The notes under the pieces: model-generated
The model's input: the letters and a program-made list of their open reading frames with translations, nothing else
What the model was told of the DNA's origin: nothing
Databases searched by the model: none
Shown: piece after piece, positions 1 through 64,000 of the stretch
Layout of the letters: every line of letters begins with the position of its first letter
Position numbering within the stretch: position 1 is the first letter of the stretch
Position numbers and translations under genes: made by a program
Assembly: GCA_963575745.1 (NCBI GenBank)
Contig: CAUYUJ010000242.1
Coordinates: 1 to 64,000, forward strand
Source of the DNA: Prorocentrum cordatum
Taxonomy: Eukaryota
DNA: 64,000 nt
Direction: 5' to 3'

Positions 1-145
1 AGTGCCGCCTCTGGGCGGACGAGCGGCGGCGGCCCTTTCGGAGCGCCCGGCCCGGCCCCCCTCGGCGCGACCACCGGGGAGGGGGGGCGCGCCGTGCGCG
101 AGGGCCTGAGGCCTCGGCGCTCCGAGGCGCCGTGCCCGAGGGCAG

Positions 146-341
146 TCGGGCCGGGCGAAAGGGGGGGATTGGGAAAGGGGGGGTTACGAAATTTGCTGCA
201 TGCAGCTGGGTTCGGCCCCGCCGCCGGGCTCATTCCTCGATACATGGGCGCCTCCCGGCGCCGGGAGGCGCCGGGAAAATCAGCTACGTGAGCTGATTCT
301 CGAATCCCCCCTTTGCTATCCCCCCGTTTCGCCCGACCCGA
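146..341. mobile_element. ~196-bp MITE-like element with ~40-bp imperfect terminal inverted repeats (copy 1)
   Basis: The 5' end TCGGGCCGGGCGAAA matches the 3' end TTTCGCCCGACCCGA as a reverse complement at 14/15, and the G-tract/C-tract symmetry continues inward. A homologous copy at 17450-17649 shares TTACGAAAT..CATGCAG..CAGCTAC.TGAGCTGATT. It is flanked by an identical 38-bp direct repeat at 108-145 and 342-379. Confidence 0.7.
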
Positions 342-878
342 GAGGCCTCGGCGCTCCGAGGCGCCGTGCCCGAGGGCAGGAGGGGCCAGCCAGGCTCCTG
401 GAGGCTAGGTTTATGATGTTCCAACCTGCTTTAGCTTTGGTCACCACAAAAAAAAATCGAGCACCAGAAGAAAGACCGGAACTCGCGGATTTTCGCGTGC
501 CGGGTCCTGGGAGGCACTCGCCCGACACTGTTTCGACACTTTTTCGACAGTTTTTCCGGGTGCTCGAAATTATTTTTGGGATGGGGTCCTTAAGTACGAT
601 GGGGGCAACATTAGCCTAGGTGTTGAGATAACCGCAGAGGGTGTTAGTTTTGCCCCGCCCCCCCTTCTCTCGGCGGTGCATAGGACTGGTCCTAAGTCTG
701 CTCGTCGCGGCGAAGATTATGTTCCTTCTATTGTTGGGCGGGCTGGGCCATGTTGGTTTTCTTTTTATCCCAAGGAATATTGCCCCCTGTGCGACCCTGC
801 ACGACAGAATTTTAAGCTCTTGTCTAAGAGGATTGCCATATGGATCGGCATATTATGTTCGGGGGAACGGTAATTCTT

Positions 879-1534
879 AACCGTGAGGAAATGAAGGTGA
901 ACCGTGAGAAAGAACAATACGAACAAGCAATACGAACAACAAGACGTAAACGTGGAACAAAAACAACATGAACAAAACACAACACGTAAAAACAATACGT
1001 AAACACAATGCGTAAAGACAAACACGTGAGCGCCACACGTAGATACAACACATACAAACAAAACCACGTACAAACAAAACCACGTACAAACAAAACCACG
1101 TAACAAACAACACCACGTAAAAAAGCACGTGAAGCAATCAGTAAACACAATACGTAAAACAACTACGTAAACACAATACGCAAACAAAAACACTACGCAC
1201 AAAAAAAAACAGTACGCAAAACCAACACGTACCAACACGTACAAACAAACACGTGAGTACCACACGTAGATACAACACGTACAAACAAAACCACGTAAAA
1301 CACAATACGTAAAAGCAGCACGTACACACACAATACGTGAAGACAAACACGTGAGCGGCACACGTAGATACAACAAGTACAAACAAAACCACGTACAACC
1401 AAAACCACGTGAAAAAAAACAATACGTGAAGCAATCAGTAAAACACAATACGTAAAACCAATATGTAAAACAATACGCAACAACAATACGCAACAACAGT
1501 ACGCAAACAAACAGTACGCAAACGCAACACGTAT
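879..1534 (+). repeat. Degenerate AC-rich ACGT satellite (AACACGT/AATACGT units), left arm part 1
   Basis: Dense CACGTA/AAACAA units starting with the head motif AACCGTGAGGAAA; the tract continues after the LTR element. Confidence 0.85.
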
Positions 1535-1679
1535 TGTTGAAGTTGACTCCTGCTATGCTCTCCCGCAGCCGTTTCGGCCCTGGCGGCCCCGACGAGAGGT
1601 CGGAGGGGCTGTTTAGGGCAACATACCGGGCGCTGCTTGCCCACCTGCGCGTGAGGAAAAACATATCTTCACATCGACA
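1535..1679 (+). repeat. 5' LTR (145 bp)
   Basis: TG...CA termini; direct repeat of 11422-11566 with one mismatch (A1625 vs G11512). Confidence 0.97.
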
Positions 1680-1680
1680 T

Positions 1681-1692
1681 TGGTAGCGGAGC
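1681..1692 (+). promoter_or_regulatory. Primer-binding site, tRNA-iMet type
   Basis: TGGTAGCGGAGC lies 1 nt after the 5' LTR. It begins with TGG (complement of CCA) and resembles known iMet PBS sequences (TGGTAGC.../TGGTATCAGAGC). Confidence 0.85.
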
Positions 1693-1780
1693 TACTGTCG
1701 AGCGGGTTCGATCCACGGCACGGTGTCCGTCGCGGGGGTCGCGACGGGTGTAGCCACGGTGTGGTTGCCCACGGTGTGGG

Positions 1781-4700
1781 ATGGAGTTTGAGGCTACTAT
1801 GGGTGCCCCTGCGGAGCAGGGCGCGGCCCCTGCGGCGCAGGGAGCGGCCGCCGCGGCTGCGGCGGGTGACGACACCACGCAGCAGTGGTTTGATGACTGG
1901 GACCCTTGGGCGGCAGCCCCAGGGGCAACGGCGCGGCGCGCCGAGCCAGAAGCTCCTTCGGGAGGCGGCGCCTCCGAAGCCCGCGGAGCGGGTGGGGACG
2001 GATCGTGGGGATCCAGTTGGTGGGGCGGCGCCCCTTGGGGGGACGACGTCCTTTGGTGGACCCCGCAGCGCTGGGAAAGCAGCGAGAGCCGCAGTGGCGG
2101 CTGGGGCTGGATGAGTGGGCAGGGCACTCGACCAGAGCCCGACGCCCGGGACGCACGCTACACCTCCGGAGGGTTGGGAGGTGGCGGGCAGCGTGCTTAC
2201 GAGGGCTGGTCTTGGCAAGGCCGCCCCTGGTCTGAGGAGTGGGGGCAGCGCGGCTGTCAGCCGGGACCGACGTCGCCAGGGACCAGCACAGGCTGGTATT
2301 GGCAGGATTGCCCCTGGTCTGAGGAGTGGGGGCAAAGCAGTTGGCAACCAGGGTCTGGCGGCTACTGCGGGTCCGTTAGGTACGAGGGCAGCGGGCCCTC
2401 TGGACAGGAGCGCGGCGACGACAAGTTCGTGCCCGAATGGGACGGGAAAGCCGTGCCTCTAAGGACGTACGAGCGGCGCGTGAAGATCTTCGAGCTGAAC
2501 ACGGCCATCCTGCCCGAGCGTCGTGGCGGGCGGCTTCTCTCGAGGCTCAAAGGTGACGCTGAAGCCAAAACAGAGAACCTCGACCCTGAGACCCTCGCTA
2601 GGTCGGACGGCGTCCGGGTGCTGTTGCGCTATCTCCATGAGAAGTACGACCAACAGGAGACGCTGAAGGTCGGCACGCTCGTAGATGAGTTCGTGGAGAA
2701 GGTCAGCCGGAACGCTGGCGAGGAGATCATGGACTTCGAGACGCGGTACGAGGCCAAGGTGCGCGAACTCGAGGAGGCGATGGAGGAGCCGCTCAACAAG
2801 CACTTGAAAGCCCACTACTTCCTGAAGAAACTGCGCGTGGGCGGCGACAAGGAGAGCCAGATCATCACTGGTGCTGGCAACGAGCTGGTCTACGAGAAAC
2901 TTCGCGACTCGTCTAAAGCTTGCATTCCTCGGGTTTCTATGCTGAGGAATCGGGCGGCGGCGCCGTTCAACGGAGCCAACCGCGAGTACCTGAACAGGAA
3001 TCGCCGGAGGCTCGGTAAACCCTTAGGCAGGGGCGGCGCCCGAAAGGTCCACGCTACCGAAAACGCCGAAGCCGAGGCTGAACGCGAAGGCGCCGAGGCC
3101 GAGGGCCCCAGCACGTCCGCCGAGGAGGACGACGACGACGAGGAGCCGGACTCGGAGGTCGACGCTGGCGCGGACCCGAATATCGCGGAGAACGAGTTGG
3201 TCCCTGAGGAGCTCCAGGCGTACCTCACGGAAAACGAGGTGCTCATGACGCAGGCTAAGAAGGCGCGCGCCGAGGCTGAGAAGGCGCGCGACTTCTACCG
3301 TGGACCTGGCGGCAGGGCCAGCGGAGGCCGAGGCGCCGATTCCGAGCGCATCGGGAAGCTCAAGCCGACGCTCCCGTGTAAGCGATGTGGCAGGCTGGGC
3401 CACTGGAAGGACGACCCTGAGTGCCCTCGGGCCCCGGGGAAGGCTAGCACGGCTAGCAAGGCGGCCGGTGCGGAAGGCAAGGGCACGCGGGTCGTGGCCC
3501 GCGCTGAAGAGCCCGCGGAGCGGGAGAAAGAACCGGCGGAGCCGGCGCACCTGGATGGCGTCGTGCTTGAGTCTCAAAAACCTCTCTCACTTCTTCTCCC
3601 TCCCTCCTTTCACCTCGGAGGAACAGGAGGCTCATCCATCGAGGTCGGCGGCGCCAACAAAGACGGAAAAGGGAATGCCGGTGCGAAGGGGAATGCCGGT
3701 GCGAATGCGAATGGAGGCGCGGCCGGTGCGCAGGAGTTGCGGTGCGAAGTTGAATGCCGGTGCGAAGGAGACTGCCCGGGCGAAGTCGACAATGGCGTGA
3801 AGATAACGCGCTTCAGGAGCGAGGAGGAAGAGGAGGCCTTTCCCCTATGTCTCTCCCCTCCTTCTTCCAACCTCCAAGCCGCCGCGGGACATCCGATGTC
3901 CGTACTAGTCGCAGAAACGGGCGACGCTGTGTGGCTGATCGTTGTGGACACGGCGTGTGCTAAGTCCGTGGCGGGGCTCCGGTGGTACCGGCGCTTGGCC
4001 ATCTACGTTAGGAAGAACTGGGGCATCGAGCTCGAGACAGTCACCGAGCGCGAACCTTACCGGTTCGGACCGGGGAAGACGATCTACAGCTCCCAAGCGT
4101 TGCTGTTGCCCATGGAATGGGACGGCAAGGGGGCCGTGATTAGGATCAGCTTGGTGGAAGAGGACGTTCCGCCATTGATCTCGGGCGGGGCCCTGAAGGC
4201 CCTGGAGGCCCATATCCGCATGAAGGAGGCCGAGATCACACTCGGTGCCCTCAGCAAGGCCAGGCACAAGCTCAGGGAGCTGCCGTCGGGGCACCTGGCC
4301 ATGGCTGCTGTCAGTTACGGACCTGGGGGGCCAGGAGCGGGCGCACAGGAAGCCGTGAGCCGCTGCCGGGCCGGGGCTGAGATCGCGCTGTATGGGCGCG
4401 TCCGCGGACCCCCATGCGAGGCCGTGCGCCGTGCGCTTTACACGGACGGCCGGCCAGACGACGACGACCACGACGACGACGACGACGAAGCGGCAGCGAT
4501 CGAGTCGACCGCAGCCCCTGTCGGTTTAGGACCCGTACGGCGAGCACGAGCAAGCGCCATCTTCGGTGGCCCTGGGACGCGCGCGCGGGCAGATGCCGCC
4601 ATGGCGCCCGACTGTCGTGCAGTGTCGCAGCGGAGCTGCGAGGGCGAGTGTGGCAACTCGGTTGGTATTCGTGGCATGGAGGGCCTGGTATCAGGAGTTG

Positions 4701-7700
4701 TTGGTGGATTACCTGGAGCGGGAGGTCCTCACCCTTCGCCAGAGGGAGGACACCCCTCGAAGCATCTGGGAGATGCGGAAGGCAGAGCTGGTGACGCTGG
4801 CCATGCAGCGACTCGGCTGGCAGAGGGCCCGCGCGGAGGCAGAGACCGTTGGTCAGTTGAGGCTCGCGCTTCGAGAAAAGAAGGACGAGATCCAAGCGTC
4901 GGAAGTGGAGAAAGACGACCCTCGAACAACCTTACCGACGGGCCTCACCAATATGAAGTTGGCGCAGCTGCAGGAGGAGGCTGCGGTGCGGCAGATACCG
5001 CTGACACGGTCGAACGGCGCCGACAAAAGACGGGAAGAGCTCATCCGAGACGTCAGGCTGTTCGTGAGCGAAGGCCAAGCGGAGGCCGAATGGACCCCAG
5101 CGGAGGCACTGGAGGGCTCGAGCAAGATGAGTCGTGCCCAGAAGAGGGAGTCAACCGGAGTGAAGACGGAAGAAAGTATGGAGGTGGACTCCGGCACTGG
5201 GCCTGCCGAGCCGTCGAGCGGTTCAGCGGCCGCGCGGGGGGCGCGCCCGGCGCTGGCAGCCATGCGAGCACGCAGGCTGCCGGCGGCGGGAAGCAAGGGC
5301 GCGGCAGCGCCCGAAACCGACGTTTGAAGGGCCCCACGGCGACGGCAGTGCGCAAGGCATGCCTGGGCATCGCCTCGGCATGGTTACTTGGGGTAGCCAC
5401 CCTCGGGACCTGGCTCGAGGAAACTGGCGGCGGGCAGTGGGCCCGTCACCGTTGGGGTACGGACCGCGTGGACGTGGTCGAGTCCTTCGGAGGCGGCAGT
5501 GACGTCAGTCGCATCGGATCCAAGAATGGTTGGTGGTGTCTCCGTCCTTGGGACGCGAAATGCGGAGCCGACCTCGCGCAGGGGTCCGAGCAGGCGGAGG
5601 CCTTGGGAATGTTGAGCGATGTGCGACCGAGGTTGGCTGTGGTGGAGCTCCCTGGCTCCTCAGTCGGCGGCGCCCAACGCGGTACTCACCAGAGCAATGC
5701 CGATCAGCAGCGACAACGAGCCGAGCGACGACGGCAGCGGTCGCTGATGGAGTTTACCCGGAAGGTGTTCGAGGTGCAGGCGGAAAATGGCGGTTGCGCC
5801 CTGGTGAGGAATGAGTCAGCCATCCACGCGGTGGAGGCCCTCCCTTCGGTTGAGGTAGTCAAGGGCGGCCTGTGTGCGAGAGGAGTCACGGGTCAGCCAG
5901 CGTGGTGGGCGACGAACTGCCTTGAGATCGCAGCGGTGCTGCGGCGAGAGTGTTCCGTGGTGCACGAGCGTCGCTCGGGGGTCAACGACAAGGCCACATC
6001 AAGCACTGGGCGACACTCTTTAGCGCTCGGTGTGCTTCGAGGGCTCAAGCGCCATCTGACGCGCGTGGAGCCTGAGAGGATCGGGTGGCGCGGACGGCCC
6101 CCGGGAGCGCGGCCTTCAGGTCAGGGTCGCAGCGTGCACGAGGGGCGCGCGACGAAACTCGAACCAGGACCAGCATCTTACCCCACAGGGCTCGGAGAGA
6201 CCGACAGCGGGAATGCGATCCCTCAGGGGATTACGTTTAAGTTTCCAGACACTCCGATGGGCAAGTCGCTGGCCCAGCGGATGACGCCGGAGCTACGTCG
6301 GAACCTGCGTCGACTCCACCTCAACACGGGGCACGCGAGCCCCGAAGATTTGGCTAGGTTAGTCGCCAAGGCCGGCGGCTCCGAGGTGGCGGTCGCGGGA
6401 GCCAAAGCACTCCGGTGCTCCAGCTGTGCGGAACGCCCGCGAGCGAGGCCCCCGCGGCCCGCGCGACTTCGAGAGGACGACTTGTCCTTCAACGAGGTCG
6501 TGCAAGCAGACCTGTTCAAGATTCCCGACCAGTGCGGAACAGGTTGGTGGTTCCTGTTGGTGCAGGACGTGGCGACGGGGTACTGCACGATCGGGCTGAT
6601 CAATGCGCACAGCAGCGAAGAACTGTGGGGGCAGTACGAGCGTTTGTGGCTCTGCTGGGCGGGGCCACCAGATCAGTTCGTGACAGACAACGAGCGGGGG
6701 CTCGTCAGTGGAAGCTTCGTGGACGCCCTCTCGAGGAGCGGCACCGCGTACGACCCTACCGCGGCGTACGCGCCCTGGCAGAAAGGCAAGGTCGAGCGGA
6801 AGATCCAGGAGGCAAAGAACGTGATGAAGAAAAGCATCCGGCACGGAGCGCATTCTGGGATCGATGAGATGCAAGCTCTCGCGTGGGAAACTGCGTCAGC
6901 CCTCAACCATTTCCCTGGGCAGTGCGGCTACAGCCCATCACTGCTTCTCTTCGGGCAGAAGATGAAGCTTGTCGGCGAGTGCTGGCACGAGGGCAAAGCG
7001 GTGAGCTATCACCCATGTGTGGCCGAAGAGGGCGATCCGCTGACACGGCGACTCAAGATACGTGAGCACTGTCAGCAGTCGCTCATCAAGACGCGCAGTC
7101 AAGAGCTCGTGCGGAGGGCCGTGGCCGCGAGGAGTCGCGGCACTCCGGCGGAGTGGAAGGAAGGCGAACGCGTGTTCTTTTTCCGGCCTTACCGCACGGA
7201 GCGTGGACGCCGGGTCAACGAGCCGGAGTGGTGCGGACCTGCTCTGGTGTTCGGGAGGCGCAACGACAACGTTTGGGTTCAGTACGGCGGCAAACCGTTT
7301 CTGGTTGCGCCAGAACACTTGAGGCCTCTGAGCCCAGAGGAGCAACACCTGGCGGAGGATGCCGACCTCGCCCGGTCTCTGGACGAGATTCGACAGGCTA
7401 TGAGCCGCGAAGAGTTTGAAGACCTCACTGGCCTGAATGCCGGACCGGATGAATTAGCGGCCGCGGACGGACTCGTTCAGGGGGAAGCCTCCGAGCAGGA
7501 GCGGGAAGGCCCTGGGGACGGGGGAGTGGTCGAGGTAGACCCTCCTGCGCCCGGGGGCACCCCCAGGGAGGAGGCCCGAGACGAGGCCCAAGGCAGCGGA
7601 CTGCCTCGGGGCGTGCCGCGCGAATTGGAACGCTTCATCACCATGCCAGGCTGGCATGTGAGTGATCGGGGCTGCCCGGTGCGGAGCCTCGGTGAGGCCT

Positions 7701-8032
7701 GGGCCAGAGTTACGCTGGACGCGGCTCAGGACGACTTACGAGAAACACGGCGGCGAGTGGCGCTGCACAGAGCATCGGGTCCGGTGGGCCCAGCTGACGA
7801 ACCCGAGGGAGCTATTGCGGCCGGCAGCAGATCGCATGCTCGTGGTGTTCGAAGAAGAGAAAAAGCGCCAGCGAGAGCCGACGCTCGCGACAGTCGAAGG
7901 ACCCGCCGCGGCGCGGCGGACGGGCGAGGCCCCGAGTGGGGCCAGTTACCAGGCTCACCAGGTGATGACGGCGTATCACCGCGGGACGGGGTCCGCACTG
8001 CTGGACCGAAAGACTCAAGATCGCGAGCTTAA
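1781..8032 (+). CDS. Copia gag-pol polyprotein, N-terminal part: Gag, zinc knuckle, aspartic protease, DNMT-like domain, integrase (meaningful frame ends at ~7705)
   Basis: Gag VPEWDG..YERRV; knuckle CKRCGRLGHWKDDPEC; protease LIVVDTACAKSVAG; integrase HLNTGH..CSSC, VQADLF, TDNERG, GKVERKI and C-terminal EWCGPALV. Confidence 0.92.
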   Translation: MEFEATMGAPAEQGAAPAAQGAAAAAAAGDDTTQQWFDDWDPWAAAPGATARRAEPEAPSGGGASEARGAGGDGSWGSSWWGGAPWGDDVLWWTPQRWESSESRSGGWGWMSGQGTRPEPDARDARYTSGGLGGGGQRAYEGWSWQGRPWSEEWGQRGCQPGPTSPGTSTGWYWQDCPWSEEWGQSSWQPGSGGYCGSVRYEGSGPSGQERGDDKFVPEWDGKAVPLRTYERRVKIFELNTAILPERRGGRLLSRLKGDAEAKTENLDPETLARSDGVRVLLRYLHEKYDQQETLKVGTLVDEFVEKVSRNAGEEIMDFETRYEAKVRELEEAMEEPLNKHLKAHYFLKKLRVGGDKESQIITGAGNELVYEKLRDSSKACIPRVSMLRNRAAAPFNGANREYLNRNRRRLGKPLGRGGARKVHATENAEAEAEREGAEAEGPSTSAEEDDDDEEPDSEVDAGADPNIAENELVPEELQAYLTENEVLMTQAKKARAEAEKARDFYRGPGGRASGGRGADSERIGKLKPTLPCKRCGRLGHWKDDPECPRAPGKASTASKAAGAEGKGTRVVARAEEPAEREKEPAEPAHLDGVVLESQKPLSLLLPPSFHLGGTGGSSIEVGGANKDGKGNAGAKGNAGANANGGAAGAQELRCEVECRCEGDCPGEVDNGVKITRFRSEEEEEAFPLCLSPPSSNLQAAAGHPMSVLVAETGDAVWLIVVDTACAKSVAGLRWYRRLAIYVRKNWGIELETVTEREPYRFGPGKTIYSSQALLLPMEWDGKGAVIRISLVEEDVPPLISGGALKALEAHIRMKEAEITLGALSKARHKLRELPSGHLAMAAVSYGPGGPGAGAQEAVSRCRAGAEIALYGRVRGPPCEAVRRALYTDGRPDDDDHDDDDDEAAAIESTAAPVGLGPVRRARASAIFGGPGTRARADAAMAPDCRAVSQRSCEGECGNSVGIRGMEGLVSGVVGGLPGAGGPHPSPEGGHPSKHLGDAEGRAGDAGHAATRLAEGPRGGRDRWSVEARASRKEGRDPSVGSGERRPSNNLTDGPHQYEVGAAAGGGCGAADTADTVERRRQKTGRAHPRRQAVRERRPSGGRMDPSGGTGGLEQDESCPEEGVNRSEDGRKYGGGLRHWACRAVERFSGRAGGAPGAGSHASTQAAGGGKQGRGSARNRRLKGPTATAVRKACLGIASAWLLGVATLGTWLEETGGGQWARHRWGTDRVDVVESFGGGSDVSRIGSKNGWWCLRPWDAKCGADLAQGSEQAEALGMLSDVRPRLAVVELPGSSVGGAQRGTHQSNADQQRQRAERRRQRSLMEFTRKVFEVQAENGGCALVRNESAIHAVEALPSVEVVKGGLCARGVTGQPAWWATNCLEIAAVLRRECSVVHERRSGVNDKATSSTGRHSLALGVLRGLKRHLTRVEPERIGWRGRPPGARPSGQGRSVHEGRATKLEPGPASYPTGLGETDSGNAIPQGITFKFPDTPMGKSLAQRMTPELRRNLRRLHLNTGHASPEDLARLVAKAGGSEVAVAGAKALRCSSCAERPRARPPRPARLREDDLSFNEVVQADLFKIPDQCGTGWWFLLVQDVATGYCTIGLINAHSSEELWGQYERLWLCWAGPPDQFVTDNERGLVSGSFVDALSRSGTAYDPTAAYAPWQKGKVERKIQEAKNVMKKSIRHGAHSGIDEMQALAWETASALNHFPGQCGYSPSLLLFGQKMKLVGECWHEGKAVSYHPCVAEEGDPLTRRLKIREHCQQSLIKTRSQELVRRAVAARSRGTPAEWKEGERVFFFRPYRTERGRRVNEPEWCGPALVFGRRNDNVWVQYGGKPFLVAPEHLRPLSPEEQHLAEDADLARSLDEIRQAMSREEFEDLTGLNAGPDELAAADGLVQGEASEQEREGPGDGGVVEVDPPAPGGTPREEARDEAQGSGLPRGVPRELERFITMPGWHVSDRGCPVRSLGEAWARVTLDAAQDDLRETRRRVALHRASGPVGPADEPEGAIAAGSRSHARGVRRREKAPARADARDSRRTRRGAADGRGPEWGQLPGSPGDDGVSPRDGVRTAGPKDSRSRA
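4593..5327 (+). CDS. Nested +1-frame ORF (244 aa from the ATG at 4593) with two SAP/HeH-like helical motifs
   Basis: IWEMRKAELVTLAMQRLG..TVGQLRLAL and LTNMKLAQLQEEAAVRQIP..KRREELIRDV look globular, while the polyprotein frame over the same DNA is G/R-rich linker. Confidence 0.65.
   Translation: MPPWRPTVVQCRSGAARASVATRLVFVAWRAWYQELLVDYLEREVLTLRQREDTPRSIWEMRKAELVTLAMQRLGWQRARAEAETVGQLRLALREKKDEIQASEVEKDDPRTTLPTGLTNMKLAQLQEEAAVRQIPLTRSNGADKRREELIRDVRLFVSEGQAEAEWTPAEALEGSSKMSRAQKRESTGVKTEESMEVDSGTGPAEPSSGSAAARGARPALAAMRARRLPAAGSKGAAAPETDV
5462..6060 (+). other. Degenerate C5 cytosine methyltransferase-like domain inside the polyprotein
   Basis: Motifs in order: VVESFGG (motif I-like), PWDAKCGADL, RPRLAVVELPG (motif IV position, PC>PG), QAENGGCALVRNE (motif VI position, ENP>RNE), GLCARG, QPAWWATN..LRRECSVVH. 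Confidence 0.65.
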
Positions 8033-9878
8033 GTGGGACGAAATAGCGCCTAAGGATCATGAGGCGTTCCAGGCCGCTGTGGAGAAGGAGTGGGATTCTT
8101 GGCTCCGCTACAAGTGCGTGTCGGTGCTGGAGCCAGAGGCCTCACAGGAAGTGTTGCGGACAGTGGACCGGAGTCGGATCCTCGGGAGCGACATGAAGCT
8201 CAAAGACAAAAATGCCGCCCTAAGGACGCCCGAAAATGATCTGCCGCTCAAGGCTAAAGCACGGTTGTGCGTGCAGGGCCAGCACGATCCCGACGCGAAG
8301 CTCGGAACAGTCAAGACGGACGCCCCCACGGTGCAGCGATCTGGGTTCCACGCCTTCCTGCAGCTATCGGCGAACTTGGGGTGGCTATCTCAGTTGGCCA
8401 TCGGTGACGTTTCCAGTGCGTTCCTGCAAGGGGAACCGCGCCAAGGGCAGGAACCGTTGTACATGCGCCAGCCCCGGGGCGGATTGCCGGGGTTGGAACC
8501 CGGACAGCTGCTGAAGATGGAAAAGGGCATATACGGGTTGCCCGACGCGCCGCGAGCGTGGTTCAATACGTTCCGCAGCGCCATGGTAGAGGAAATGGGG
8601 TGGAAACAATTGCAGCTCGACGTAGCTTTCTTCTGTTACTTTAGCGGCGATCGTCTCGCAGGTATGCTCATTGTGCACGTGGACGATTGCATGTTAGCCC
8701 ACGACGGCAGCGCCGAGATGCGTGCCAAGGAGGCGAGGCTGCGCGAACGTTTTCCTTTCGGGTCTTGGACGGTGGTCGCGCAGCAGGCCGAGGGAGATGT
8801 GTACACCGGTCGTCGGATCAGAGTGGACGGGTCATGCGTCGAAGTGGGAATGCCAGAGTTTGTCGAAGGGAGACTTGAGGAGGTGAAGGTCGACCGTCAG
8901 GCAAAAGGTGAGGACCCAGTGGGCCCCCTCGCGAAGGCTGAGTTTCAGTCAGCGACGGGGTCGCTCCACTGGCTGGCAAGCCAGTACCGTCTCGACAAAG
9001 CCTACGAGACAAACCGGTTTCAGAAATTGCAAAAGGCGCCCACTTGGTCCGACGCGAGAGAACTCAACAAGTGCATTCGAGACGTGAAAGCCAGCGGAGG
9101 CGCTCGGCTTCGGATCGCTCCCATTAAAGGGAGGATGGGCGTTGGCTGTTGGCACGACTCGTCCCTGTATGGGAATGTGAGCGAGCTCATTGAGGGAGAC
9201 GAGGACCTCAAACGGTTCGATCGCCATAAGGTGAGGTCCCAAGCCGGCGTGGTGGTGGCTGCCATCGACCTCGACTGCTTGGAGCAGGACGAGCTGCCGA
9301 TATCAATCCTGGACTGGCGAAGCCGAGCCAGTCATCGGGTGGTGACGTCGACGTTCTCGGCGGAGACGGCGGCGTGCCTAGAGGGCCACGGGATGGCCTA
9401 CTACATGCGGGCGTTGCTGTGTGAGGCAACCTACGGTTGGAGCGGTGCTCCTGTCGTGGAGTACGGTGAGGATGAAATGCCTCTCACGCTATTCACCGAC
9501 TGTCGTAGTCTGTACGACCACGTGAAGGTCGAAGGGGACATCCCCGACGATCGACACGATGCTGCGTGGCTCGCTGCGCTAAAATCTCTGGTCTCGTGCG
9601 GGCCACAACGGGGCGAAGAAAAGGCGGGGCTCAGGTGGCTCCCGAGCAGGTGGATGATTTCGGACGGGCTCACAAAAGGGGGATTGAGCGAACGGGTCCG
9701 GGAGTTCATGGAACAAAACCGTACGAGGGTCCATGAGGAAAGTGCCCAGGCAATCCGGAGGAGTCAGACAGTTAAACGGCCCCCGGGGGAAACCTCAGGT
9801 CAAAATCGGCGTCCGCCAGTCGGCCTTGTGGCCCGGGTCCAGGGCGATTGCGTAAATTTGTCCACACGGAGAAAATAA
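7662..9878 (+). CDS. Copia reverse transcriptase and RNase H (+1 frame relative to the upstream ORF)
   Basis: RT: KARLCVQG, DAPTV, GDVSSAFLQG, KGIYGLPDAPRAW, IVHVDD. RNase H: WHDSS, AETAA, TDCRSLYD, ISDGLTK. Confidence 0.95.
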   Translation: MIGAARCGASVRPGPELRWTRLRTTYEKHGGEWRCTEHRVRWAQLTNPRELLRPAADRMLVVFEEEKKRQREPTLATVEGPAAARRTGEAPSGASYQAHQVMTAYHRGTGSALLDRKTQDRELKWDEIAPKDHEAFQAAVEKEWDSWLRYKCVSVLEPEASQEVLRTVDRSRILGSDMKLKDKNAALRTPENDLPLKAKARLCVQGQHDPDAKLGTVKTDAPTVQRSGFHAFLQLSANLGWLSQLAIGDVSSAFLQGEPRQGQEPLYMRQPRGGLPGLEPGQLLKMEKGIYGLPDAPRAWFNTFRSAMVEEMGWKQLQLDVAFFCYFSGDRLAGMLIVHVDDCMLAHDGSAEMRAKEARLRERFPFGSWTVVAQQAEGDVYTGRRIRVDGSCVEVGMPEFVEGRLEEVKVDRQAKGEDPVGPLAKAEFQSATGSLHWLASQYRLDKAYETNRFQKLQKAPTWSDARELNKCIRDVKASGGARLRIAPIKGRMGVGCWHDSSLYGNVSELIEGDEDLKRFDRHKVRSQAGVVVAAIDLDCLEQDELPISILDWRSRASHRVVTSTFSAETAACLEGHGMAYYMRALLCEATYGWSGAPVVEYGEDEMPLTLFTDCRSLYDHVKVEGDIPDDRHDAAWLAALKSLVSCGPQRGEEKAGLRWLPSRWMISDGLTKGGLSERVREFMEQNRTRVHEESAQAIRRSQTVKRPPGETSGQNRRPPVGLVARVQGDCVNLSTRRK

Positions 9879-10039
9879 ATCGCACCCTGTTTGTTGATGC
9901 TGGTCTGCGTGCTGGCACGAGTGCGGGCGCTCAACTTGGGATTTCAACGTCTTTCGTCTCCGTTTCTAGCGCCGCCGTTTGTGCTCAAGCGGATAGTGCA
10001 TTGCCGGCGCGCGGCGCGGCCGGAGGCCGTGCGGACGCG

Positions 10040-11197
10040 ATGGATCGCGGCGCGAGTGGTGCCGGCTCCGACGCGGGGCATCGCAGCGGCCGCCGAGGCA
10101 AAGAGGCCCCGCGGCGCGGGGAGGAGCCGACGGCTCAGACCACGCGGAGCCGCAGCCGCGGTAAAGGAGAAGAACCCCCGCGGCGCGGGGAAGAGCGGCG
10201 GCGCTCGCCGGCGGAGCCAGCGGAGCCGGCGGAGCCAGCGAGGGTCGAGCGAAGGGCGACGCCCCCGAAACGCACGGGGCGCGGAGACGGTGGCGGCCCA
10301 GTGTGCTTCACCCGGCGCCACCTGGGGGGTGACGGGGAGAGTATCGAATCCTACCCGTCGGAGCACGCGGCGCTGAAGACGGCTGACCATTTCATGGTCT
10401 TCACGCAGCTGGAGGTGGACCAGCTGCCGAACTCGGAGTGGAGCCTATGGGTGTCTAACTTTCTCAGGGTGGCGTACCCTGGGGCACTGGTGCCCGGCAA
10501 GGACAGCGCCGAGGAGTTAGCGCACCGCTGGAACAACGCGGCGCACCAGGACGGCTTGAAGCACAAGCGCTGGACACTGGTGATGGACCTGCTCAAGACT
10601 TACCCGCTGGCAGCGACGTACTGGCAGGCGGCGGCGCAGCGGAGACTGACGGTCAGCATCCCGCCGCCAGCTGCAAGCGCACGGGATGCAAGCGCCAGAG
10701 ACTCAGACTCGGATTCGGAGTACAGTTCGGACGGAAAGCGCGCCGCGCCAGAGGTCGGCGCGAAGGCGCGGGCCGAGGTTGAGCACGACGAAAGGTCCTG
10801 CTCGGCGCGGCGCGCCAGGGCGGAGGAAGACTCGGAGGGCGACGACGGGTCGTCAGGCCGACGCTCTCGCCGACCGCCTCGCGCCCGGAGCCCGTCGCCG
10901 GAGGCGCACGTCGAGGAGCACAAGGGCGGCAAAGGCTCGAAGGGTGACAAGGGCAAGAAAGGCAAGGGCTCGAAGGGCGAGAAGGGCAAGGGCACCAAGG
11001 GCGGCAAGTCTAAGAAGGGGCCTCTGCCGGGGTCGATTCCCAGCGAAGTTCTCAACCCGAACATCTGCCGGCTCTGCTTCAAGGAGGGGCACTGGGGCAA
11101 CCAGTGCCCGGTGTACTACCAGGGCGGGACGCCGAAGGAGGGGCCGGCGCCCTGGGGGAAGCCGGCCGAAGCGCCAGACACGACGGCTCCGAAGTGA
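10040..11197 (+). CDS. Extra 3' ORF of the Copia element (385 aa): basic nucleic-acid-binding protein with a CCHC knuckle
   Basis: ATG at 10040; RS-rich N-terminus; central globular segment (HFMVFTQLEV..WSLWVSNFLRVAYP); KG-rich tract; CRLCFKEGHWGNQC (CX2CX4HX4C). It lies between the pol stop and the PPT. Confidence 0.8.
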   Translation: MDRGASGAGSDAGHRSGRRGKEAPRRGEEPTAQTTRSRSRGKGEEPPRRGEERRRSPAEPAEPAEPARVERRATPPKRTGRGDGGGPVCFTRRHLGGDGESIESYPSEHAALKTADHFMVFTQLEVDQLPNSEWSLWVSNFLRVAYPGALVPGKDSAEELAHRWNNAAHQDGLKHKRWTLVMDLLKTYPLAATYWQAAAQRRLTVSIPPPAASARDASARDSDSDSEYSSDGKRAAPEVGAKARAEVEHDERSCSARRARAEEDSEGDDGSSGRRSRRPPRARSPSPEAHVEEHKGGKGSKGDKGKKGKGSKGEKGKGTKGGKSKKGPLPGSIPSEVLNPNICRLCFKEGHWGNQCPVYYQGGTPKEGPAPWGKPAEAPDTTAPK

Positions 11198-11397
11198 GGG
11201 CGGCTCACCAAACCATGGCGGTGCCATGCGAGTCCGGGCCGTTTTGGTCCCCAGGAGCCCGGCCTCCGAGTAGCGGCGGTGCCGCTGCGCGAGCGGCGCT
11301 CGCAGAGACACAGCCGTAAGTGTTGTGCGTCGCGGCCATTTTGGCCCACAGTGAGCCCGGTCGACGGTGTCGACCGGGCGGAGTACCCGCAGGACCC

Positions 11398-11421
11398 AGG
11401 AGGGAGCTGGAGAGGTAGCAG
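11398..11421 (+). promoter_or_regulatory. Polypurine tract
   Basis: Purine-rich AGGAGGGAGCTGGAGAGGTAGCAG directly abuts the 3' LTR. Confidence 0.7.
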
Positions 11422-11566
11422 TGTTGAAGTTGACTCCTGCTATGCTCTCCCGCAGCCGTTTCGGCCCTGGCGGCCCCGACGAGAGGTCGGAGGGGCTGTT
11501 TAGGGCAACATGCCGGGCGCTGCTTGCCCACCTGCGCGTGAGGAAAAACATATCTTCACATCGACA
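11422..11566 (+). repeat. 3' LTR (145 bp)
   Basis: Direct repeat of 1535-1679, followed by the TSD CGTAT. Confidence 0.97.
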
Positions 11567-12100
11567 CGTATCAACAACACGTACACACAGACACGTGAGC
11601 GCCACACGCACATACAACACGTACAAACAACACCACGTAAAATCGATAGGTCAAACAAACAGTAAAACAATACGTACACACAATACGTAAACACAACACG
11701 TAAAAAACAACACAACACCACGTAAAAACACTCGAAGGCACCACGTCGAGACAAAACGTACAATAACACACGTGAACGCAGCATGTAGATGCAATACGTA
11801 CAAACACCATCACGTAAACAAACAACACGATAACACAACACGTACACACAACATCACGTACAACGAACACGATAATTCATGTACACGCAGCCCGATAACA
11901 CAACACGTGCGAACAACACCACACAGAAACAGCACGAGAACACAACACGTGCAAACACAACCACGTAAACACACCACGAGACACCACGAAACAAAAACAA
12001 CAACACGATAACACAACACGTACAAACAAAACCATGTAAACAACATAACAACAACTCGTACAAACAACACGTACAAACAACGCGTACAAACAACACGAAA
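11567..12100 (+). repeat. AC-rich ACGT satellite, left arm part 2
   Basis: Same AACACGT/ACAAACAA units as 879-1534. Confidence 0.85.
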
Positions 12101-12126
12101 TCAAGAGCGAAGATGGGGTCGAGGGT

Positions 12127-12484
12127 TCCTTCCCTCCTCCTCCTCCTCCTCCTCCTCCTCCCCCTCCTCCTCCCTCCTCTTCCTCCTCCTCCTCATCCTC
12201 CTCTTCCTCCTCCTCCTTTTCCTCCTCCTCCTCCTCTTCCTCCTCCTCCCTCCTCCCTCCTCCCTCCTCCTTCCTCCCTCCTCCCTCCTCCTTCCTCCTC
12301 CTCCCTGTTTCTCCCCCTCCTCATCCTCCTCCGACTCATCACCGCCCTTTTCCTCCTCCTCCTCCTCCTCCCTTCTCCTCCCTACTCCTCCTCCCTCCTT
12401 CCTCCCGCCTCCTCCTCCCTCCTCCTCCTGCTCCTCCTCCTCCCCCTCCTCCCACCCTCGCCCTCCTCCTCATCATCCTCCTCC
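12127..12484. repeat. Degenerate (CCT)n microsatellite
   Basis: Near-pure C/T trinucleotide tract. Confidence 0.9.
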
Positions 12485-12580
12485 GTTATGCTTACGTTTT
12501 GTTTTTACGTGTTGTTTTGATGTGTTGTGTGTACGCGTTGCTTTTACGTGTGTTAAACGCAATGTTACGTGTATTTCGCG

Positions 12581-15049
12581 TGAGGCCCAGTGGCACGACC
12601 CCCTCTAAAAGTGTCGTTCAGTTCGTCGCCCGTGCGTCGCCCGTGCGCCGGCCCTAGTTTGCGTCTTTGTCCCAAATCCGGGCTTCCCACAGTGCGCGGG
12701 CGACATGTGGCGCGACTTCGGAATGTCGCTTGCGACGTATGGGTTTCCGACGCTGGCGCAGCAGCAGCCAGTCTGGCGGCCGTGGCGCACGCATAGTTCG
12801 GCGGTCCGCCAACGCGCTGTGTTTCACACTCGGCACAAAAAGGATTCGCTGGTGCGTCTTTTCGGGCAGCGCCAACCGTAACTGCGGACGAAGACGCCTC
12901 GCGTTGATCGGGGGCTGCGCGCGTCGCGCCATGGCGGGAGTGACGTCACGTCGCGCGACGCGGCGCCACTTCGCCCCGCCGCATCGCGCCCCGCGCCCCC
13001 ATGTTGTTTCGCGCCAGTTCTCCCCCCCCCTCCCCCCTTCCCTTCGTCGAGCGCGCTGCGCGTCTTGTCCCGCTTGCGACATTATATGAAGTTTGTCGTT
13101 GTGTCAGGCTGCCGTCTTGTCCCCCCTCCCTACTCACCCCCTTGTTGTCCTTCCACCCTCCTGGAACTTCCCTCTCGCCATCCTCGCCCCCGCCGCCCCC
13201 CTTCTATTGCATCCCATCGCTCCCGCCGCTGCTGCGCCGTCCCCGCGCGCCTCCTCCTTGCCCGTCCGTTCCCTTCTCCGCCCGCCCTTCCCCCGCCTCA
13301 ATTCCCCCCTCGTTCTCCCCCCACTCCATCGGCGGGCGAGACGTCGCCAAGTTGTTGCAGCGACGAATCGATGTTCAAATTCTGACGGGGCGCGCGCGCT
13401 TGAAATCGATCCCCCCGCGCGCGCTGCATCTCCATGGCGTATGCTGTTTTTTCGTGCTCTGTTCTCACGTGCGTGTCTTGCTCTTGTTGCGATTGTTGCG
13501 CGCATTCCTGGATCGATTCGCCAGTGGGCCGCGCACTTCACGCGCCGTCAGAAGTCCACGGCGCCCTTCGAACGATTCGCGCGCGACCTGCGCGCGACGC
13601 ACAAACGGCCCGAGCGACGCACGCGCGACGCGCGCGAAATGCGCGCGCGACACGCGCGCGGCGCACCCCGACACGCGCGCGACGGCCCCCGCCGGCGCGC
13701 GACGCCAAAGCGATCCGCGCGACGCACGCGCGACGCACGCGCCGCGAGCGCGAAGCAAGCGCGACGCACGCGCGACGCACGCGCGACGCACCCACGACGC
13801 ACGCGCGACGCACGCGCGACGCATGCGCGACGCAGTCTCGACCTTGCCCGCCCCTTGTTTTTCTCCGAACAATAATGCGCAGCGGACGTCGGCCCGCCGT
13901 GCTTGCGCTGCTCGCGAGTGGCGGCGGCAGCGTCTTCATTTGCGCCAGGAAGGCCCGTGCTTCGCCCCTCTTCCTTTCCTTCCTCGTTTCTCGTCGTCCC
14001 TCCTCATTCGTTTCTCCTCCTCCTTCGTCATCCCACCTGCCTCCTCTCCCCCTCTCCCCCCTTTCCTCTCCCTTTTTCCCCGCCCCCCATCTGCCCCCCC
14101 TTCCCCCCGCCTCTCGTATTTGTTTTACTCCCCTGTGCCATCCCCTGCCCCTCTGCATTTTCGTTATTCTCCTTCGGCCCCCCCCCGCGGCCGCGGCGCG
14201 AGGCCGCGAAAAGGCGCCCCCGCCATGCGCGAAAGTCCCCGCCGTTGGCGCTGGAAGAGGGGGATCATGAGGAGGGGGGGAGAGGTGGGGGGAGGGGGCA
14301 GGGGCGCGAGGCGAGCGCGGCGGCAAGGGCGGCCCAGCAGGCGAAAGGGGGGGAGGGGGCAGGACGCAGTGAGTGGGTGCTTTTGTGGTGGTCATGTTGG
14401 TGATCACGGTCGCGGTCGCGGTTGTCGCCTTGGTCGCGATGGCGGTGGTCGCGCTGCTGGTGTGGTGGGCGGGCTGGCGGTGGTCACGTTGGTGATCGTG
14501 CTGGTGTCGGTCGTTGCGGTTGTCGCGAAATGCGCGGTGGTCATGGCGGTGGTGGCGGTAAAAGTGACGGTTAATATCTTCGCTGTGGACGCGGTTGCGG
14601 TCGTGGCCGTTTGTGATGATCGTGGCGGTGGTAGTCATGGCGTTGGCGGTTGTTGCGGCGGCCATGGTAGCGGTTGCGGGGACTTGCCTAGCACTCGAGT
14701 GCCCGAGTGCGTTCAGCAGTGTCGCGGATTGCTGATCTGCCGAGGTAACCCAGCAGCCGCCTTTTTCCAAAAGAGGCCGCTGCCTGGACGACTTTCTTGT
14801 TTTCCGCAGGCGACCGGCTTTTTCGGCGGCTGTGGAGCGGGCGACGCGCGTGCGATCCGCCCCGTGGGTGCCCGCCACGCTGGCGACGCACTCGCCAAAA
14901 TGCTCCCTTGCGAAGGCGACGCGCGCGTTCGCGAGGGCGGCCCGCCTATTCGGCGGCCGACGCACGGGCGGCGCACGGGCGACGAAGGCGCGACGCACCC
15001 CATGTCGCCAAGGGGGGGGTCAGCACGCCGGTCGTTTTACTGGGCCTCA
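12581..15049. mobile_element. ~2.5-kb non-coding TIR element inserted in the GT-rich satellite arm
   Basis: TGAGGCCCAGTGGCACGACC vs GGTCGTTTTACTGGGCCTCA (17/20 inverted). Subterminal inverted match between TTCGTCGCCCGTGCGTCGCCCGTGCGCCGGCC (~12622) and ~14955-14987 (30/32). Internal CGCGCGACG repeats; the same satellite lies on both flanks. Confidence 0.65.
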
Positions 15050-15054
15050 ACAGC

Positions 15055-16116
15055 TTCGCGGTGTGATTACGTGCTGTTGCATGTTAGGTTGGCTGCATAT
15101 TGTTTTACGTGATGCGCTTACGTGTTGTTTTGATATGTTGTGTTAACGTGTTGTTATGCGTTGCGCATTGTGTTGCGTAGTGGTTTACGTATTGTTTTCT
15201 TCACGGTTAATTTAAAATTTCGTTGCGTTTACGTATTGGTTTACGTGCTGCTCGTACGTGTTACTACGTGTTGTTTACGTACTGTGTTACGTGTTGGTTT
15301 GCGTGTTGTTTGTTTGTGTGCGTGTGTGTTTTCGCGTTGTTTTAACGTGTGTTTTACGTTGGTGTGAACGGGTTCTCACGTGTATTGCGCGTTGTGTTTA
15401 CGTCGTGCTTGCGCGTTGTGACCGCGTGCTGTTTTAACGTATTGTTTTCACGTATTGTTTTTACGAGTTAGTTTTTCGTATTGGTTTACGTTTTGTTTTG
15501 CGCATTAGTTTCACGTGTTGTTTTGACGTGCTGTTTTTACGTGTTGCTTTACGTGTTGTGTTTACATGTTGTTTTCTTATCACGTTCACGTTTTGATTGT
15601 TTACGTGTTGTTATTGCGTGTTGTTTTGAAGGGTTTGTAACGCGACTGTTTGTTTCACCTGTTGAATTGCGTACTGTTTTACGCATTGTTTTCCTCACGG
15701 TAAATGAAACCTTCGTTGCATTTACGTATTGATTTACGTGCTGCGCGTACGTGTTGTTACGCGTTGGTTTACGCATTGTGTTACGTGTTGTTTTTACGTG
15801 TTGTTTTAACGCGGGTTGAACGCATACTCGCGTGTATTACGCGTTCTGCGTACGTAAACATCACGCGTTGTGGTCACGCGTTGGTTTAACATAGTGTTGT
15901 TTTACGTTTTGTTTTTCATGCGTTGTTATATTCATACCGATTATATGTAGTGTTTGTACGTATTGTTTTAAGTGTTGTTGTTTTTGCGTGTTGTTTTTTG
16001 TTTGCGGATTGTTTTGCGTGTTGTTTTACGTATTGTTTTGTACGTGTTGTTTTCTTCTCACGTTTACGTATCGTTGTTGTACGTATTGTGTGTACGTGTT
16101 GTTTTTCCTCACGGTT
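15055..16116 (-). repeat. GT-rich ACGT satellite (reverse-complement orientation of 879-1534/11567-12100), right arm; a further piece lies at 12486-12580
   Basis: ACGTGTT/TTACGTATTG units; ends in TTTCCTCACGGTT, the reverse complement of the left-arm head motif. Confidence 0.85.
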
Positions 16117-17449
16117 CGATTAAATTTTCGGGTGGAGCTTCTGGGGGTAGAGTTTATTCGGTTTTCGTGGGGTCTGAGTTTCAACCGTCTTCTTGAGGGT
16201 GAAGCTTCTGAGGATGAAGCTGCTGAGGATGGAGGTTCTGAGGGGCCGCTGGGGGGCCTGAGCTTCAACAGTCTTTCTCAGGATGGAGTTTCTAGGACAA
16301 GGTTTCTGCGGATCAAGTATCTGGGCCAAGATTTTGCATGATATCGCTCCTAAGGCATAGTATAATGACGGGTAGTCGTCGTAGTCGTAGTCGCAATCGT
16401 AGTTGTAGTTGTCGGTGTCGTTGTTGCGCGGCGCGTGCCGCGTGGGAAAGATACTAAGTTCCCCCCAGAACACCAATCCGTGAATGAGGCAGCCGATAAA
16501 ATATGTTTCTTGCACCTTATTTGGTGGGTTCTAAAGACCTTTAGAGGGTAAGGGCCACTTGGGGCTCAGGAGCTGACGAGGGGCTTTGCTTTTTGGACCG
16601 CATCTCAGGTCTAGGTCGGGGAACACTATCGTGGTCGCCACGGCCGGAAACGCTTCTTCATTTCTTAGGTTTTGCGTTCTTGACTTTGGGCTGGCAAATC
16701 TTCACATCGGCCTGTGCATGTTTTACCCGGTTCAATTCGGCAGTGTGGAGATATTGATCTTGGCGCCCTCATACCTCAACAGACACATTGAACATATGCA
16801 TATAATACGTTGCGTTCTCGGGCTCGTGGTGGCTGCCCAAGCGTGGCCGTGGGCTTTCGGGCTTGTGCTGGACCTTTGTTTGAGTGTTTCGTTGTGTTTG
16901 CACCGTGCCAGGATTGTCCCCGCTCCCCTGACCGGCTTTGCGCCGGCAAGCCCGTCCCAGGATATTCTTCGCCCCCCACGGTATCTACCACAAGGGGACA
17001 CGTGATAACGCTAAAAGAATTACCCGAACACGAGTTTGGAAAGAAACGCTTTATCCGCGTTTTAAATCTGCCAGAGTTCAGCTAGAGCCCCTGCAACAAA
17101 ACACACAACTAAATCCCCAAGGTTTGTTAAATGGATGAGCCAGGCCTATTGGCGCATGGGCTTTCCGCTGGCTGTTCCGCTAAAGTTCAACATGCGGGCT
17201 GCCATCTCGTCGGATCTTTGTCCACGCGCGTTCTTTGTCGAGACCAAGAGAGTCTTCGCGCGTGCCTCCAGGCATACGCCCCACGTAAGGAAAGCAAGAT
17301 ACACGCGAGACGTACCGTTATAAAGTCTGAAGTGCCGCGTCCGTCCGCTCCACGGGTCTCCCCTCCCATCTCGGGCGACAGGTTCGCGGCGCAAGGGCCA
17401 GCATTGTCGGGTGATGGGTTGGCGATGTTTTGGAGGCGCAAGGGCCAGC

Positions 17450-17649
17450 CAATGTCGGGTCGGACGAAAGGCGGAGATAGGGAAAGAGCGGGTTACGAAA
17501 TCTGCCACATGCAGTTGGTTTCGGCCCTGCTGCCTGGCGCCCTTCGTTAGCGTTGCCCAGTGCTGGGAGCCGCCTTGGAAGACCAGCTACTTGAGCTGAT
17601 TCGCGAATTCCCCTTTCTACAACCCCGCACTTCGTCCGACCTGACAGTG
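17450..17649. mobile_element. MITE-like element, copy 2
   Basis: CAATGTCGGGTCGGACGAA ... TTCGTCCGACCTGACAGTG (17/19 inverted); interior homologous to 146-341. Confidence 0.7.
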
Positions 17650-18399
17650 TTCCTCGCAGGTGTTTTTTCTCCCCCAGCCCCTGACTCTTCGACGGAAAAT
17701 GAAGCCGCTCAGAAAGGACCGAAACCCTGGGATACACCGCAAGGGGGCTTTTCGGACGCACCCCTATCGAGGATGGTTGCCCCCCCATCGTATATCCCAC
17801 GGTTGGGCCCCAAATGTTTGGTCCATTCAAAACTCCACGAAGCTTGGGATAGGGGTCGCCATATCCCCTGTCAGTTCCCGCTTGCATGTTCAGAGTTCAG
17901 CGCTGGAATGAGCTGCTCTGCCGCGACGCTGCTCTGCTCTGCCCCTCGTTGCCGTTCCCCTGTGAGCCTGTTTCCCCGCATAGGGAGTCCTGCCCGTCGC
18001 CCGAGGCTTTGTCGACAGGAGTTTCCCAGTGCCGGAGGGAGGAAAAGCGACACCAACACCACCAGGGGGCCCACCTCCAGCGAGGAGGTCCACGACGCCT
18101 CCCCGAGCTGGAGGCCCGGGATGTCTCGAGCGAGAGGGGGGACCACACCACCAGGGAGACCCCCTTTGCCTCCTCGCATCTCCTCGCCCCGGTGGTGTTG
18201 GTGTCGCCGTTCCTTGTCCCTACAGTGTTGGCAATTGTGCCGCTCATTGCTGTCGAGGCTGATCTTATTCGTTGCCCTTGGGATTGTGAACAGCGTCCAG
18301 GGTATATGCGATGGGTGTAGGAAAGCGTACGTGCGCATAGCGAAGAACGGCACATCAGGATGATATGGCATGCAGGTCGTCAGCTTGGGGATGGGCCAT

Positions 18400-19375
18400 G
18401 ATGGTAAGTGACTCCCAACTGCATATTCGCGATCGGGACATGCTCACTAGATGTAGCCAGGTTCGCAGATCTGCAAAAGCGACAGATGCTGGAGGGAAGT
18501 GTAGATTTTCGTCGAGCAGTGCAGGCATTCATGCTGCAGCCGAAGAGGAAGCGGCTGAGCGCGAGGCAGTTTTTCAAGGCCTCGCGGGGGAGGAGTTGCA
18601 AGATACCGTGATTAGACCGTGCATCCCGAGCGAACAATCATCGTCGGATGCATGTGAGCGGAAGGACTGCAGAGGAGAGTTCAGGGGACATCGAATACGG
18701 AAAAGAAGCGGATGCAACGATGAAGGGGAGAGGAGGCGGAGGGTGTTGACGAGGGGAGTGGGGAACCCGAGGACGCTGCGGAGGAGGATTACGTTGAGGA
18801 GGAGGACGAGGAGGAGGATGAGGGAGCGCCAGAACGCATGTTGGATGAAGTTTTGCGAGTATGGAGCCTGCCACCCTAATTATGCGGATTGGCTCGCCTC
18901 CTGCAACTCTCACACGACATGGACGACGGGCAGAGGGGCCTTCAAACTCAAAGCAGAGCTTGCAGTTCCTTTTGGGTGTCGTTCCCCAAACGCACGTTGG
19001 CGCTGCAAGCTGCAGGGCCCCGCCCTTGATCGGGACAAACCCTGGGGCGCTCGAGGGGATGGTCTCGCCAGTGTGCCCCAAAGAAGCGCAGCTCGTGTCC
19101 AGTGGGATTGGAGAGGCCTGCTGGCCGGTGCCGCCGACCCTGATCGAAAGGGCTAGGAGTGGGGGGAGGAAGCGGAGGATGAGGAGGAGGACGAGGAGGA
19201 GGAGGAGGAGGAGGAAGAGGAGGAGGTGGAGGAGGAGGAGGAGGGATTTTGCTGGAGAACCAAGCGGTGGGCGCAGCGGCCAGGGCATTCTTCCGAACCT
19301 CTGGTCGCGGGCACCGGCTCGCTGCCACGTCGTGCCCGCCACGCTGCGCACCGCCACGTCGCTCCCACCTCACGC
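18400..19375 (+). pseudogene. Probable highly decayed Copia gag/protease fragment
   Basis: QAFMLQPKRKRLSARQFFKASRG resembles LMTQAKKARAEAEKARDFYRG of the intact element. An acidic tract and an APPLIG..LE protease-like tail follow. Many stops. Confidence 0.3.
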
Positions 19376-19512
19376 CCAGAGATGGGCCCTCCTCCTCCTC
19401 CTCCTCCTCCTCCTCCTCCTCCTCCTCAGCTGCCCCTTTCGATCGAGCGATATCAGGCAGCTTCAGCGGCAGCACCCCCATCGGTCCCCTCCAGCCATCA
19501 TGTTTTGATAGA

Positions 19513-20965
19513 ATGAGCGGGCCCAGGGACGGGAGCGGCGGCGGTTGGCGGAGCTTGCGGACGGTGGTGTACAACCCGTTGACTCTCGCCGCCCCGCTCA
19601 GGCTCAACGACATTTCGAAGGAGTACCAGTCTGTCGACATCATATTCCTCCAGGGGACGACGGTCAGGAGTCGAGGGGAACCATCGAGGCAGGTCACAGC
19701 AGAGCATATGGTTGTGCATTCGGGCTACGGCAGAGACAATAATCATGCGCGTGGTGTGGCAATTGCGCTTCGCAGACACAGATATGCTGAGACACACATC
19801 GTGCGCATGGTCGAGGGCCACAAGAAGCTACAGGGCAGAGCACTCATGGTCAGATACAAAAGGGGTCGCCAGGACCTAGCGTTGTTTGTGCTGTACTACC
19901 CGACTAGAGGTAAGGGGAAAGGGGCGGTGACAGAGCAGAAGGCCACATCCTCGGAACTCACGAAGTGGTTGCACGACCAGCTCAATTCTCTTCCAGCACG
20001 GTACCTCCCGTTGATTGGAATGGATCTTAATTCAGAATGCGGACTGGATGGGACGTCACTAGTCACGGGTACGATCATGCCAGCCGCGGAGGGACCCAAC
20101 TTTCGCAGCATCAAGCCAACGTTGCAGGCGCACGACCTGGTGTTGGCCAACACGTACTTCAACGCGGGCGCCACATATTACGGCATCTCATCAAAAGTTG
20201 TGAGACGCATAGATTTTCCGGCGTGCCCGCGTAGTATGATTCAAAACGTAGAAAAGTGTTTCGTCTCAGTTAACAAGGGTAGGAGATTGCAGCACATCAG
20301 GTGTAATACGCGAAAGGACCACTTCCCACTCTACACGGCTATGTGGCACACGTACGAGTACCAGACGAAGCCCAGGATGCTGAAGTACAGTCAGGAAGCG
20401 TGCAACGCAGTACTGCTGTACGGCACAGGCAGAAGACAGTTCGTGGCACAGGTCGAAGAGCGGCTGTCGGAACACAAGCAGCAGTTCGAAGAGTGGGAGA
20501 TGGCAGGAGATGTGGACCAACTTAACGCGGGCATCATGCAGATTGTACAAGAGGTAGCAGCAGAGCAATTGCAGGAGTCTCCAGGGCACGTTGAACAAAG
20601 GGAAGATACATTGGCACAGAGCTCGCAACTTAAAAAATACTCAAGGCGAGACGTCAGGCCAAGGAGAACGAGACGAAGTACCCTGATGAAGCAATATTGA
20701 AGTAGCCAGATTAAGTCGACAGTTGAAGAAGTTGAAGAGGCAGTTTATTCAATCACTGATGGAAAAACGCATAGAGGGGCTTTGGGGTGAATGGAAAGCC
20801 AGGAGATTCTACGACGCCCACAAGATAGCGAGACTATTGGCTGGAATTTGTCGCGGGCCGCGAGGCCGACGGTACAACAGAGCGCCCACATCAAGGGCAT
20901 CGGCAGCATAATGGATCGACAAGTTCCAGCTGGCAGGAGAAGAAGGTGGGGCACGAGCGCAACTG
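19513..20965 (+). pseudogene. LINE-A apurinic-like endonuclease and linker (frameshift at ~20630-20700, stop at 20909-20911)
   Basis: VVYNP, IIFLQGT, GVAIAL, IGMDLN, RRIDF and DHFPL motifs. Confidence 0.85.
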
Positions 20966-21337
20966 CCCGAGCGCAACTGTCCGGCCTGGAAGGCCTCCGG
21001 CGTCCGCCACTCGGACGCCCTGCCCGAGGGCCTCCTCCGCCCGCGGGGCCTCGCCGACAGGCGGCCGGCGGCGAAGCCGGCGCCGAGGAGGCCAGCGGCG
21101 CCCAGGGCAGTCGAGGGGCCGATTTTGCCCACCACCACCACCAGATGCAGGAGGAGGAGGAGGAGGAGGAGAGGGAGGAGGAGGAGGAGGAGGAGGAGAT
21201 CCGCAGCCCCTGGCTCAAGCCGTTTCCCTCCCATTTGGAGTGGTAAGGGCTCGAGGTGGCGCAGCGCCAGGTTGTTTCGCAGCTCGGAGCACCGCCCCGA
21301 CGGTCAAAGCTGCCAGCACACCGAACCGCCTGCAGTG

Positions 21338-22486
21338 ATGGGCAAGGGTGGCAGCGGCAAGGACAAGGCCAAGAAGAGCCAGGGCCAGGGGAAGGGAAAG
21401 GCACGCCCACCCCAGGCTCAGTCCATGTCGCAGGCGCCGTCATCTTTTTCGTGGACATGCCCAGGGTGCCACGCTCTAGTCAGCTTGCAACACCAATGGT
21501 GCTGGAGATGCGGCGTCCACTGGGAAGCTGAGGTGACATCGTCGGGCAGTGGGGTCTCCACACCGCAGCGCAAGGCGCAGCAGCCTACGGGCGCGGCGAG
21601 GAAGCCCAACACGTCAAACAAGCAGCAGATCCAGAAGTTGCAAGGCACGCTGGACTCTTTGAAGGCGCTGGCGGCGAAGCAGACTGGCGCAGACGAGGAG
21701 TCCACGATGGAAGCGTCCGAGGCCGTCACGGCTGTCCTGGAGAGGTTGCGTGAGGAGCGCGACAGCGAGAAGACAGTGTCCCAGCGGCAGCAGGCTCAGT
21801 TCGCCAAGCTGAACAAAGCCCAGAAGCAGCTGGAGGCCCAGACGCGTTATGTTCAGGAGCAGATGCAGGCGCTTCAGGACCTCGAGGTCAAGAAGGCGCT
21901 GCTGCAGGCCGAGGTTCAAGCAGCCGAGGCCACGCAGGCGGAGCTGGGGGACAAAGTGGCGGCCCTCAGGCTGCCGCAAGAGGCGGTGTATGACTACTAC
22001 TCAACGCCTCCAGGGCTCCCCGACCCGACGCCAGCGGGTAAAGGACAGGCCGTGGGTGCGCTCAGCCAGTTTGGGGTCGCCAACGGACAGGTGGACGCGC
22101 AGGCCTTCCTCCACAGCATGAACTTCCTCAGCACAGGGCTAGCCCCGAGTCTCATGCAGGAGCTCTGGCAGCCCATGGAGAGCTTCGCCGCGGAGATCCG
22201 TGCCCGCGGAGGCATGGCGCCTCCCGCGGAGAGCGCGGCCGCCGCCTCCAGCGCCTCACCGCAGACTGCGGAAGCAGGGCAGCCCATGGCGGCAGCTCGC
22301 GAGGAGGCTGCAGCGGCGGGGCATCGCGCTGAAGCAGATGCCCCCATGACTGCGGCGGCGCTGGCGGGCCGACGGGCTGCTGACGAGGCGCTGGCGAGCC
22401 AGGCGGACGAGAAGCTGAAGAGCGAGAGCGAGCAGGCAGCGGCTGCTGAGGCTGCGGCGCAGGCCGCAGGCCCATCGCGAGGGTAA
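21338..22486 (+). CDS. LINE-B ORF1: K/G-rich N-terminus, RanBP2-like zinc finger, coiled coil
   Basis: MGKGGSGKDK..; WTCPGC..WCWRCG; long Q/E/K heptad region. Confidence 0.8.
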   Translation: MGKGGSGKDKAKKSQGQGKGKARPPQAQSMSQAPSSFSWTCPGCHALVSLQHQWCWRCGVHWEAEVTSSGSGVSTPQRKAQQPTGAARKPNTSNKQQIQKLQGTLDSLKALAAKQTGADEESTMEASEAVTAVLERLREERDSEKTVSQRQQAQFAKLNKAQKQLEAQTRYVQEQMQALQDLEVKKALLQAEVQAAEATQAELGDKVAALRLPQEAVYDYYSTPPGLPDPTPAGKGQAVGALSQFGVANGQVDAQAFLHSMNFLSTGLAPSLMQELWQPMESFAAEIRARGGMAPPAESAAAASSASPQTAEAGQPMAAAREEAAAAGHRAEADAPMTAAALAGRRAADEALASQADEKLKSESEQAAAAEAAAQAAGPSRG

Positions 22487-22490
22487 CACC

Positions 22491-22789
22491 TTGCGGGCGG
22501 CAGCCGCCGCCGAGGGGCTGCAGGTGCTCACCGTCAACGGCAATTGCTGGACGACTGCAGCCAACCTCATCAAGCTCAGTGAGGCTCACATAGTACTGGT
22601 TCAAGAACATAAACTGCATGGTCAACGCCTTCTAGAGGCGAGGGAAGCGATGCGTAAGCTGGGTTGGAAGACGTTCTTTTCTCAGTGCGAGGTCACAACA
22701 GCCTTGGGGCGCTCGGTGGGAGTAGCCATTCTCGCCCGTGCGCATCTCGATGCCTGGAGCGACCCTCGGCAGCAAAATGATCTTGTAGC
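22491..22789 (+). pseudogene. LINE-B ORF2 N-terminus (endonuclease), interrupted
   Basis: LTVNGN, VLVQEHKL, GVAILAR. It joins in frame to 36364 when 22790-36363 is removed (NDLVA|HRLIHVYF). Confidence 0.9.
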
Positions 22790-23023
22790 TTGTATAGTCT
22801 TTTATGCTGGTAGACTGCAGGTTCAGCGTAGGGAAGTGGGGGCTTTGCCTTAGCCATTTGGGGTCCGTAGTCGTGGGCTCGAGATCGAGCCAGGACTCGG
22901 GGGTCCCGGGGGGCCGCGGGGCGGCCAAAACCGCAGCGTCCTGCACCGCCAGCTCTGGGGAGCGGGTGTGCGGACGTGGCCGGCGCTACCAGCCTCGTGG
23001 CGGGTGTGCGGGCCAGCGGTGCC

Positions 23024-25780
23024 ATGGCCGTGGGCTTCCTCGGGGCGCATGCCGTGATCTTGGCGGTTGGTGGGGCGTTCTCGGCCCAAGGGGCGATGGG
23101 TTGGTGGCTTCTTGGCCGCGCGGGGGACGCAATGTCCCCAGCGCCGGCGCCGCCATCTCAGCCCGGGCCGAAACTCCGGCCCGCGGGCGGCGGGGGGCAT
23201 GGCAAGGGGCGAGCTCCGCCCGCCAAGCCTGCGCCTGCGGGAAGGAAGGGGCGAGGGCCGCCGGCCAAACCTCCTGGGGTCACCATTACCACAACCACGA
23301 CGACGACTACGACGTCGACGACTACGACGACATCTTCGCAGCCCGGCCCGAGCCGCGAGCGCGGGGGCGAACCCGCAGTTAGCCCAGCCGCGGCCGGGCC
23401 CGCAGGGCCCATTTCCACTACGACTGGCGTCGGCCGCGCGCGCGGGAGCGGACCTTCGGGTAGCCCAGCCGCGGCCGAGCCAGCGGGCGGGTCGGGTGCC
23501 CAGGGCGGTCCCGGTAGGGAAGAGCCACGCACCCCGCCCACGCATCCTGGGAGACCCGGCGAGGCATCAGGCCAGCCGACGGGGTCCCTGGACACCTACG
23601 GGCCCGGCGAGGCAGCGCTGAGCTTCGACCCGCTGCGCTTGAGCTGGCTGGTTGCTGGCTGGTTGGCCTGCCGCGCGTTGGGCGCAGAGTTCCGACATCG
23701 CCGCATGGAGGCTGAGCTGGCCGAGAAAGGCGCCAACCTGCAGCTTTGGGCGACCGAGGCGCTCGACGCCGGGGAGAAGCTGGCCGAGGCCCGGTCGCGG
23801 TGCACTGCTCTGGAGGCCGAGCGGTCTCGTGCCGCCGAGGGAGCCGAAGCGTGGCGCCAGGCTTACGAAGAGGAGGCGACTCGCCGGCAGGAGACGGCAC
23901 GGCGACAGAGGATGGCCGAGAGGCTCGCCCAAGGGAAGAGCCAGGCGTGCGAGTACGAGCGGGCGCGCAGATTCCGTGCCGAGGAGGCCTTGGCGGGGAG
24001 CCGCGCGGACGTCGACGTCGACAACTTGTGGGCGTGGATCGACGGCCTGTTGGCATGGATCGACCGCCTGACGACGAACCTCGAGCTGGGGGCCACGATC
24101 GCCGAGAACCTGCGGGCCCGCGTCGACGAGCTCGAGCCCGGCGGGGTCGCTCCGACCGAAGGGGCCGGCGGCAGAGGAGGAAGAGGAGTGGGCGGCGGAG
24201 GCGAAGGAGCGGCGAGGGAGGAGGTCTCTCCGAGAGCGAGGATGAGGAGGCGGAGGAGGATGAGGAGGACCACTATCCAGGGGGAGCTCATTCCCGAGGA
24301 GCCCGAGGAGACCAGCCTCGGGGAGCATCGCGCCCTGGGCGACTCCGCGGCTGCCTCGGGCCTGGCGCCGGGAGCGGGCGACGATGGCGACGACGATGCG
24401 GGGGTGCCGGGAGGGTCAGAGGTCAAACTGGTCCGCGCCCACGAGGTCGTCCACGGCGCCCGGTTGCCGGCGGGTTGCTGGGGCTCCGTTGGCGCCAGCG
24501 CCCGCGCCGTCGCCGAGGCCCGCGCCGGTGCCAGCATCGGCGCCCGTGCCCCCGCCGACTCTGACACCAGGGAGTACCGCAACGGGGGGGCGCGCATGGG
24601 GTCGTGGACAGGCGCGGACGTGGAGCTCGGCGCTGTGCACCTGGGCGACGCCGGCGCCGACGACCGCACCGACACCTACGCCTCCGCCGTCGCCCGCGCT
24701 GGCCCAATCGCCTGCGCCCGCGCCCGCGCCGACGCCGACGCAATTTGCGACGCGCCCGCTGACGCCGGCGGCCGCGACTTCGACGCCTCCGCCGGCGCCA
24801 GCACTTTCGCCGCCGCCGCCGCGACCAGCGACGCCGATGCCGGAGCTGGCGCATATCGCAACGCGGCGCCTCCGCCGCCGGCTCCGGATCTTTGGCGCGG
24901 CGCTGGCCCCGAGCTGAAAGCGCGGCTGCGCCGGCGCGCCCTGCCCCTTGAGGGGGCCGGAGGCGCGCTCGCGGGGCACCGCTCTGAGCGGGCAACTGCG
25001 GAGGCGGCGGGGCGGGCGCTACCGGAGGCCAAGCAGTACTGGTTGACGGTTGCGCCCAAGACCTGGGAGGTCGCGCCGATGGATCGCGAGGAGTCCCCCC
25101 GAGAAGCCCCGGGGGCCCTGGAGTTGGGGCAGCCGCTGCTGGATGAGGCTCGCCGCCACCGCGCCGCGGGCGTGAGCGTCGCCGAGGACTTGAGGAGGGC
25201 CGCGGGGTCGGACGGGGCCGAGACGGTCGTGGAGGCCGACGAGGTTTGTGACCTGGACTGGGCCAGGCTCGGCGCCGCGGGCCCCGAAGAGGGCCCCGTT
25301 CCCAGCATTGACGCCACCACCGTCGTCGACCCCGCCGTCACCGCCTGCGCCATCGTCAGCGCCGACGCCAACGCCGACGCTGACATCGACGCCGATACAC
25401 GGGCTGGCACCGGGGCCGCCTCCTGCGACGCTAGCGCCGACGCCCCCAATGTCTCCGCCTCCGCCGCCTACAACGCCAGCGACGACGCCAGCGCGGGCGC
25501 CTACGCCGAGGCCGCCGCCGAGCCCGACGCCGGCGACCGCGCCCCCGGCTCCGACGCCTATGAGGACGTTGCCGCTTCCGCGGCCGCCAGCGCAGGCGCC
25601 AGCGCCCACGCTCCCAACGTCACCGCCGACGCCGGCGTCGGCGGCGAGCGCAGGCGCCAGCACCGACGCTATCGCCCTCACCCGCTCGGAGGCCGGCGAG
25701 GTCTGGGCCGTGCGTTGGTCCAGACCTGGCGCCAGGAGCTCCGACGTGGGACTCGGCACCCGCACCGACGCCAGCGTTGA
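23024..25780 (+). CDS. Hypothetical protein: hydrophobic N-terminal segments, P/T-rich region, coiled coil, then A/D-rich repeats
   Basis: MAVGFLGAHAVILAVGGAF..GWWLLG; LSWLVAGWLAC; coiled-coil-like MEAELAEK..LRARVDEL; NLWAWIDGLLAWIDRL. Confidence 0.45.
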   Translation: MAVGFLGAHAVILAVGGAFSAQGAMGWWLLGRAGDAMSPAPAPPSQPGPKLRPAGGGGHGKGRAPPAKPAPAGRKGRGPPAKPPGVTITTTTTTTTTSTTTTTSSQPGPSRERGGEPAVSPAAAGPAGPISTTTGVGRARGSGPSGSPAAAEPAGGSGAQGGPGREEPRTPPTHPGRPGEASGQPTGSLDTYGPGEAALSFDPLRLSWLVAGWLACRALGAEFRHRRMEAELAEKGANLQLWATEALDAGEKLAEARSRCTALEAERSRAAEGAEAWRQAYEEEATRRQETARRQRMAERLAQGKSQACEYERARRFRAEEALAGSRADVDVDNLWAWIDGLLAWIDRLTTNLELGATIAENLRARVDELEPGGVAPTEGAGGRGGRGVGGGGEGAAREEVSPRARMRRRRRMRRTTIQGELIPEEPEETSLGEHRALGDSAAASGLAPGAGDDGDDDAGVPGGSEVKLVRAHEVVHGARLPAGCWGSVGASARAVAEARAGASIGARAPADSDTREYRNGGARMGSWTGADVELGAVHLGDAGADDRTDTYASAVARAGPIACARARADADAICDAPADAGGRDFDASAGASTFAAAAATSDADAGAGAYRNAAPPPPAPDLWRGAGPELKARLRRRALPLEGAGGALAGHRSERATAEAAGRALPEAKQYWLTVAPKTWEVAPMDREESPREAPGALELGQPLLDEARRHRAAGVSVAEDLRRAAGSDGAETVVEADEVCDLDWARLGAAGPEEGPVPSIDATTVVDPAVTACAIVSADANADADIDADTRAGTGAASCDASADAPNVSASAAYNASDDASAGAYAEAAAEPDAGDRAPGSDAYEDVAASAAASAGASAHAPNVTADAGVGGERRRQHRRYRPHPLGGRRGLGRALVQTWRQELRRGTRHPHRRQR

Positions 25781-28700
25781 GGTCGGCTCCAGTATCACGG
25801 CCTACGCCAACGTCAGCGCCAGCACCGACGTCCGCGCCAACGCCGACGCCTCCGATGCCGATGCAGGCGCTACCGCCACCGCGACCGCCAACGCCGCGAC
25901 CGGCGCCGACGCTTGCACCACCGCCAACTCCGACACCGGCGCCTGTGCCAGCACGGACGACGAGGTCTGGGACTTAGAGTGGCTCCGGCTCGGCGCTGAC
26001 GCGGGCCCCGCTACCGGCATCGGCGTCAACGCAGACGACGTCAGCGGCGTCACCGCCTACGCCGAAACCAACGCCGCCGCCGACCCCAGCGGCGGCCCCG
26101 ACGACGCCGCGACGGTCGGCGTCAGCAGCGATACCATCGCAGGGATCGGGGCCGACGCCGACGCCGACAGGGACGTCTGCACGGGCACCGGCGCCCGCGC
26201 CGCCGCCAGCGTCGAGGCTGGCCCCAGCGTCAGCGACCGCGTCACCAGCACTACGCTTCCGCACGCGCGCGCTTGGCTCCGCAGGCTCTGTGCCGCTCAC
26301 GCGGGCTTCCCCGCGCGCGCGCGCTGCCCGTTCGGCTTTCTGTCGCGCTTAGCGCGACGCGCGCGTCTCGGGCTCTTCGCGGGCGCGGCTTCGCGCCGGC
26401 GGGCCGGCGCCGCGCGATCGGGGCTCGTTGGTCCCCTGCCTGAGCGAGGCCGTGGGGGCCAGCTCGGGCGCGCGCCGCGCGCTGCCGGCGGGGCTTGCCC
26501 AGCCGGGGTGCCGCAACTGCCCTCGCCGCCACCGCCGTGGGCCGCTCCGCGCCTGCCGAATCGCGAGGACTGCCGCGCGGGCGACTCCACCTCCACCACT
26601 GCTGACGCCAGCGCCGACGTCGACGCCAACGCCGCCGCCTGCTCCGATAGCGACGGCAGCGCCGACGCTGACGCGGGCGCCTACGCCGACGCTGAAACCG
26701 GCACGGAGACCGACACCGACGCCGGCATCGACGTGACCGCCTACACTGGGACCAGCGCCTGCGCTGCCGACGGCGCCCGCGCCCGCGCTGGCACTGGCGC
26801 CCGTGCCCACGCCGGCGCCGCCGCCAGCCCCAGCGCCAGCGACAGCGCCACCGGCGCCGACGTCGCGGTCGCGGGCGTGGTCGCACACCAGGGCACGCAC
26901 CATGGGGTGCACGCTGCTCAGTTCCGCATCTTAGCTGGCGCGCAGTGGAGGTTCGACCCCGCCCGGGTCCAGCCGTGCGAGGTGTCCATCACGGGTGCCC
27001 ATTCTAGGCTCGTCGAAATCGGCCAGGACGCGCAGCCGAAGGCCGACGCCGCCCATGTCCAGCAGGCCGTAGGACCTGGGACGGCTGTTCCGGCCAGGCT
27101 CGACTCCATCGTGCAGGACGTGCCGCGGAAAGCCGACCTTGCAGACTCCGACGCCAGCGCCGGCGCCGACGCCGCCGCGAGAGTCGGCGTCAGCACCGAT
27201 GCCAGCGCAGGGGCTGGGACCAACGCCGACGCCGACAGGGACGTCGGCACGGGCACCGGCGCCCACGCCGTCGCTGGCGCTGACGCTGGCCCCAGCGTCG
27301 GCGACTGCGCTACCGGCTACGCGCTTCCGCACGCACGGGCTTGGCCCCGCAGGCGCCGTGCAGCTCGCGCCGGCGTTCTCGCGTGCGCGCGCTGCCAGTT
27401 CTGCTTTCCGTCGCGGCAAGCGCGGCGCGCGCGTCTCGCGCCCATCGCGGGCGCGGCTTCGCGCCGGCGGGCCGGCGCCGTGCGGTTGGGTCGCGTTTGC
27501 CCCCCGCCTGAGCGAGGCCGTGGGGGCCAGCTCAGGCGCGCGCCGCACGCTGCCGGCAGGGCCTGCCCAGCCGGGGCGTCGCAGTTGCCCTCGCCGCCGC
27601 CGCTGCAGGCCGCTCCGCGCCTGCCGAGCTGCGAGGGCTGCCGCGAGGGCGACTCCGCCTCCGCCACCGCCGACGCCAGCGCCGACGTCGACGGCCCGTG
27701 GAGGGCCGCGGGGACGGACAGGGCCGAGACGGATGTGGAGGCCGACGAGGTTTGGGACATGGACTGGGCCAGGCTCGGCGCCGCGGGCCCCGACGGGGGC
27801 CCCGCTCCCAGCGCCGACGCCGCCACCGTCGTCGACACCGTCGTCACCGCCTGCGCCAACATCAGCGCCTCCTACGACGCCAGCGTCGACGCCCCCACCG
27901 TCCCCGCCTGCACCGACATCGACGCCGGCGACGGCGCCAGCGCCGACGCCTACGCCCGCGCCACCGCTCCCAGCGTCACCGCCGATGTCGGCATCAACGC
28001 CCTCGGGTCCAGGGCTCGCGCGGGCGCCGTCGCCTACTCGGCTGCCAGCGCAGGCGCCAGCCCCGGCGCTATCGCCCACGCCGAGGTCTGGGCCAGCGAG
28101 GTTTGGGCCATGGATTGGTCCAGGCTTGGCACCGGTTTTTCCGTCGTGGGATCCGGCACCGGTGCCGACGCCAGCGTTGAGGTCGGCCCCAGCATCCCGG
28201 CCTGCGCCAACATCAGCACCAGCACCGACACCCGCGCCGAAGCCGGCGCCTCCGATGCCGCTGCAGGCGCTGTCGGCGACGCCGCCTACGCCGAAATCAA
28301 CGCCAGCCCCGATGCCAGCACCGGCGCCGACGCCGCCGCGAGAGCCGGCGTCAGCATCGATACCAACGCGGGGGCTGGGACTAACGCCGGCGCCGACAGA
28401 GATCTCAGCACGGGCATCGGCCGCGCGGCTCGTGCGGGCGTTCTTGCGCGCACGCGCTGCCAGTTCCATTTTCGGTCACGCTTAGCGCGCGACGCGAGTT
28501 TGGCGCCCTTCGCGGGCGCGGCTTCGCGCCGGCGGGCCGGCGCCGCGCGGCTGGGTCGCGTTTGCCCCCTGCCTGAGCGAGGCCGTGGAGGCCAGCTCAG
28601 GCGCGCGCCGCGCGCTGCCGACGGGGCTGGCCCAGCCTGGGCGTCGCAGCGGCCCTCGCTGCCACCGCTGCATGCCGCTCCGCGCCTGCCCAGTTGCGAG

Positions 28701-31700
28701 GGCTGCCGCGAGGGCGACCCCGCCTCCGCCACCGCCGACGTCGACGCCGACGGCGCCGCCTATGCCGACAGCGACGCCAGCGGCGACGCCAGCGCCGACG
28801 CTGACGCAGGCGCCTGCGCCGACGCCGAGACCAGTGCAGAGACCAGCACCGACGCCGACGTCGGCACGACCGTCTACACTGGAACCGGCGCCCGCACCGC
28901 CGACAACGCCCGCGCTGGCACTGGCGTCCGCGCCTCCGCCAGCGCCACCGCCGGCCCCGGCGCCAGCGACGGCGCCCCCGACGCCGACGGCGCGACCGTG
29001 GGCGTAGTCGCACACCGAGGCACGCACCACGAGGCGGGCGTCGCTCGGTTCAGCTTCGTGGCTGCACGTACCGCCCAGCTGGCGTTGGTCATGCCGGCGG
29101 GGCTTAGCCGCGAGGGTACGAGCCTGAGGGGCGACGTTCCAGCGGCTGGGTTACTGGTGGCGGAGGACCTCACCGTTCGCATACCTTCGGGTCACGTGGA
29201 GGATTGCGCGCGCGCCCTGGCGAGGCGTGGAGCCGGGCCCTCTGTCAAGGGCACGCAGGTGCTCGGCAGCGCGTGGGTGCCGACAGGCACGCTGACGCCC
29301 ATCAGCGCACTCGCATTCCGAAGCGCGCCTGGGCTTTGCGGCACGCCGGTATTCGAGAGCGTGCCCCAGCCCAACTTCGAGGGCATGGCCGGGCTCCACG
29401 GCAGACCCCATGGACTGTGTTGTGATTGGATTGGCCGAGGGGCGCCCCCTACCACGTCCTCTTCGGGACCATCGGCGGACCCGAAGGAGGAGGCGTGCCG
29501 GGGTGGCTCAAAAGCGACCCGATGTGCGCCAAGATTCGGCATCGGGAGGCGACGGCGGGCGGGCAGCGGCTGCAGTGGCACCTACAGCGGCGCCTCGACC
29601 CGACGCGCGCCAAGACTCGGCATCGGGAGGCGACGGCGGGCGGGCAGCGGCTGCAATGGCACCTACAGCGGCGCCTACCGCGGCGCCGACGGCCGCGCTG
29701 GCTACGGGCGCGTCGACGGCTTCACCAACAGCGGCGCCGGTCGCATCGACGGCTTCACCGACAGCGGCGGCGACGGCGCCAGTCGCGCCAACCGTGGCAC
29801 TGACGGCTGCGCCGATAACATCACCGACAGTGGGGACGGCCGCGCCGAGGACATCACCGACTGCGGCGCCGCCGGAGCCAACAGCCGCACCGGCCGTTGC
29901 GCCGCCAGCGGCGTCGAGGGCGGCACTGATCGGCGCCCCGACAGCCACGCCCACGGCAGCGCCGACGGCGGCGCCCTTTGCCGTTCCGACAACTGCGGCA
30001 CCGATAGCTTCGCCGACAGCAGCCCCAACAGCCTCGGCAGCGTCGACGGCGGCACTGACTGCCGCTCCGACAGCTGCGGCCCCAACAGCCACTCAGGCGG
30101 CACCGGCTGCCGCTCCGACGGCTGCGGAGTCCATTGCCGCACCGGCCGTTGCGCCGTCAGCGGCGTCGAGGGCGGCACCGATTGGCGCCCCGACCGCGGC
30201 GCCGACAGCACCGCAGGCAGCGGCGCCGACGGTATCACCGAGAGCGGCGCCGACGGCCCCAATAGTCGCTCCGACAGCTGCGTCGTCGGCGGCGTCGGCG
30301 GCAGCACCCGCCGCCGCTCCGACAACGGCGGCCCCGACGGCCCCGCCGGCGGCTGGGCCGGCGGCGGCGCCGACTGCCGCCCCGACGGCTGCGGCACTGA
30401 CAGCCTGGCCGACGGCTGCGCCACTAGCCCTGGCGGCGTCGACGGCAGCGCCTACTGCCGTTCCGGCGGCTGCGGCCCCGACAGCCGCGCTGGCGGCTGC
30501 GCCTCCAGTTGCGTCGGCTGCCACCCCGACTGCGGCGTCGACGGTTTCGCCGACAGCTGCGCTGCCGCCGGCCGCGTCGACGGCCCCGCCGACGGCTGCG
30601 CCGACGGCGGCGCCGACAGCCGCCCCGACCGCGGCGCTTGCGGCCACGCCTGCAGGGGCGCCGGCGGCATCACCGACAGCAGCGCCGAGGGCACCGACAG
30701 CATCGACGACAGCATCGACGACAGCTGCGCCGACGTCCGCACCTGCAGCTTCGCCGGCGGCCCCGCTAACTGCAGCACCGACACCCGCGCCGTCTGCGGC
30801 ATCGTCAGCCCCGCCGACAGCTGCGCCGTCTGCATCATCGACAGCTGCGCCGACACCCGTGCCCACGGCTTCACCGTCAGTGACGCTGTCAGTTACATCA
30901 CCCAGGGCACCGACCCCGCCTCCGAGGACGTGGCGCACGCGTGCGCCCTGGTGCCCGGCATCGCGCCGACGCGGGGCGGGAAGCCCACCGCGGCGGCCCC
31001 GCCCAGCGCGGCGCGACACCCCCCCGTCGGCCTCGACAACGGCGGCGCCAACCGCGGCGTCGGCGGCGGCATCGACCGCGGCACTGGCCTTGCCCTCGAT
31101 GTCTGGGTGAGGACCCCAAGCGTGCCCGGCGTGGTCCCCGAGGCCGTAGCGGCCAGCATCATCGCCAACATCGACGGCGGCGCTGACACCGGTACCCGCT
31201 CTGGCACGCACGTCGACGCGAAGGCCTTGCTCTTCTTGGGCAGGCTGGTGCCTGGTGTGGTCGCGCTCAGGGACATGCACGGACCCTGGAGCGCCCGGGC
31301 GCTCCCCGACGTGCGGGCCCTCTTTTGCACCCGGGCGCTCTCGCTTGACAGCACGCCGGTGTTCATGCGCGCCCCGATGCTCGTGCTCGATGGCCCGTCG
31401 ACGCTGATGTATTGCGACAAGCGCGACTTCTCCTTGGCCAGGTCATCCCCGCCGACGACCGAGTTCACGGGCAAGCGAATGTTCGACTGCCTGCCGGTCG
31501 CAACGCGTCTACACCTACCTGATCACGCGTCCCCTGGCACGCCCAACCTCGGCGGCCGTGGGCCAGCGTGCGTACCTGGCCGAGACGGCTCCGGAGATTT
31601 TGGCCTGGATCGCGGTGGAAAGGGCTCGACTTGGCCCAGTTGCGAGGGGATCAGCTCGAGGAGCGGAACCCCAGCGGCGGGTCTACCCTTGATCCACTGC

Positions 31701-34700
31701 GGGCGGGGGCTCACAGGCGCGCCGGTGCTCAACGGTGCACGCGTGCTTGGTGGCGGGGCTGTGCCCCCCGGCGCGCTGGGACGCAGGGGCGCGCTCGCGT
31801 CCACGCGCGCGCTCCTACTCCTCGGCTCGCCCGAGGTGCAGATCATGCTGGTGCTCGACGGCATGCGGGTGCTCCTGGGCTTACCGGTGTCCCACAGCGC
31901 CTTGGCGTTCCTGGACATGCTGGGCGTGCCCCGCCGTGTGCTGGTACTCCCAGTGCGGTCGTGCTTGAAGGAGGCGTTCTCTGATTGGGTCATCCACGAC
32001 AACCCACCGTCTGCTGCGGGCCCTGGCCCGGCCGGGCCTTTCCGCGGGGGGACCAGCCTTAGGGGCGAGGTTCACGCGGGAGGGGCGTTGCTGGTTGAGG
32101 GCCAGGGCGCCGCTTGGTCAAGCCGCGTGGGGACAAGCCTCAGGGGCGAAGTGCCAGCGGCGACCCTGCCCGGCTTAGTGCGACTTTCGGCCGACAGCCT
32201 CGCCGATAGTGGCGCCAACAGCGGCGCTGGCGGCGGCGTCGACGACGGCGCCGACAGCCCCGCCCACAGCAGCGTCGACAGCATCACCGACGGCCGCATT
32301 GAGGGCCGCACCACCAGTTTCGCCGCGATCTGCGTCAACCGCGGCATCGACTGCCCAGCGAGGCCGACGGCGACCGTAGAGGGTAGCGACTGCCACGTCG
32401 GCGGCTGCGCCTCCAGTGACGTCGGCTGCCGCCCCGACTGCGGCGTCGACAGTTTCGCCGACAGCTGCGCTGCCGCCAGCTGCGCCGACGGCCCCGCCGA
32501 CGGCTGCGCCGACAGCGGCGCCGACAGCCGCCCCGACCGCGGCGCATGCAGCTACACCTGCAGGGGCGCCGACGGCATCACCGACAGCGGCGCCGACGGC
32601 ACCGACAGCCGCTCCGACAACTGCGGCACCGGCAGCAGACCCGCCAGTGGCGACGACTGCCGCGCGTACAGCGGCGCCGACGGCGTTACCGACGGCGACG
32701 GTTGCAACGACAGGTACGCCCACCGCGGGACCGACAGCCTTGCCGAAATCCGCTCCGGCAGCGGCGCCGTCTGCGACAAGACGGGCACCTGGCACAGTCC
32801 GATGGGCGAGCTTTCGGCCTTCATGTTTGCGATGTACGGTCCGATAGGGGAGCAACCGGCCTCCATGGTCACGGCCGCGGCGACGTGCGACGGCCTCACC
32901 GACCACCTCGTCGACAGCCGCACCAGCAGCTGCGCCGACGCTGGCGTCAGCAGCCCCGCCGGCTGCGGCGCGGACAGCCGCGCCAACCGTTGCCCCGACA
33001 GCATCGCCGACAGCTGCGCTGGCGGTATCGCCGACAGCTGCACCGACGCCCGCACCTACAGCTCCGCCGGCGGCTCTGCCAACTGCAGCACCGACACCCG
33101 CGCCGTCTGCAGCACCGGCAGCCTCGCCGACCGCTGCGCCGACTGCGTCGCTGACAGCTGCACCGACACCCGCGCCCACGGCTTCACCGCCAGCACCGCC
33201 AACGGCGGCACCGACGCCTGCGATTGCTGCGGCACCGGCAGCCGCCGCGCCGATAGCGGCGCCGACGGCGGCGTCGATCACGGCACCGATTGCGGCACCG
33301 ACAACCGCGCCGACGGCGTCACTGGCGTCTCCGCCAACCGCGGCATTGGCAGGGCAGCCGTCGTGGACAGCGCCGATGCGAGCGTGAGGCCACTGGCGAT
33401 CGAGCCCGGGCCGGACGCCGAGTGCGAGCTGGTCGGCAGCGGTGACACGGCGTTCGACGTCGCGAAGGCTTGCGGCCTCTCGGTTGGGAACGCTCCGGTG
33501 GAGGGCGGCCTTGTCGCTCACGTTGCGAAGGTGAGGCAGCGGGTCAAGGCCCGGGGTGCCTATGGCACGCGCCCGAGCGACGGGGCTGGCAGCTACAGAC
33601 GCAGCGGCACCAACTGCAGCTACGCCGGCCGCGGCCCCGATAGCTGCGACGACCGTGGCGCTGACCGCCTTGCCTACAGGTACGCCGACGGCTATGCCTG
33701 CGGCGCTGACGGCCGAGCTGACCGCGGCACAGTGGGCAGCCGCGACGACGTCGGCAGTTGCGACGGCATCGGCAGGGACAGTGGCGCAGCCTGCGGCGCG
33801 GACAGCCGCGCCGACTGCGGCGCCGACGGCTGCGCCAACCACGGCGCCGACTGTCGCGCCGACCGCGAGCCCTACGAGGGCACCAGCGGGCTGATCGAAT
33901 GGCCCGCCGACAGGCTCACCGGCTGCGGCACCGACAGCGGCGCCAATGGCTGCAGCCACGCTGTCTGCGGCACCGGCGGCCGCGCCGACGGCTACCTCGA
34001 CAGCCACGCCGACGACAGCCCCGTCAGTTACGCCGACAATGGCACCGACTGCTGCACCGACCTCGGCGCTGACCGCGGCGCCGACGGCGGCGCCCACGAG
34101 GCAACCCGCAAGGGCGTGCCCGTGGGGGGCGTCTCGGGCGGCGGGCGCGGCCGCGCCGACCGCGGCACCTACGGTGGCACTGACGGCCACCCCGCCAGCG
34201 GCGTTAACCGCTGCGCTGGCTGCGGCACCGACCGCCGCGCAGACTGCGGCACCAGCAGGCGCGCCGACAGCATCCTCGACGGGGGCGCCGACAGCGGCCC
34301 CTACTGCAGCGCTGATTTCGGTACCGGCCGCGGCGCCGACAGCGGCGCTGGCGCGGTGAACTTGAAGGGCGCGCTCGTGGAGGGCTCCTCGGATGACTGG
34401 CACGTTCTGGACAGCGGCCCAAAGGCTGCCGAGGAGATCGAGGCTGCGCTGGCGGGTCATAAGACGGCTGGTACGCCGACGGCTGCATCGACGGCCTCGC
34501 TGACAGCTGCGCCGACCACGGCACCGACAGCTGCAATGACAGATGCGCCGACCGCTGTACCAGCCGAGGCGCCAACGGCGGCACCGACAGCGGCGCTGGC
34601 GTCTGCGCCGGCGGCCTCCAGGCAGCCCAGACCTCACGGGCGGTGCACGCCAGAGGCAGCTGCCGCCGCGGCCCCGGGGGGCGCCACCGTACTCGCACCG

Positions 34701-35090
34701 GCCGGGGGCGCACGGCTCGCACCAGCCTCAGGGGCGGGCGTTGGCCCACCCATGTGCGACGGACGGCGCGCGCCAGCGGCGGCTGCGGCCGCGGCCCCGA
34801 GGGATGCCCGCCCGTCCTCGCCCGCCAGGGGCGCCCGGCGCGCACCAGCCTCCGGGTCAGCAGCGGTCCCGCCCATGTGGGACGGGCGTCTCGCGCCAGA
34901 GGCGGTGGCTACCGCGGCCCCGGGGGATGCGGCACTGACAGCCACGGCGACCTCGGCGACAACGGGGACATCGACTAGCTTACGGCTTCGCCGATTGCTG
35001 CACCAACGGCAGCGCCGATGGGTCGTCCGTCTGTTGCCCTGGCCGCGGCACAGACAACCGCCTGGACAGCGTCGACGACGGTTGCACTAG
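25248..35090 (+). CDS. 3280-codon low-complexity ORF (A/D/G/C-rich repeats), probably a frameshifted continuation of the 23024 ORF
   Basis: No stop for 9.8 kb. It shares the EVWxxxWxRLG motif with the upstream ORF and is built from GCCGAC-rich internal duplications. Coding status is uncertain. Confidence 0.35.
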   Translation: MTWTGPGSAPRAPKRAPFPALTPPPSSTPPSPPAPSSAPTPTPTLTSTPIHGLAPGPPPATLAPTPPMSPPPPPTTPATTPARAPTPRPPPSPTPATAPPAPTPMRTLPLPRPPAQAPAPTLPTSPPTPASAASAGASTDAIALTRSEAGEVWAVRWSRPGARSSDVGLGTRTDASVEVGSSITAYANVSASTDVRANADASDADAGATATATANAATGADACTTANSDTGACASTDDEVWDLEWLRLGADAGPATGIGVNADDVSGVTAYAETNAAADPSGGPDDAATVGVSSDTIAGIGADADADRDVCTGTGARAAASVEAGPSVSDRVTSTTLPHARAWLRRLCAAHAGFPARARCPFGFLSRLARRARLGLFAGAASRRRAGAARSGLVGPLPERGRGGQLGRAPRAAGGACPAGVPQLPSPPPPWAAPRLPNREDCRAGDSTSTTADASADVDANAAACSDSDGSADADAGAYADAETGTETDTDAGIDVTAYTGTSACAADGARARAGTGARAHAGAAASPSASDSATGADVAVAGVVAHQGTHHGVHAAQFRILAGAQWRFDPARVQPCEVSITGAHSRLVEIGQDAQPKADAAHVQQAVGPGTAVPARLDSIVQDVPRKADLADSDASAGADAAARVGVSTDASAGAGTNADADRDVGTGTGAHAVAGADAGPSVGDCATGYALPHARAWPRRRRAARAGVLACARCQFCFPSRQARRARLAPIAGAASRRRAGAVRLGRVCPPPERGRGGQLRRAPHAAGRACPAGASQLPSPPPLQAAPRLPSCEGCREGDSASATADASADVDGPWRAAGTDRAETDVEADEVWDMDWARLGAAGPDGGPAPSADAATVVDTVVTACANISASYDASVDAPTVPACTDIDAGDGASADAYARATAPSVTADVGINALGSRARAGAVAYSAASAGASPGAIAHAEVWASEVWAMDWSRLGTGFSVVGSGTGADASVEVGPSIPACANISTSTDTRAEAGASDAAAGAVGDAAYAEINASPDASTGADAAARAGVSIDTNAGAGTNAGADRDLSTGIGRAARAGVLARTRCQFHFRSRLARDASLAPFAGAASRRRAGAARLGRVCPLPERGRGGQLRRAPRAADGAGPAWASQRPSLPPLHAAPRLPSCEGCREGDPASATADVDADGAAYADSDASGDASADADAGACADAETSAETSTDADVGTTVYTGTGARTADNARAGTGVRASASATAGPGASDGAPDADGATVGVVAHRGTHHEAGVARFSFVAARTAQLALVMPAGLSREGTSLRGDVPAAGLLVAEDLTVRIPSGHVEDCARALARRGAGPSVKGTQVLGSAWVPTGTLTPISALAFRSAPGLCGTPVFESVPQPNFEGMAGLHGRPHGLCCDWIGRGAPPTTSSSGPSADPKEEACRGGSKATRCAPRFGIGRRRRAGSGCSGTYSGASTRRAPRLGIGRRRRAGSGCNGTYSGAYRGADGRAGYGRVDGFTNSGAGRIDGFTDSGGDGASRANRGTDGCADNITDSGDGRAEDITDCGAAGANSRTGRCAASGVEGGTDRRPDSHAHGSADGGALCRSDNCGTDSFADSSPNSLGSVDGGTDCRSDSCGPNSHSGGTGCRSDGCGVHCRTGRCAVSGVEGGTDWRPDRGADSTAGSGADGITESGADGPNSRSDSCVVGGVGGSTRRRSDNGGPDGPAGGWAGGGADCRPDGCGTDSLADGCATSPGGVDGSAYCRSGGCGPDSRAGGCASSCVGCHPDCGVDGFADSCAAAGRVDGPADGCADGGADSRPDRGACGHACRGAGGITDSSAEGTDSIDDSIDDSCADVRTCSFAGGPANCSTDTRAVCGIVSPADSCAVCIIDSCADTRAHGFTVSDAVSYITQGTDPASEDVAHACALVPGIAPTRGGKPTAAAPPSAARHPPVGLDNGGANRGVGGGIDRGTGLALDVWVRTPSVPGVVPEAVAASIIANIDGGADTGTRSGTHVDAKALLFLGRLVPGVVALRDMHGPWSARALPDVRALFCTRALSLDSTPVFMRAPMLVLDGPSTLMYCDKRDFSLARSSPPTTEFTGKRMFDCLPVATRLHLPDHASPGTPNLGGRGPACVPGRDGSGDFGLDRGGKGSTWPSCEGISSRSGTPAAGLPLIHCGRGLTGAPVLNGARVLGGGAVPPGALGRRGALASTRALLLLGSPEVQIMLVLDGMRVLLGLPVSHSALAFLDMLGVPRRVLVLPVRSCLKEAFSDWVIHDNPPSAAGPGPAGPFRGGTSLRGEVHAGGALLVEGQGAAWSSRVGTSLRGEVPAATLPGLVRLSADSLADSGANSGAGGGVDDGADSPAHSSVDSITDGRIEGRTTSFAAICVNRGIDCPARPTATVEGSDCHVGGCASSDVGCRPDCGVDSFADSCAAASCADGPADGCADSGADSRPDRGACSYTCRGADGITDSGADGTDSRSDNCGTGSRPASGDDCRAYSGADGVTDGDGCNDRYAHRGTDSLAEIRSGSGAVCDKTGTWHSPMGELSAFMFAMYGPIGEQPASMVTAAATCDGLTDHLVDSRTSSCADAGVSSPAGCGADSRANRCPDSIADSCAGGIADSCTDARTYSSAGGSANCSTDTRAVCSTGSLADRCADCVADSCTDTRAHGFTASTANGGTDACDCCGTGSRRADSGADGGVDHGTDCGTDNRADGVTGVSANRGIGRAAVVDSADASVRPLAIEPGPDAECELVGSGDTAFDVAKACGLSVGNAPVEGGLVAHVAKVRQRVKARGAYGTRPSDGAGSYRRSGTNCSYAGRGPDSCDDRGADRLAYRYADGYACGADGRADRGTVGSRDDVGSCDGIGRDSGAACGADSRADCGADGCANHGADCRADREPYEGTSGLIEWPADRLTGCGTDSGANGCSHAVCGTGGRADGYLDSHADDSPVSYADNGTDCCTDLGADRGADGGAHEATRKGVPVGGVSGGGRGRADRGTYGGTDGHPASGVNRCAGCGTDRRADCGTSRRADSILDGGADSGPYCSADFGTGRGADSGAGAVNLKGALVEGSSDDWHVLDSGPKAAEEIEAALAGHKTAGTPTAASTASLTAAPTTAPTAAMTDAPTAVPAEAPTAAPTAALASAPAASRQPRPHGRCTPEAAAAAAPGGATVLAPAGGARLAPASGAGVGPPMCDGRRAPAAAAAAAPRDARPSSPARGARRAPASGSAAVPPMWDGRLAPEAVATAAPGDAALTATATSATTGTSTSLRLRRLLHQRQRRWVVRLLPWPRHRQPPGQRRRRLH

Positions 35091-35776
35091 CCGCTGCACC
35101 TGCAGATGCACGGTTCGGTTCGCCGATGGCTGAACTGGTCACGACACCGACGGCTACTCCGACAGCGGCGCCGACGGTCGCGCCGACATCGGCGTCGACA
35201 GCGGCCCTGGCCGCCACGGCGACCACGGTGCTGACTGCGGCGGCGACTGGCGCGCCGACGAAGGGCGCGACGACGGGGGCGAGCGGATCGACCTACGTTG
35301 GCATGTTCGCCGGCAGCACTGGCATCGAGGGCCGCGCGCTGTCCGCCACACAGGAGCCGCCCGACGACGAGGATTAGAAGGAGGAGGACCGGGGGGAGCG
35401 ACGGGCTGCTCGGGCCTCGTGGCGTCCACTGGGCTGCAGCCAGCTTGCGCCTCCAGCTCGCGCGTGCGCTTTCGCATGCGCGCGCTCGTTCTTTGCGTGT
35501 ACTGAGTCGCGTCCTGCGCGACGCGCGCGGCTAGCGCTTTTCGCGTGCGCGATTCCGCGCCGGCGGGCCGGCGACGCGCGGCCCTGGGGAGCGTTTAGCC
35601 CCCCCGCCTGGGCGAGGCCGTGGGGCCGGCTCGGGCGCGCGTTGCACGCCGCCGGCAGGGCGCTGCCCAGCCGGGGCGGCCTGGCGCCCGCTCCAGGAAG
35701 GCCTCAGGCTTGCAGGCCAGTGGTCGCGCGCGCTCGGGCGCCTTTCGCCCGCGCGCGGCTGCGTTCTTTTGGTTTT

Positions 35777-36363
35777 GGCCGTGCGGCAGCAGGGCGTGCC
35801 AGAACGCGCGCGCGCCACGGTGCGCGTGCGCGGGCGGCGCGGCGTCCCGCCGGACCCGCGCCATCAGGGTGGTGCGCGTGGCCGCTTTGCCATTGAAAGA
35901 GTTCATCATTGTCCTTCTCCCGTCCTCGTCCTCCTTCCTCCTCCTCTTCCTCCTTCTCCGTTTAGTGCACGCGCGCCTTCGCTTAACTTGTATAGTCTGT
36001 TATGCTGGTAGACTGCAGGTTCAGCGTAGGGAAGTGGGGGCTTTGCCTTAGCCATTTGGGGTCCGTAGTCGTGGGCTCGAGATCGAGCCAGGACTCGGGG
36101 GCCCACCCACCCCGCTTTGCTCCCTGTGCACCCAGCTCCGCTCGGCTCTCGGGCCGTGCGGCAGCAGGGCGTGCCAGAACGCGCGCGCGCCACGGTGCGC
36201 GTGCGCGGGCGGCGCGGCGCCCCGCCGGACCCGCGCCATCAGGGTGGTGCGCGTGGCCGCTTTGCCATTGAAAGAGTTCATCATTGTCCTTCTCCCGTCC
36301 TCGTCCTCCTTCCTCCTCCTCTTCCTCCTTCTCCTTTTTAGTGCACGCGTGCCTTCGCTTAAC
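35777..36363 (+). repeat. Right-end repeat block B1-A2-50 bp spacer-B2
   Basis: B1 (211 bp) and B2 (212 bp) differ at about 4 positions. The B1|A2 junction CTTAAC|TTGTATAG equals the element's right end joined to its left end. Confidence 0.92.
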
Positions 36364-39300
36364 GCATCGTTTGATTCACGTATACTTCCGCAGCAAAGAG
36401 CTTGGCATCATGTCTCTCTACTGTGCGTATTTCCACGACAGCGAGGGGCTGTCGCGCAGGAATGTACAGATGGCGCAGATTCTGGGGCATGACATTTTGC
36501 AGCGTTCTCTTCCTTTTGTGATCGGCGCAGACTTCGACGTGGAACCGTCTCTGGTCCGTGAAGCCTTCGCTCCGCACAAGTGGAATGGCCAGATTCCGAT
36601 TCCAGATCCGATGGTCACTTGTTGCAATACAACGCCTGGCAAGTGCTATGATTTCTTTATAGTCAGCAAGCCGATGTTACATGCCATTCAGAATGTCAGC
36701 ACGGACACGAATGCGGACATTTTCCCGCACCGCCCTGTTACAGTACGTTTTCGCACTCGAGTTGATGACATCAGGGTCCAGAGGATGACTCAGTTTGCGA
36801 AGCTGCCCGTGGACCTCCCCATAGGCCCCGCCCCGCTGGCGCCCGACTATGAGGATCTGCAGGACAGGCTTGAGTACCTCCTGAGGCCCATGAAGACCGA
36901 AGGTGGATATCGGTTACCGCAGGGAGGGGAAGTGGATCAACTTCAGAGCGAACTTGACGAAGTATATAAGAGCTGGTGTTCTAAAGCGTGGGGGGAACTT
37001 GAGGGAACCCTGCAACAGACCCCTGAAGGTCTCAAAGGAGGTCAGCCGTATGATACTTCGGAGGTGCCTCTTGGGGAGCTGTTGTGTACTCGGAGGAACC
37101 CCGCGAGAAGCCCATATAGAGCGCTGCACTGGTTAGGACGCAGATGCCACGAAATCGCAAGTCTGCAGTCAGGTAAATATTATACTCACGCTAACTACTT
37201 CACTAAGCTCCTCAAGGCCACCTACAGGGCTACAGATACTGGAGGCATTTTCAGGTACCACTACCCTGGAGGACGCGAGGCCTGGATGGTCCTACTGAAG
37301 GCGGCTCTTGGATGTTTTTGTGTACACTACGAGATCCTGTATCTAGATGTGATAGTGCGCACTTTCAAAGCCCTGCAGCAGTTCGCAGATTACGTCGCCG
37401 CTCGGAGCCTGCCGCGAGAGAAGTCGGACAGGGCAGCCAAGTGGAGCGATTGGTGCACGGGGGCCCTCGCTGGTGGAGCCAAGTGGGCGCATGCGTACAC
37501 AAAGGTGGCAAGTGATCGCAGACAGGACCTCCACCCCACTGGTGATGGGTACCACACGTCGTGTCTTACTCGTCAATTGGAGGAGGAGGAGTTAAAGTGG
37601 AGCAAAGCTTGGGGGGAGGATGCCATTGAGGAGAAGGAGGTGTCGTGGCCGAAAGACATGGTGATCCCGAACCCCCCGAGTATTGAGGAGATTCGTGCCC
37701 TAAGCAGTTCGTTTAAGAGAGCCACTATTGCTGTGGATGGGTTCCATCCTCGACACTATATGCTGCTTTGTGACGAGGCGCTAGGTGTTTTCCAGCAGGT
37801 TATGGCTGCTATGACGGTCGCGGGCACGGTGCCCACCTGGATGAGGAAGCTGGTCCTCGCCCTTTTTCGCAAGCCAGTCTCGGGGAGGAGGCCGATCGGG
37901 TTCTTCCAGAGTGCGGTGAGGATGGTATCCAGGTGGCATTCCAGAGATTGAAAGAGATGGGAGCACAAGTTGAAGGATTGGGGAGTGTTCAGCATGAGGG
38001 CAGGCAGGTCACCGCGTGACACAGTGTGGCGGCAGCAGGTTCGAGGGGACTTGGCGACCGCAGAACGTAAGCACGTGCTCAGCCTTCTTGCAGACCCCAC
38101 ACAGTGCTACGAGCACGTGCAGTACCCCCAGCTTGTACAGAGTGCGATTGATTGGCAGTATCCGCTATACACCTTAAGGTTTGCACTGCACCCGTATGCG
38201 CGGGAGCGGATACTCAATTTAGATGGAGTGGTGTCCCAGGGGATTTTACCACATCAAGCGATTGTTGCTGGAAGCAGTACGGCTACTTTTGAAATCAAGG
38301 TTTATTGCATTCCCACGATTAACAGGTTCCTGGAGCAGGGGTTTTCGACGGAGTTGGCGGTCCATGTTGATGATGTTAGCCTAAATGAGAGATGTGCAGA
38401 CATGATCTCGTGCGTCAGGAACTTGGCAGCCGCCCTTGCCTTTCTGATATACCTCCTCTCTCAGCTCTTCAATCTGACTTTCGCGATGCAGAAGTTCTGT
38501 ATCACAGGCACCAGCGAGGATCTGGTGCGCATTGCCAAGCTGAATCTCGCCCAGTATGCTGGCCAGTATGATGTCTCGCTGGTCAATGTAGGCGTGAATT
38601 TCAACCCAGGCAAACATAAGAGCGTCAAACATGCGAAGCAGAACAGGAGGGAGAGGTGGATGAAGCAATCGGGGAGGATCAATAAGATTATGAGTTTGAA
38701 AAATCCGAAACGCTCCAGGGCAACGATATGGTTTTGTGGGGTCAAGCCTGCTACTACCTACGGCGAAGAGGTGGTGGGCTGGACCCCCCGAGAGATTCGA
38801 CGCCTGCGGACGCAGGCGGCAGGCGTGCTAGGACTTTCGAGCTGTGGAGCAGATCTCAACTTGGCCTTCGCGCTCGAACCACAACGAGACCCTTTGAAGC
38901 ACGCCTGTGCAACTATGACACGCTATGCTAAGGAGTTCTGGCTGGCCCCTGATGTGATACATAGACCTGGAGACTGCCTCGCCATAGGGGAGCTCCATAG
39001 GATCCTCAACGTGGTTCGAGAGTACCAGGACCGACGTGAATTGGCTTCTTGGGACACAAGATCGTGGGGACCTGTGGGGGATATGCTTCTCTGGATGGGT
39101 AAGGCGTCTTGGAGTATTCGTGGACCAGGTATGTTTACTATGCGGTCAGGGGCCCCTTGTGTGCTCACGGAGATCCCCTACGGTCAGGTCTCTAACTACT
39201 TCTTCAAGGATCTAGGTAAGGAGTTGGTGGCCGAGAGCATGCAGAAGTACCTGAACTCTCGTGAACACCCTAGAGCACATGAGATGTTGGAGGGAGGTCT

Positions 39301-40723
39301 CTGGACGGATCCGCCCCGCGCGTTTTGGAATGGCTCCAAGGGGAAAAACCTCAGGCGTGTCGTCAAGCAGGTGTTCACTAGAAGCTTCGTCACGGCACAG
39401 CATCTCCACCGCTGGAGATATAAGGTGGAGCCTACTTGTCCTTTCTGCAGGAACCCGCAGGCGCTAGACAGCGTCTGGCACAGGGTGTTCCAGTGCCCGC
39501 ACTTTGAGAAGTTGAGGCAGGAGCACATGCCGATAGAGTGGGTGGAGGCAGGACTGGAAGCGGGGGGGAGGATCCATTCTTCACGAACCTTTGGTTACCT
39601 CGCCCAGATGGGATTGTTCCCGCGAGCTGGGATGGGGAAGTCAGATACGCAGGGCCTGCGGGCCCGATTTCCGAGTTTCGTTTCTCGAAGGCGGCCCACA
39701 TCTATTCTGATGGATCGTGCTATGGAGGTAAGTATGAGCAGGTGGCCCGGGCAGGTTGGTCGGCGGTGGCGGTCAATGATGAAGGAGGACTTGTTTCTGC
39801 GGTTTATGGCAATGTTCCTGGTTTCCTTCCCCAGAGCGCCCTTTTTCGGAGAGTGCTATGGGCTTCTTCAGGCTCTGAACCACCTCGGAGATGACCCTGG
39901 GAGGGAGGAGATTGACCGCCCGTTCGTGATTCATGTGGACTGCAAAAGCCTGATGTCTGCTAAAGATAGATATTCGGCCACCTCGGGCAACACTCCGCTG
40001 GCAGAAGTTTGGCGGGCCCTTTTTGCGAAGTCGTATCCCACATGGGTGCTGGAAAAAGTCAAGGCCCACGCCACTGAGGAGTTATCAGGGGTCTTGCTTC
40101 GCCACCAGAGAGGAAATGATCTTGCTGATGAGTTCGCCAAGGATGGGGCGAAGATCCATCCGATGGCGCTGGAGAACATCTACAGATATGAAGTCATGTC
40201 CTCTGGCTGGAGTGATGTAGCCCTAGGAGTAGCAAACATCTTAGCTGAATGCCCAAAGGCCCAAGAGCTGTTTGGGAAATTGGACCGCTCTGTCGCGCTT
40301 TCGGTGGCCCCGCCCAGGGCTGCGAGCAAGCGCTCTCGCGCCGTTCTGTGGAACGGCTCCATGTGGAGGTGCAGCAGGTGCGCGAAAGGCTTCAGGTCCA
40401 AAGTAGCGAAGGGTGCGTGCGCAGCCCTCGCACCTGCTCTGAGAAAGTTCAGAGATTTGGAGGTTGAGCCCGCCCACAAGTTGTATGTTTGTAAAGTGAT
40501 AGAGGCTGGCTTGCCCGTGGTTTTCTGTTTGCGGTGCGGGGCCTACACCACGGGCCCTGCCAGGGCCTTGGGGGCCCCGTGCGTCAAAATCTTCAAGCAA
40601 CAGAGGGCGCAGCTTCTTGGTGGGAAGCTGCCGTGGCCCCGAGGTAAGCACGTCTCAAAACCGTGGCCCCTAGAGTCCCCGTCTCCCGAAGGGTGGTGGT
40701 GGTCGCGGCCCCAACATGTATAG
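36364..40723 (+). pseudogene. LINE-B ORF2 remainder: endonuclease C-terminus, RT, zinc finger, RNase H, Cys-rich tail
   Basis: IGADFD, CYDFF, FPHRPV; GRRPIG, LLADPTQCYE, IVAGS, VHVDD; CPFC..HRVFQC; IYSDGS (alternative frame), IHVDC, KVKAH, GNDLADEFAK. In-frame TGA at 37949; compensating frameshifts in homopolymers at ~39565 and ~39843. Confidence 0.92.
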
Positions 40724-40845
40724 GTTTGTTTTCTTTTCCCAGTCAGCCCTATCGAGCCAGGCTCGAGGGGGCAGCGAGAGCGCCAGCGTAAAAAAAAAGG
40801 AGAAGGAGGAGGAGGGGGAGGAGGAGGAGGAGGAGGAGGAGGAGG

Positions 40846-43060
40846 TCCCTGAAGCGACTGGCGTCATGGAGAGCTCAGCCCAGCTGGTCGGCACCAGGGG
40901 ATGTACTTAGAGTTTTAGCAATGCCAAGCTTGTATTATCGACCTCAACGGGGGGGTGGGCTGGGACTACAGCCAGAGGATGAAAATATTGAAGCGCCAGA
41001 GTTTGAGCGGGTCCTTTACTTGCTTTGCAGATGCATCAGAACGGTCGAGAGAGCACCCGCAGCTTGGCATCAGGCCTCGCGCTGTCGACTTGCGAAACAC
41101 AATGACAAGCTGGGCGCGGCGGCGGAGAGACCAATCATGGTTTTTCTGTGGGCTTGGCAGGTCATTATATCGTTCTCTGATGAAGAAGGATCAACACTAC
41201 GAGTATTGGGCTCATGGGGGCATATCTCACAGACGTCGAGAAGATGCAATGTTGGTTCAACAATGTGGATCAGCGGGGCTTCGAAGAGCAGGGGTGACAC
41301 ATATAACGAGGTACCATGACGCCAGCAACGCCTTTTATTGCGTGCACAAGGATATTGTAGAACGTGATGTATCGGAACTGGTGCAGGAGGGCAAGGGGGA
41401 TTTCTTTCTCCAGCGGATCTAAAACAGTACGTTTGTGATTGCGGACGGACATGCCAGTGCACACATGGCAAACGGGTCGGGTGTACTTCCAGGTGGTCAT
41501 GCTGCCACTAAGGTGTTTGTAAAAACGTATGGATACGGCGTCGGGTCCATGATAACGTTTCTTGATCAAGACCCATGGCAGAGAGCCTGGCACATGACAA
41601 TGCCAGATGCCATCCAGTCGACGCACGACCAGAGGACCGTCGACCTGGCCACCAGCACCTTCGTCGACGATGTCGCTCGGAAAATCATGGGAGCTGATCA
41701 GTATCACAGCCAGAGAGTTGCTTCATGGGAAAATCGAGTTTTCGACAACGGGCTTGGGTCAGTTGGAGGAGCTCAACATCGGGATAAACAAGTCAACCTC
41801 GCCCAGGGAGCGGGCCCCACAGCATCGAAGTTCAATCGAGCTTTTCACTCGAAACGTTTGGAACTTGAAGGTAAAACAGTTTCGGCGGCTCGATACCTCG
41901 GGGGGCAACAGCATTACAATAATGGAATTTCTGCTGAGAAACATGTTCGACTTCAGGCAGTAAAAACAGCTTGGTTCAAAATGGGGGCGTTCTGGGCTAC
42001 CGCGCAAGTGGGCATGTGTTTCAAGGGTATTGTGCTTGTGGGGTTGGTCATCAATGCGATCCTTTCGGGGCTGGATGCTTACGTTCTCAACGTGAAGGCG
42101 CCCATCGCCGGGCAATCCCTGGGGCCCCTGCAGCAGCATATCTATAAATATGCACGCGTGGTCCTAGAAGGGAAGCACACGCACATCGTTCTGAACACAA
42201 AGTACGTACACCGAGTAATCTTGAAGTACAGCGCCTGATGAAGTTCGGCAGCCTTTTCGTCGAGCTCAGGATCAGACGTCTGCAGTGGCTGCAGGGTATT
42301 GTTGCGAAACAGCGCGATCATAATCAGGTCATCGCAGCTCTGGTTGGGCAGGCGCAGTGTGAGGCTGCGAACTTTGAAGTCTCGAGTGATGGCGAGGTCC
42401 TCCCCGCGGCCCATGCTTGGACCAAACAGTTCTGGGCCGATGGTTCAGCGCTATTTGAGACAAAAGAAGGGGGGGGGGTGCTCGAATCAGAACTTGAGGG
42501 CAAGTTTTTAAAAGATGTTTTCGGGTGAAGCCCGAGATGTTTTCCTGAAAATCGATGTCGCGCAGCTCAGGGCTAAAGGGCTAGCGGTCTCGATCCCTCC
42601 TCTAGGGCCAGGACCGTGTGAAGTTACCCAACCTGCCACCCCGACAGAGGGGGGATATGTAGAGTTTGAGCGTCCAGTCTGTAAGGGGTAGTTTCATATC
42701 TCAGGAGGCCTTAGTTGCCCATTTGAACCGTGTATGTGCACGACTAGGAACAGATAGAGGTCCCCTGCTAGAAGCCAAATGTAAGACGAATAGAGTGCCA
42801 CATGCCGTTACACTCTCCAAGTATTGCTTGCTCTGCCAAAGTACCTTCGCGGACAGGGAGACGGCACAGTGGCACCTAGCAGCAGCTTTCAAGCATGAGC
42901 GATGCATGGCAGATTTTAGTTCCAGCAATCCTGAGCGAGTGGCGCACAAGTGTGCGCAGTGCACTCTATGTAGCTTGTCTGCCCCAGCACCAGAGCAACT
43001 CGATCGACATTTTGTTGATGCGCACTTGGCGCAGTATCTTGACACGCACATCCTTTCGCC
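40846..43060 (+). pseudogene. LINE-A reverse transcriptase and C2H2 zinc fingers (multiple stops and frameshifts)
   Basis: WRAQPSWSAP, PAAWH..ERPI, HDASNAFY, GVLPGG, TFVDD, RYLG; CLLCQSTF..QWHL, CTLC..DRHFVDAH. Confidence 0.85.
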
Positions 43061-43062
43061 AG

Positions 43063-43763
43063 ATGTCGAAGTGGCCCGCGGCAGCGCAGGCCCAGGAGCC
43101 ATCGGAGGGCGAGAACCAGAGAGCGAAGAAGGTGAAATCGGAGACGGGCAGCCGGGAGAAAAAATGGTTCTGCAGCTCGAGGCGCGGATGAGAAAACGCG
43201 AAGCCAACGACGCCCACTGCAGGTCCCCAGCGGGCCATCCTGCGCCTACGAACATGAAAAAGGCCACCGCAAACTACGACGCCCAGGTCAAGCAGCAGGG
43301 AAGCGGGCACCAGCTGGGCAGTCCGCACCTCCACGCCTTCGCCAGTCTTCTAGAGTGCCTCAAGGGCACAAGCGCCGAGGGAAAGCCAGACGAAATCAAA
43401 GTGCTGTTCATGGCAATAGGCAGGCTCCACAAGGCGGCAGTAGACAAAGGGCAACCCTCGGACATGGAAGACTTCGTGCACTCGTGCAGGGTCAGCGACT
43501 ATCACGTCAAGACGCGGAGCCAGCCGCTGTGCAGGATCAACTTCGCGGTGGAGGGTCACTGGCCAGTGGGTCGCACGATGGCGGAGGAGCAGGAGCTAGG
43601 AGGTATAGAGTCGCACCCGCTCGAGCTCGATGTCAACCTGAAGTGCGTCCACGTCACTGTCTCCAGGCTACTTTCTCTCGCAATGAGGGCGGCAGGGATG
43701 ACAAACATGCCAGGGGAAGCACCAGTAGGGGGTCTAGCGCACAGCATCAGAGGCAAGCAGTAG
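43063..43763 (+). CDS. Extra ~230-aa ORF downstream of LINE-A pol (probable 1-nt frameshift in the A-run at ~43160)
   Basis: MSKWPAAAQ..AKKVK, then MVLQLEARMR..ANYDAQVKQQGSGHQLGSPHLHAFASLL..GEAPVGGL. Globular composition; lies before the (TCAG)n tail. Confidence 0.5.
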
Positions 43764-44649
43764 CAGCCTGGTTGATTCAAGCAGCCACGTGTCAGATACC
43801 AGCAGCCAGTAGCAGCAGTTTCTCTGAAAGTAGGTCTAGCAGGGGACCTGTCCTCTCTCCTTCTCCGCCTCGTAAGCCTCCTCCCCCTCCTCCCGCTCCC
43901 TCCTCGGAGACCTCGTGGGAGCAGCGTTTAGCTGCACTTCATTGGAGAGTTCTGCAGAAGGACGCCAGGGGCCGCAGATGATTTAACATGCACCCCCGTG
44001 CCTTGTCTGCCCCACAGTGCCATGTCGGCACAATCGTGGGGCTGACGTGGCCTTGCGTTCCCGTGAGTGCTACATGGCCCCCTGGTGGACTGCCTATCTT
44101 CAAGGTAGAGCGATCTTTGACCAGGCTCTGCGGCGCAGGTGAGTTTGAAGAGATTTGGACTCGGCATCGATGCAGATTCAGTCAGTCAGTCAGTCTCCTC
44201 CTCCTCCTCCTCCCCCTCCTCCTCCTCCTCCTCCAGAGATGGGCCCTCCTCGGCTTGCCTTCCGCCGAGGGACATGTCTGGGGATTTCTTCAGTAGTGCT
44301 ATAGGGCTCGGGTTGGCTTCCATCAGCTGCGCCTCGCCGAGAGCGTTCCAAGGGATACCAGATCGTCGCGATGGGCCTCCGGAGAGCCGGGTTGTGACCC
44401 GAACGCCAGGAGGCAACGATCAATGCCCCAGGAGGGCCCAGCACCCGCCACCCCCGTGGGCGCACCGAGAGAATTCTCACTTGTCGGACATGGTGACGCT
44501 TTTCCTCCCACCAGCCTTCGGGGCCACCGTGGGCCACTTCCGAAGGGCCTCTGAAACGTATCGAACACGTTGTGTTGACAAGGTGATTTCTTGGGTGGCA
44601 GTCTCGGCTTGAGCAGTGCTGGGTATACGAGTCTGCGTATCGGCGACGC

Positions 44650-47390
44650 GATCGACGTTTTGGCTACGTGGAAGGAGACGAGAACTGCGATGACCAAAGA
44701 GAAGCTGCAGCGAGGATGACCGACCCGTGATGCGTCGAGTTTCAAGAAGTTGAAGTATCGGGTGCGATGCTGTCTGCGTGAGGTCATGGGCCCCGTCAGT
44801 CGCGACTGCCCGAAGCGAACAAAGCCCCCATGCAATGGCCCGAAGAAGTTCGTGACGAAGCCGTACCAGCAGGGACAGAATGGTTCGACAGGAAGCGGCG
44901 TTCCCAGTGTTGACCACGCAGTCCATGATCGAGGACGACGAGATCTGGTCCGAGGCGGACGCGCTAACCTCATCGCGAAGCTGACGAACGAGGAGGTTCA
45001 GGAGGCTGGCTCACGACTGACGCACAGGAGAACAAGACGTCGTCGCGGGCGAGATCGATGAGGCAGAGGACGAAGAGAATACCGTCGAGGCGTGTGCGTG
45101 TCACGCGCTGGGCTGCGGTGCTCTCGACTCGGGCTGTGGCGCGGCGCCGATTGGATCGGAGACGTTGTCAGAGTATGAGAAGGTGGCAGGCCTGCAGCCA
45201 TAGCGGGAGGAGGGCGCGCTGACGGTCAGGTGCAAAAGCTACGACGGCAAGATTCGTCGAGGACAGAAGGCATGCTGGATCCAAGGGCCTATTCCGAGGG
45301 CGAAGAAGCGGGTGAAGATCCTGGTCTACATGATCGAGGGCATGGTTGGGTTGCTGATCAGCAAGCAGGCGATGAAGATGCTCCAGGCCAATCTGGACAT
45401 GAGCGAGAACCGCCTGTGGCTTGGGCGGCTGCAAGTGTCGCTCCCCGCACGAGAAGCCGAGGTTCGTGGACACTGCGAGGTGGACTTGCTGGGGCGCGAG
45501 TTCGAGCAGAGTCCGGATCCCGACGCGGCGGTGGACGACGCGAGGGTGAGGATCGAGGACATGGAGCAGTCTTTTCAGCAGGGCAGGGCCGGCGCCCTCA
45601 GGCCAGGGATGGCGGGGACTGCCAGGCTCTCAGCGCGATGGACCAGCTGCCGGGCGCGATGGGGATCTTTTCGCCGCCGAGGGTGTGTCCGTTGGCGCCG
45701 CAGTGCGGCATGCGCGACCTCGGCGGGTTCGACAGCGTCGCAGGCTGGGGCGCTCGCGCGCACGCTGACATGTAGGAACTGTGGAAACATCAAGACGGAG
45801 GACCCCTTCCGTGCCATCATGGGCCCCCCGTGCGATAAGCTGACGGCCCTTCACAATATGACCCCGGATGAGAAAAGAAAAGATCTGGAACGACACTTCC
45901 GGGAACTTTTGGAAGCTAAACGTAATTTCGGGGCGCGCGTTCAGATAGCCGAACACTGGCTGTCTCGGGGCAGGCATTTCATCCTTGAGGCGCCTCCGAC
46001 GGCGGCTACCTACAGCGCGTGGTCCAGGCAGCGACTGTTGGAAGACAGAGGGCCCACGTGGGCGTGGCGAGTGGTGGGTGCAGCGTGGGCCTCAGACACC
46101 CCATCTCAGGAGTCCCCCTGAGCAAGCGCTGGAAGTTTGCGTCATCGTCGCTTGGGGTGGCAAGCGAGCTTCCACTTCCGTGCCAGGGCGGTCATGCCCA
46201 CGTGCGGACTGAGGGTGGTAGACCACTACCAGGCATCGGTATCTTGCTTCCCCGCTGGACCCAAATCTGCCCGGCGAAGCTTGTCAGGAGGATGCCCCAG
46301 GGGCTCTCGACGGCCAGCGTGGTTCATGATGGGGGAAAGGAGGTGGAGGGGTGCGCCGTTGACGAGGACGAAGGGGGCGGCCATGAGGTGCGCCCCCAGC
46401 GTCCGCGGAGTTTTGGGGCTGCGCTACGACGGCCCCATGTGAATCTAATCCATGCGACGACGGCCGCGATGCAACGACACCTCCGACATGCGAATGCAAG
46501 CCCCGAAGCGATACGACAGGCGACGAATTTCCATTGCGACGATTGCGAATCTGAACGACAGCCAGGCAGTGCGAAGTACAGTGCCCCTCCTGTGGCGATG
46601 GTCGCGAGAGAGCTTCCAGACCACCTTCCAGGGGGGCGGCGGGCATCTCTCAACATTGCGTGCGATGCCCTGTCTCTGCGCGTGATGGCTCCACTCCGGC
46701 GTGGAGAGGCGGAGTCGTCCATCGCGCTGCTTCGCGCCTATTGGAGCAAGTGGGCCCGGCCATGCACGAGGCCAAAGTGGCTGAAGGTGGGCGCTGCGAG
46801 TGCACATGTGTTGGGCGAGCTTCAGGATGCGACGCGCGGGGGCGGGGCGATTTTGGCGGGCGCAGCGGGGATGACAAAATAACAGGGTGGAAGGGTGAAG
46901 GTGCACGGGAAGTGGCTTGAACAGCGGTTGGAGGTTACGATCGACGAGGTTCAGCCCCAGGGCGAGGACCAGGAGGAATGGCTTGAATGCGTCGCGGAGC
47001 TCCAGGAAGAAAAGAATACATTGCTGAGCGTGAACCGAGTTTCCCCGCGTCAGATTGCGGTCGGCAGAAATCCAGAGATTCCCGAGGATTTGTTCGGGAT
47101 TGCCCGAATCCCGCGGCAAACAGTTGTGCGCGGCGCGACTCAGTGGCGGCGCGGGCCGCCAGTGTCCGCGCCATGGCTCGTCGGGTGGTTTTGGCGCACA
47201 ATGAGAAGAAGGCTACTAGGGTTGCTTTCGACTGTCGTCGGAGAGCGCGCCGAGTTTCTCAGTCAGGCGACGCGGTCGCAGTGCGGCGCTGGAGGGGGCG
47301 ATTGCAGGCAAACAGTTTTCGCGCAGATGACGACCAGGCATCGATCTGTGCGGGGCCTGTCAAGGGGAACATCTGGGTTGCTTCTGGCGC
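44650..47390 (+). pseudogene. Decayed Copia element 2: Gag knuckle, protease, DNMT domain, integrase
   Basis: RCCLREVMGPVSRDC; LDSGCG at 45123; GLLISKQAMKML; IFSPPRV, MGPPC (45819), HFILEAP, CQGGHAH; HVNLIH..CDDC; GPVKGNIWV. Many frameshifts; no LTRs seen. Confidence 0.8.
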
Positions 47391-47419
47391 CGCCCCTTGC
47401 CGAGCCTGCAGCCCTCGTG

Positions 47420-48950
47420 GCTCTTTCTGGCGGCCGCCGCTGCGGTTTCCCCAGCCCCAGCCCGAGTTTGCCGCCGCTGCGTTTTCCGGTCCTTTGTGTC
47501 CCTTGTGGTGGCCCTTCTGGTCGCCCTCCTTGCCCTTCCAGGCGCCCTTGGGGTGCCCTTTCTTTCTCTGAAGCCTCCTCGCCGCCGCCTCTGGCGACCT
47601 GCGCGGCGCGTTCTGCGTGGGCACCACCAGGGGAAAGTGCGTTTTTCCTTTTCGTTTTCCTCTGGGGCCACCCTGCCAGATTGTTGGATCCATTGTTTTT
47701 TGCTTTGCTTTGAAGGGGTGCGGGGTCCATCCCCCCCAGTTTCCTGTTGCCTTGCGTTTATCCATCTGTGCCTCGTAGGCGCGGACTGCGATCGACGATG
47801 CAGCAGCTGGCGTCAGCAATGATTCCATCTTCTATTGCGGGGCCATCTTCTTGGGGAGGCACGTCTCCTGCATTTTTCCAGGCCCGTGCGCGATGCCGAA
47901 CGTGGGAGGATTCTTGTTCGGCCCTTCATCGTTCAAGAGCCCGCCACTGCGGCCGTGTAAGATTTCCAAACCTTTGCAGAGCGTGTACTTCCCAGGGCAG
48001 TCGAAGAACATCACCGCCATGCTGTCCGCCCAGGGTCGGCCTCGGCCGGTCTCCCAGGGGGCCCGCGCGGCCGCGTCGACCACCGGGCCAGCCATGCGGG
48101 CCCTGCGGACAATGCCGAACATGCACAGGTTGAGGTCCCCCATGGCGACTCGCACGCGACTGCGTTGGACCTCCTGGAAGAACCAGGCGTAGAACTGTTC
48201 CAGCCTCTGTGTCCCAAAGTCATTGTTGGCCAACTCGTCGTGCACGCGCAACGCCGCGACGTTGAATCTGTTGCCCGGGCGCGGCACTGGGTCGCCCAGG
48301 GTAGCCTGTGACCAGGGCCCTGGAGTACCCGTTGAGTTCGTTCTCTGTTTTTGCATGCGTGCCTCGTCCTTTCTCTTGAACCGCGCGAACCCGAGGCTCT
48401 CTATGCTGCCGCCACTGCGTTCTCGCACGCCGAGGAGAAGAGTGCCATTCGGTTCATCGCCTTTGACGCGCAAGTACTTGTACCGGGATGGGACTGAAAC
48501 GTCTCCGCCTCCGCCTTGGCGGCGCCCGCTGCTGCGGTCTCGCGCGCACCCCCCCCCGTCGTCGTCGTTTTCTTCGGCGGCCCCAGACAGCAGGTGGAAC
48601 AGCTCGTCGTCGCCTGATCTGTGACTCTTTGCTGGTTGGCAATGCTCAGCCGCGCCGTTTTCTCCGCCCGCGTCGGTTTCAACCGCGAACGTGTTTTCTT
48701 CGTCGCGTCCGCCACTGCGTTTTCCGCGCCCGCCCCTTCGGCCCCCTGTGTTCTGTCTTTCTTCTTCGGCCGCGTCGTCCCTGCGCGAAGAGGCCGCCGC
48801 CGCAGAACCAGCCAAAGTGTCACCGTCTTGCGCGGCACCTCCGTCGTCGTTGTCGTCGTCGTCGTCATCCGAGTGTGCGACCGCCCCCGCGTTCCCCCGA
48901 GCGTTTGCCGCGACTGCGGCGTCATGCTCGTTCTGTAGCATTCTGTCCAT
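47420..48950 (-). pseudogene. Endonuclease/exonuclease/phosphatase (EEP)-like ORF, frameshifted at ~47830
   Basis: TLLLGVR, NVAALRVH, VRVAMGDLN (GDxN), then KTHFPLVV (DHxP-like) in the next frame. Confidence 0.45.
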
Positions 48951-49419
48951 CGGGCTTTCCTCGCCAGTAGTGGCCCCGCTCGCAGCTGGGCGGGAGGGCG
49001 ACCAGATGGCCGCGGCCATCACCTCCCGCATGGCGGCGGCCGAACCACCTCGAGCCGCCAACAACCATCGCACGGGGAGTGGACGAGGAGAAAGAGGTCG
49101 GATTGGAGCACGAGGTCGAGGGGCAGGGCGATGCGGGGGGAAGGCAGCGTGGAGCGCGGAGGAAGGGGGAGGATCATAATGACGTTGATGGCGATGCTGA
49201 TGATGATGTTGATGTGGGCGATGATGCTGATGATGATGGCGCTGACGAAGATGTGGAGGAGGATGCGTGTTTTTGTCCACCTGGCTGCGACGCTCACGCG
49301 CCAACTCGCCGCCACCCCGCTGCTGCGGTCTCCTGCGTCGCGGCGCCGCCAATTACGCTGCGGCCCCGCTTCCACCGCCACTGCGGTCTGGAACGGCGCC
49401 GGCAGGGACCGCCGGCGCC

Positions 49420-51900
49420 ACCTGCCCCCTAACGTTCTCCTCGCCGTCTCGTTGCGCATAAACTGCGACAGCGCGGCGCGATTCCCAGCTGCGGCCTCGC
49501 GGGCGACCTGTTGCATCCACGCAGCAAAAAGATTATGCCAGTCCTCCTTGTGTTCCTTGCTCATCGCGTCGTCCCAGTTCGTTTTGAACCACTACCACTC
49601 CGACCTCTGCGCCTGTGAAAGGACGTCCTTGCCGCGAGCCAGGCGATCCAACGCCGCCATCCTGTGTTTCCTGATGTTCAACCCCTTCTGGCTTCCACTG
49701 GGCCATGGCGAACTTGCTCGACAGCGCGTCTTCCGCCGCGATTGCGGCCTCATTATTCGCCTTCCAGGTCGCGCAGCGCCAAGGTTCTGTCGTTCGCTCC
49801 CTTCGTCAATCGCCGCTTCTTTGCGCCGCTGCAGCTTTGTGATCTAGCTGCGCAGTCAAGGCTCGCAGGAGATTGCCGTCGTCGCGAGAACTCTCGCTGG
49901 CGTTTCTGTTCATCTTGCGCGCCTCGCTTCTACAATGCATTGCAGGGCTCTGCATACCCACTTCCCGTAACATTGTTTCGGTCTCTTTGAGTGTTTCCTG
50001 CATGGGCACCGCCGCTGCCGCGTGCTCGGCCGCGCCTGCGTCGACTGCGACCTCCACGGCGTCCACCGCGGGTGCGGCGGGCGAGTTCGCATCCGCTGCT
50101 GCGGTTTCAGCGTCTGCCGCAACAGCCTCCTCCCACCCCTGCTCCTCGTCCGCGTCGTCGGCGCCGTTCCCCATCGCCATCGCCCTCGTCCGTCCCCCCC
50201 TCCGCGCCATCCTCCTCCTCGTCTTCATCCTCTTTCGTCGTCTTTCCTTCTTCCTCGCCCAGATTGGCGAGGACTTTGTCTGACTCACTGTGCGTTGCGC
50301 AGAGAAGTGTGGGGCGTTGTCTGCCGTTGTGCGACCGCTTGAGCCTGCTCTCGGAAACCCGCCTCTGTCCACAGCGCCGCCGCCTCCCTGCAGATCTCCA
50401 GGTCGCCTGGCTTGTCGAGCGGCGCCCTGATGCCCGTCTGCAGGAAGCCGTCTGCGGCGTTCAAGTGGAGCTGCAAGTTATTCAGCACCTCGACCATAAA
50501 GTCCACGCAGTCCCCCCGCTTCAAGTGCGGAGCCTTTTTGTTGTCATGTGTCATTTGCCGGATCAGCCTGGCGACTTCGCGAGCGATGTATTCGCGCTTG
50601 ACGCGTTGGTTGAGGTCCGTGCCCACGGGCTGCGCTACTGCGGTTGTCCCGCCACCATGAATGATGAGGACGTAGCCGTGCTGCCGCGCGAGTCTCCTGA
50701 CCGCATCTGAGTCGCGGGGGCCGTGTGCGTCGGCCATGAGGATTCGCCGCGGCCCCCGCGCTTTCGCGTCGTCCGGCCACTCGCGCAAGCGCCGCTTCGG
50801 GAATGCGACGACGCGCTCGTGGCGATACCTCCCCTCTTCGGAAGTCGTCGTGGACACCCAGGGAGGGTGCTCGTTACTGGGAGCGCGCGCTGCGAGATTC
50901 CTCGCAATCTCGGGCCCCCCCTTGAAGATCAGCTCCGCAGGCGGCGGCCCGCGACTGCGGATCTCCTCTTTGTCGCTGGACACCGTGAGGTTCGCCGTCA
51001 ACTTGGCTTTGCCGCGGCCGCGCGCTTCGACCAGCGGGGCGACGCCCCCCTTCGCGGAGAGGCGCGGCTTCTCAGCAGAGCCCGCCTCGTTGCGGTGGAA
51101 AGGGGACGGGGGCTGGCCCCAGTTGAGGACGCGCTGGCCGTGCCCAAGAAGGGCGTCCGCGGCGGCGCGCGCCCTGGGCACGTTCAAAATCATCGCGTCG
51201 AAACTGGACCGCAGAAGCCATTTCGGCATCTTACACTTGCGGTTCAGCTTTCGCATGCTCAGACCGTGCGCGCGCCGCCGCTTCGCCCGCCACCTTGGCC
51301 GCAACTGCGGTGCCGAAGGTCTGAGTCCGGGCCCCTGCTTCAATGCTTCCACGCAATGTTGCGCTGCGAGTTGCCGCGCTTTCGCGACCAGCAGGGCTTG
51401 GGTGAATATTGCCATGATCTTCGGGCGCTCCTGCGCGACTGCGCTCCTCTTCGCGACGGCTTTCTAGTCCACAGAATACCTCATGTGCGACCACCAGTCG
51501 TACAGAGAAACTTCCAACCATGCGCACTTCGCATGACGACCAGCGCCATCTGCGCGACGTCTGCTTTTTGAGTATCCGCTTTCGAAGGGTGCGGCACCAC
51601 CCCCTGCATGTTTTTCCAGCGCCACCACCACTTTGTCACGGCTGATGCCTGCGTTCTCTCGTTCATGCTTGTCAGCCATTTGCGTTGCTGACAAAAGCCG
51701 ACCACAATGCCCCGCGTCAGCCGCCCGCAGACCCAACCGCGACTGCGGGCGTACTCCTGGAGCCCCCTGCACACCGCGTTGCGATCTGCGAGCAGCCAGG
51801 CGCGCGCTGGCTTCTTCATTTTCGTGACTGCGACGACGGGTTGTTGCTTGAAGGCCTCGTGCGGCCTGATTTGCTCTTCCCGCGTCGGCTCGGGCATGCC
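49420..51900 (-). pseudogene. pogo-like DDE transposase with a CENP-B-type HTH and a C-terminal extension
   Basis: LEVSLYDWW (HTH-like); VLNWGQ (NxDQ position); RILMADAH; IHGGGTTAVAQPVGTDLNQRVK (QPxD position). Two catalytic Asp positions read Gly, and stops are present. Confidence 0.7.
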
Positions 51901-52649
51901 ACCTGCGATTGCCAGCAAAGCACCGTCATCGCGCAAACCCGTCTGCCACCGGAAGGCCTGGAGAAGCTCGGGCCTGGCCGAAAGCGGAGGCTGCGCGACC
52001 ACCTGCTGGTCCACAACGTGCGTTCTCGCCCCGCCCTCGTCGTCGTCGCCGTCGTCGTCGGAACGCGCTGCGGTATCCATCCGCGGAGCTTTCGCCGCAG
52101 GTGCACTCTCTTGCGGCGGCGCTGGAGGCGCGGGGGCTCGCATCCGCATTGGCGCCGCGGTCGGCGCCGCCACTGAGGCCGCTGCATCTGGGTCGGGGCG
52201 CGGAAAGAACTGCGCGGCACTCTCGGACCACGTCGCTGGCAACGGGAGCGCTGGCAGCATGCGCCCTACAGATGCTGCAACCCCGCTCGCTTCTACTCCC
52301 GCGGCGACCTCAACCGCACCTGCGGCGTCATCTCCAGGCGGTGGAGTTCCTGATGCCGCTCCCCCTTCTGCGCTCTCTGGCGCGGCTGCGCCCTCTGGCG
52401 CTGCAGTCGCGTCTGCGGCGCCCTCTCCCGCCGCTGCGGCCACTGGGACTTCGGATTTGAAGGGGGAGGGGGAGGAGGATGGGCGGGGGTGGGGAGGGAG
52501 ACGATGGGGGCGAGGAGGGCGAGGAGGAGGACGAGGGCCTCCGAGCGGGAGCTGGGGGAGATGGAGGAGGAGGAGGACGACGACGAAGTCCTGATGAGGA
52601 CGCGTCGCCTTCGGCGGCTGGGGCCGCCACTCCTTCCCCTGCCCCTGGA

Positions 52650-53828
52650 TCCGACGGCGCCGCTGGCGGGCGCCAGTCGAACGCTCCATGCCTCCCTTCG
52701 CCCCGCTGTGCAACGCAGTCGTCTTGCGCGCACGCGTGCGCCTTGATGTTCTCAGGGCGCATATCCCCGCTACTGCGGTTCCAGATGTTTACGAAACGTG
52801 GCGCCGTAGCGGGTCTCTCTCGGCTTTCCACCGCTAGGATACTTCAACCATTCCACTTCGCAATGGATGGCATCCTTGCATTTGCCATGCCATCGCGTGC
52901 CAACTGGCGCGCCCACGGGAAACCCGATCGCCGCGCGCTGCTGCTTGAGCCTCGAACGCGGCCGCGGGGAGGGGGGCTGCTTACCGAGAAGGGGCGCTGA
53001 ACATGCTGGACGAATGAAGACACGCAACGATAAGTAATGCATCGGAAGGGGGGGGGACGCGAGGAGCACGCGATCGCGGGGAATGTATTTTTCTGACAAA
53101 TGCCCATCTCCCCGACGAGTGATTGCCCCCCACGGCGCGCCCCGACGCGCGCGCTCACGCGGCGACCTCGCGGTCTGCGGTCCGCCATTTGCAGCCTGCG
53201 GTCCGCCGTTGCAGCCCGCGGCCCGCCACTGCGGCGGTCTGCCGCGGGTCCGCCACTGCGGTTCCCCCGTGGCTTAGCCGATGATCTGCGGCACCTTCAT
53301 TTCCAGGTGCTCCTGCGGCGCCTGCTTCTTCTGGGCGGGCGTGATGTTCTCGCAGTTGTAATCGTACCTTTCCGCTTCGGCGATGTCCTTCCATTTCGTC
53401 TTCGTCAACTTCTTGCATTCCAGTTCGATGGCATTCCCTTTGCGCTTGCCCTCGCGCGTGACCGCTGCGGCCCACGTGCCCTTGAAACCCCAAGCAATCG
53501 CGAAGCCGACGCCGCCCCCCTCGGCCGCGCGCTCCTCGGGCGGACGGTCCGCCAGGTCAATGTGGATGACGCCAGGGTCTCCACTGCCCACTGGATCCGA
53601 CGCTGACCGCGACGGCGCGGCTGCGCTTTCGTCGCGGTCAGCGTCGGCGAGACGCGGAACGCCGCCGACGCCCGCGTCATCCCACATCATCTGGAACAAC
53701 CAATTCACGCCCAGAGCATCCAGGCCGAACATTCGTCGCTCGAACTTTGCCGCGCGCGCAGAACGCATCTCTGCGTTGGTTGGGCACGTCAGAACACTCT
53801 TGGCGCGCGCCCTTAGGGTCAACGCCAA
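52650..53828 (-). pseudogene. Fragmented unknown ORF upstream of the transposase
   Basis: Protein-like stretches (FERRMFGLDALGVNWLFQMMWDD; FAIAWGFKGTW; PRFVNIWNRS) in several frames. Confidence 0.3.
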
Positions 53829-54261
53829 CGGCGCTACAATATCATCCGGCGGTCGCCGGCACCCCCTTCCCCCCCCCGCCCTGCCGGCGCGGTGCTTTGC
53901 CTCTTGCGGGGGGCCTCGGGGGGGGGGGTCCGCGCCGCCGCCCAGACTCGTCGCGGGGTCGTCGCCCTCCTCTTCCTCCAGGGCGATTCCCCCGCCGCCT
54001 GCAGCTATCTATGCCGCTGTCAGGAGCTCGCGTGCGCGGCGCCCCTTCAATTGGCCCTTCTTTGCAACCTGGCGCGGGGGGCGCGCCCTCATAATCCAGT
54101 CCTTCGCCGAGGTCACGTGCGCAAGCGCCGCTGCCCAGAGGTCCTTGGGAACCACGAAATGGTTCCGGACATTTTCGCTCTTCAAAAAGAACGAATTTTG
54201 GTTCCGGATCGATGCTGTTACACAAAATGGCTCCGGAGATATATTCTGGTTCCGGAAAATG

Positions 54262-54515
54262 ATTATATATATATGTATAGGCATATATATGTATGTAAAT
54301 ATATATACACATACATATATATATATTGTGGATGCAAAAATACGTCTGAACATATGAACATATATGTATTCATGTGATTACGTATATACACATGTATAAT
54401 TTCACATGCACATATATGTGTGTATGTATACATATGCACATACGTACGTATGCAAGTACTTATTTTTGCATATATACATATTACATATACATGTGTATGA
54501 GCGTATATGTGTGTA
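54262..54515. repeat. Degenerate (TA)n/(TACA)n microsatellite
   Basis: Alternating purine-pyrimidine AT-rich tract. Confidence 0.9.
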
Positions 54516-54630
54516 AGTAGTTGTAGATTCGTCCCTCCCTGTCTGTTATCATGTCCACCATTCACGGGCCGTCCCTCCCTTGAACTCTCGGCCTGCCCCT
54601 TGCTTGCGCGCCAGCGTCGGCGGGCTCAAG

Positions 54631-55385
54631 ATGGCAAGCCCCGCAGAAGCGCCCGAGAAGGGCGCCGACGCGACTGATGGCGACGACGGCGACAACCTTG
54701 AGTCGACCGTCAAGCCAGTGGTGATCGCGAAGGCGGCCACGCACGCAGGGCAGGGGGAAGAGAGAAGGAATGCGCATTAGGGAAAGGAGAGCGATGGCGA
54801 GTGCTTGCCATCGGCCCCCTCCCCCCGCCCCCCCCTGCCCATCATCCGACCCTTGCAGCGCCCATTCGAATTCGGAACGTTGCCATCCTCGCCCGTGCAT
54901 CCCTTGCCCCCCCCCCCCACTCAGATTTATTCTCCGCTCGCAGCCATCGTTCTCCCGCAACTCTTCTGATGTCGTTCTCTCCCCATCCTCCACCCGACCG
55001 CGATCCCGACTCGAGGCGCTGCTGGAGTTTGTGGACGGCCCGATGTTCTTCATGTACCCCAGGGGCATGCGGCAGGCGGAGGTGATCACAGAAAGACTGG
55101 CTGAGGAGGGGAGCGGGGTAGCAGTGGCGAGGGCAAGGAGGGATGGGGGCGGAGGTTGACGGAGAAGGAGGAGGAAGAGGGGGAGGAGCAGGAGGAGGAG
55201 GAGGAGGAACAGGAGCAGGAGAAGCAGGACGGAGAGGGGGAATACAAATGAGGAGGCGACAACAGAGAAAGAGATGGAGACAGGAGGATCGAGGAGATGA
55301 GGGCACTGGGAACGGAGCGGGAGATGAAGATGATGAGGAACAACAGGATGCACGAGATGCGGGACAGGAAGGAAACCAGTGGGCC

Positions 55386-55420
<35 letters not shown>

Positions 55421-57920
55421 ACAAAGAGCGAGAGAGAGAAAGAGAGATAAGGAGAGAAGGGGAGATACGACACACGAAAGATAATGCTGGGATCGTCGGG
55501 GAAACTACCCTGAATAAAGAGGAGGAAGAGGGGGAAGATGAGGGGGAAGAGGAGGAGGAAGAGGGGCATCGTCGCCGTCGTCGTCGGCACCGCAACCCCT
55601 CGGGCGGGCAGCACGAGAGCATGCTCAAAAAGCTCCGCGAGATTGTTGAGGGCGAGAAGGTGCCCATCGAGATATGGAGGAACGCATTGCGCCTGGTGCA
55701 CTCCCTGAAGAAGACTGGCGGCTTGGGGAAGCTATCTAGCACGGTGGGGAAAGGGGTCATGCATGCGCACTTGCCTGGTGGTGTTGCAAGTAGTCCCGCC
55801 CGTCCGCATTCCCCTCTTCATCCACCCCTCATCCTCAATCCCCCCCGCCCTCCTTAACCTGCCTCCTGCTCCATCCCGCCCTCCCAAATCCTCGCATACA
55901 GTCGAGGTCGATTATTAGGTCGACCCTGCCAATCAAAGGTACCCTTGTGCCCTGTGTGTCGCGACCCCTGCCTCCTACATTCCTATGGGAATGTGGCCCT
56001 CGAAAGGGTCTTGCGTCCTATCGCGTGTCCTATCCAATCAATCCCGACTGTAACGTGTCGCTACGGGGTAGGGCAGGAAGTTGACGAGCGGGTGGAAGTT
56101 CGTACTGACAGGCTCCGCACCGCATTGTGCCACATCCGCGATGCTCTGAAGAGGCATCCAGACACGAAATGGGTGCGGCCGTTCATGACGCCTGTCAAGA
56201 AGCCAGCTGCAGCAGAACTCGACGGCGAGGAGACAGGTGGAGGCCAGGAGAAGCAGACTCAGGAGCAGGTCAAGGATGCCGACGAGAGCAAAGATGAAGA
56301 TAAGAAAGATGACGAGGCGGCGGAGGAGATAGAACAACAAGAAGAAGAGGAGGAAGAGGACGAGGAGGAAAAGAAGGAGGAGGAGGAGGAGGAGGAAGAG
56401 GGCTCAGTTCAGAAGAAGCCAGCAGGAGTTCGTAAGAGGCCGTCGGCAAAGAGTGCACCAGTCGCGAAGAAGCCAGCCACGAAAGTAGATGATGATGCCG
56501 CAGGGCCGAAGCCAGCAAAACGCCTGAAAGCAAAGACTCCAGAAAAGATAGCCCCCCATGTGACAGAACCAAAAGATGAGCAGACCGCTGGTCCAGGGCC
56601 GCTGTTTGGATATGATAGGAATAAGTTCGAGTCCTGTGATGGCGGTGATGATGGATTCGACGAGATCGAGGGCGGCGGGTTCGACGCTGCATATTCGTTT
56701 GGCATGTCACCGAGGCACCCCGAAAGAACGCCTGAGGAGACGGTGAAGAGGATGAGGCTGGACCCAGGGCAGGAGGCTGCTGTACAAGGGGCAGCAGGCA
56801 TCGCAGCAGTCGAGGCCCCACAAGCAGCAGCAGCAGCAGCAGCAGCAGCACCAGCAGCAGCACCAGCAGCAGCAGCAGCAGCAGCAACAGCAGGTTCGGC
56901 AGCAGCCAGTTCAGAGCCAGCAGCCCATGCCACAGCAACAGAGACGAGCAAGGACAAGGCAGCCAAACAGGACAAGACAGCAAAGTGGTGCAAGGATAAA
57001 GGCATGGCGTACATGCGAAATGAGAACTCGAAAGGCAAAAAAACGGCACCAATCTACAGCAATGAATTTGATACTTCGACTATCGAGGGTGAGGTGAGGG
57101 CACTGTTTGGCGATGAGTGGGTTCGAGTGGAAAGCATGACACCGGACGACTTAGCAGAGGTGCAGAAAGTGAAAGCAAGCGGGACGGGCCGAGTTCCACC
57201 AGTCAGTGAAGGGATGACGCCTGACGGGAAAAAGAAAGTGGAAGCGAAACTGAAGCCTCAGAAGGACAGTAATTGTTGTCCTCGTACTTCTGCTGCTTTC
57301 ACTCGCCAGGCCTCCCCCATTCACAGTCCTCAGTGATCTCTCTCCCTTCATTCCTCACCCCTCATCACACATTCCTCCTTATTCGGCCCGCCCATCCCCT
57401 CGCTCCTCATCGCCAACCCTCGTCGCTCATGCCCTCACCCCTCCCCTGGGGGAGGGGTGAGGACAAGGGCGATGAGGGAGCTCCCTCTGACTCCGTCGCC
57501 CCACCTCTACAGCCGCCCCGCCCCGAGGACAGGAACGATATCTATGTGCTGCAGGAGAAGGTCGACGCGCCTGGCGAGAAATGGAAGCAGATCTGCCAGA
57601 TCACCATCAGGGACAGGATTACGGAGGAGTTGGCCGAAAAGATCATCGTCGAGGTTTGCAAACAGTATTGCGAAGGCCACGCGCTGGGAGCGATGCAGGG
57701 CGGGATCAGGGAGAGCAGCGATGAACTCGCCAATGAAGTGCAATGAAGTGCGATGAAGTGCGACGAGGCGGGAGGAGATTTGGAGGCGAGTGGGGAAGAG
57801 GGGGGGGCAACGGGAGGTACAGAGATGGAAGGAAGCATAAGTCAATACCGAACAGGGCGAGGCAGAGTGGGAGAGAAGGAGAGAGCGAGAACGAGATAGA
57901 GACATGCAACAAACAACATA

Positions 57921-57955
<35 letters not shown>

Positions 57956-58254
57956 TAAGAGGAGGGAGCGGGGGATGGAGATAGGGGGCTTGAATGGAAG
58001 ACGGAAGCAGGGAGACGGCTGATTTAAAATGCTGGCAGGCAAAGTGGACTCCGACGGCATGTACAAGTTGCGGGACGAGCTTATCAAGAAGTGTGTACCT
58101 GCGGACGCACCTGGTGGGACAGCATTGATCGTACTTGCATTGTGTGTTTACACCGTTCTGTATGTTTACACAGGTTTTGCACTTATCATACTTGGCGCAT
58201 GTTTCCCTCGTCGTTTTGATTTCTTGCCCAGGTGGTATTCGCCCTGGCCAGTAG
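54631..58254 (+). CDS. 7-exon gene, ~585-aa unknown protein with an acidic tract and KKPA/KRP basic repeats. Exons: 54631-54732, 55016-55105, 55612-55743, 56077-57264, 57528-57675, 58039-58113, 58232-58254
   Basis: The exons join in phase into one ORF ending in TAG. Donors are GC, GA, GT, GA, GC, GT; all acceptors are AG. Introns are low-complexity. Confidence 0.6.
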
Positions 58255-58916
58255 CCAGAGCCTCCTCCTGTTTCTCTCTGTTCTGCTGGTCCTCCGCCTC
58301 ACCCCTGGCCCTGCCTCTCCCGCCCTCGCGCTAGTCCTCCCCCCTACCCTCATGTTGCGAATCACCCGCGCGTTCTACGCGCACCCTCCAAGTTGCCGCT
58401 GGCCCTTGCCTCTAATCCTTAGCCCCGCAGTTTCCAACGGCCCACATCTATAATGGCGGAGGGGAGGTGGCCAAGCTGACGGTCCCCGTGGTGTCCGTGA
58501 TCAGTCAGCGTCAGACTGACGCTGCCGCGGCGTGTGCCGCACCAGCACTGCATTGCAGTTATGAGCTGCAGAGAAATGATGGACAGACGAACTGCCCAGG
58601 AGGAGGATGGAGAGGAGGAGGACCAGGAGCAAGGAAAGGAGGCATTGGCAGGGACCACACCAGTTTCGCTAGTAAGGAGGAGTGAACATGGGCATGGCTT
58701 GGTATCGCTCGGACGTGTGCACTTTCCCGACGGGAATTATTAAGGAGCACCCTGGATCATCCTGCGAAATACAAAGCAACGCACGAAACCGAACAAAACA
58801 CAGACAATGGACGTCCGAGCGACGGGGGGATGGGGATCAAGACAATGGGCAAGACTGGGCGGAGGCACCGGGGACGGACACGTACAAGAGAAATGCCCCG
58901 ACGCAGCCCATCTAGA

Positions 58917-59057
58917 CACGATGTCCTAGAACGATCCATCCGATCGTCCCGATGCCCCGATGTCCTAGAGACGATGTCCCGATGTCATAGGGACGTCCCG
59001 ATGCCCTAGAAAAGATGTCCATCCGATCGTCCCGATGTCCTAGAGACGATGTCCGAA
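58917..59057. repeat. CGATGTCC-based minisatellite between the two genes
   Basis: Repeated CGATGTCC/CTAGAGA/CGATCGTCC units. Confidence 0.75.
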
Positions 59058-59292
59058 TGCACCGAGCAGCCCCAATCAATCCGTCTGCTCATATATACCC
59101 GCCCCCATCCCAAGCTTCCCCCTCCTCGTTCCCATCCTCCTCCTCCTCCTCTCCCTCCTCCTTCTCCTCCTCCCGTTCCTCCTCATCCACCTCCACCTAC
59201 ACCTCGAGAACGACTCGGCCCGAGCAGCGCTGGTCGAGCTGGGTCCACATACCACTACAAGTAGGGTTCCATATCACTAGAAGGTCAGATTC

Positions 59293-62200
59293 ATGTCGTT
59301 CCCTAGCGGCGTCGGTAGCGGCATGCCGCCGACTGGGGACACAACCTTCGTGGCGTTTCGTGGTCGTGGTCGCAAGATGGACGGCGACGGGAACTTTCAA
59401 GGGGTGTTCGCTGAGGGGGACTACGGCGGTGACGAGCAAGTCGCTGAGGCGATGAGGCTGTCAGCAAGCCAGGCCGAACAGCAGGTGATCGAGTTGCATG
59501 ATTCCGATGACGAGGATTCCCTGGGGTCCGAAGTGCCTCTCCGTTCTATGTGTGCTCAATATTATATCCCCACCTGCCCCCCCCCACCACCCCCGCCACT
59601 GGCATCCTAGGAGAGAAAGGAGAGCGACAGTTCTCTCATCTTCGATGTTGCTTCGAATTTCTCCACGCTGACCTTTCGAACGTTCGCGATCGGTCTAAAC
59701 TCGGACTGTGAGTCTGCGCTTGACGTCGGTGAGGAGGAATACGATGCACTTCCGCCCTTGCCCCCATCCCCCCTTGTAATCATTACCCTCCTCCTCCGTC
59801 TCGCCTCGACCTCCCATAGAGGCGCCGCTCTCCCAGTACGCCCATCCAGCGCCTGTGGCCGCCGCCAACGACGGTGGCGACATCGACATCCCAACGGGCC
59901 AGCCAGGGCCTGAAACGCAGATCGACGCCGAGACCTCCGTGACCAAGCACACGCAGACGTTGGTGGATGACGCCATGGGCCCTGCAGACCAACGCACCCC
60001 GATGCACGAGTCCAAATTCCATCACGCCCTGGCCGTGCACCGCGAGGGCGACCCGCCCTCCCAGAACCAGTCCGAGCAGGCGCACGCGGCGCCCGCCAGC
60101 CAGCTCGTGCACGTTTCCTCCAGTGAGGGCAGCCAGCCAGCGGGTGCTCACCAGCCAGAGCCACAGCCCGAGGCAACGCCCGCCCCAGCGACGCACCAGC
60201 CAGAGCCACAGCCCGAGGCAACGCCCGCCCCAGCGGCGCCCGAGCAGCAAGGGGCGTCCAATGGGAGCGGGTTGTCGCCCCTGCCAGATCGTATGCCCGA
60301 CGATCCAGACGAGCGCAGGCGTCTCTACGCCCGCGTTGGCTGGTGTCTTCCAGGCAGCTCCAGCGAACAGTTGCGAATGTCGCCAAGCACGCGCCCATAC
60401 CACAAAGAGAGCCAACTCGGAGCCGATGACCACACGGGGAACGGAGAGGATGACCACACGGGGAACGCCGAAACGGAGGCCGAGAAGCCAGCTACGGACA
60501 CGGGGACCGCCGCCATGCAGGTCGACAGTGCTTCAGTTGCGAACACGGTGGGCCGTGCCGCGTAGGAGAGGAAAATGATGAGGAGGGAGGTGGATAGCCA
60601 GATGACAATACCGATGCTGAAGATGACGACGACGACGGTAGCGGCAACGATGTGACAATCACAGTGCATAACCTTGTTAGGTGGACAGCCACAACAGCAC
60701 CAACGACAGCAGCGGCCTCGTGCAGGTCAAAGCAGAGCCCCCCACGGAGAACGCTGGTGACCAGCAAGGGCTGATGGGCCGCATCCAGCAGCTGGAGTTG
60801 ATGCTGCAACAACGGGGTGAACAAGAACTGAAAAAAACATGCAGCACAACAGATGGCTGGCGCCGACCACGGCTTGATCAAACAGCTGGAGGAGGCCATC
60901 AAAAACGGGGTGAAGACGAGAACGCCAGTGTCGCAGCAGTTCGAGAGAGCGGTGAAAGCCGACCCCGAGTTGGCAAAGGCACCGATGATTAAACATGTTA
61001 GTGTCGAAACCATGTAAAACCATACACCCTGCCTGTCTTAGCCAAGACGAAGGGGTGTACATTGGGTCGGGACTGGGGGAGGGCCGCCCACCGCAGGCAT
61101 TGGCAGCAGTCGGGAACGGTGTCCAGGCGAAGGCCCAGTTCAGGAAGGAGTGGGCCGAGAAGAAGCTCAAAAAGGTGAAGGAGCAATTCTCGAAGACCGA
61201 CTGCTACCGCAAAGTGGGGGGGGGGGGCATGTTCGCTCTACGTCAATGTGTCTGGAACCGTATGTTTGGTTGGTCCCGCTCTCCCTCTCTCTCTGTCTCT
61301 CTCCCTCTCTCTCTCTCTCTGGTGTGGCGTTCTAGTTTCATCTCTCTGTTTCAGTGGTTCGCTGATCTCTGCCTATCATTGTGCCCTCTCTCCCTCTCTC
61401 TCTAATTGTCCCCTCTCTCTCGCAGTCTCGCGCCGATCATTGTGGCGGGAGGTGACGAGCGAGCACGGGGTCTACAGGAGCTTCTCGAGGATCGTGCAGG
61501 TGGGCACCATGGGGGGGCGAGTGATGCGCACATCTGGCATGGCATACGCCTTCGCATGCTCCTACAGTTCCCCCGCGTTCTCCATACGTTCCTCCTCCAC
61601 CTCCTCCCTCCTCCTCCTCCTCCTCCTCACCCTCCTCATCCTCCTCCTCATCCTCATCCTCCTCCTCCTCCTCCTCCTTCGCTTCCTCCTAATCCATGTG
61701 TTGTTCTAAGTCATCAAGCCTCCCCCAATGCCCTCGGCAAACGTCGTGTACGTGGTCAGTGGTGCTGGGTCAATTCTTTCTGCACGGTCACGCTCGCTGT
61801 GAGTTCGAACGGAGGGCGGGCAGGAGGAGGGCGGCTACGACGACCCCAGCAACATCGTGGCCGCCCAGAACTACGTGGAGAGCTGCATCAAGATGGGCGG
61901 TGACTGGTGCAGGTGGGACGCCATGGCCAAGCGCATGCGCTACCTCTACCTCGAGGTCGGCAAGCGCGAGGAGATGGAGCGCGCGTGGACGCAGTACGCC
62001 GAGCTGGCGCCTGCGGACTCGCTGGAGGTTGTGATCGGCGAGTCCATCCAGAGCGTGCGTGCGTTGGGATCCCAGGAGGTCATTGGGATCGATCTGCTTC
62101 CCTGCCGCTCATCCTCCTCGTTCGATACAAGCAGTGCTGCTGCTGCTCCACCTCCTCCTCCTCATCGTCATCACCACCAGCCACATCAGCAACACCAGCA

Positions 62201-63911
62201 TCGTCGCCACCATCAGCAACATCAGCATCATCCTCGTCCGCATCAGCAGCAGTGTCATCATCATCACCAACAGCAGCAGCATCGTCATCAGCATCATCAT
62301 CAGCAGCATCATCTTAAGCAACATCACCAGTAGCGTCGACATCACCATCAGCATCAGCATCATCATTAGCATACCCAACAGCATCTGCATCATCATCATC
62401 ATCATCAGCATCATCATCATCATCAGCATCATCATCATCAATCGCAACATCATCATCCGCATGATCAACATAATCGGTCGAACCATCTTCATAGTCAGCA
62501 TCACCAACATCATCAGCATCACCATCATCAGTATCATCAGTATCATCAACATCGGCATCATCATCACCGTCACCAACAGCCTCATTACCAACAGCATCCG
62601 CGTCAGCAGCATCATCAGCATCAATAACATCATCGTAATCAGAATCGTCCTCGATGTCTCATCCGTCTCTTCCTCCTCCTCCTCCTCCTCCTCATCCTCC
62701 AATGGTCGCTGGCGACTCAGCCTCCCTCTTCTCTTGTTCCTGGTCCTCCTCCTGCTCCTCCTCCTCCTCCTCATCCTCCGCATCTCCTTCTCTTCCGCCG
62801 CCTCCTCCTCCTCCTCCTCCTCCTCCTCCTCCTCCTCCTCCAACCCCCCCTCCTCCACTTCAGCCCAGGTCCATGGAGTGGGCGCGGGCACGCGCGCGTG
62901 GGCCAAGCGCGGCCTGGACGCGCAGGCCCTGGAGGTGGCGCTACTCGAGCAGGCGGAGGAGCGCAGGGGGCAAGGTAAGGAGGAGGAAGTGGAGGATCAG
63001 GAGAGAGAATAGAAACGAGAGAGGGATGACCAGCAGCATGAAGGGGACTGGGACGTGTTCAACCTCTCCCTCCTCATCATGTTCCTCTCACCTCTCCCTC
63101 TCCCTCTCCCCCTCCCACTCCTCTTCCTCCTCCTCCTCCTCTTCTTCCTCCTCCTCCTCCTCCTCCTCCTCCTCCTCCTCCTCCCTTATCCTCCTCTTCG
63201 TCCTCCTTCTCCTCCTCATCATCGTTCGCCTCCTCCCCTCCCTTAGGAGGGAGAAGAACTGCCACCTCAACGCACCCAACCCCAAGAACTCCACGGGTCC
63301 CCCTCCCCCCCGTCTTTCCAAAAGCAGGACCGCAAGCGCCAGCGGGGCGAGAGCAGCGGCGCCGCCGCGGCCGCATCGGGCGGCGGCGCAGCTCCAGCAG
63401 CATCGAGCGGCGGCGCAGCTCCAGCTGCATCGAGAGGCGAGGCAGCTCCAGCGGCATCGAGCGGCGAGGCAGCTCCAGCGGCATCGTGCGGCGGCGCAGC
63501 TCCAGCGGCATCGAGCGAGGGCGCAGCTCCAGCGGCATCGATCGGCGAGGCAGCTGCGCCGAAGCGCAAGGGGAAGGCCAAGCGCAAGGTACGAGCCGCC
63601 AACCATGCGCCCACACAAAAGCTGGCCAGGTCAATCCTGATCCCAGGATCGGTCGATCCTGCGCTCAGGATTGGGCTGGCCAGGATCGGTGTAGGTGCAT
63701 GGCTGGCATCCTCGAACAGGCGGAGGGCCAGCGTCCTGATGATGGCAAGGAGGCCACCGAGGAGCAGAAGACGAAGAAGGAGGAGCTGGCGCGCATCAAG
63801 GCAGCCGAGACCAAGGCCAAGACGGTGCTGACGACCTACCAGACGGCGATGAACTGCGCCACTACGTTCCTGAGCGCGATGGACACCATGCCTGAGTGGA
63901 AGTGGCTGAAG
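59293..63911 (+). CDS. Multi-exon gene of unknown function running off the window. Approximate exons: 59293-59532, 59611-59736, 59822-60547, 60681-60978, 61097-61213, 61452-61499, 61824-62027, 62869-62958, 63328-63588, 63720-63911
   Basis: Phase-compatible AG|G acceptors and GT/GC/GA donors. UIM-like DEQVAEAMRLS; globular EEGGYDD..NYVESCIKMGGDWCRWDAMAKRMRYLY and AMDTMPEWKWL. One frameshift in the A7 run at 60831-60837. Confidence 0.55.
62110..62650. repeat. Intronic (CAT/CAG)n microsatellite
   Basis: Degenerate CATCAGCAT tract, followed by (CCT)n. Confidence 0.9.
63373..63561 (+). repeat. 7 x 27-bp coding tandem repeat (ASSGGAAPA)
   Basis: Contiguous GCATCGnGCGGCGnnGCAGCTCCAGCn units, in frame with the predicted exon. 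Confidence 0.9.
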
Positions 63912-64000
63912 GTGGGGGGGATGGCGGTGGGAAGGGACGACCATGGCGATGGCGATGGCGATGGCGACGGCGACGGCAACGGCGACGGCGACGGCGACAG

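Follow-up and report, generated by a model that had tools for sequence, protein, structure and literature searches.

How a 13.6-kb GC-rich block came to lie inside what appears to be a LINE reading frame of the dinoflagellate Prorocentrum cordatum without duplicating a single base of its target, and what kind of element it represents, are the questions raised by this locus, which we analyzed within a window of 64 kb (the whole stretch of DNA under study). The block is organized by two sequences, A and B, each present in two copies that form split direct repeats (Table 1). The copies of A are identical at 113 of 114 positions, whereas those of B, 98.1% identical over 212 columns, differ by three substitutions and one indel. 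The terminal A2-50 bp-B2 unit measures 376 bp, and the sequence across the internal B1|A2 junction is that of the end of B2 followed by the start of A1. The original prediction had described both this order of repeats and the internal reproduction of the joined ends; the repeats lie where it had placed them, and the sequence across the junction bears out the second claim. No further copy of A or B is present in the 64-kb window, in which only the CT-rich tract of B, taken alone, hits simple repeats. The insert also differs from its two host flanks in composition, with a GC content of 0.739 vs 0.615 and 0.555 and a CpG observed/expected ratio of 1.17 vs 0.83 and 0.74.

Table 1 Features of the element and of the host ORF in the 64-kb window
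Feature	Coordinates	Strand	Basis or remark
Host LINE ORF2 (putative), N-terminal part of AP-endonuclease-like domain, cut by insert	22419-22789	+	Exo_endo_phos, sub-threshold
Whole element	22790-36363	+	Order A1-interior-B1-A2-50 bp-B2; 13,574 bp (~13.6 kb)
A1, 5′ terminal repeat, 114 bp	22790-22903	+	Begins exactly at host LINE frame break
5′ leader, unique	22904-23704	+	No other copy in window; ORF1 frame stop-free from 22871
ORF1, conserved Met (MEAELAEKG) to stop	23705-25780	+	Met conserved in relatives; AF2 helices
ORF2 frame, 3,298 codons without stop	25194-35090	+	Offset +1 to ORF1, overlap ~590 nt
~3 tandem units, each 1,065-1,068 bp long (a multiple of 3), with 80-87% mutual similarity	25993-29064	+	Repeat families D11, D14, D15, D16; self-BLAST
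Degenerate 12-nt (4-codon, x-x-D-x-like) periodic block I	29515-30880	+	TRF, self-BLAST
Unique block shared with P0004	31221-32030	+	Two apparent GT-AG introns and mini-exon
Degenerate 12-nt periodic block II	32187-33345	+	TRF, self-BLAST
Asp/Gly/Ala/Arg-rich ORF2 segment	33528-34355	+	Protein 95-96% identical to paralogue P0004
123-bp repeat, 2.4 copies	34636-34930	+	TRF, self-BLAST
3′ internal region	35091-35776	+	35447-35678 resembles part of every 1,068-bp unit at 78-81% (family D16)
B1, internal 3′-repeat copy, 211 bp, with 47-nt CT-rich tract	35777-35987	+	Match to B2 (repeat family D18)
A2, internal 5′-repeat copy	35988-36101	+	Match to A1; B1|A2 is a circle-junction-like join of termini
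Spacer, 50 bp, unique, between A2 and B2	36102-36151	+	No other match in window
B2, 3′ terminal repeat, 212 bp	36152-36363	+	Match to B1
Host LINE ORF2 (putative) continued: endonuclease remainder, RT-like region, zf-RVT, RNase H-like tail	36364-40723	+	Sub-threshold Pfam and motif order

The identity of the interrupted ORF as ORF2 of a LINE is the weaker part of the case, being suggested by sub-threshold Pfam matches and motif order. Exo_endo_phos matches the left host piece over profile positions 22-88 of 225 (E = 0.029, sub-threshold), the match ending at the junction, and in the right part both zf-RVT (20.8 bits) and RNase_H (E = 0.11) are below the Pfam threshold; the order of the endonuclease and RT motifs was read by eye and corresponds to the usual order in LINEs. 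The homologue searches yielded none that spans the junction. The left flank is open for 123 codons and the right flank, from position 36365, for 528 codons, the right part having one in-frame TGA at 37949-37951. Since the GC at 22788-22789 and the G at 36364 make up one codon, GC|G, excision of the 13,574 bp fuses the two host frames, with an implied empty site ..GTAGC|GCATCG... The dinucleotide GC is common to both flanks (22788-9 and 36364-5), but reading it as a 2-bp target-site duplication (TSD) brings a stop into the downstream LINE frame after 41 codons, and three stops within 100 codons. Because a 2-bp TSD thus breaks the LINE frame, zero duplication is the sole reading that keeps it, and the earlier claim that there is no TSD and that the codon is restored exactly holds. 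A C precedes both A copies, so that the edge of the insert could be shifted by one base, and at the crossover a single nucleotide (C) is common to circle junction and target.

The same junctions bear on several other explanations. Unrelated GC-rich repetitive DNA could have been joined into the LINE during assembly; the interior is indeed highly repetitive, GC-rich and hard to assemble, and the published P. cordatum assembly is described as fragmented (preprint 10.1101/2022.07.25.501386). However, a chimeric join would not coincide with matching repeat boundaries at both start and end, nor would it allow a host frame of 650 codons to be rejoined with single-base precision, which leaves an artefact extremely improbable. 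LTR retrotransposons are bounded by two copies of one LTR with TG..CA termini and by a TSD of 4-6 bp; here, the left end (A) and the right end (B) differ in sequence and there is no TSD, and this class was rejected. Also rejected was a LINE-mediated retrocopy of an mRNA, a product recognized by a 3′ poly(A), a TSD and, in dinoflagellates, a 5′ relic of the spliced leader: there is neither a poly(A) at 36363 nor a TSD. A 15-mer resembling the spliced leader (13/15) lies within A instead of at its start, and other sites in the window score at least as high. In a Helitron-like rolling-circle process, read-through of a weak first terminator (B1) into an adjoining short copy would produce an A-interior-B-A-x-B array without a TSD, and a 10-nt palindrome, GCACGCGTGC, which is imperfect in B1, does stop 12 nt short of the B2 terminus, but its length would not support a stable hairpin. 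Helitrons have 5′-TC and 3′-CTRR ends, a 3′ hairpin and Rep/helicase, and insert between A and T. The element starts with TTGTAT, ends with CTTAAC and sits between C and G, termini that largely refute this origin, and its interior ORFs contain no Rep or helicase domain detectable with Pfam; we consider a Helitron-like origin very improbable.

The interior consists of a helical domain of ~140 residues in ORF1 followed by a giant repetitive orphan frame, with no enzymatic cargo. The stop-to-stop frame around ORF1 (22871-25780) contains 0 stops vs 9.9 expected; the start Met is the same in five of five P. cordatum relatives, in which the N-terminal 145 aa are conserved (141/145 in the paralogue P0004). 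AF2 places helices at residues 2-101 and 105-143 of ORF1, with pLDDT of 92-97 over residues 1-90, and the first ~143 residues are accordingly modeled as a long α-helical, coiled-coil-like domain, the remainder being predicted as disordered or low-complexity. ORF1 matches no Pfam family, and no longer relative of it with RT- or tyrosine recombinase (YR)-type domains was found, a search of that kind being weak evidence. A gag-like role for the helical domain is a guess.

ORF2 has no stop codon, against 19.1 predicted by its local codon-position composition and a minimum of 8 among 500 shuffles; the frame is kept open beyond what composition accounts for. Its GC3 is 0.76-0.93 across most of the frame, with up to 91% of codons ending in C, and all TRF periods in the interior are multiples of 3. 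No Pfam family reaches threshold in ORF2, which is a repetitive orphan frame without relatives beyond close copies. One stretch of the second 12-nt periodic block (32387-32609) is 91% identical to 30479-30701 in the first, the unique block has one relative only among 1.84 billion representatives and yields an unusable AF2 model (mean pLDDT 30.6), and the Asp/Gly/Ala/Arg-rich segment matches P0004 at 95% over 280 aa (blocks of 193/201 and 74/77). ORF2 probably contains introns: in the unique block, apparent GT-AG introns of 70 nt (31497-31566) and 197 nt (31639-31835), as delineated by the predicted gene model of P0004, enclose a 72-nt mini-exon (31567-31638) that is read in another frame.

None of 109 interior ORFs (the Pfam-negative ones numbering 44 of 46 of at least 150 aa and 65 of 67 of 70-149 aa) has a Pfam match to an RT, RNase H, methyltransferase or tyrosine recombinase, nor to Phage_integrase or another recombinase family. 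Elsewhere in the 64-kb window no YR was found, and the RTs found there belong to a Copia-type element and to the host LINE only. The RT negative is softer than it appears, because Pfam is insensitive in P. cordatum, missing the RT of the flanking LINE, and because Symbiodinium DIRS RTs are said to fit the Pfam seeds poorly (PMC5890265). Repeat analysis and self-BLAST leave little unique interior sequence to house an RT, RNase H and YR set. The original prediction had seen no RT, RNase H or recombinase motif inside and had spoken of cargo ORFs; Pfam agrees on the former, with the stated softness for RT, and long ORFs are present (ORF1 and ORF2), their cargo being non-enzymatic.

The proteins nearest to those of the element are five P. 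cordatum gene models on different contigs (E = 3e-98 to 3e-44), which shows that it is one member of a multi-copy family, whose relatives are known as protein gene models, the ends of the element being visible in one copy only. P0004 maps collinearly from 23705 to 35692 in 14 blocks, with 902 of 945 residues identical. The family might be no transposon at all: part of a multi-copy tandem gene family (unit A-gene-B, intergenic join B|A) could have entered the LINE when a break was repaired or when extrachromosomal circular DNA integrated. The interior is gene-like in its codon-position bias, lack of stops, conserved start Met and intron-like GT-AG gaps, the relatives carry ordinary gene-model annotations, and tandem gene arrays are described as usual in dinoflagellates (PMC11453091). 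A random break, however, would give one simple terminal redundancy, not two units that terminate at the identical B|A point on either side of the insert, and the join shows neither filler nor deletion, its microhomology not exceeding 1 nt. Moreover, a sub-lineage carrying an actin fragment is found on four different contigs, a distribution that fits amplification and looks dispersed, not arrayed. We regard a pasted gene array as decidedly unlikely.

The explanation to which we give roughly an even chance is a non-autonomous, multi-copy element with the architecture of the DIRS order (PAT/Ngaro/TOC1-like) that an autonomous YR retroelement mobilizes in trans. The lack of its own RT, RNase H, methyltransferase and tyrosine recombinase makes non-autonomous movement in trans most likely, and because no tyrosine recombinase was found inside, the element is at most a non-autonomous derivative of that order. 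The trans-acting retroelement would recognize the same A and B ends. Following the published DIRS model, an A1-to-B2 transcript would be reverse-transcribed, the internal B1|A2 join would serve as a template or bridge uniting the B2 and A1 termini into a circle, and the tyrosine recombinase would then swap strands between the B|A junction and the target, an exchange that would neither add nor lose target bases, as seen in the GC|G codon of the LINE.

The published descriptions agree with this reading in part. Split direct repeats in the order A1-B1-A2-B2 are reported for PAT/Toc/Kangaroo, Ngaro and VIPER (PMC4157794, PMC6681497), and DIRS-order elements are described as integrating by recombination at the circle junction, without a TSD (PMC3266345, PMC7192593). 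The earlier claim that this layout and the missing TSD typify YR retroelements is right insofar as both are published hallmarks, but elements of other kinds can have split direct repeats too, as a Gypsy element of Klebsormidium does (PMC5890265). PAT-like elements, Kangaroo and Ngaro share with the P. cordatum element the split direct repeats and the absence of target duplication, but are defined by RT/RH (with or without MT) and YR, domains that were not found in the latter (PMC4157794, PMC3266345). SymbioDIRS elements, whose host Symbiodinium is also a dinoflagellate, have an "A-coding region-B-A-B" layout (de Mendoza et al. 2018, PMC5890265); DIRS elements of this layout with recombinases are therefore already known in dinoflagellates. 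Compared by that description, SymbioDIRS encode Pol (RT, RNase H, Dnmt3) and a tyrosine recombinase, whereas the P. cordatum element has an orphan repetitive ORF and none of these enzymes was found in it.

Elements without enzymes of their own offer further parallels. TOC1 of Chlamydomonas reinhardtii, as Day et al. reportedly described it in 1988, has a partial repeat on the left, while further right a complete B+A repeat is followed by a short unique spacer and a terminal B; it is said to be ~5.7 kb long, without a TSD and without a long ORF. It is classified as a non-autonomous DIRS element (PMC9940879). The comparison with TOC1 made in the original prediction stands for an enzyme-less split-repeat analogue; TOC1 is not a relative, because the host is a dinoflagellate and not a green alga, and the P. 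cordatum element has 13.6 kb and a 3,298-codon open frame. Plant TR-GAG elements, described as non-autonomous, with terminal repeats and a single structural (gag) ORF but no pol, differ in their ordinary LTRs, TSDs and size below 4 kb (PMC4350172); a possible likeness, again a guess, would be the helical domain of ORF1 in the role of gag.

Two observations speak against movement by a YR retroelement. An RNA-copied element is expected to lose its introns, and the two canonical GT-AG introns apparently kept in the interior are therefore awkward for an RNA intermediate. Furthermore, the crossover shares 1 nt (C), as opposed to the identical trinucleotide in circle junction and target of DIRS1-like elements, a rule given for these and not for elements with split direct repeats (PMC3266345). 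Both units begin and finish at the same points and there is no TSD, which, with the apparently retained introns, would also suit a site-specific element moving at the DNA level, in which a 13.2-kb unit (A-interior-B) and the 376-bp mini unit stand head to tail: circular DNA would recombine at its B|A join with the target, or through A with a resident mini copy, to yield A-interior-B-A-x-B, using a recombinase, YR-like or other, encoded elsewhere. Stand-alone mini versions of split-repeat elements are known, SIRE being the A2 + ~30 bp + B2 part of VIPER of trypanosomes, which has the order A1...B1 A2 B2 and encodes YR, RT and RNase H (PMC6681497). SIRE parallels the 376-bp unit, but no free mini unit is present in the 64-kb window of P. 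cordatum, nor was a recombinase found in the element ORFs or the window; the layout is standard for retroelements with split direct repeats and does not require a DNA-only route, and the introns come from a predicted model only. With a single copy, the alternative named in the original prediction, a tandem of a long and a 376-bp mini copy, is indistinguishable from the standard layout. We consider this DNA-level route unlikely and retain trans-mobilization by a YR retroelement as the preferred explanation.

More broadly, and this we hold to be rather improbable, the locus may represent a family of split-repeat elements in dinoflagellates that insert without a footprint and carry and amplify genes instead of enzymes. 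The load would here be a giant orphan ORF of ~3,300-4,000 codons, kept open and with its introns retained, and in the sister lineage a captured actin fragment that has reached four or more loci. Provided that the introns are genuine and were copied along, the family would move as DNA via the B|A junction, and would be a TSD-less site-specific DNA element merely resembling a DIRS retroelement. Such a family would provide a way of duplicating genes, not described before, in dinoflagellate genomes, which are very large and rich in paralogues.

The 13,574-bp insert is bounded by two unlike sequences, A and B, which recur internally in the order A1-interior-B1-A2-spacer-B2, exactly where the original prediction had placed them (see table). 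Base comparison likewise bore out its claim that the internal B1|A2 junction reproduces the joined ends: the sequence spanning it is identical to the end of B2 followed by the start of A1. A BLASTN search of all 64 kb found no further copy of A or B, the sole part matching elsewhere being the CT-rich tract of B (47 nt), which matches simple repeats, and an Rfam scan of 22000-37000 gave nothing beyond matches far below threshold. These termini do not fit a Helitron-like element, an identity that we regard as very improbable. A spliced-leader origin of repeat A was also considered and rejected, as nowhere in the entire window does the whole leader motif match with three or fewer mismatches. The best alignment within A covers 13 of 15 bases, and leader-like sites outside the element score slightly higher; such stretches may be relics of retroposed transcripts, or chance resemblances.

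Features of the insert and of its surroundings in the window
Feature	Coordinates	Strand	Description
Copia-type LTR retrotransposon, coding region	1754-11197	+	
Leader-like site	~11326-11370	+	outside element
CT-rich simple repeats	12131-12450, 19174-19439, 62663-63213, others		like the CT tract of repeat B
Endonuclease-like ORF	~19183-20700	+	~2 kb upstream of host ORF2
ORF overlapping start of host ORF2	20912-22486		524 codons
Host frame, left of insert	22419-22789		open over 123 codons
CTTGTA in target	22782-22797		8 bp upstream of insertion point
A1	22790-22903	+	114 bp
Best leader alignments in A1/A2	22852-22866, 36050-36064		
Element ORF1	23705-25780		starts at Met 23705
Segment replaced by actin fragment in P0005-P0008	24181-24900		
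Element ORF2	25194-35090	+	3,298 codons
ORF2 unique block	31047-32168		
Apparent introns	31497-31566, 31639-31835		GT-AG
B1	35777-35987	+	211 bp
CTTGTA across B|A junction	35987-35995		C|TTGTA
A2	35988-36101	+	one mismatch to A1
Spacer A2/B2	36102-36151	+	50 bp, no match elsewhere in window
B2	36152-36363	+	212 bp, three substitutions and one indel relative to B1
Host frame, right of 36363	from 36365		open over 528 codons
TGA in host ORF2	37949-37951		followed by 923 further open codons
G+C-richer block	47000-54000		
Leader-like site	54265-54206	-	outside element
Interior repeats, three ~1,068-bp units			80-87% alike
Interior repeats, two blocks			degenerate 12-nt periodicity
Interior repeats, 123 bp			

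The host reading frame is open on both sides of the insert, and bases 22788-22789 (GC) and 36364 (G) form a single codon, so that removal of the 13,574 bp fuses both frames. GC is present in both flanks, on either side of the insert; read with a 2-bp duplication, the frame hits a stop after 41 codons, which leaves zero duplication as the only reading that preserves the host gene. The flanking frames and this test thus uphold the predicted restoration of the GC|G codon without a target site duplication, although the insert boundary can be placed at either of two adjacent positions, each copy of A being preceded by a C. Such base-exact restoration is incompatible with misassembly, which we find scarcely credible. 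That the insert is a piece of a tandem gene array pasted into the LINE is also quite unlikely, since the two units share their end point, to the base, on either side and the join is clean. The motif CTTGTA is found both in the target and across the B|A junction, a similarity that is possibly fortuitous, since a crossover there fails to yield the observed junctions; at the crossover, junction and target have one base in common, not a trinucleotide.

Ends that differ in sequence, their join repeated internally, and insertion without a footprint together constitute the published signature of split direct repeat (SDR) elements mobilised by tyrosine recombinases (YR), and we see a roughly even chance that the element is a DIRS-order SDR retroelement of the YR type which lacks its own enzymes and is moved in trans. 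Earlier studies describe this signature in PAT/Toc/Kangaroo and Ngaro (PMC4157794, PMC3266345) and in VIPER, where the short SIRE consists of A2, ~30 bp and B2 (PMC6681497). The "A-coding region-B-A-B" layout reported for DIRS elements from the dinoflagellate Symbiodinium resembles that of the present element, but the Symbiodinium elements encode a recombinase (PMC5890265). For the order as a whole, two papers propose that the internal junction serves to join the two ends of the cDNA into a circle, whose junction then recombines with the target without duplication (PMC3266345, PMC7192593). The non-autonomous YR-type assignment in the original prediction keeps the layout, the lack of a duplication and the lack of an enzyme on its side; against it stand the single base shared at the crossover, the retained introns (if real) and a Gypsy element with an identical repeat layout (PMC5890265). 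Being devoid of an enzyme, the element would need movement in trans. The detailed layout of TOC1, a non-autonomous element of Chlamydomonas, was reportedly described by Day et al. 1988. Mobilisation of the present element would proceed in trans as stated for TOC1 (PMC9940879).

The interrupted host looks like a LINE, with the motif order endonuclease, RT and RNase H in its ~1,576-codon ORF2 read against the LINE motif order. Database backing for this assignment is weak. Exo_endo_phos was matched only by the left host piece, where the match ends at the junction (profile positions 22-88 of 225, E 0.029), and host ORF2 matched zf-RVT (20.8 bits) and RNase_H (E 0.11), all sub-threshold. No junction-spanning LINE homologue came out of a protein search in which 545 candidates were scored against the right-hand half of the endonuclease; PDB sequence searches with both endonuclease halves and the RT part returned chance matches or nothing, and an NCBIfam search for the host LINE returned no family. 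The second endonuclease-like ORF upstream (Exo_endo_phos E 0.0011, sub-cutoff) is too divergent from host ORF2 for alignment and is probably a piece of a different LINE.

The interior of the element is repetitive, and every period reported by TRF is a multiple of three. The plus strand has a strong coding-like signal, in one frame over ~23,400-25,300 and in another over 25,200-34,400, with GC3 of 0.76-0.93 and not a single stop; as many as 91% of the codons end in C. The long open frames predicted as cargo are indeed present, namely ORF1 and the giant ORF2. The latter has 0 stops versus 19.1 expected from local codon-position composition (none of 500 shuffles gave fewer than 8), a contrast somewhat inflated by internal duplication of stop-free units. 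The start Met of ORF1 is common to all five relatives, and residues 1-143 are modelled by AlphaFold as two long helices followed by disorder (pLDDT 92-97 over residues 1-90). For the ORF2 unique block, a single relative, a near-identical 95-aa fragment, was found among 1.84 billion representatives; the ESM Atlas held no usable neighbour, and the AF2 model is unusable (mean pLDDT 30.6).

The absence of RT, RNase H and recombinase noted from the sequence was confirmed by Pfam, which is insensitive for RT here, having also missed the RT of the flanking LINE. Of 46 stop-to-stop ORFs of at least 150 aa, 44 were scanned, the exceptions being a minus-strand ORF that overlaps a flank and the ORF of the host LINE, which had a scan of its own; nothing emerged beyond low-complexity matches below threshold, such as Gly-zipper and PT repeat. 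In the 70-149 aa class, 65 of 67 ORFs (omitting two mostly within the flanks) matched no relevant family. Neither set yielded a match in the insert to RT, RNase H, methyltransferase, recombinase, transposase or Rep. DIRS RTs of Symbiodinium are described as not fitting the Pfam seeds (PMC5890265). As the interior consists mostly of repeats, little unique sequence remains for three enzyme domains. A protein search for longer homologues of ORF1 found no longer relative that could represent an autonomous partner. The element would be an SDR element of unusual size that lacks enzymes and whose interior is taken up by a giant orphan ORF.

Relatives of ORF1 comprise five proteins, each annotated as "unnamed protein product [Prorocentrum cordatum]". 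One of these, the paralogue P0004 (1,261 aa), aligns in 14 collinear plus-strand blocks (902/945 residues identical) over 23705-35692; the alignment passes over repetitive stretches of the insert, and the last ~260 residues of P0004 are without counterpart in the window. One source names this protein "DDE-1 domain-containing protein"; a Pfam search of it found no DDE or other domain at E<=1. The P0004 gene model implies two apparent introns, both canonical, separated by a 72-nt mini-exon that the model reads in another frame; the ORF2 frame is open right through both (267 nt combined, a multiple of 3). If the introns are real, their retention would be better explained by a DNA-level site-specific element present as a tandem of a long and a mini copy, a reading that we consider unlikely, albeit with an appreciable chance. 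The other four relatives (P0005-P0008), on four different contigs, resemble the present copy in the ORF1 helix (~80% identity) and in later element segments, between which they carry an actin fragment. PF00022 was found in both members scanned, P0005 and P0008 (E 3e-43 and 7e-55), and is the precomputed label on all four. Judging from these sequences, a sub-lineage may have captured the actin fragment and later multiplied. Together, the collinearity of P0004 and the four further relatives identify the interior as a multi-copy, evolving family.

With regard to age, the A and B repeat pairs differ by four substitutions and one indel over 326 bp, the internal 1,068-bp units are 13-20% divergent, and host ORF2 has a single stop. 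By these comparisons the insertion is more recent than the family's internal repeats, a statement of relative age only, and it is in this sense that the predicted "recent" stands. The insert has a G+C of 0.739 and a CpG o/e of 1.17, versus 0.615 and 0.555 (G+C) and 0.83 and 0.74 (CpG o/e) for the host LINE parts, so that mild CpG depletion is seen in the host (19183-22789, 36364-40723) and none in the insert. The flanks (0.55-0.62) are consistent with the 59.7% G+C given for the P. cordatum genome in a preprint (10.1101/2022.07.25.501386) and in PMC11453091. Together with the ORF1 relatives, this assigns the window to P. cordatum or a near relative, and a Chlamydomonas origin was rejected. Elsewhere in the window, the G+C-richer block (0.63-0.68) holds numerous long ORFs that overlap one another, on the plus and the minus strand alike, and matched no Pfam family. 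The Copia-type region comprises, in this order, a 2,092-codon ORF with a weak match to the rve integrase core (19.4 bits), an RVT_2 match that clears the cutoff (59.7 bits) and a zinc-knuckle ORF.

Retroelements that use a tyrosine recombinase are rare and little understood, and their non-autonomous forms have barely been described: our literature search gave a Chlamydomonas genome paper mentioning TOC1, plus SIRE. The present copy offers both junctions, a further copy of the circle junction inside the element and an empty site that can be reconstructed, and a young, clean insertion of this kind provides a handle on the autonomous partner and the recombination site in a dinoflagellate. Should this be an ordinary non-autonomous DIRS-type element, it would be a useful annotation and no surprise; if the family really does carry a long ORF under selection and, in other copies, a fragment of actin, it would bear on how dinoflagellate genomes come by their enormous numbers of paralogues.

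Follow-up and report, generated by a model that had tools for sequence, protein, structure and literature searches.

A one-way array of putative RNA stem-loops running through the genes of a large pogo-like DNA transposon

DNA transposons are thought to be recognized through duplex sites at their ends, and eukaryotic transposases are not known to be able to favor the copy that encodes them. Subterminal repeats, such as the 12-bp TnpA motif of En/Spm and the AAACGG motif of Ac, are duplex sites that face both ways and lie within the outermost few hundred bases of either end. Bacterial Chi, KOPS and DNA uptake sequences, as well as the RfaH ops site, a 12-nt hairpin of the non-template strand, are short oriented words that selection maintains within coding sequence in every frame, but these are genome-wide signals of the host. 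Small sense-strand RNA hairpins with a specific loop that are read by the element's own protein are exemplified by lambda boxB with N and by HIV TAR with Tat, which lie close to the 5' end as a single copy or a pair. The packaging signals of single-stranded RNA viruses (MS2, STNV and others; PMC6475782, PMC8206606, PMC12377776) are numerous sense-strand stem-loops scattered through coding sequence, with a shared loop motif and variable stems, that act jointly via multivalent protein binding.

The transposon described here lies in a 64,000-nucleotide stretch of the Prorocentrum cordatum contig CAUYUJ010000242.1, which was analyzed in full (hereafter, the window). Similarly to subterminal repeats, it carries a short, element-specific motif in many copies that cluster toward the ends, but this 12-mer points one way, is written across all of the ORFs and has stems that covary; its sites cover the element as a whole, and across 80 related metagenome loci (406,316 bp), 496 sense copies compare with 11 antisense ones. 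The likeness to the bacterial words lies in the orientation, the use of all frames and the selection, but the 12-mer belongs to one eukaryotic mobile-element family, is about ten times denser and varies between lineages, and its copies in the window are concentrated in one 5.8-kb element. Compared with the one or two hairpins of boxB and TAR, 10–60 are spread across the coding sequence, and no protein homologous to readers of the lambda N or HIV Tat type was found in the element. As in packaging signals, many sense stem-loops, a common loop motif and covarying stems are found in the transposon family, and joint action through multivalent binding is proposed here as well; the element differs in looking like a DNA transposon with a DDD transposase, with no capsid-like, coat or polymerase family recognized in any ORF, and in having far more uniform stems. 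In the accessible portion of the full-text literature, queried with the 12-mers, their variants and descriptive terms, no description of the motif or the element was found.

The 12-mer CCGCNRCTGCGG has 17 exact matches on both strands of the whole window, compared with 0.46 expected (100 dinucleotide-preserving shuffles, maximum 3), and matches with at most one mismatch number 49, with 11.5 expected. Fourteen of the exact copies lie on the plus strand between positions 47434 and 53261, with none on the opposite strand of that span, so that the element carries 14 copies per 5.8 kb versus three per 58 kb in the rest of the window, the latter in mixed orientation (1851, plus; 2089 and 10150, minus). 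A sequence-only reading of the window had reported 13 exact copies in a single orientation, and exact search recovered all of these, together with one more at 47434, with all 14 in that orientation; the five one-mismatch copies that it reported were found as well (48409, 48709, 49736, 50632 and 52167), along with four plus-strand ones that it had not reported (47471, 50009, 50066 and 52314). Its view that the motif spans the element and is confined to it within the window agrees with the 14 copies inside and three outside. Equal frequency in both orientations in other GC-rich coding DNA, the pattern that the same reading had named as contrary to its claim, is not what the window contains, because the 58 kb outside the element, with their three copies, include ORFs of 60–77% GC. 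The neighboring retroelement ORFs lack the 12-mer. Regular spacing of the copies was considered and rejected, as the gaps vary between 27 and 856 bp.

The element is a large DNA transposon, present here as a decayed copy, with three co-directional genes, those for ORF-up, a pogo-like DDD transposase and an EEP-fold nuclease. All three are on the minus strand, and therefore, the sense form of the 12-mer is CCGCAGYNGCGG; the earlier reading had taken the motif from the wrong strand, the coding sense being the reverse complement. It had also placed the motif in a single transposase ORF, a description that has to be replaced: the transposase gene is a frameshifted minus-strand pseudogene in at least four frame pieces and is one gene of three, and the array also crosses the other two genes and the intergenic spacers. 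The proposed reading of the motif in all three frames does hold, within the frame 50285–51463 (minus), which includes APQLRP at 51299, IRSRG at 50949 and TTAVAQ at 50632.

ORF-up (53274..54008, minus), a 244-aa open frame, has tblastn matches 5' of the transposase in loci L034, L050 and L022 and belongs to a family of 15 ORFs, each directly upstream of the transposase and co-directional with it. The C-terminal domain is possibly AP2-like: its top structural matches, a Plasmodium AP2 domain (Z 5.0, rmsd 3.2, 59 residues) and mitoribosomal proteins, are weak and fall under the tool's stated noise level of Z 7–8, and Foldseek gave no match for ORF-up at E up to 0.001. Just past ORF-up, direct reading of the sequence shows four clustered copies of TGGTTCCGGA (54160..54256, no strand assigned), which may make this stretch the element's 5' subterminal part, a weak call, given that these are the only four matches in the window, with 4.4 expected, so that the count is not above chance.

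The transposase pseudogene (49361..51999, minus) was delineated by profile homology over approximately positions 447–1188 of the 1201 in the family profile, with the best piece at 50333–51427 (E 7.5e-116) and further pieces in other frames. The N-terminal approximately 440 profile positions were not detected in the window copy, and its 5' part, to about 53040, is unrecognizable. By eye, a candidate N-terminal match can be discerned around 52700–53040, where the family profile gives no detection. In intact relatives, the transposase is about 1400 aa long, its N-terminal portion being extended and its C-terminal region coiled, and the ORFs are uninterrupted on their contigs. In 34 family proteins, D960 and D996 of the acidic triad are invariant, D837 is at least 90% conserved, and the second and third positions are 36 residues apart; the window copy has PVGTD where relatives have PVDTD and MADAH where they have MADDH, and is inactive given the G in the third position of the triad. 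The family shares with the pogo/Tigger/Tc5 branch of the Tc1-mariner superfamily this triad and sub-threshold Pfam matches, to DDE_1 (6 of the 34, with a best E of 0.0036; P0057 scores 16.9 bits, under the cut-off of 22), HTH_Tnp_Tc5 (5 of the 34, best E 0.00046, all under the cut-off of 22.2) and HTH_psq (one of the 34, under the cut-off), but differs in its proteins of about 1400 aa and its two extra co-directional genes, one with an EEP fold; the pogo-like label refers to a placement for which every Pfam match is below the cut-off. Neither the window ORFs nor 16 accessory ORFs had Pfam matches at the thresholds used, and PDB profile searches with the transposase and ORF-down gave no match. 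No convincing pair of TIRs was found in the window or in 11 of the 12 long loci, and no TSD was readable; in locus L054, each end bears palindromic terminal units (1–210 and 12950–13030), and the hairpin array (820–12783) lies between them.

ORF-down (47832..49352, minus), a 506-aa open frame identified by tblastn, fold match and motifs, has matches 3' of the transposase in loci L041, L056 and L032 and represents a family of 13 ORFs with the conserved motifs LQE, GDFNM, DSC and GAHxPL. The predicted fold and the motifs both assign it to the EEP superfamily of nucleases and phosphatases: almost all of the 37 best structural matches are EEP enzymes by title (Z 9.8 to 6.2), with the model scoring a low overall pLDDT of 48.8 and 65–93 in the core alone, and sequence support is weak (Pfam PF03372 in one of 10 members, E 0.07). 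The matches include retrotransposon nickases (TRAS1, Z 9.6; L1 EN, 8.8; R1Bm, 8.4) and, about equally, RNA deadenylases (CNOT6L, 9.5; Nocturnin, 9.2; PDE12, 9.2). No known RNA-binding domain was recognized in any of the three element proteins.

In the coding direction, the 14 exact sites, all on the minus strand, begin between the stop of ORF-up and the transposase gene, in a spacer where direct reading of the sequence reveals a cluster of hairpin units (53160..53261) that consists of two exact CCGC-AGTG-GCGG copies (53250..53261 and 53223..53234) and degenerate units with longer loops, and includes a tandem repeat of period 20 (53175–53228). Downstream follow CCGC-AGTA-GCGG (52767..52778), CCGC-AGCG-GCGG (52428..52439), CCGC-AGTC-GCGG (51737..51748), CCGC-AGTT-GCGG (51299..51310, encoding PQLR), CCGC-AGTC-GCGG (50949..50960, encoding RSRG) and CCGC-AGCA-GCGG (50093..50104). 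CCGC-AGTG-GCGG (49375..49386) and CCGC-AGCA-GCGG (49317..49328) sit at the junction of the transposase and ORF-down; CCGC-AGTC-GCGG (48908..48919), CCGC-AGCA-GCGG (48526..48537) and CCGC-AGTG-GCGG (47941..47952, encoding RSGG) are within ORF-down, and the additional CCGC-AGCG-GCGG (47434..47445) is 3' of it. The mismatch search adds minus-strand sites at 52314..52325, 52167..52178, 50632..50643 (encoding TAVA, in the conserved block GGGTTxVAQPVD), 49736..49747, 48709..48720, 48409..48420 and 47471..47482, the last one 37 bp away from the 47434 copy.

In the related loci, descent-related copies inflate the raw counts, and the main counts were repeated with one representative per cluster. In the resulting 55 clusters (301,831 bp), CCGC-RGTN-GCGG occurs 488 times in sense and four times in antisense orientation, and this canonical signature is absent from 19 clusters. 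Intact relatives carry their 10–60 stem-loops in all ORFs and all three reading phases, with clusters in the spacers that follow stop codons and close to either end of the transcribed part; locus L065 contains a tandem array with a 15-nt period over 6471–7236, and L013 has three copies in reverse orientation. The loop is near-uniform within one element and differs by lineage (AGTC, AGTT, AGTG, GGTG, GGTA or AGCA), and the lineage of L054, L073 and L077 has a related sequence, tCAGCTGTNGCGa, in which pairing requires a bulge. No relatives were found in viral contigs.

The suggestion that the 12-mer is a signal at the nucleic acid level gains support from synonymous-codon shuffling, which destroys approximately 90% of the sites (about a tenth survive in 31 long ORFs); the 15 sites of L049 compare with 1.5 on average over 200 shuffles, none of which gave more than 6. 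Sites fall in every reading phase (23, 235 and 74 in the long ORFs), and the three motif-encoded peptides are 5- to 25-fold enriched in 152 family proteins (observed/expected: xAVAx, 205/8.2; RSxG, 68/6.9; PQxR, 24/4.9). Between L049 and L064, which are 68% identical overall and share 14 sites of 19 and 16, identity is 0.90 in the motif columns versus 0.67 elsewhere.

The consensus unit consists of a 4-bp stem, usually CCGC/GCGG, and an RGYN tetraloop, and the earlier suggestion of a tetraloop hairpin is corroborated by compensatory stem changes and G.U tolerance. In the 55 clusters, the compensated stems CCAC..GTGG (11), CCGT..ACGG (11), CCAT..ATGG (17), TCGC..GCGA (5) and CTGC..GCAG (3) are found in sense orientation, each with zero antisense copies, and L036, L076, L032, L033 and L010 mix the stems CCGC, CCAT, CCGT, CCAC and CCTT with one loop type. 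Among 136 non-canonical CCNN-RGTN-NNGG units, 77 are fully paired, whereas 1000 re-pairings gave 49.4 on average and 66 at most. Single stem changes yield G.U 84 times and A.C 21 times, and in matched CpG transitions, the G.U to A.C ratios are 17 to 1 at pair 3-10 and 14 to 4 at pair 2-11. Thermodynamically, the hairpins are ordinary for a GC-rich context (z-scores of −0.55 to −1.64 for four window copies); the predicted folds contain the hairpin in three of the four window contexts and a 3-bp version in the fourth. Substrates of Rnt1p-type RNase III have an AGNN tetraloop atop a double-stranded stem of roughly 14–16 bp; the loops here agree with [A/G]GYN, but only a 4-bp stem is conserved, and the flanks show no further consensus pairing. 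No Rfam covariance model matched at the hairpins. The only Rfam matches were sub-threshold miRNA models on an AT-rich microsatellite at 54260–54500.

At the level of sequence comparison, then, the motif is demonstrably real and sense-only, it is found across the family in lineage-specific forms, and it is base-paired and under selection at the nucleotide level; we infer that the paired molecule is RNA and that a protein reads it, as well as the identity of this reader and the consequences of binding. The explanation that we favor, at somewhat less than even confidence, is that the array consists of cis-acting stem-loops of the sense transcript that serve as multivalent sites for one specific, most likely element-encoded protein and mark the element RNA. 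Each 12-mer would be a small stem-loop on the sense transcript, and the stem-loops together would be candidate sites for one protein specific to both sequence and shape, the candidate readers being ORF-up, whose C-terminal domain may be AP2-like, and the N-terminal region of the transposase. Once bound, the RNA of the element, whether nascent or mature, would be tagged as 'self', and this mark could keep the element proteins at the copy that produced them or, alternatively, could protect and express a long intronless RNA.

A host factor that reads the same RNA hairpins, as an adaptor for export, stability or anti-silencing of long intronless transcripts, is a less likely competitor. A sense-only, paired, nucleotide-level signal fits it equally well, no RNA-binding domain was recognized among the element proteins, and the ORFs of the relatives are uninterrupted on their contigs; under this explanation, though, loop variants would follow the host species rather than the element proteins, whereas the loops are near-uniform per element and different across lineages, and other intronless mobile genes might be expected to carry a general signal too, whereas the 12-mer is absent from the retroelement ORFs of the window. 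Somewhat less probable is a single-stranded DNA hairpin of the sense (non-template or displaced) strand, read during transcription or replication, for example as a strand-specific nicking or loading site of the EEP protein, or by the transposase. Orientation bias and compensatory stems would suit any single strand, and the retrotransposon nickases are among the best fold matches of the EEP protein, but RNA deadenylases match about equally, a 4-bp DNA hairpin is marginal, and the element would gain nothing obvious from dozens of nick sites within its genes. The 84 to 21 preference suits RNA better, although it also leaves room for a DNA hairpin because the G.T wobble is the least harmful mismatch in single-stranded DNA, too.

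Duplex sites for a DNA-binding protein of the element, either the AP2-like ORF-up or the transposase with its HTH, that is, subterminal repeats extended element-wide for coating or a head-to-tail filament, seem improbable. The concentration of sites near the array ends and in spacers is compatible with such sites, as are the weakly supported HTH_Tnp_Tc5 and AP2-like domains and lineage variants that could co-evolve with a DNA-binding domain. Among the functions suggested by the earlier reading (transposase coating, anti-silencing or RNA packaging), nevertheless, a double-stranded coating site appears to fit the data worst because the orientation is about 100 to 1, left unexplained given that antisense copies would encode equally tolerable peptides, and because several stems coexist within one element, up to five with one loop, which a dimer reading half-sites should reject; the G.U versus A.C asymmetry, moreover, is meaningless in duplex DNA. 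A functionless by-product, with which tandem arrays of the unit (L065, 6471–7236; window, 53160–53261) and a unit that is a multiple of three bases long and stop-free in every frame are compatible, is the least credible: micro-conversion from terminal arrays and in-frame 12-bp insertions are at odds with sites at conserved aligned positions that evolve slower than their flanks, with no 4-codon indels in the alignments, excision footprints would appear in both orientations, and a protein-level AAVAA repeat explains neither the enrichment in the other two phases nor the dependence on synonymous codons. Splice or trans-splice sites were rejected as unsupported.

The lineage-specific hairpin array seen in sequence data suggests a mechanism, not described before, by which a mobile element would mark the RNA that it produces. 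The family as a whole keeps 10–60 one-way stem-loops under selection in its own coding sequence, at a cost in codon and amino acid choice, and the switching of loops between lineages implies a specific, still putative, reader and a function that matters enough to constrain three genes. A broader and more doubtful proposition is that these are widespread, undescribed, large three-gene pogo-like transposons of aquatic protists in which an element-encoded protein reads a lineage-specific RNA 'hairpin code' for self-recognition, so that the element would prefer to act on the copy that made its proteins and discriminate against related families. An element-encoded reader would add a new layer of self-recognition in mobile DNA and provide natural, compact, orthogonal pairs of RNA tags and binders; a host reader would bring to light a pathway by which little-studied protists express or monitor long intronless RNAs. 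Either way, the 12-mer offers a simple way to find and classify such elements in metagenomes.

In one low-coverage DNA run, contigs span the locus, and diverged, higher-depth relatives of the transposase core are also present. Among the differences listed for single paralogue contigs, which are anecdotal, the immediate flanks of the 12-mers at 50949 and 50632 have four and three changes, respectively, and inside these 12-mers only the variable loop base is altered; at 50949, in a diverged paralogue contig, the stem is kept.

The 12-base motif CCGCNRCTGCGG has 17 exact matches on the two strands of the 64-kb window, where 0.46 are expected from dinucleotide-preserving shuffles. Fourteen of these lie on the + strand at 47434–53261, and the opposite strand of that stretch has none. 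They include all 13 exact copies listed in the sequence-only reading, together with a 14th at 47434; the five one-mismatch copies of that reading are also present, with four additional ones on the + strand. Elsewhere the window contains retroelement genes (RVT_2, 7662–9878) as well as long open frames rich in GC, so that the 12-mer is confined to one element in the window. A motif equally common, and in both orientations, in unrelated GC-rich coding DNA, the pattern that the same reading had set against itself, is not what the window contains. The Copia-like retroelement (913–1533, 1754–11197 and 11564–12100), with just three exact 12-mers (1851, 2089 and 10150) in mixed orientation, serves as an in-window control. 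Since the element that carries the array is coded on the minus strand, the sense form of the 12-mer is CCGCAGYNGCGG. The copy in the window is decayed and the loops of its hairpins are mixed; one hairpin cluster lies at 53160–53261.

The strand bias extends to the relatives of the element. In 80 metagenome loci with encoded relatives, retrieved by broad alignment and all turned so that the gene is on the + strand (406,316 bases), the 12-mer occurs 496 times in sense and 11 times in antisense orientation. The motif varies by lineage and is near-uniform inside each element: the versions are CCGCAGTCGCGG, CCGCAGTTGCGG, CCGCAGTGGCGG (the one found in the window), CCGCGGTGGCGG, CCGCGGTAGCGG and CCGCAGCAGCGG, and one group has tCAGCTGTNGCGa in their place. 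The sites are spread along entire contigs, upstream and downstream of the transposase gene, and are frequently bunched right behind stop codons. Some loci have them in tandem arrays, as in the non-coding stretch 6471–7236 of locus L065, where the hairpin itself is the unit, with a 15-nt period. Under a generalised definition, 36 of the 55 clusters have five or more sense sites and a sense count at least 4 times the antisense count; 19 do not. In one locus, L013, three 12-mers (240, 1692 and 2660) are opposite in orientation to its own transposase gene.

The sequence-only reading had taken the motif for a nucleic-acid-level signal able to form a tetraloop hairpin, and both parts are borne out. 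On synonymous-codon permutation of 31 long ORFs, about one-tenth of the observed sites remain, and all three reading phases are in use (23, 235 and 74 sites). The three motif-encoded peptides are 5- to 25-fold enriched in 152 family proteins compared with composition-matched shuffles. Between elements that are 63–88% identical, one third to almost all of the sites occupy the matching aligned position, with site gain and loss also seen. In 13 of 14 element pairs, conservation is higher in the motif columns than in the remaining ones, for example, 0.90 versus 0.67 identity between L049 and L064; the lone exception is the pair L036 and L076 (0.867 versus 0.881).

The hairpin is reflected in both loop and stem. 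Among the perfect 4-bp/4-nt hairpins in the related loci, four loops are nearly sense-only: AGTC (271 sense, 7 antisense), GGTG (189 and 5), AGTT (125 and 5) and AGTG (89 and 3). In one representative for each of the 55 clusters (301,831 bp), the canonical form is found 488 times in sense and 4 times in antisense orientation, and doubly compensated stems are sense-only (CCAC..GTGG, 11; CCGT..ACGG, 11; CCAT..ATGG, 17; TCGC..GCGA, 5; CTGC..GCAG, 3). Single stem changes in these representatives yield a G.U pair in 84 cases and an A.C mismatch in 21; for matched CpG transitions, G.U outnumbers A.C by 17 to 1 at pair 3-10 and by 14 to 4 at pair 2-11. The unbiased set of CCNN-RGTN-NNGG words contains 624 sense and 29 antisense instances. 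Non-canonical inner bases occur in 136 of the sense words; 77 of these pair fully, whereas 1000 re-pairings give 49.4 on average and never more than 66. Inside single elements, the stems CCGC, CCAT, CCGT, CCAC and CCTT occur with an identical GGTG or GGTA loop. Given the compensated stems, the G.U excess and the non-random pairing of the inner bases, the conserved features, as judged by sequence comparison, are base pairing and an [A/G]-G-Y-N loop. The folding energies of the hairpins are ordinary for the GC-rich surroundings.

The molecule that pairs could also, less probably than RNA, be single-stranded DNA. A dimer bound to half-sites on duplex DNA fares worse, being unfit for five stems in one element, for the G.U asymmetry and for the one-way orientation. 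Subterminal transposase-binding repeats are ruled out by orientation and distribution, both of which were tested; on the counts inside and outside the element in the window, the array does not qualify as a genome-wide oriented word, and the stem is too short for an Rnt1p substrate.

In the reading that we prefer, the sense transcript would carry an array of cis-acting stem-loops, which one specific protein would read multivalently, the effect being self-recognition or expression of the long intronless RNA. The uniformity of the loops inside each element and their differences between lineages make it probable that the element itself encodes this protein. Beyond the motif being paired, sense-only, selected and lineage-specific, all of this mechanism is what we infer. 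In its working, such an array would most closely resemble the packaging stem-loops dispersed along RNA virus genomes, although no capsid was found here, and boxB/TAR-type hairpins, although no matching regulator was found. Rfam has no family for the hairpin, and no description of the motif was found in the literature at the level of abstracts. In locus L054, the hairpin array (820–12783) lies inside palindromic terminal units (1–210 and 12950–13030), a layout that, in this single locus, fits an array marking the transcribed part, with other sequences as the transposition ends. The end palindromes of this 13-kb relative (CCACAAAGTTTTT..AAAAACTTTGTGG) are candidate transposition ends.

In the window, the transposase gene (49361–51999, − strand) is split among four or more frame pieces. 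One frame, 50285–51463 (−), has three close relatives (E 1.5e-101 to 1.8e-48), and a profile built from these retrieves 1277 cluster representatives at E <=0.001 from a library of 1.84 billion proteins; full-length family proteins have ~1400 aa. Pfam gives sub-threshold matches only among 34 family members (DDE_1 in 6, HTH_Tnp_Tc5 in 5, HTH_psq in 1), and family members share an acidic triad, with the last two Asp 36 residues apart. On these matches and the triad, the gene is named a distant pogo-like DDD transposase, a call that falls outside Pfam's own membership criteria. The window copy has Gly at the position of the third catalytic Asp and, from its sequence, is dead. Five full-length proteins (P0007, P0013, P0019, P0057 and P0076) have in common a C/H-rich block in the N-terminal half and the motif DGDCGxD. 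As a lead only, this motif resembles the catalytic one in cysteine proteases of the OTU type; among the 34 members, Pfam finds no OTU match at E <=0.1.

The element has two more frames, ORF-up (53274–54008, −) and ORF-down (47832–49352, −); in other loci, their relatives lie directly upstream and directly downstream, respectively, of the transposase gene. Clustering of all + strand ORFs from the related loci yields an upstream family (n=15) and a downstream family (n=13), in every case in the same direction as the transposase. ORF-down contains the motifs LQE, GDFNM, DSC and GAHxPL. The part of its structural model that is predicted with confidence resembles EEP enzymes (Z up to 9.8), among them CCR4-type deadenylases and endonucleases of retrotransposons; support for this assignment from sequence is weak. 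For ORF-up, no clear relatives were found, and its C-terminal domain weakly resembles an AP2 domain (Z 5.0).

X1, a low-coverage DNA sequencing run, has contigs over the transposase core (50576–51511) that are 10–20% diverged from the window, with depths from 27 to 430, so that the family is multi-copy in that organism. A (GAT/CAT)n-like microsatellite within the element (49190–49250) has very high contig depth in three runs (27,337 in X1), due to simple-repeat cross-matching rather than element copy number. At the element border, 54260–54500 is an AT-rich TA/CA microsatellite; miRNA models matching there (mir-297, mir-466) are sub-threshold, low-complexity artefacts. Frames adjoining the 3' end of the element (45989–47400, +) resemble a retroelement integrase on visual inspection (H..H..C..C finger, GD.V.V motif), with no Pfam match at E <=0.1; if they are an integrase, the element would lie within or beside another mobile element. 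The Copia-like retroelement comprises a 2092-aa frame followed by the RVT_2 and zinc-knuckle frames, with similar AACAACACGTACA-type repeat arrays at both flanks. A 3298-aa open frame of ~75% GC (25194–35090) consists mostly of 12-, 24- and 120-bp repeat units (CCGACAGCTGCG-like), and the long frames neighbouring it have no Pfam match. Among the metagenome loci, L033 has a non-coding array (598–998) of another hairpin (TTCGAC, 10-nt loop, GTCGAA) with a 40-nt period, and L023 (56–604), L018 (29–195) and L051 (2944–3380) have non-coding tandem arrays of unrelated units; like that of L065, these arrays keep a single orientation throughout.
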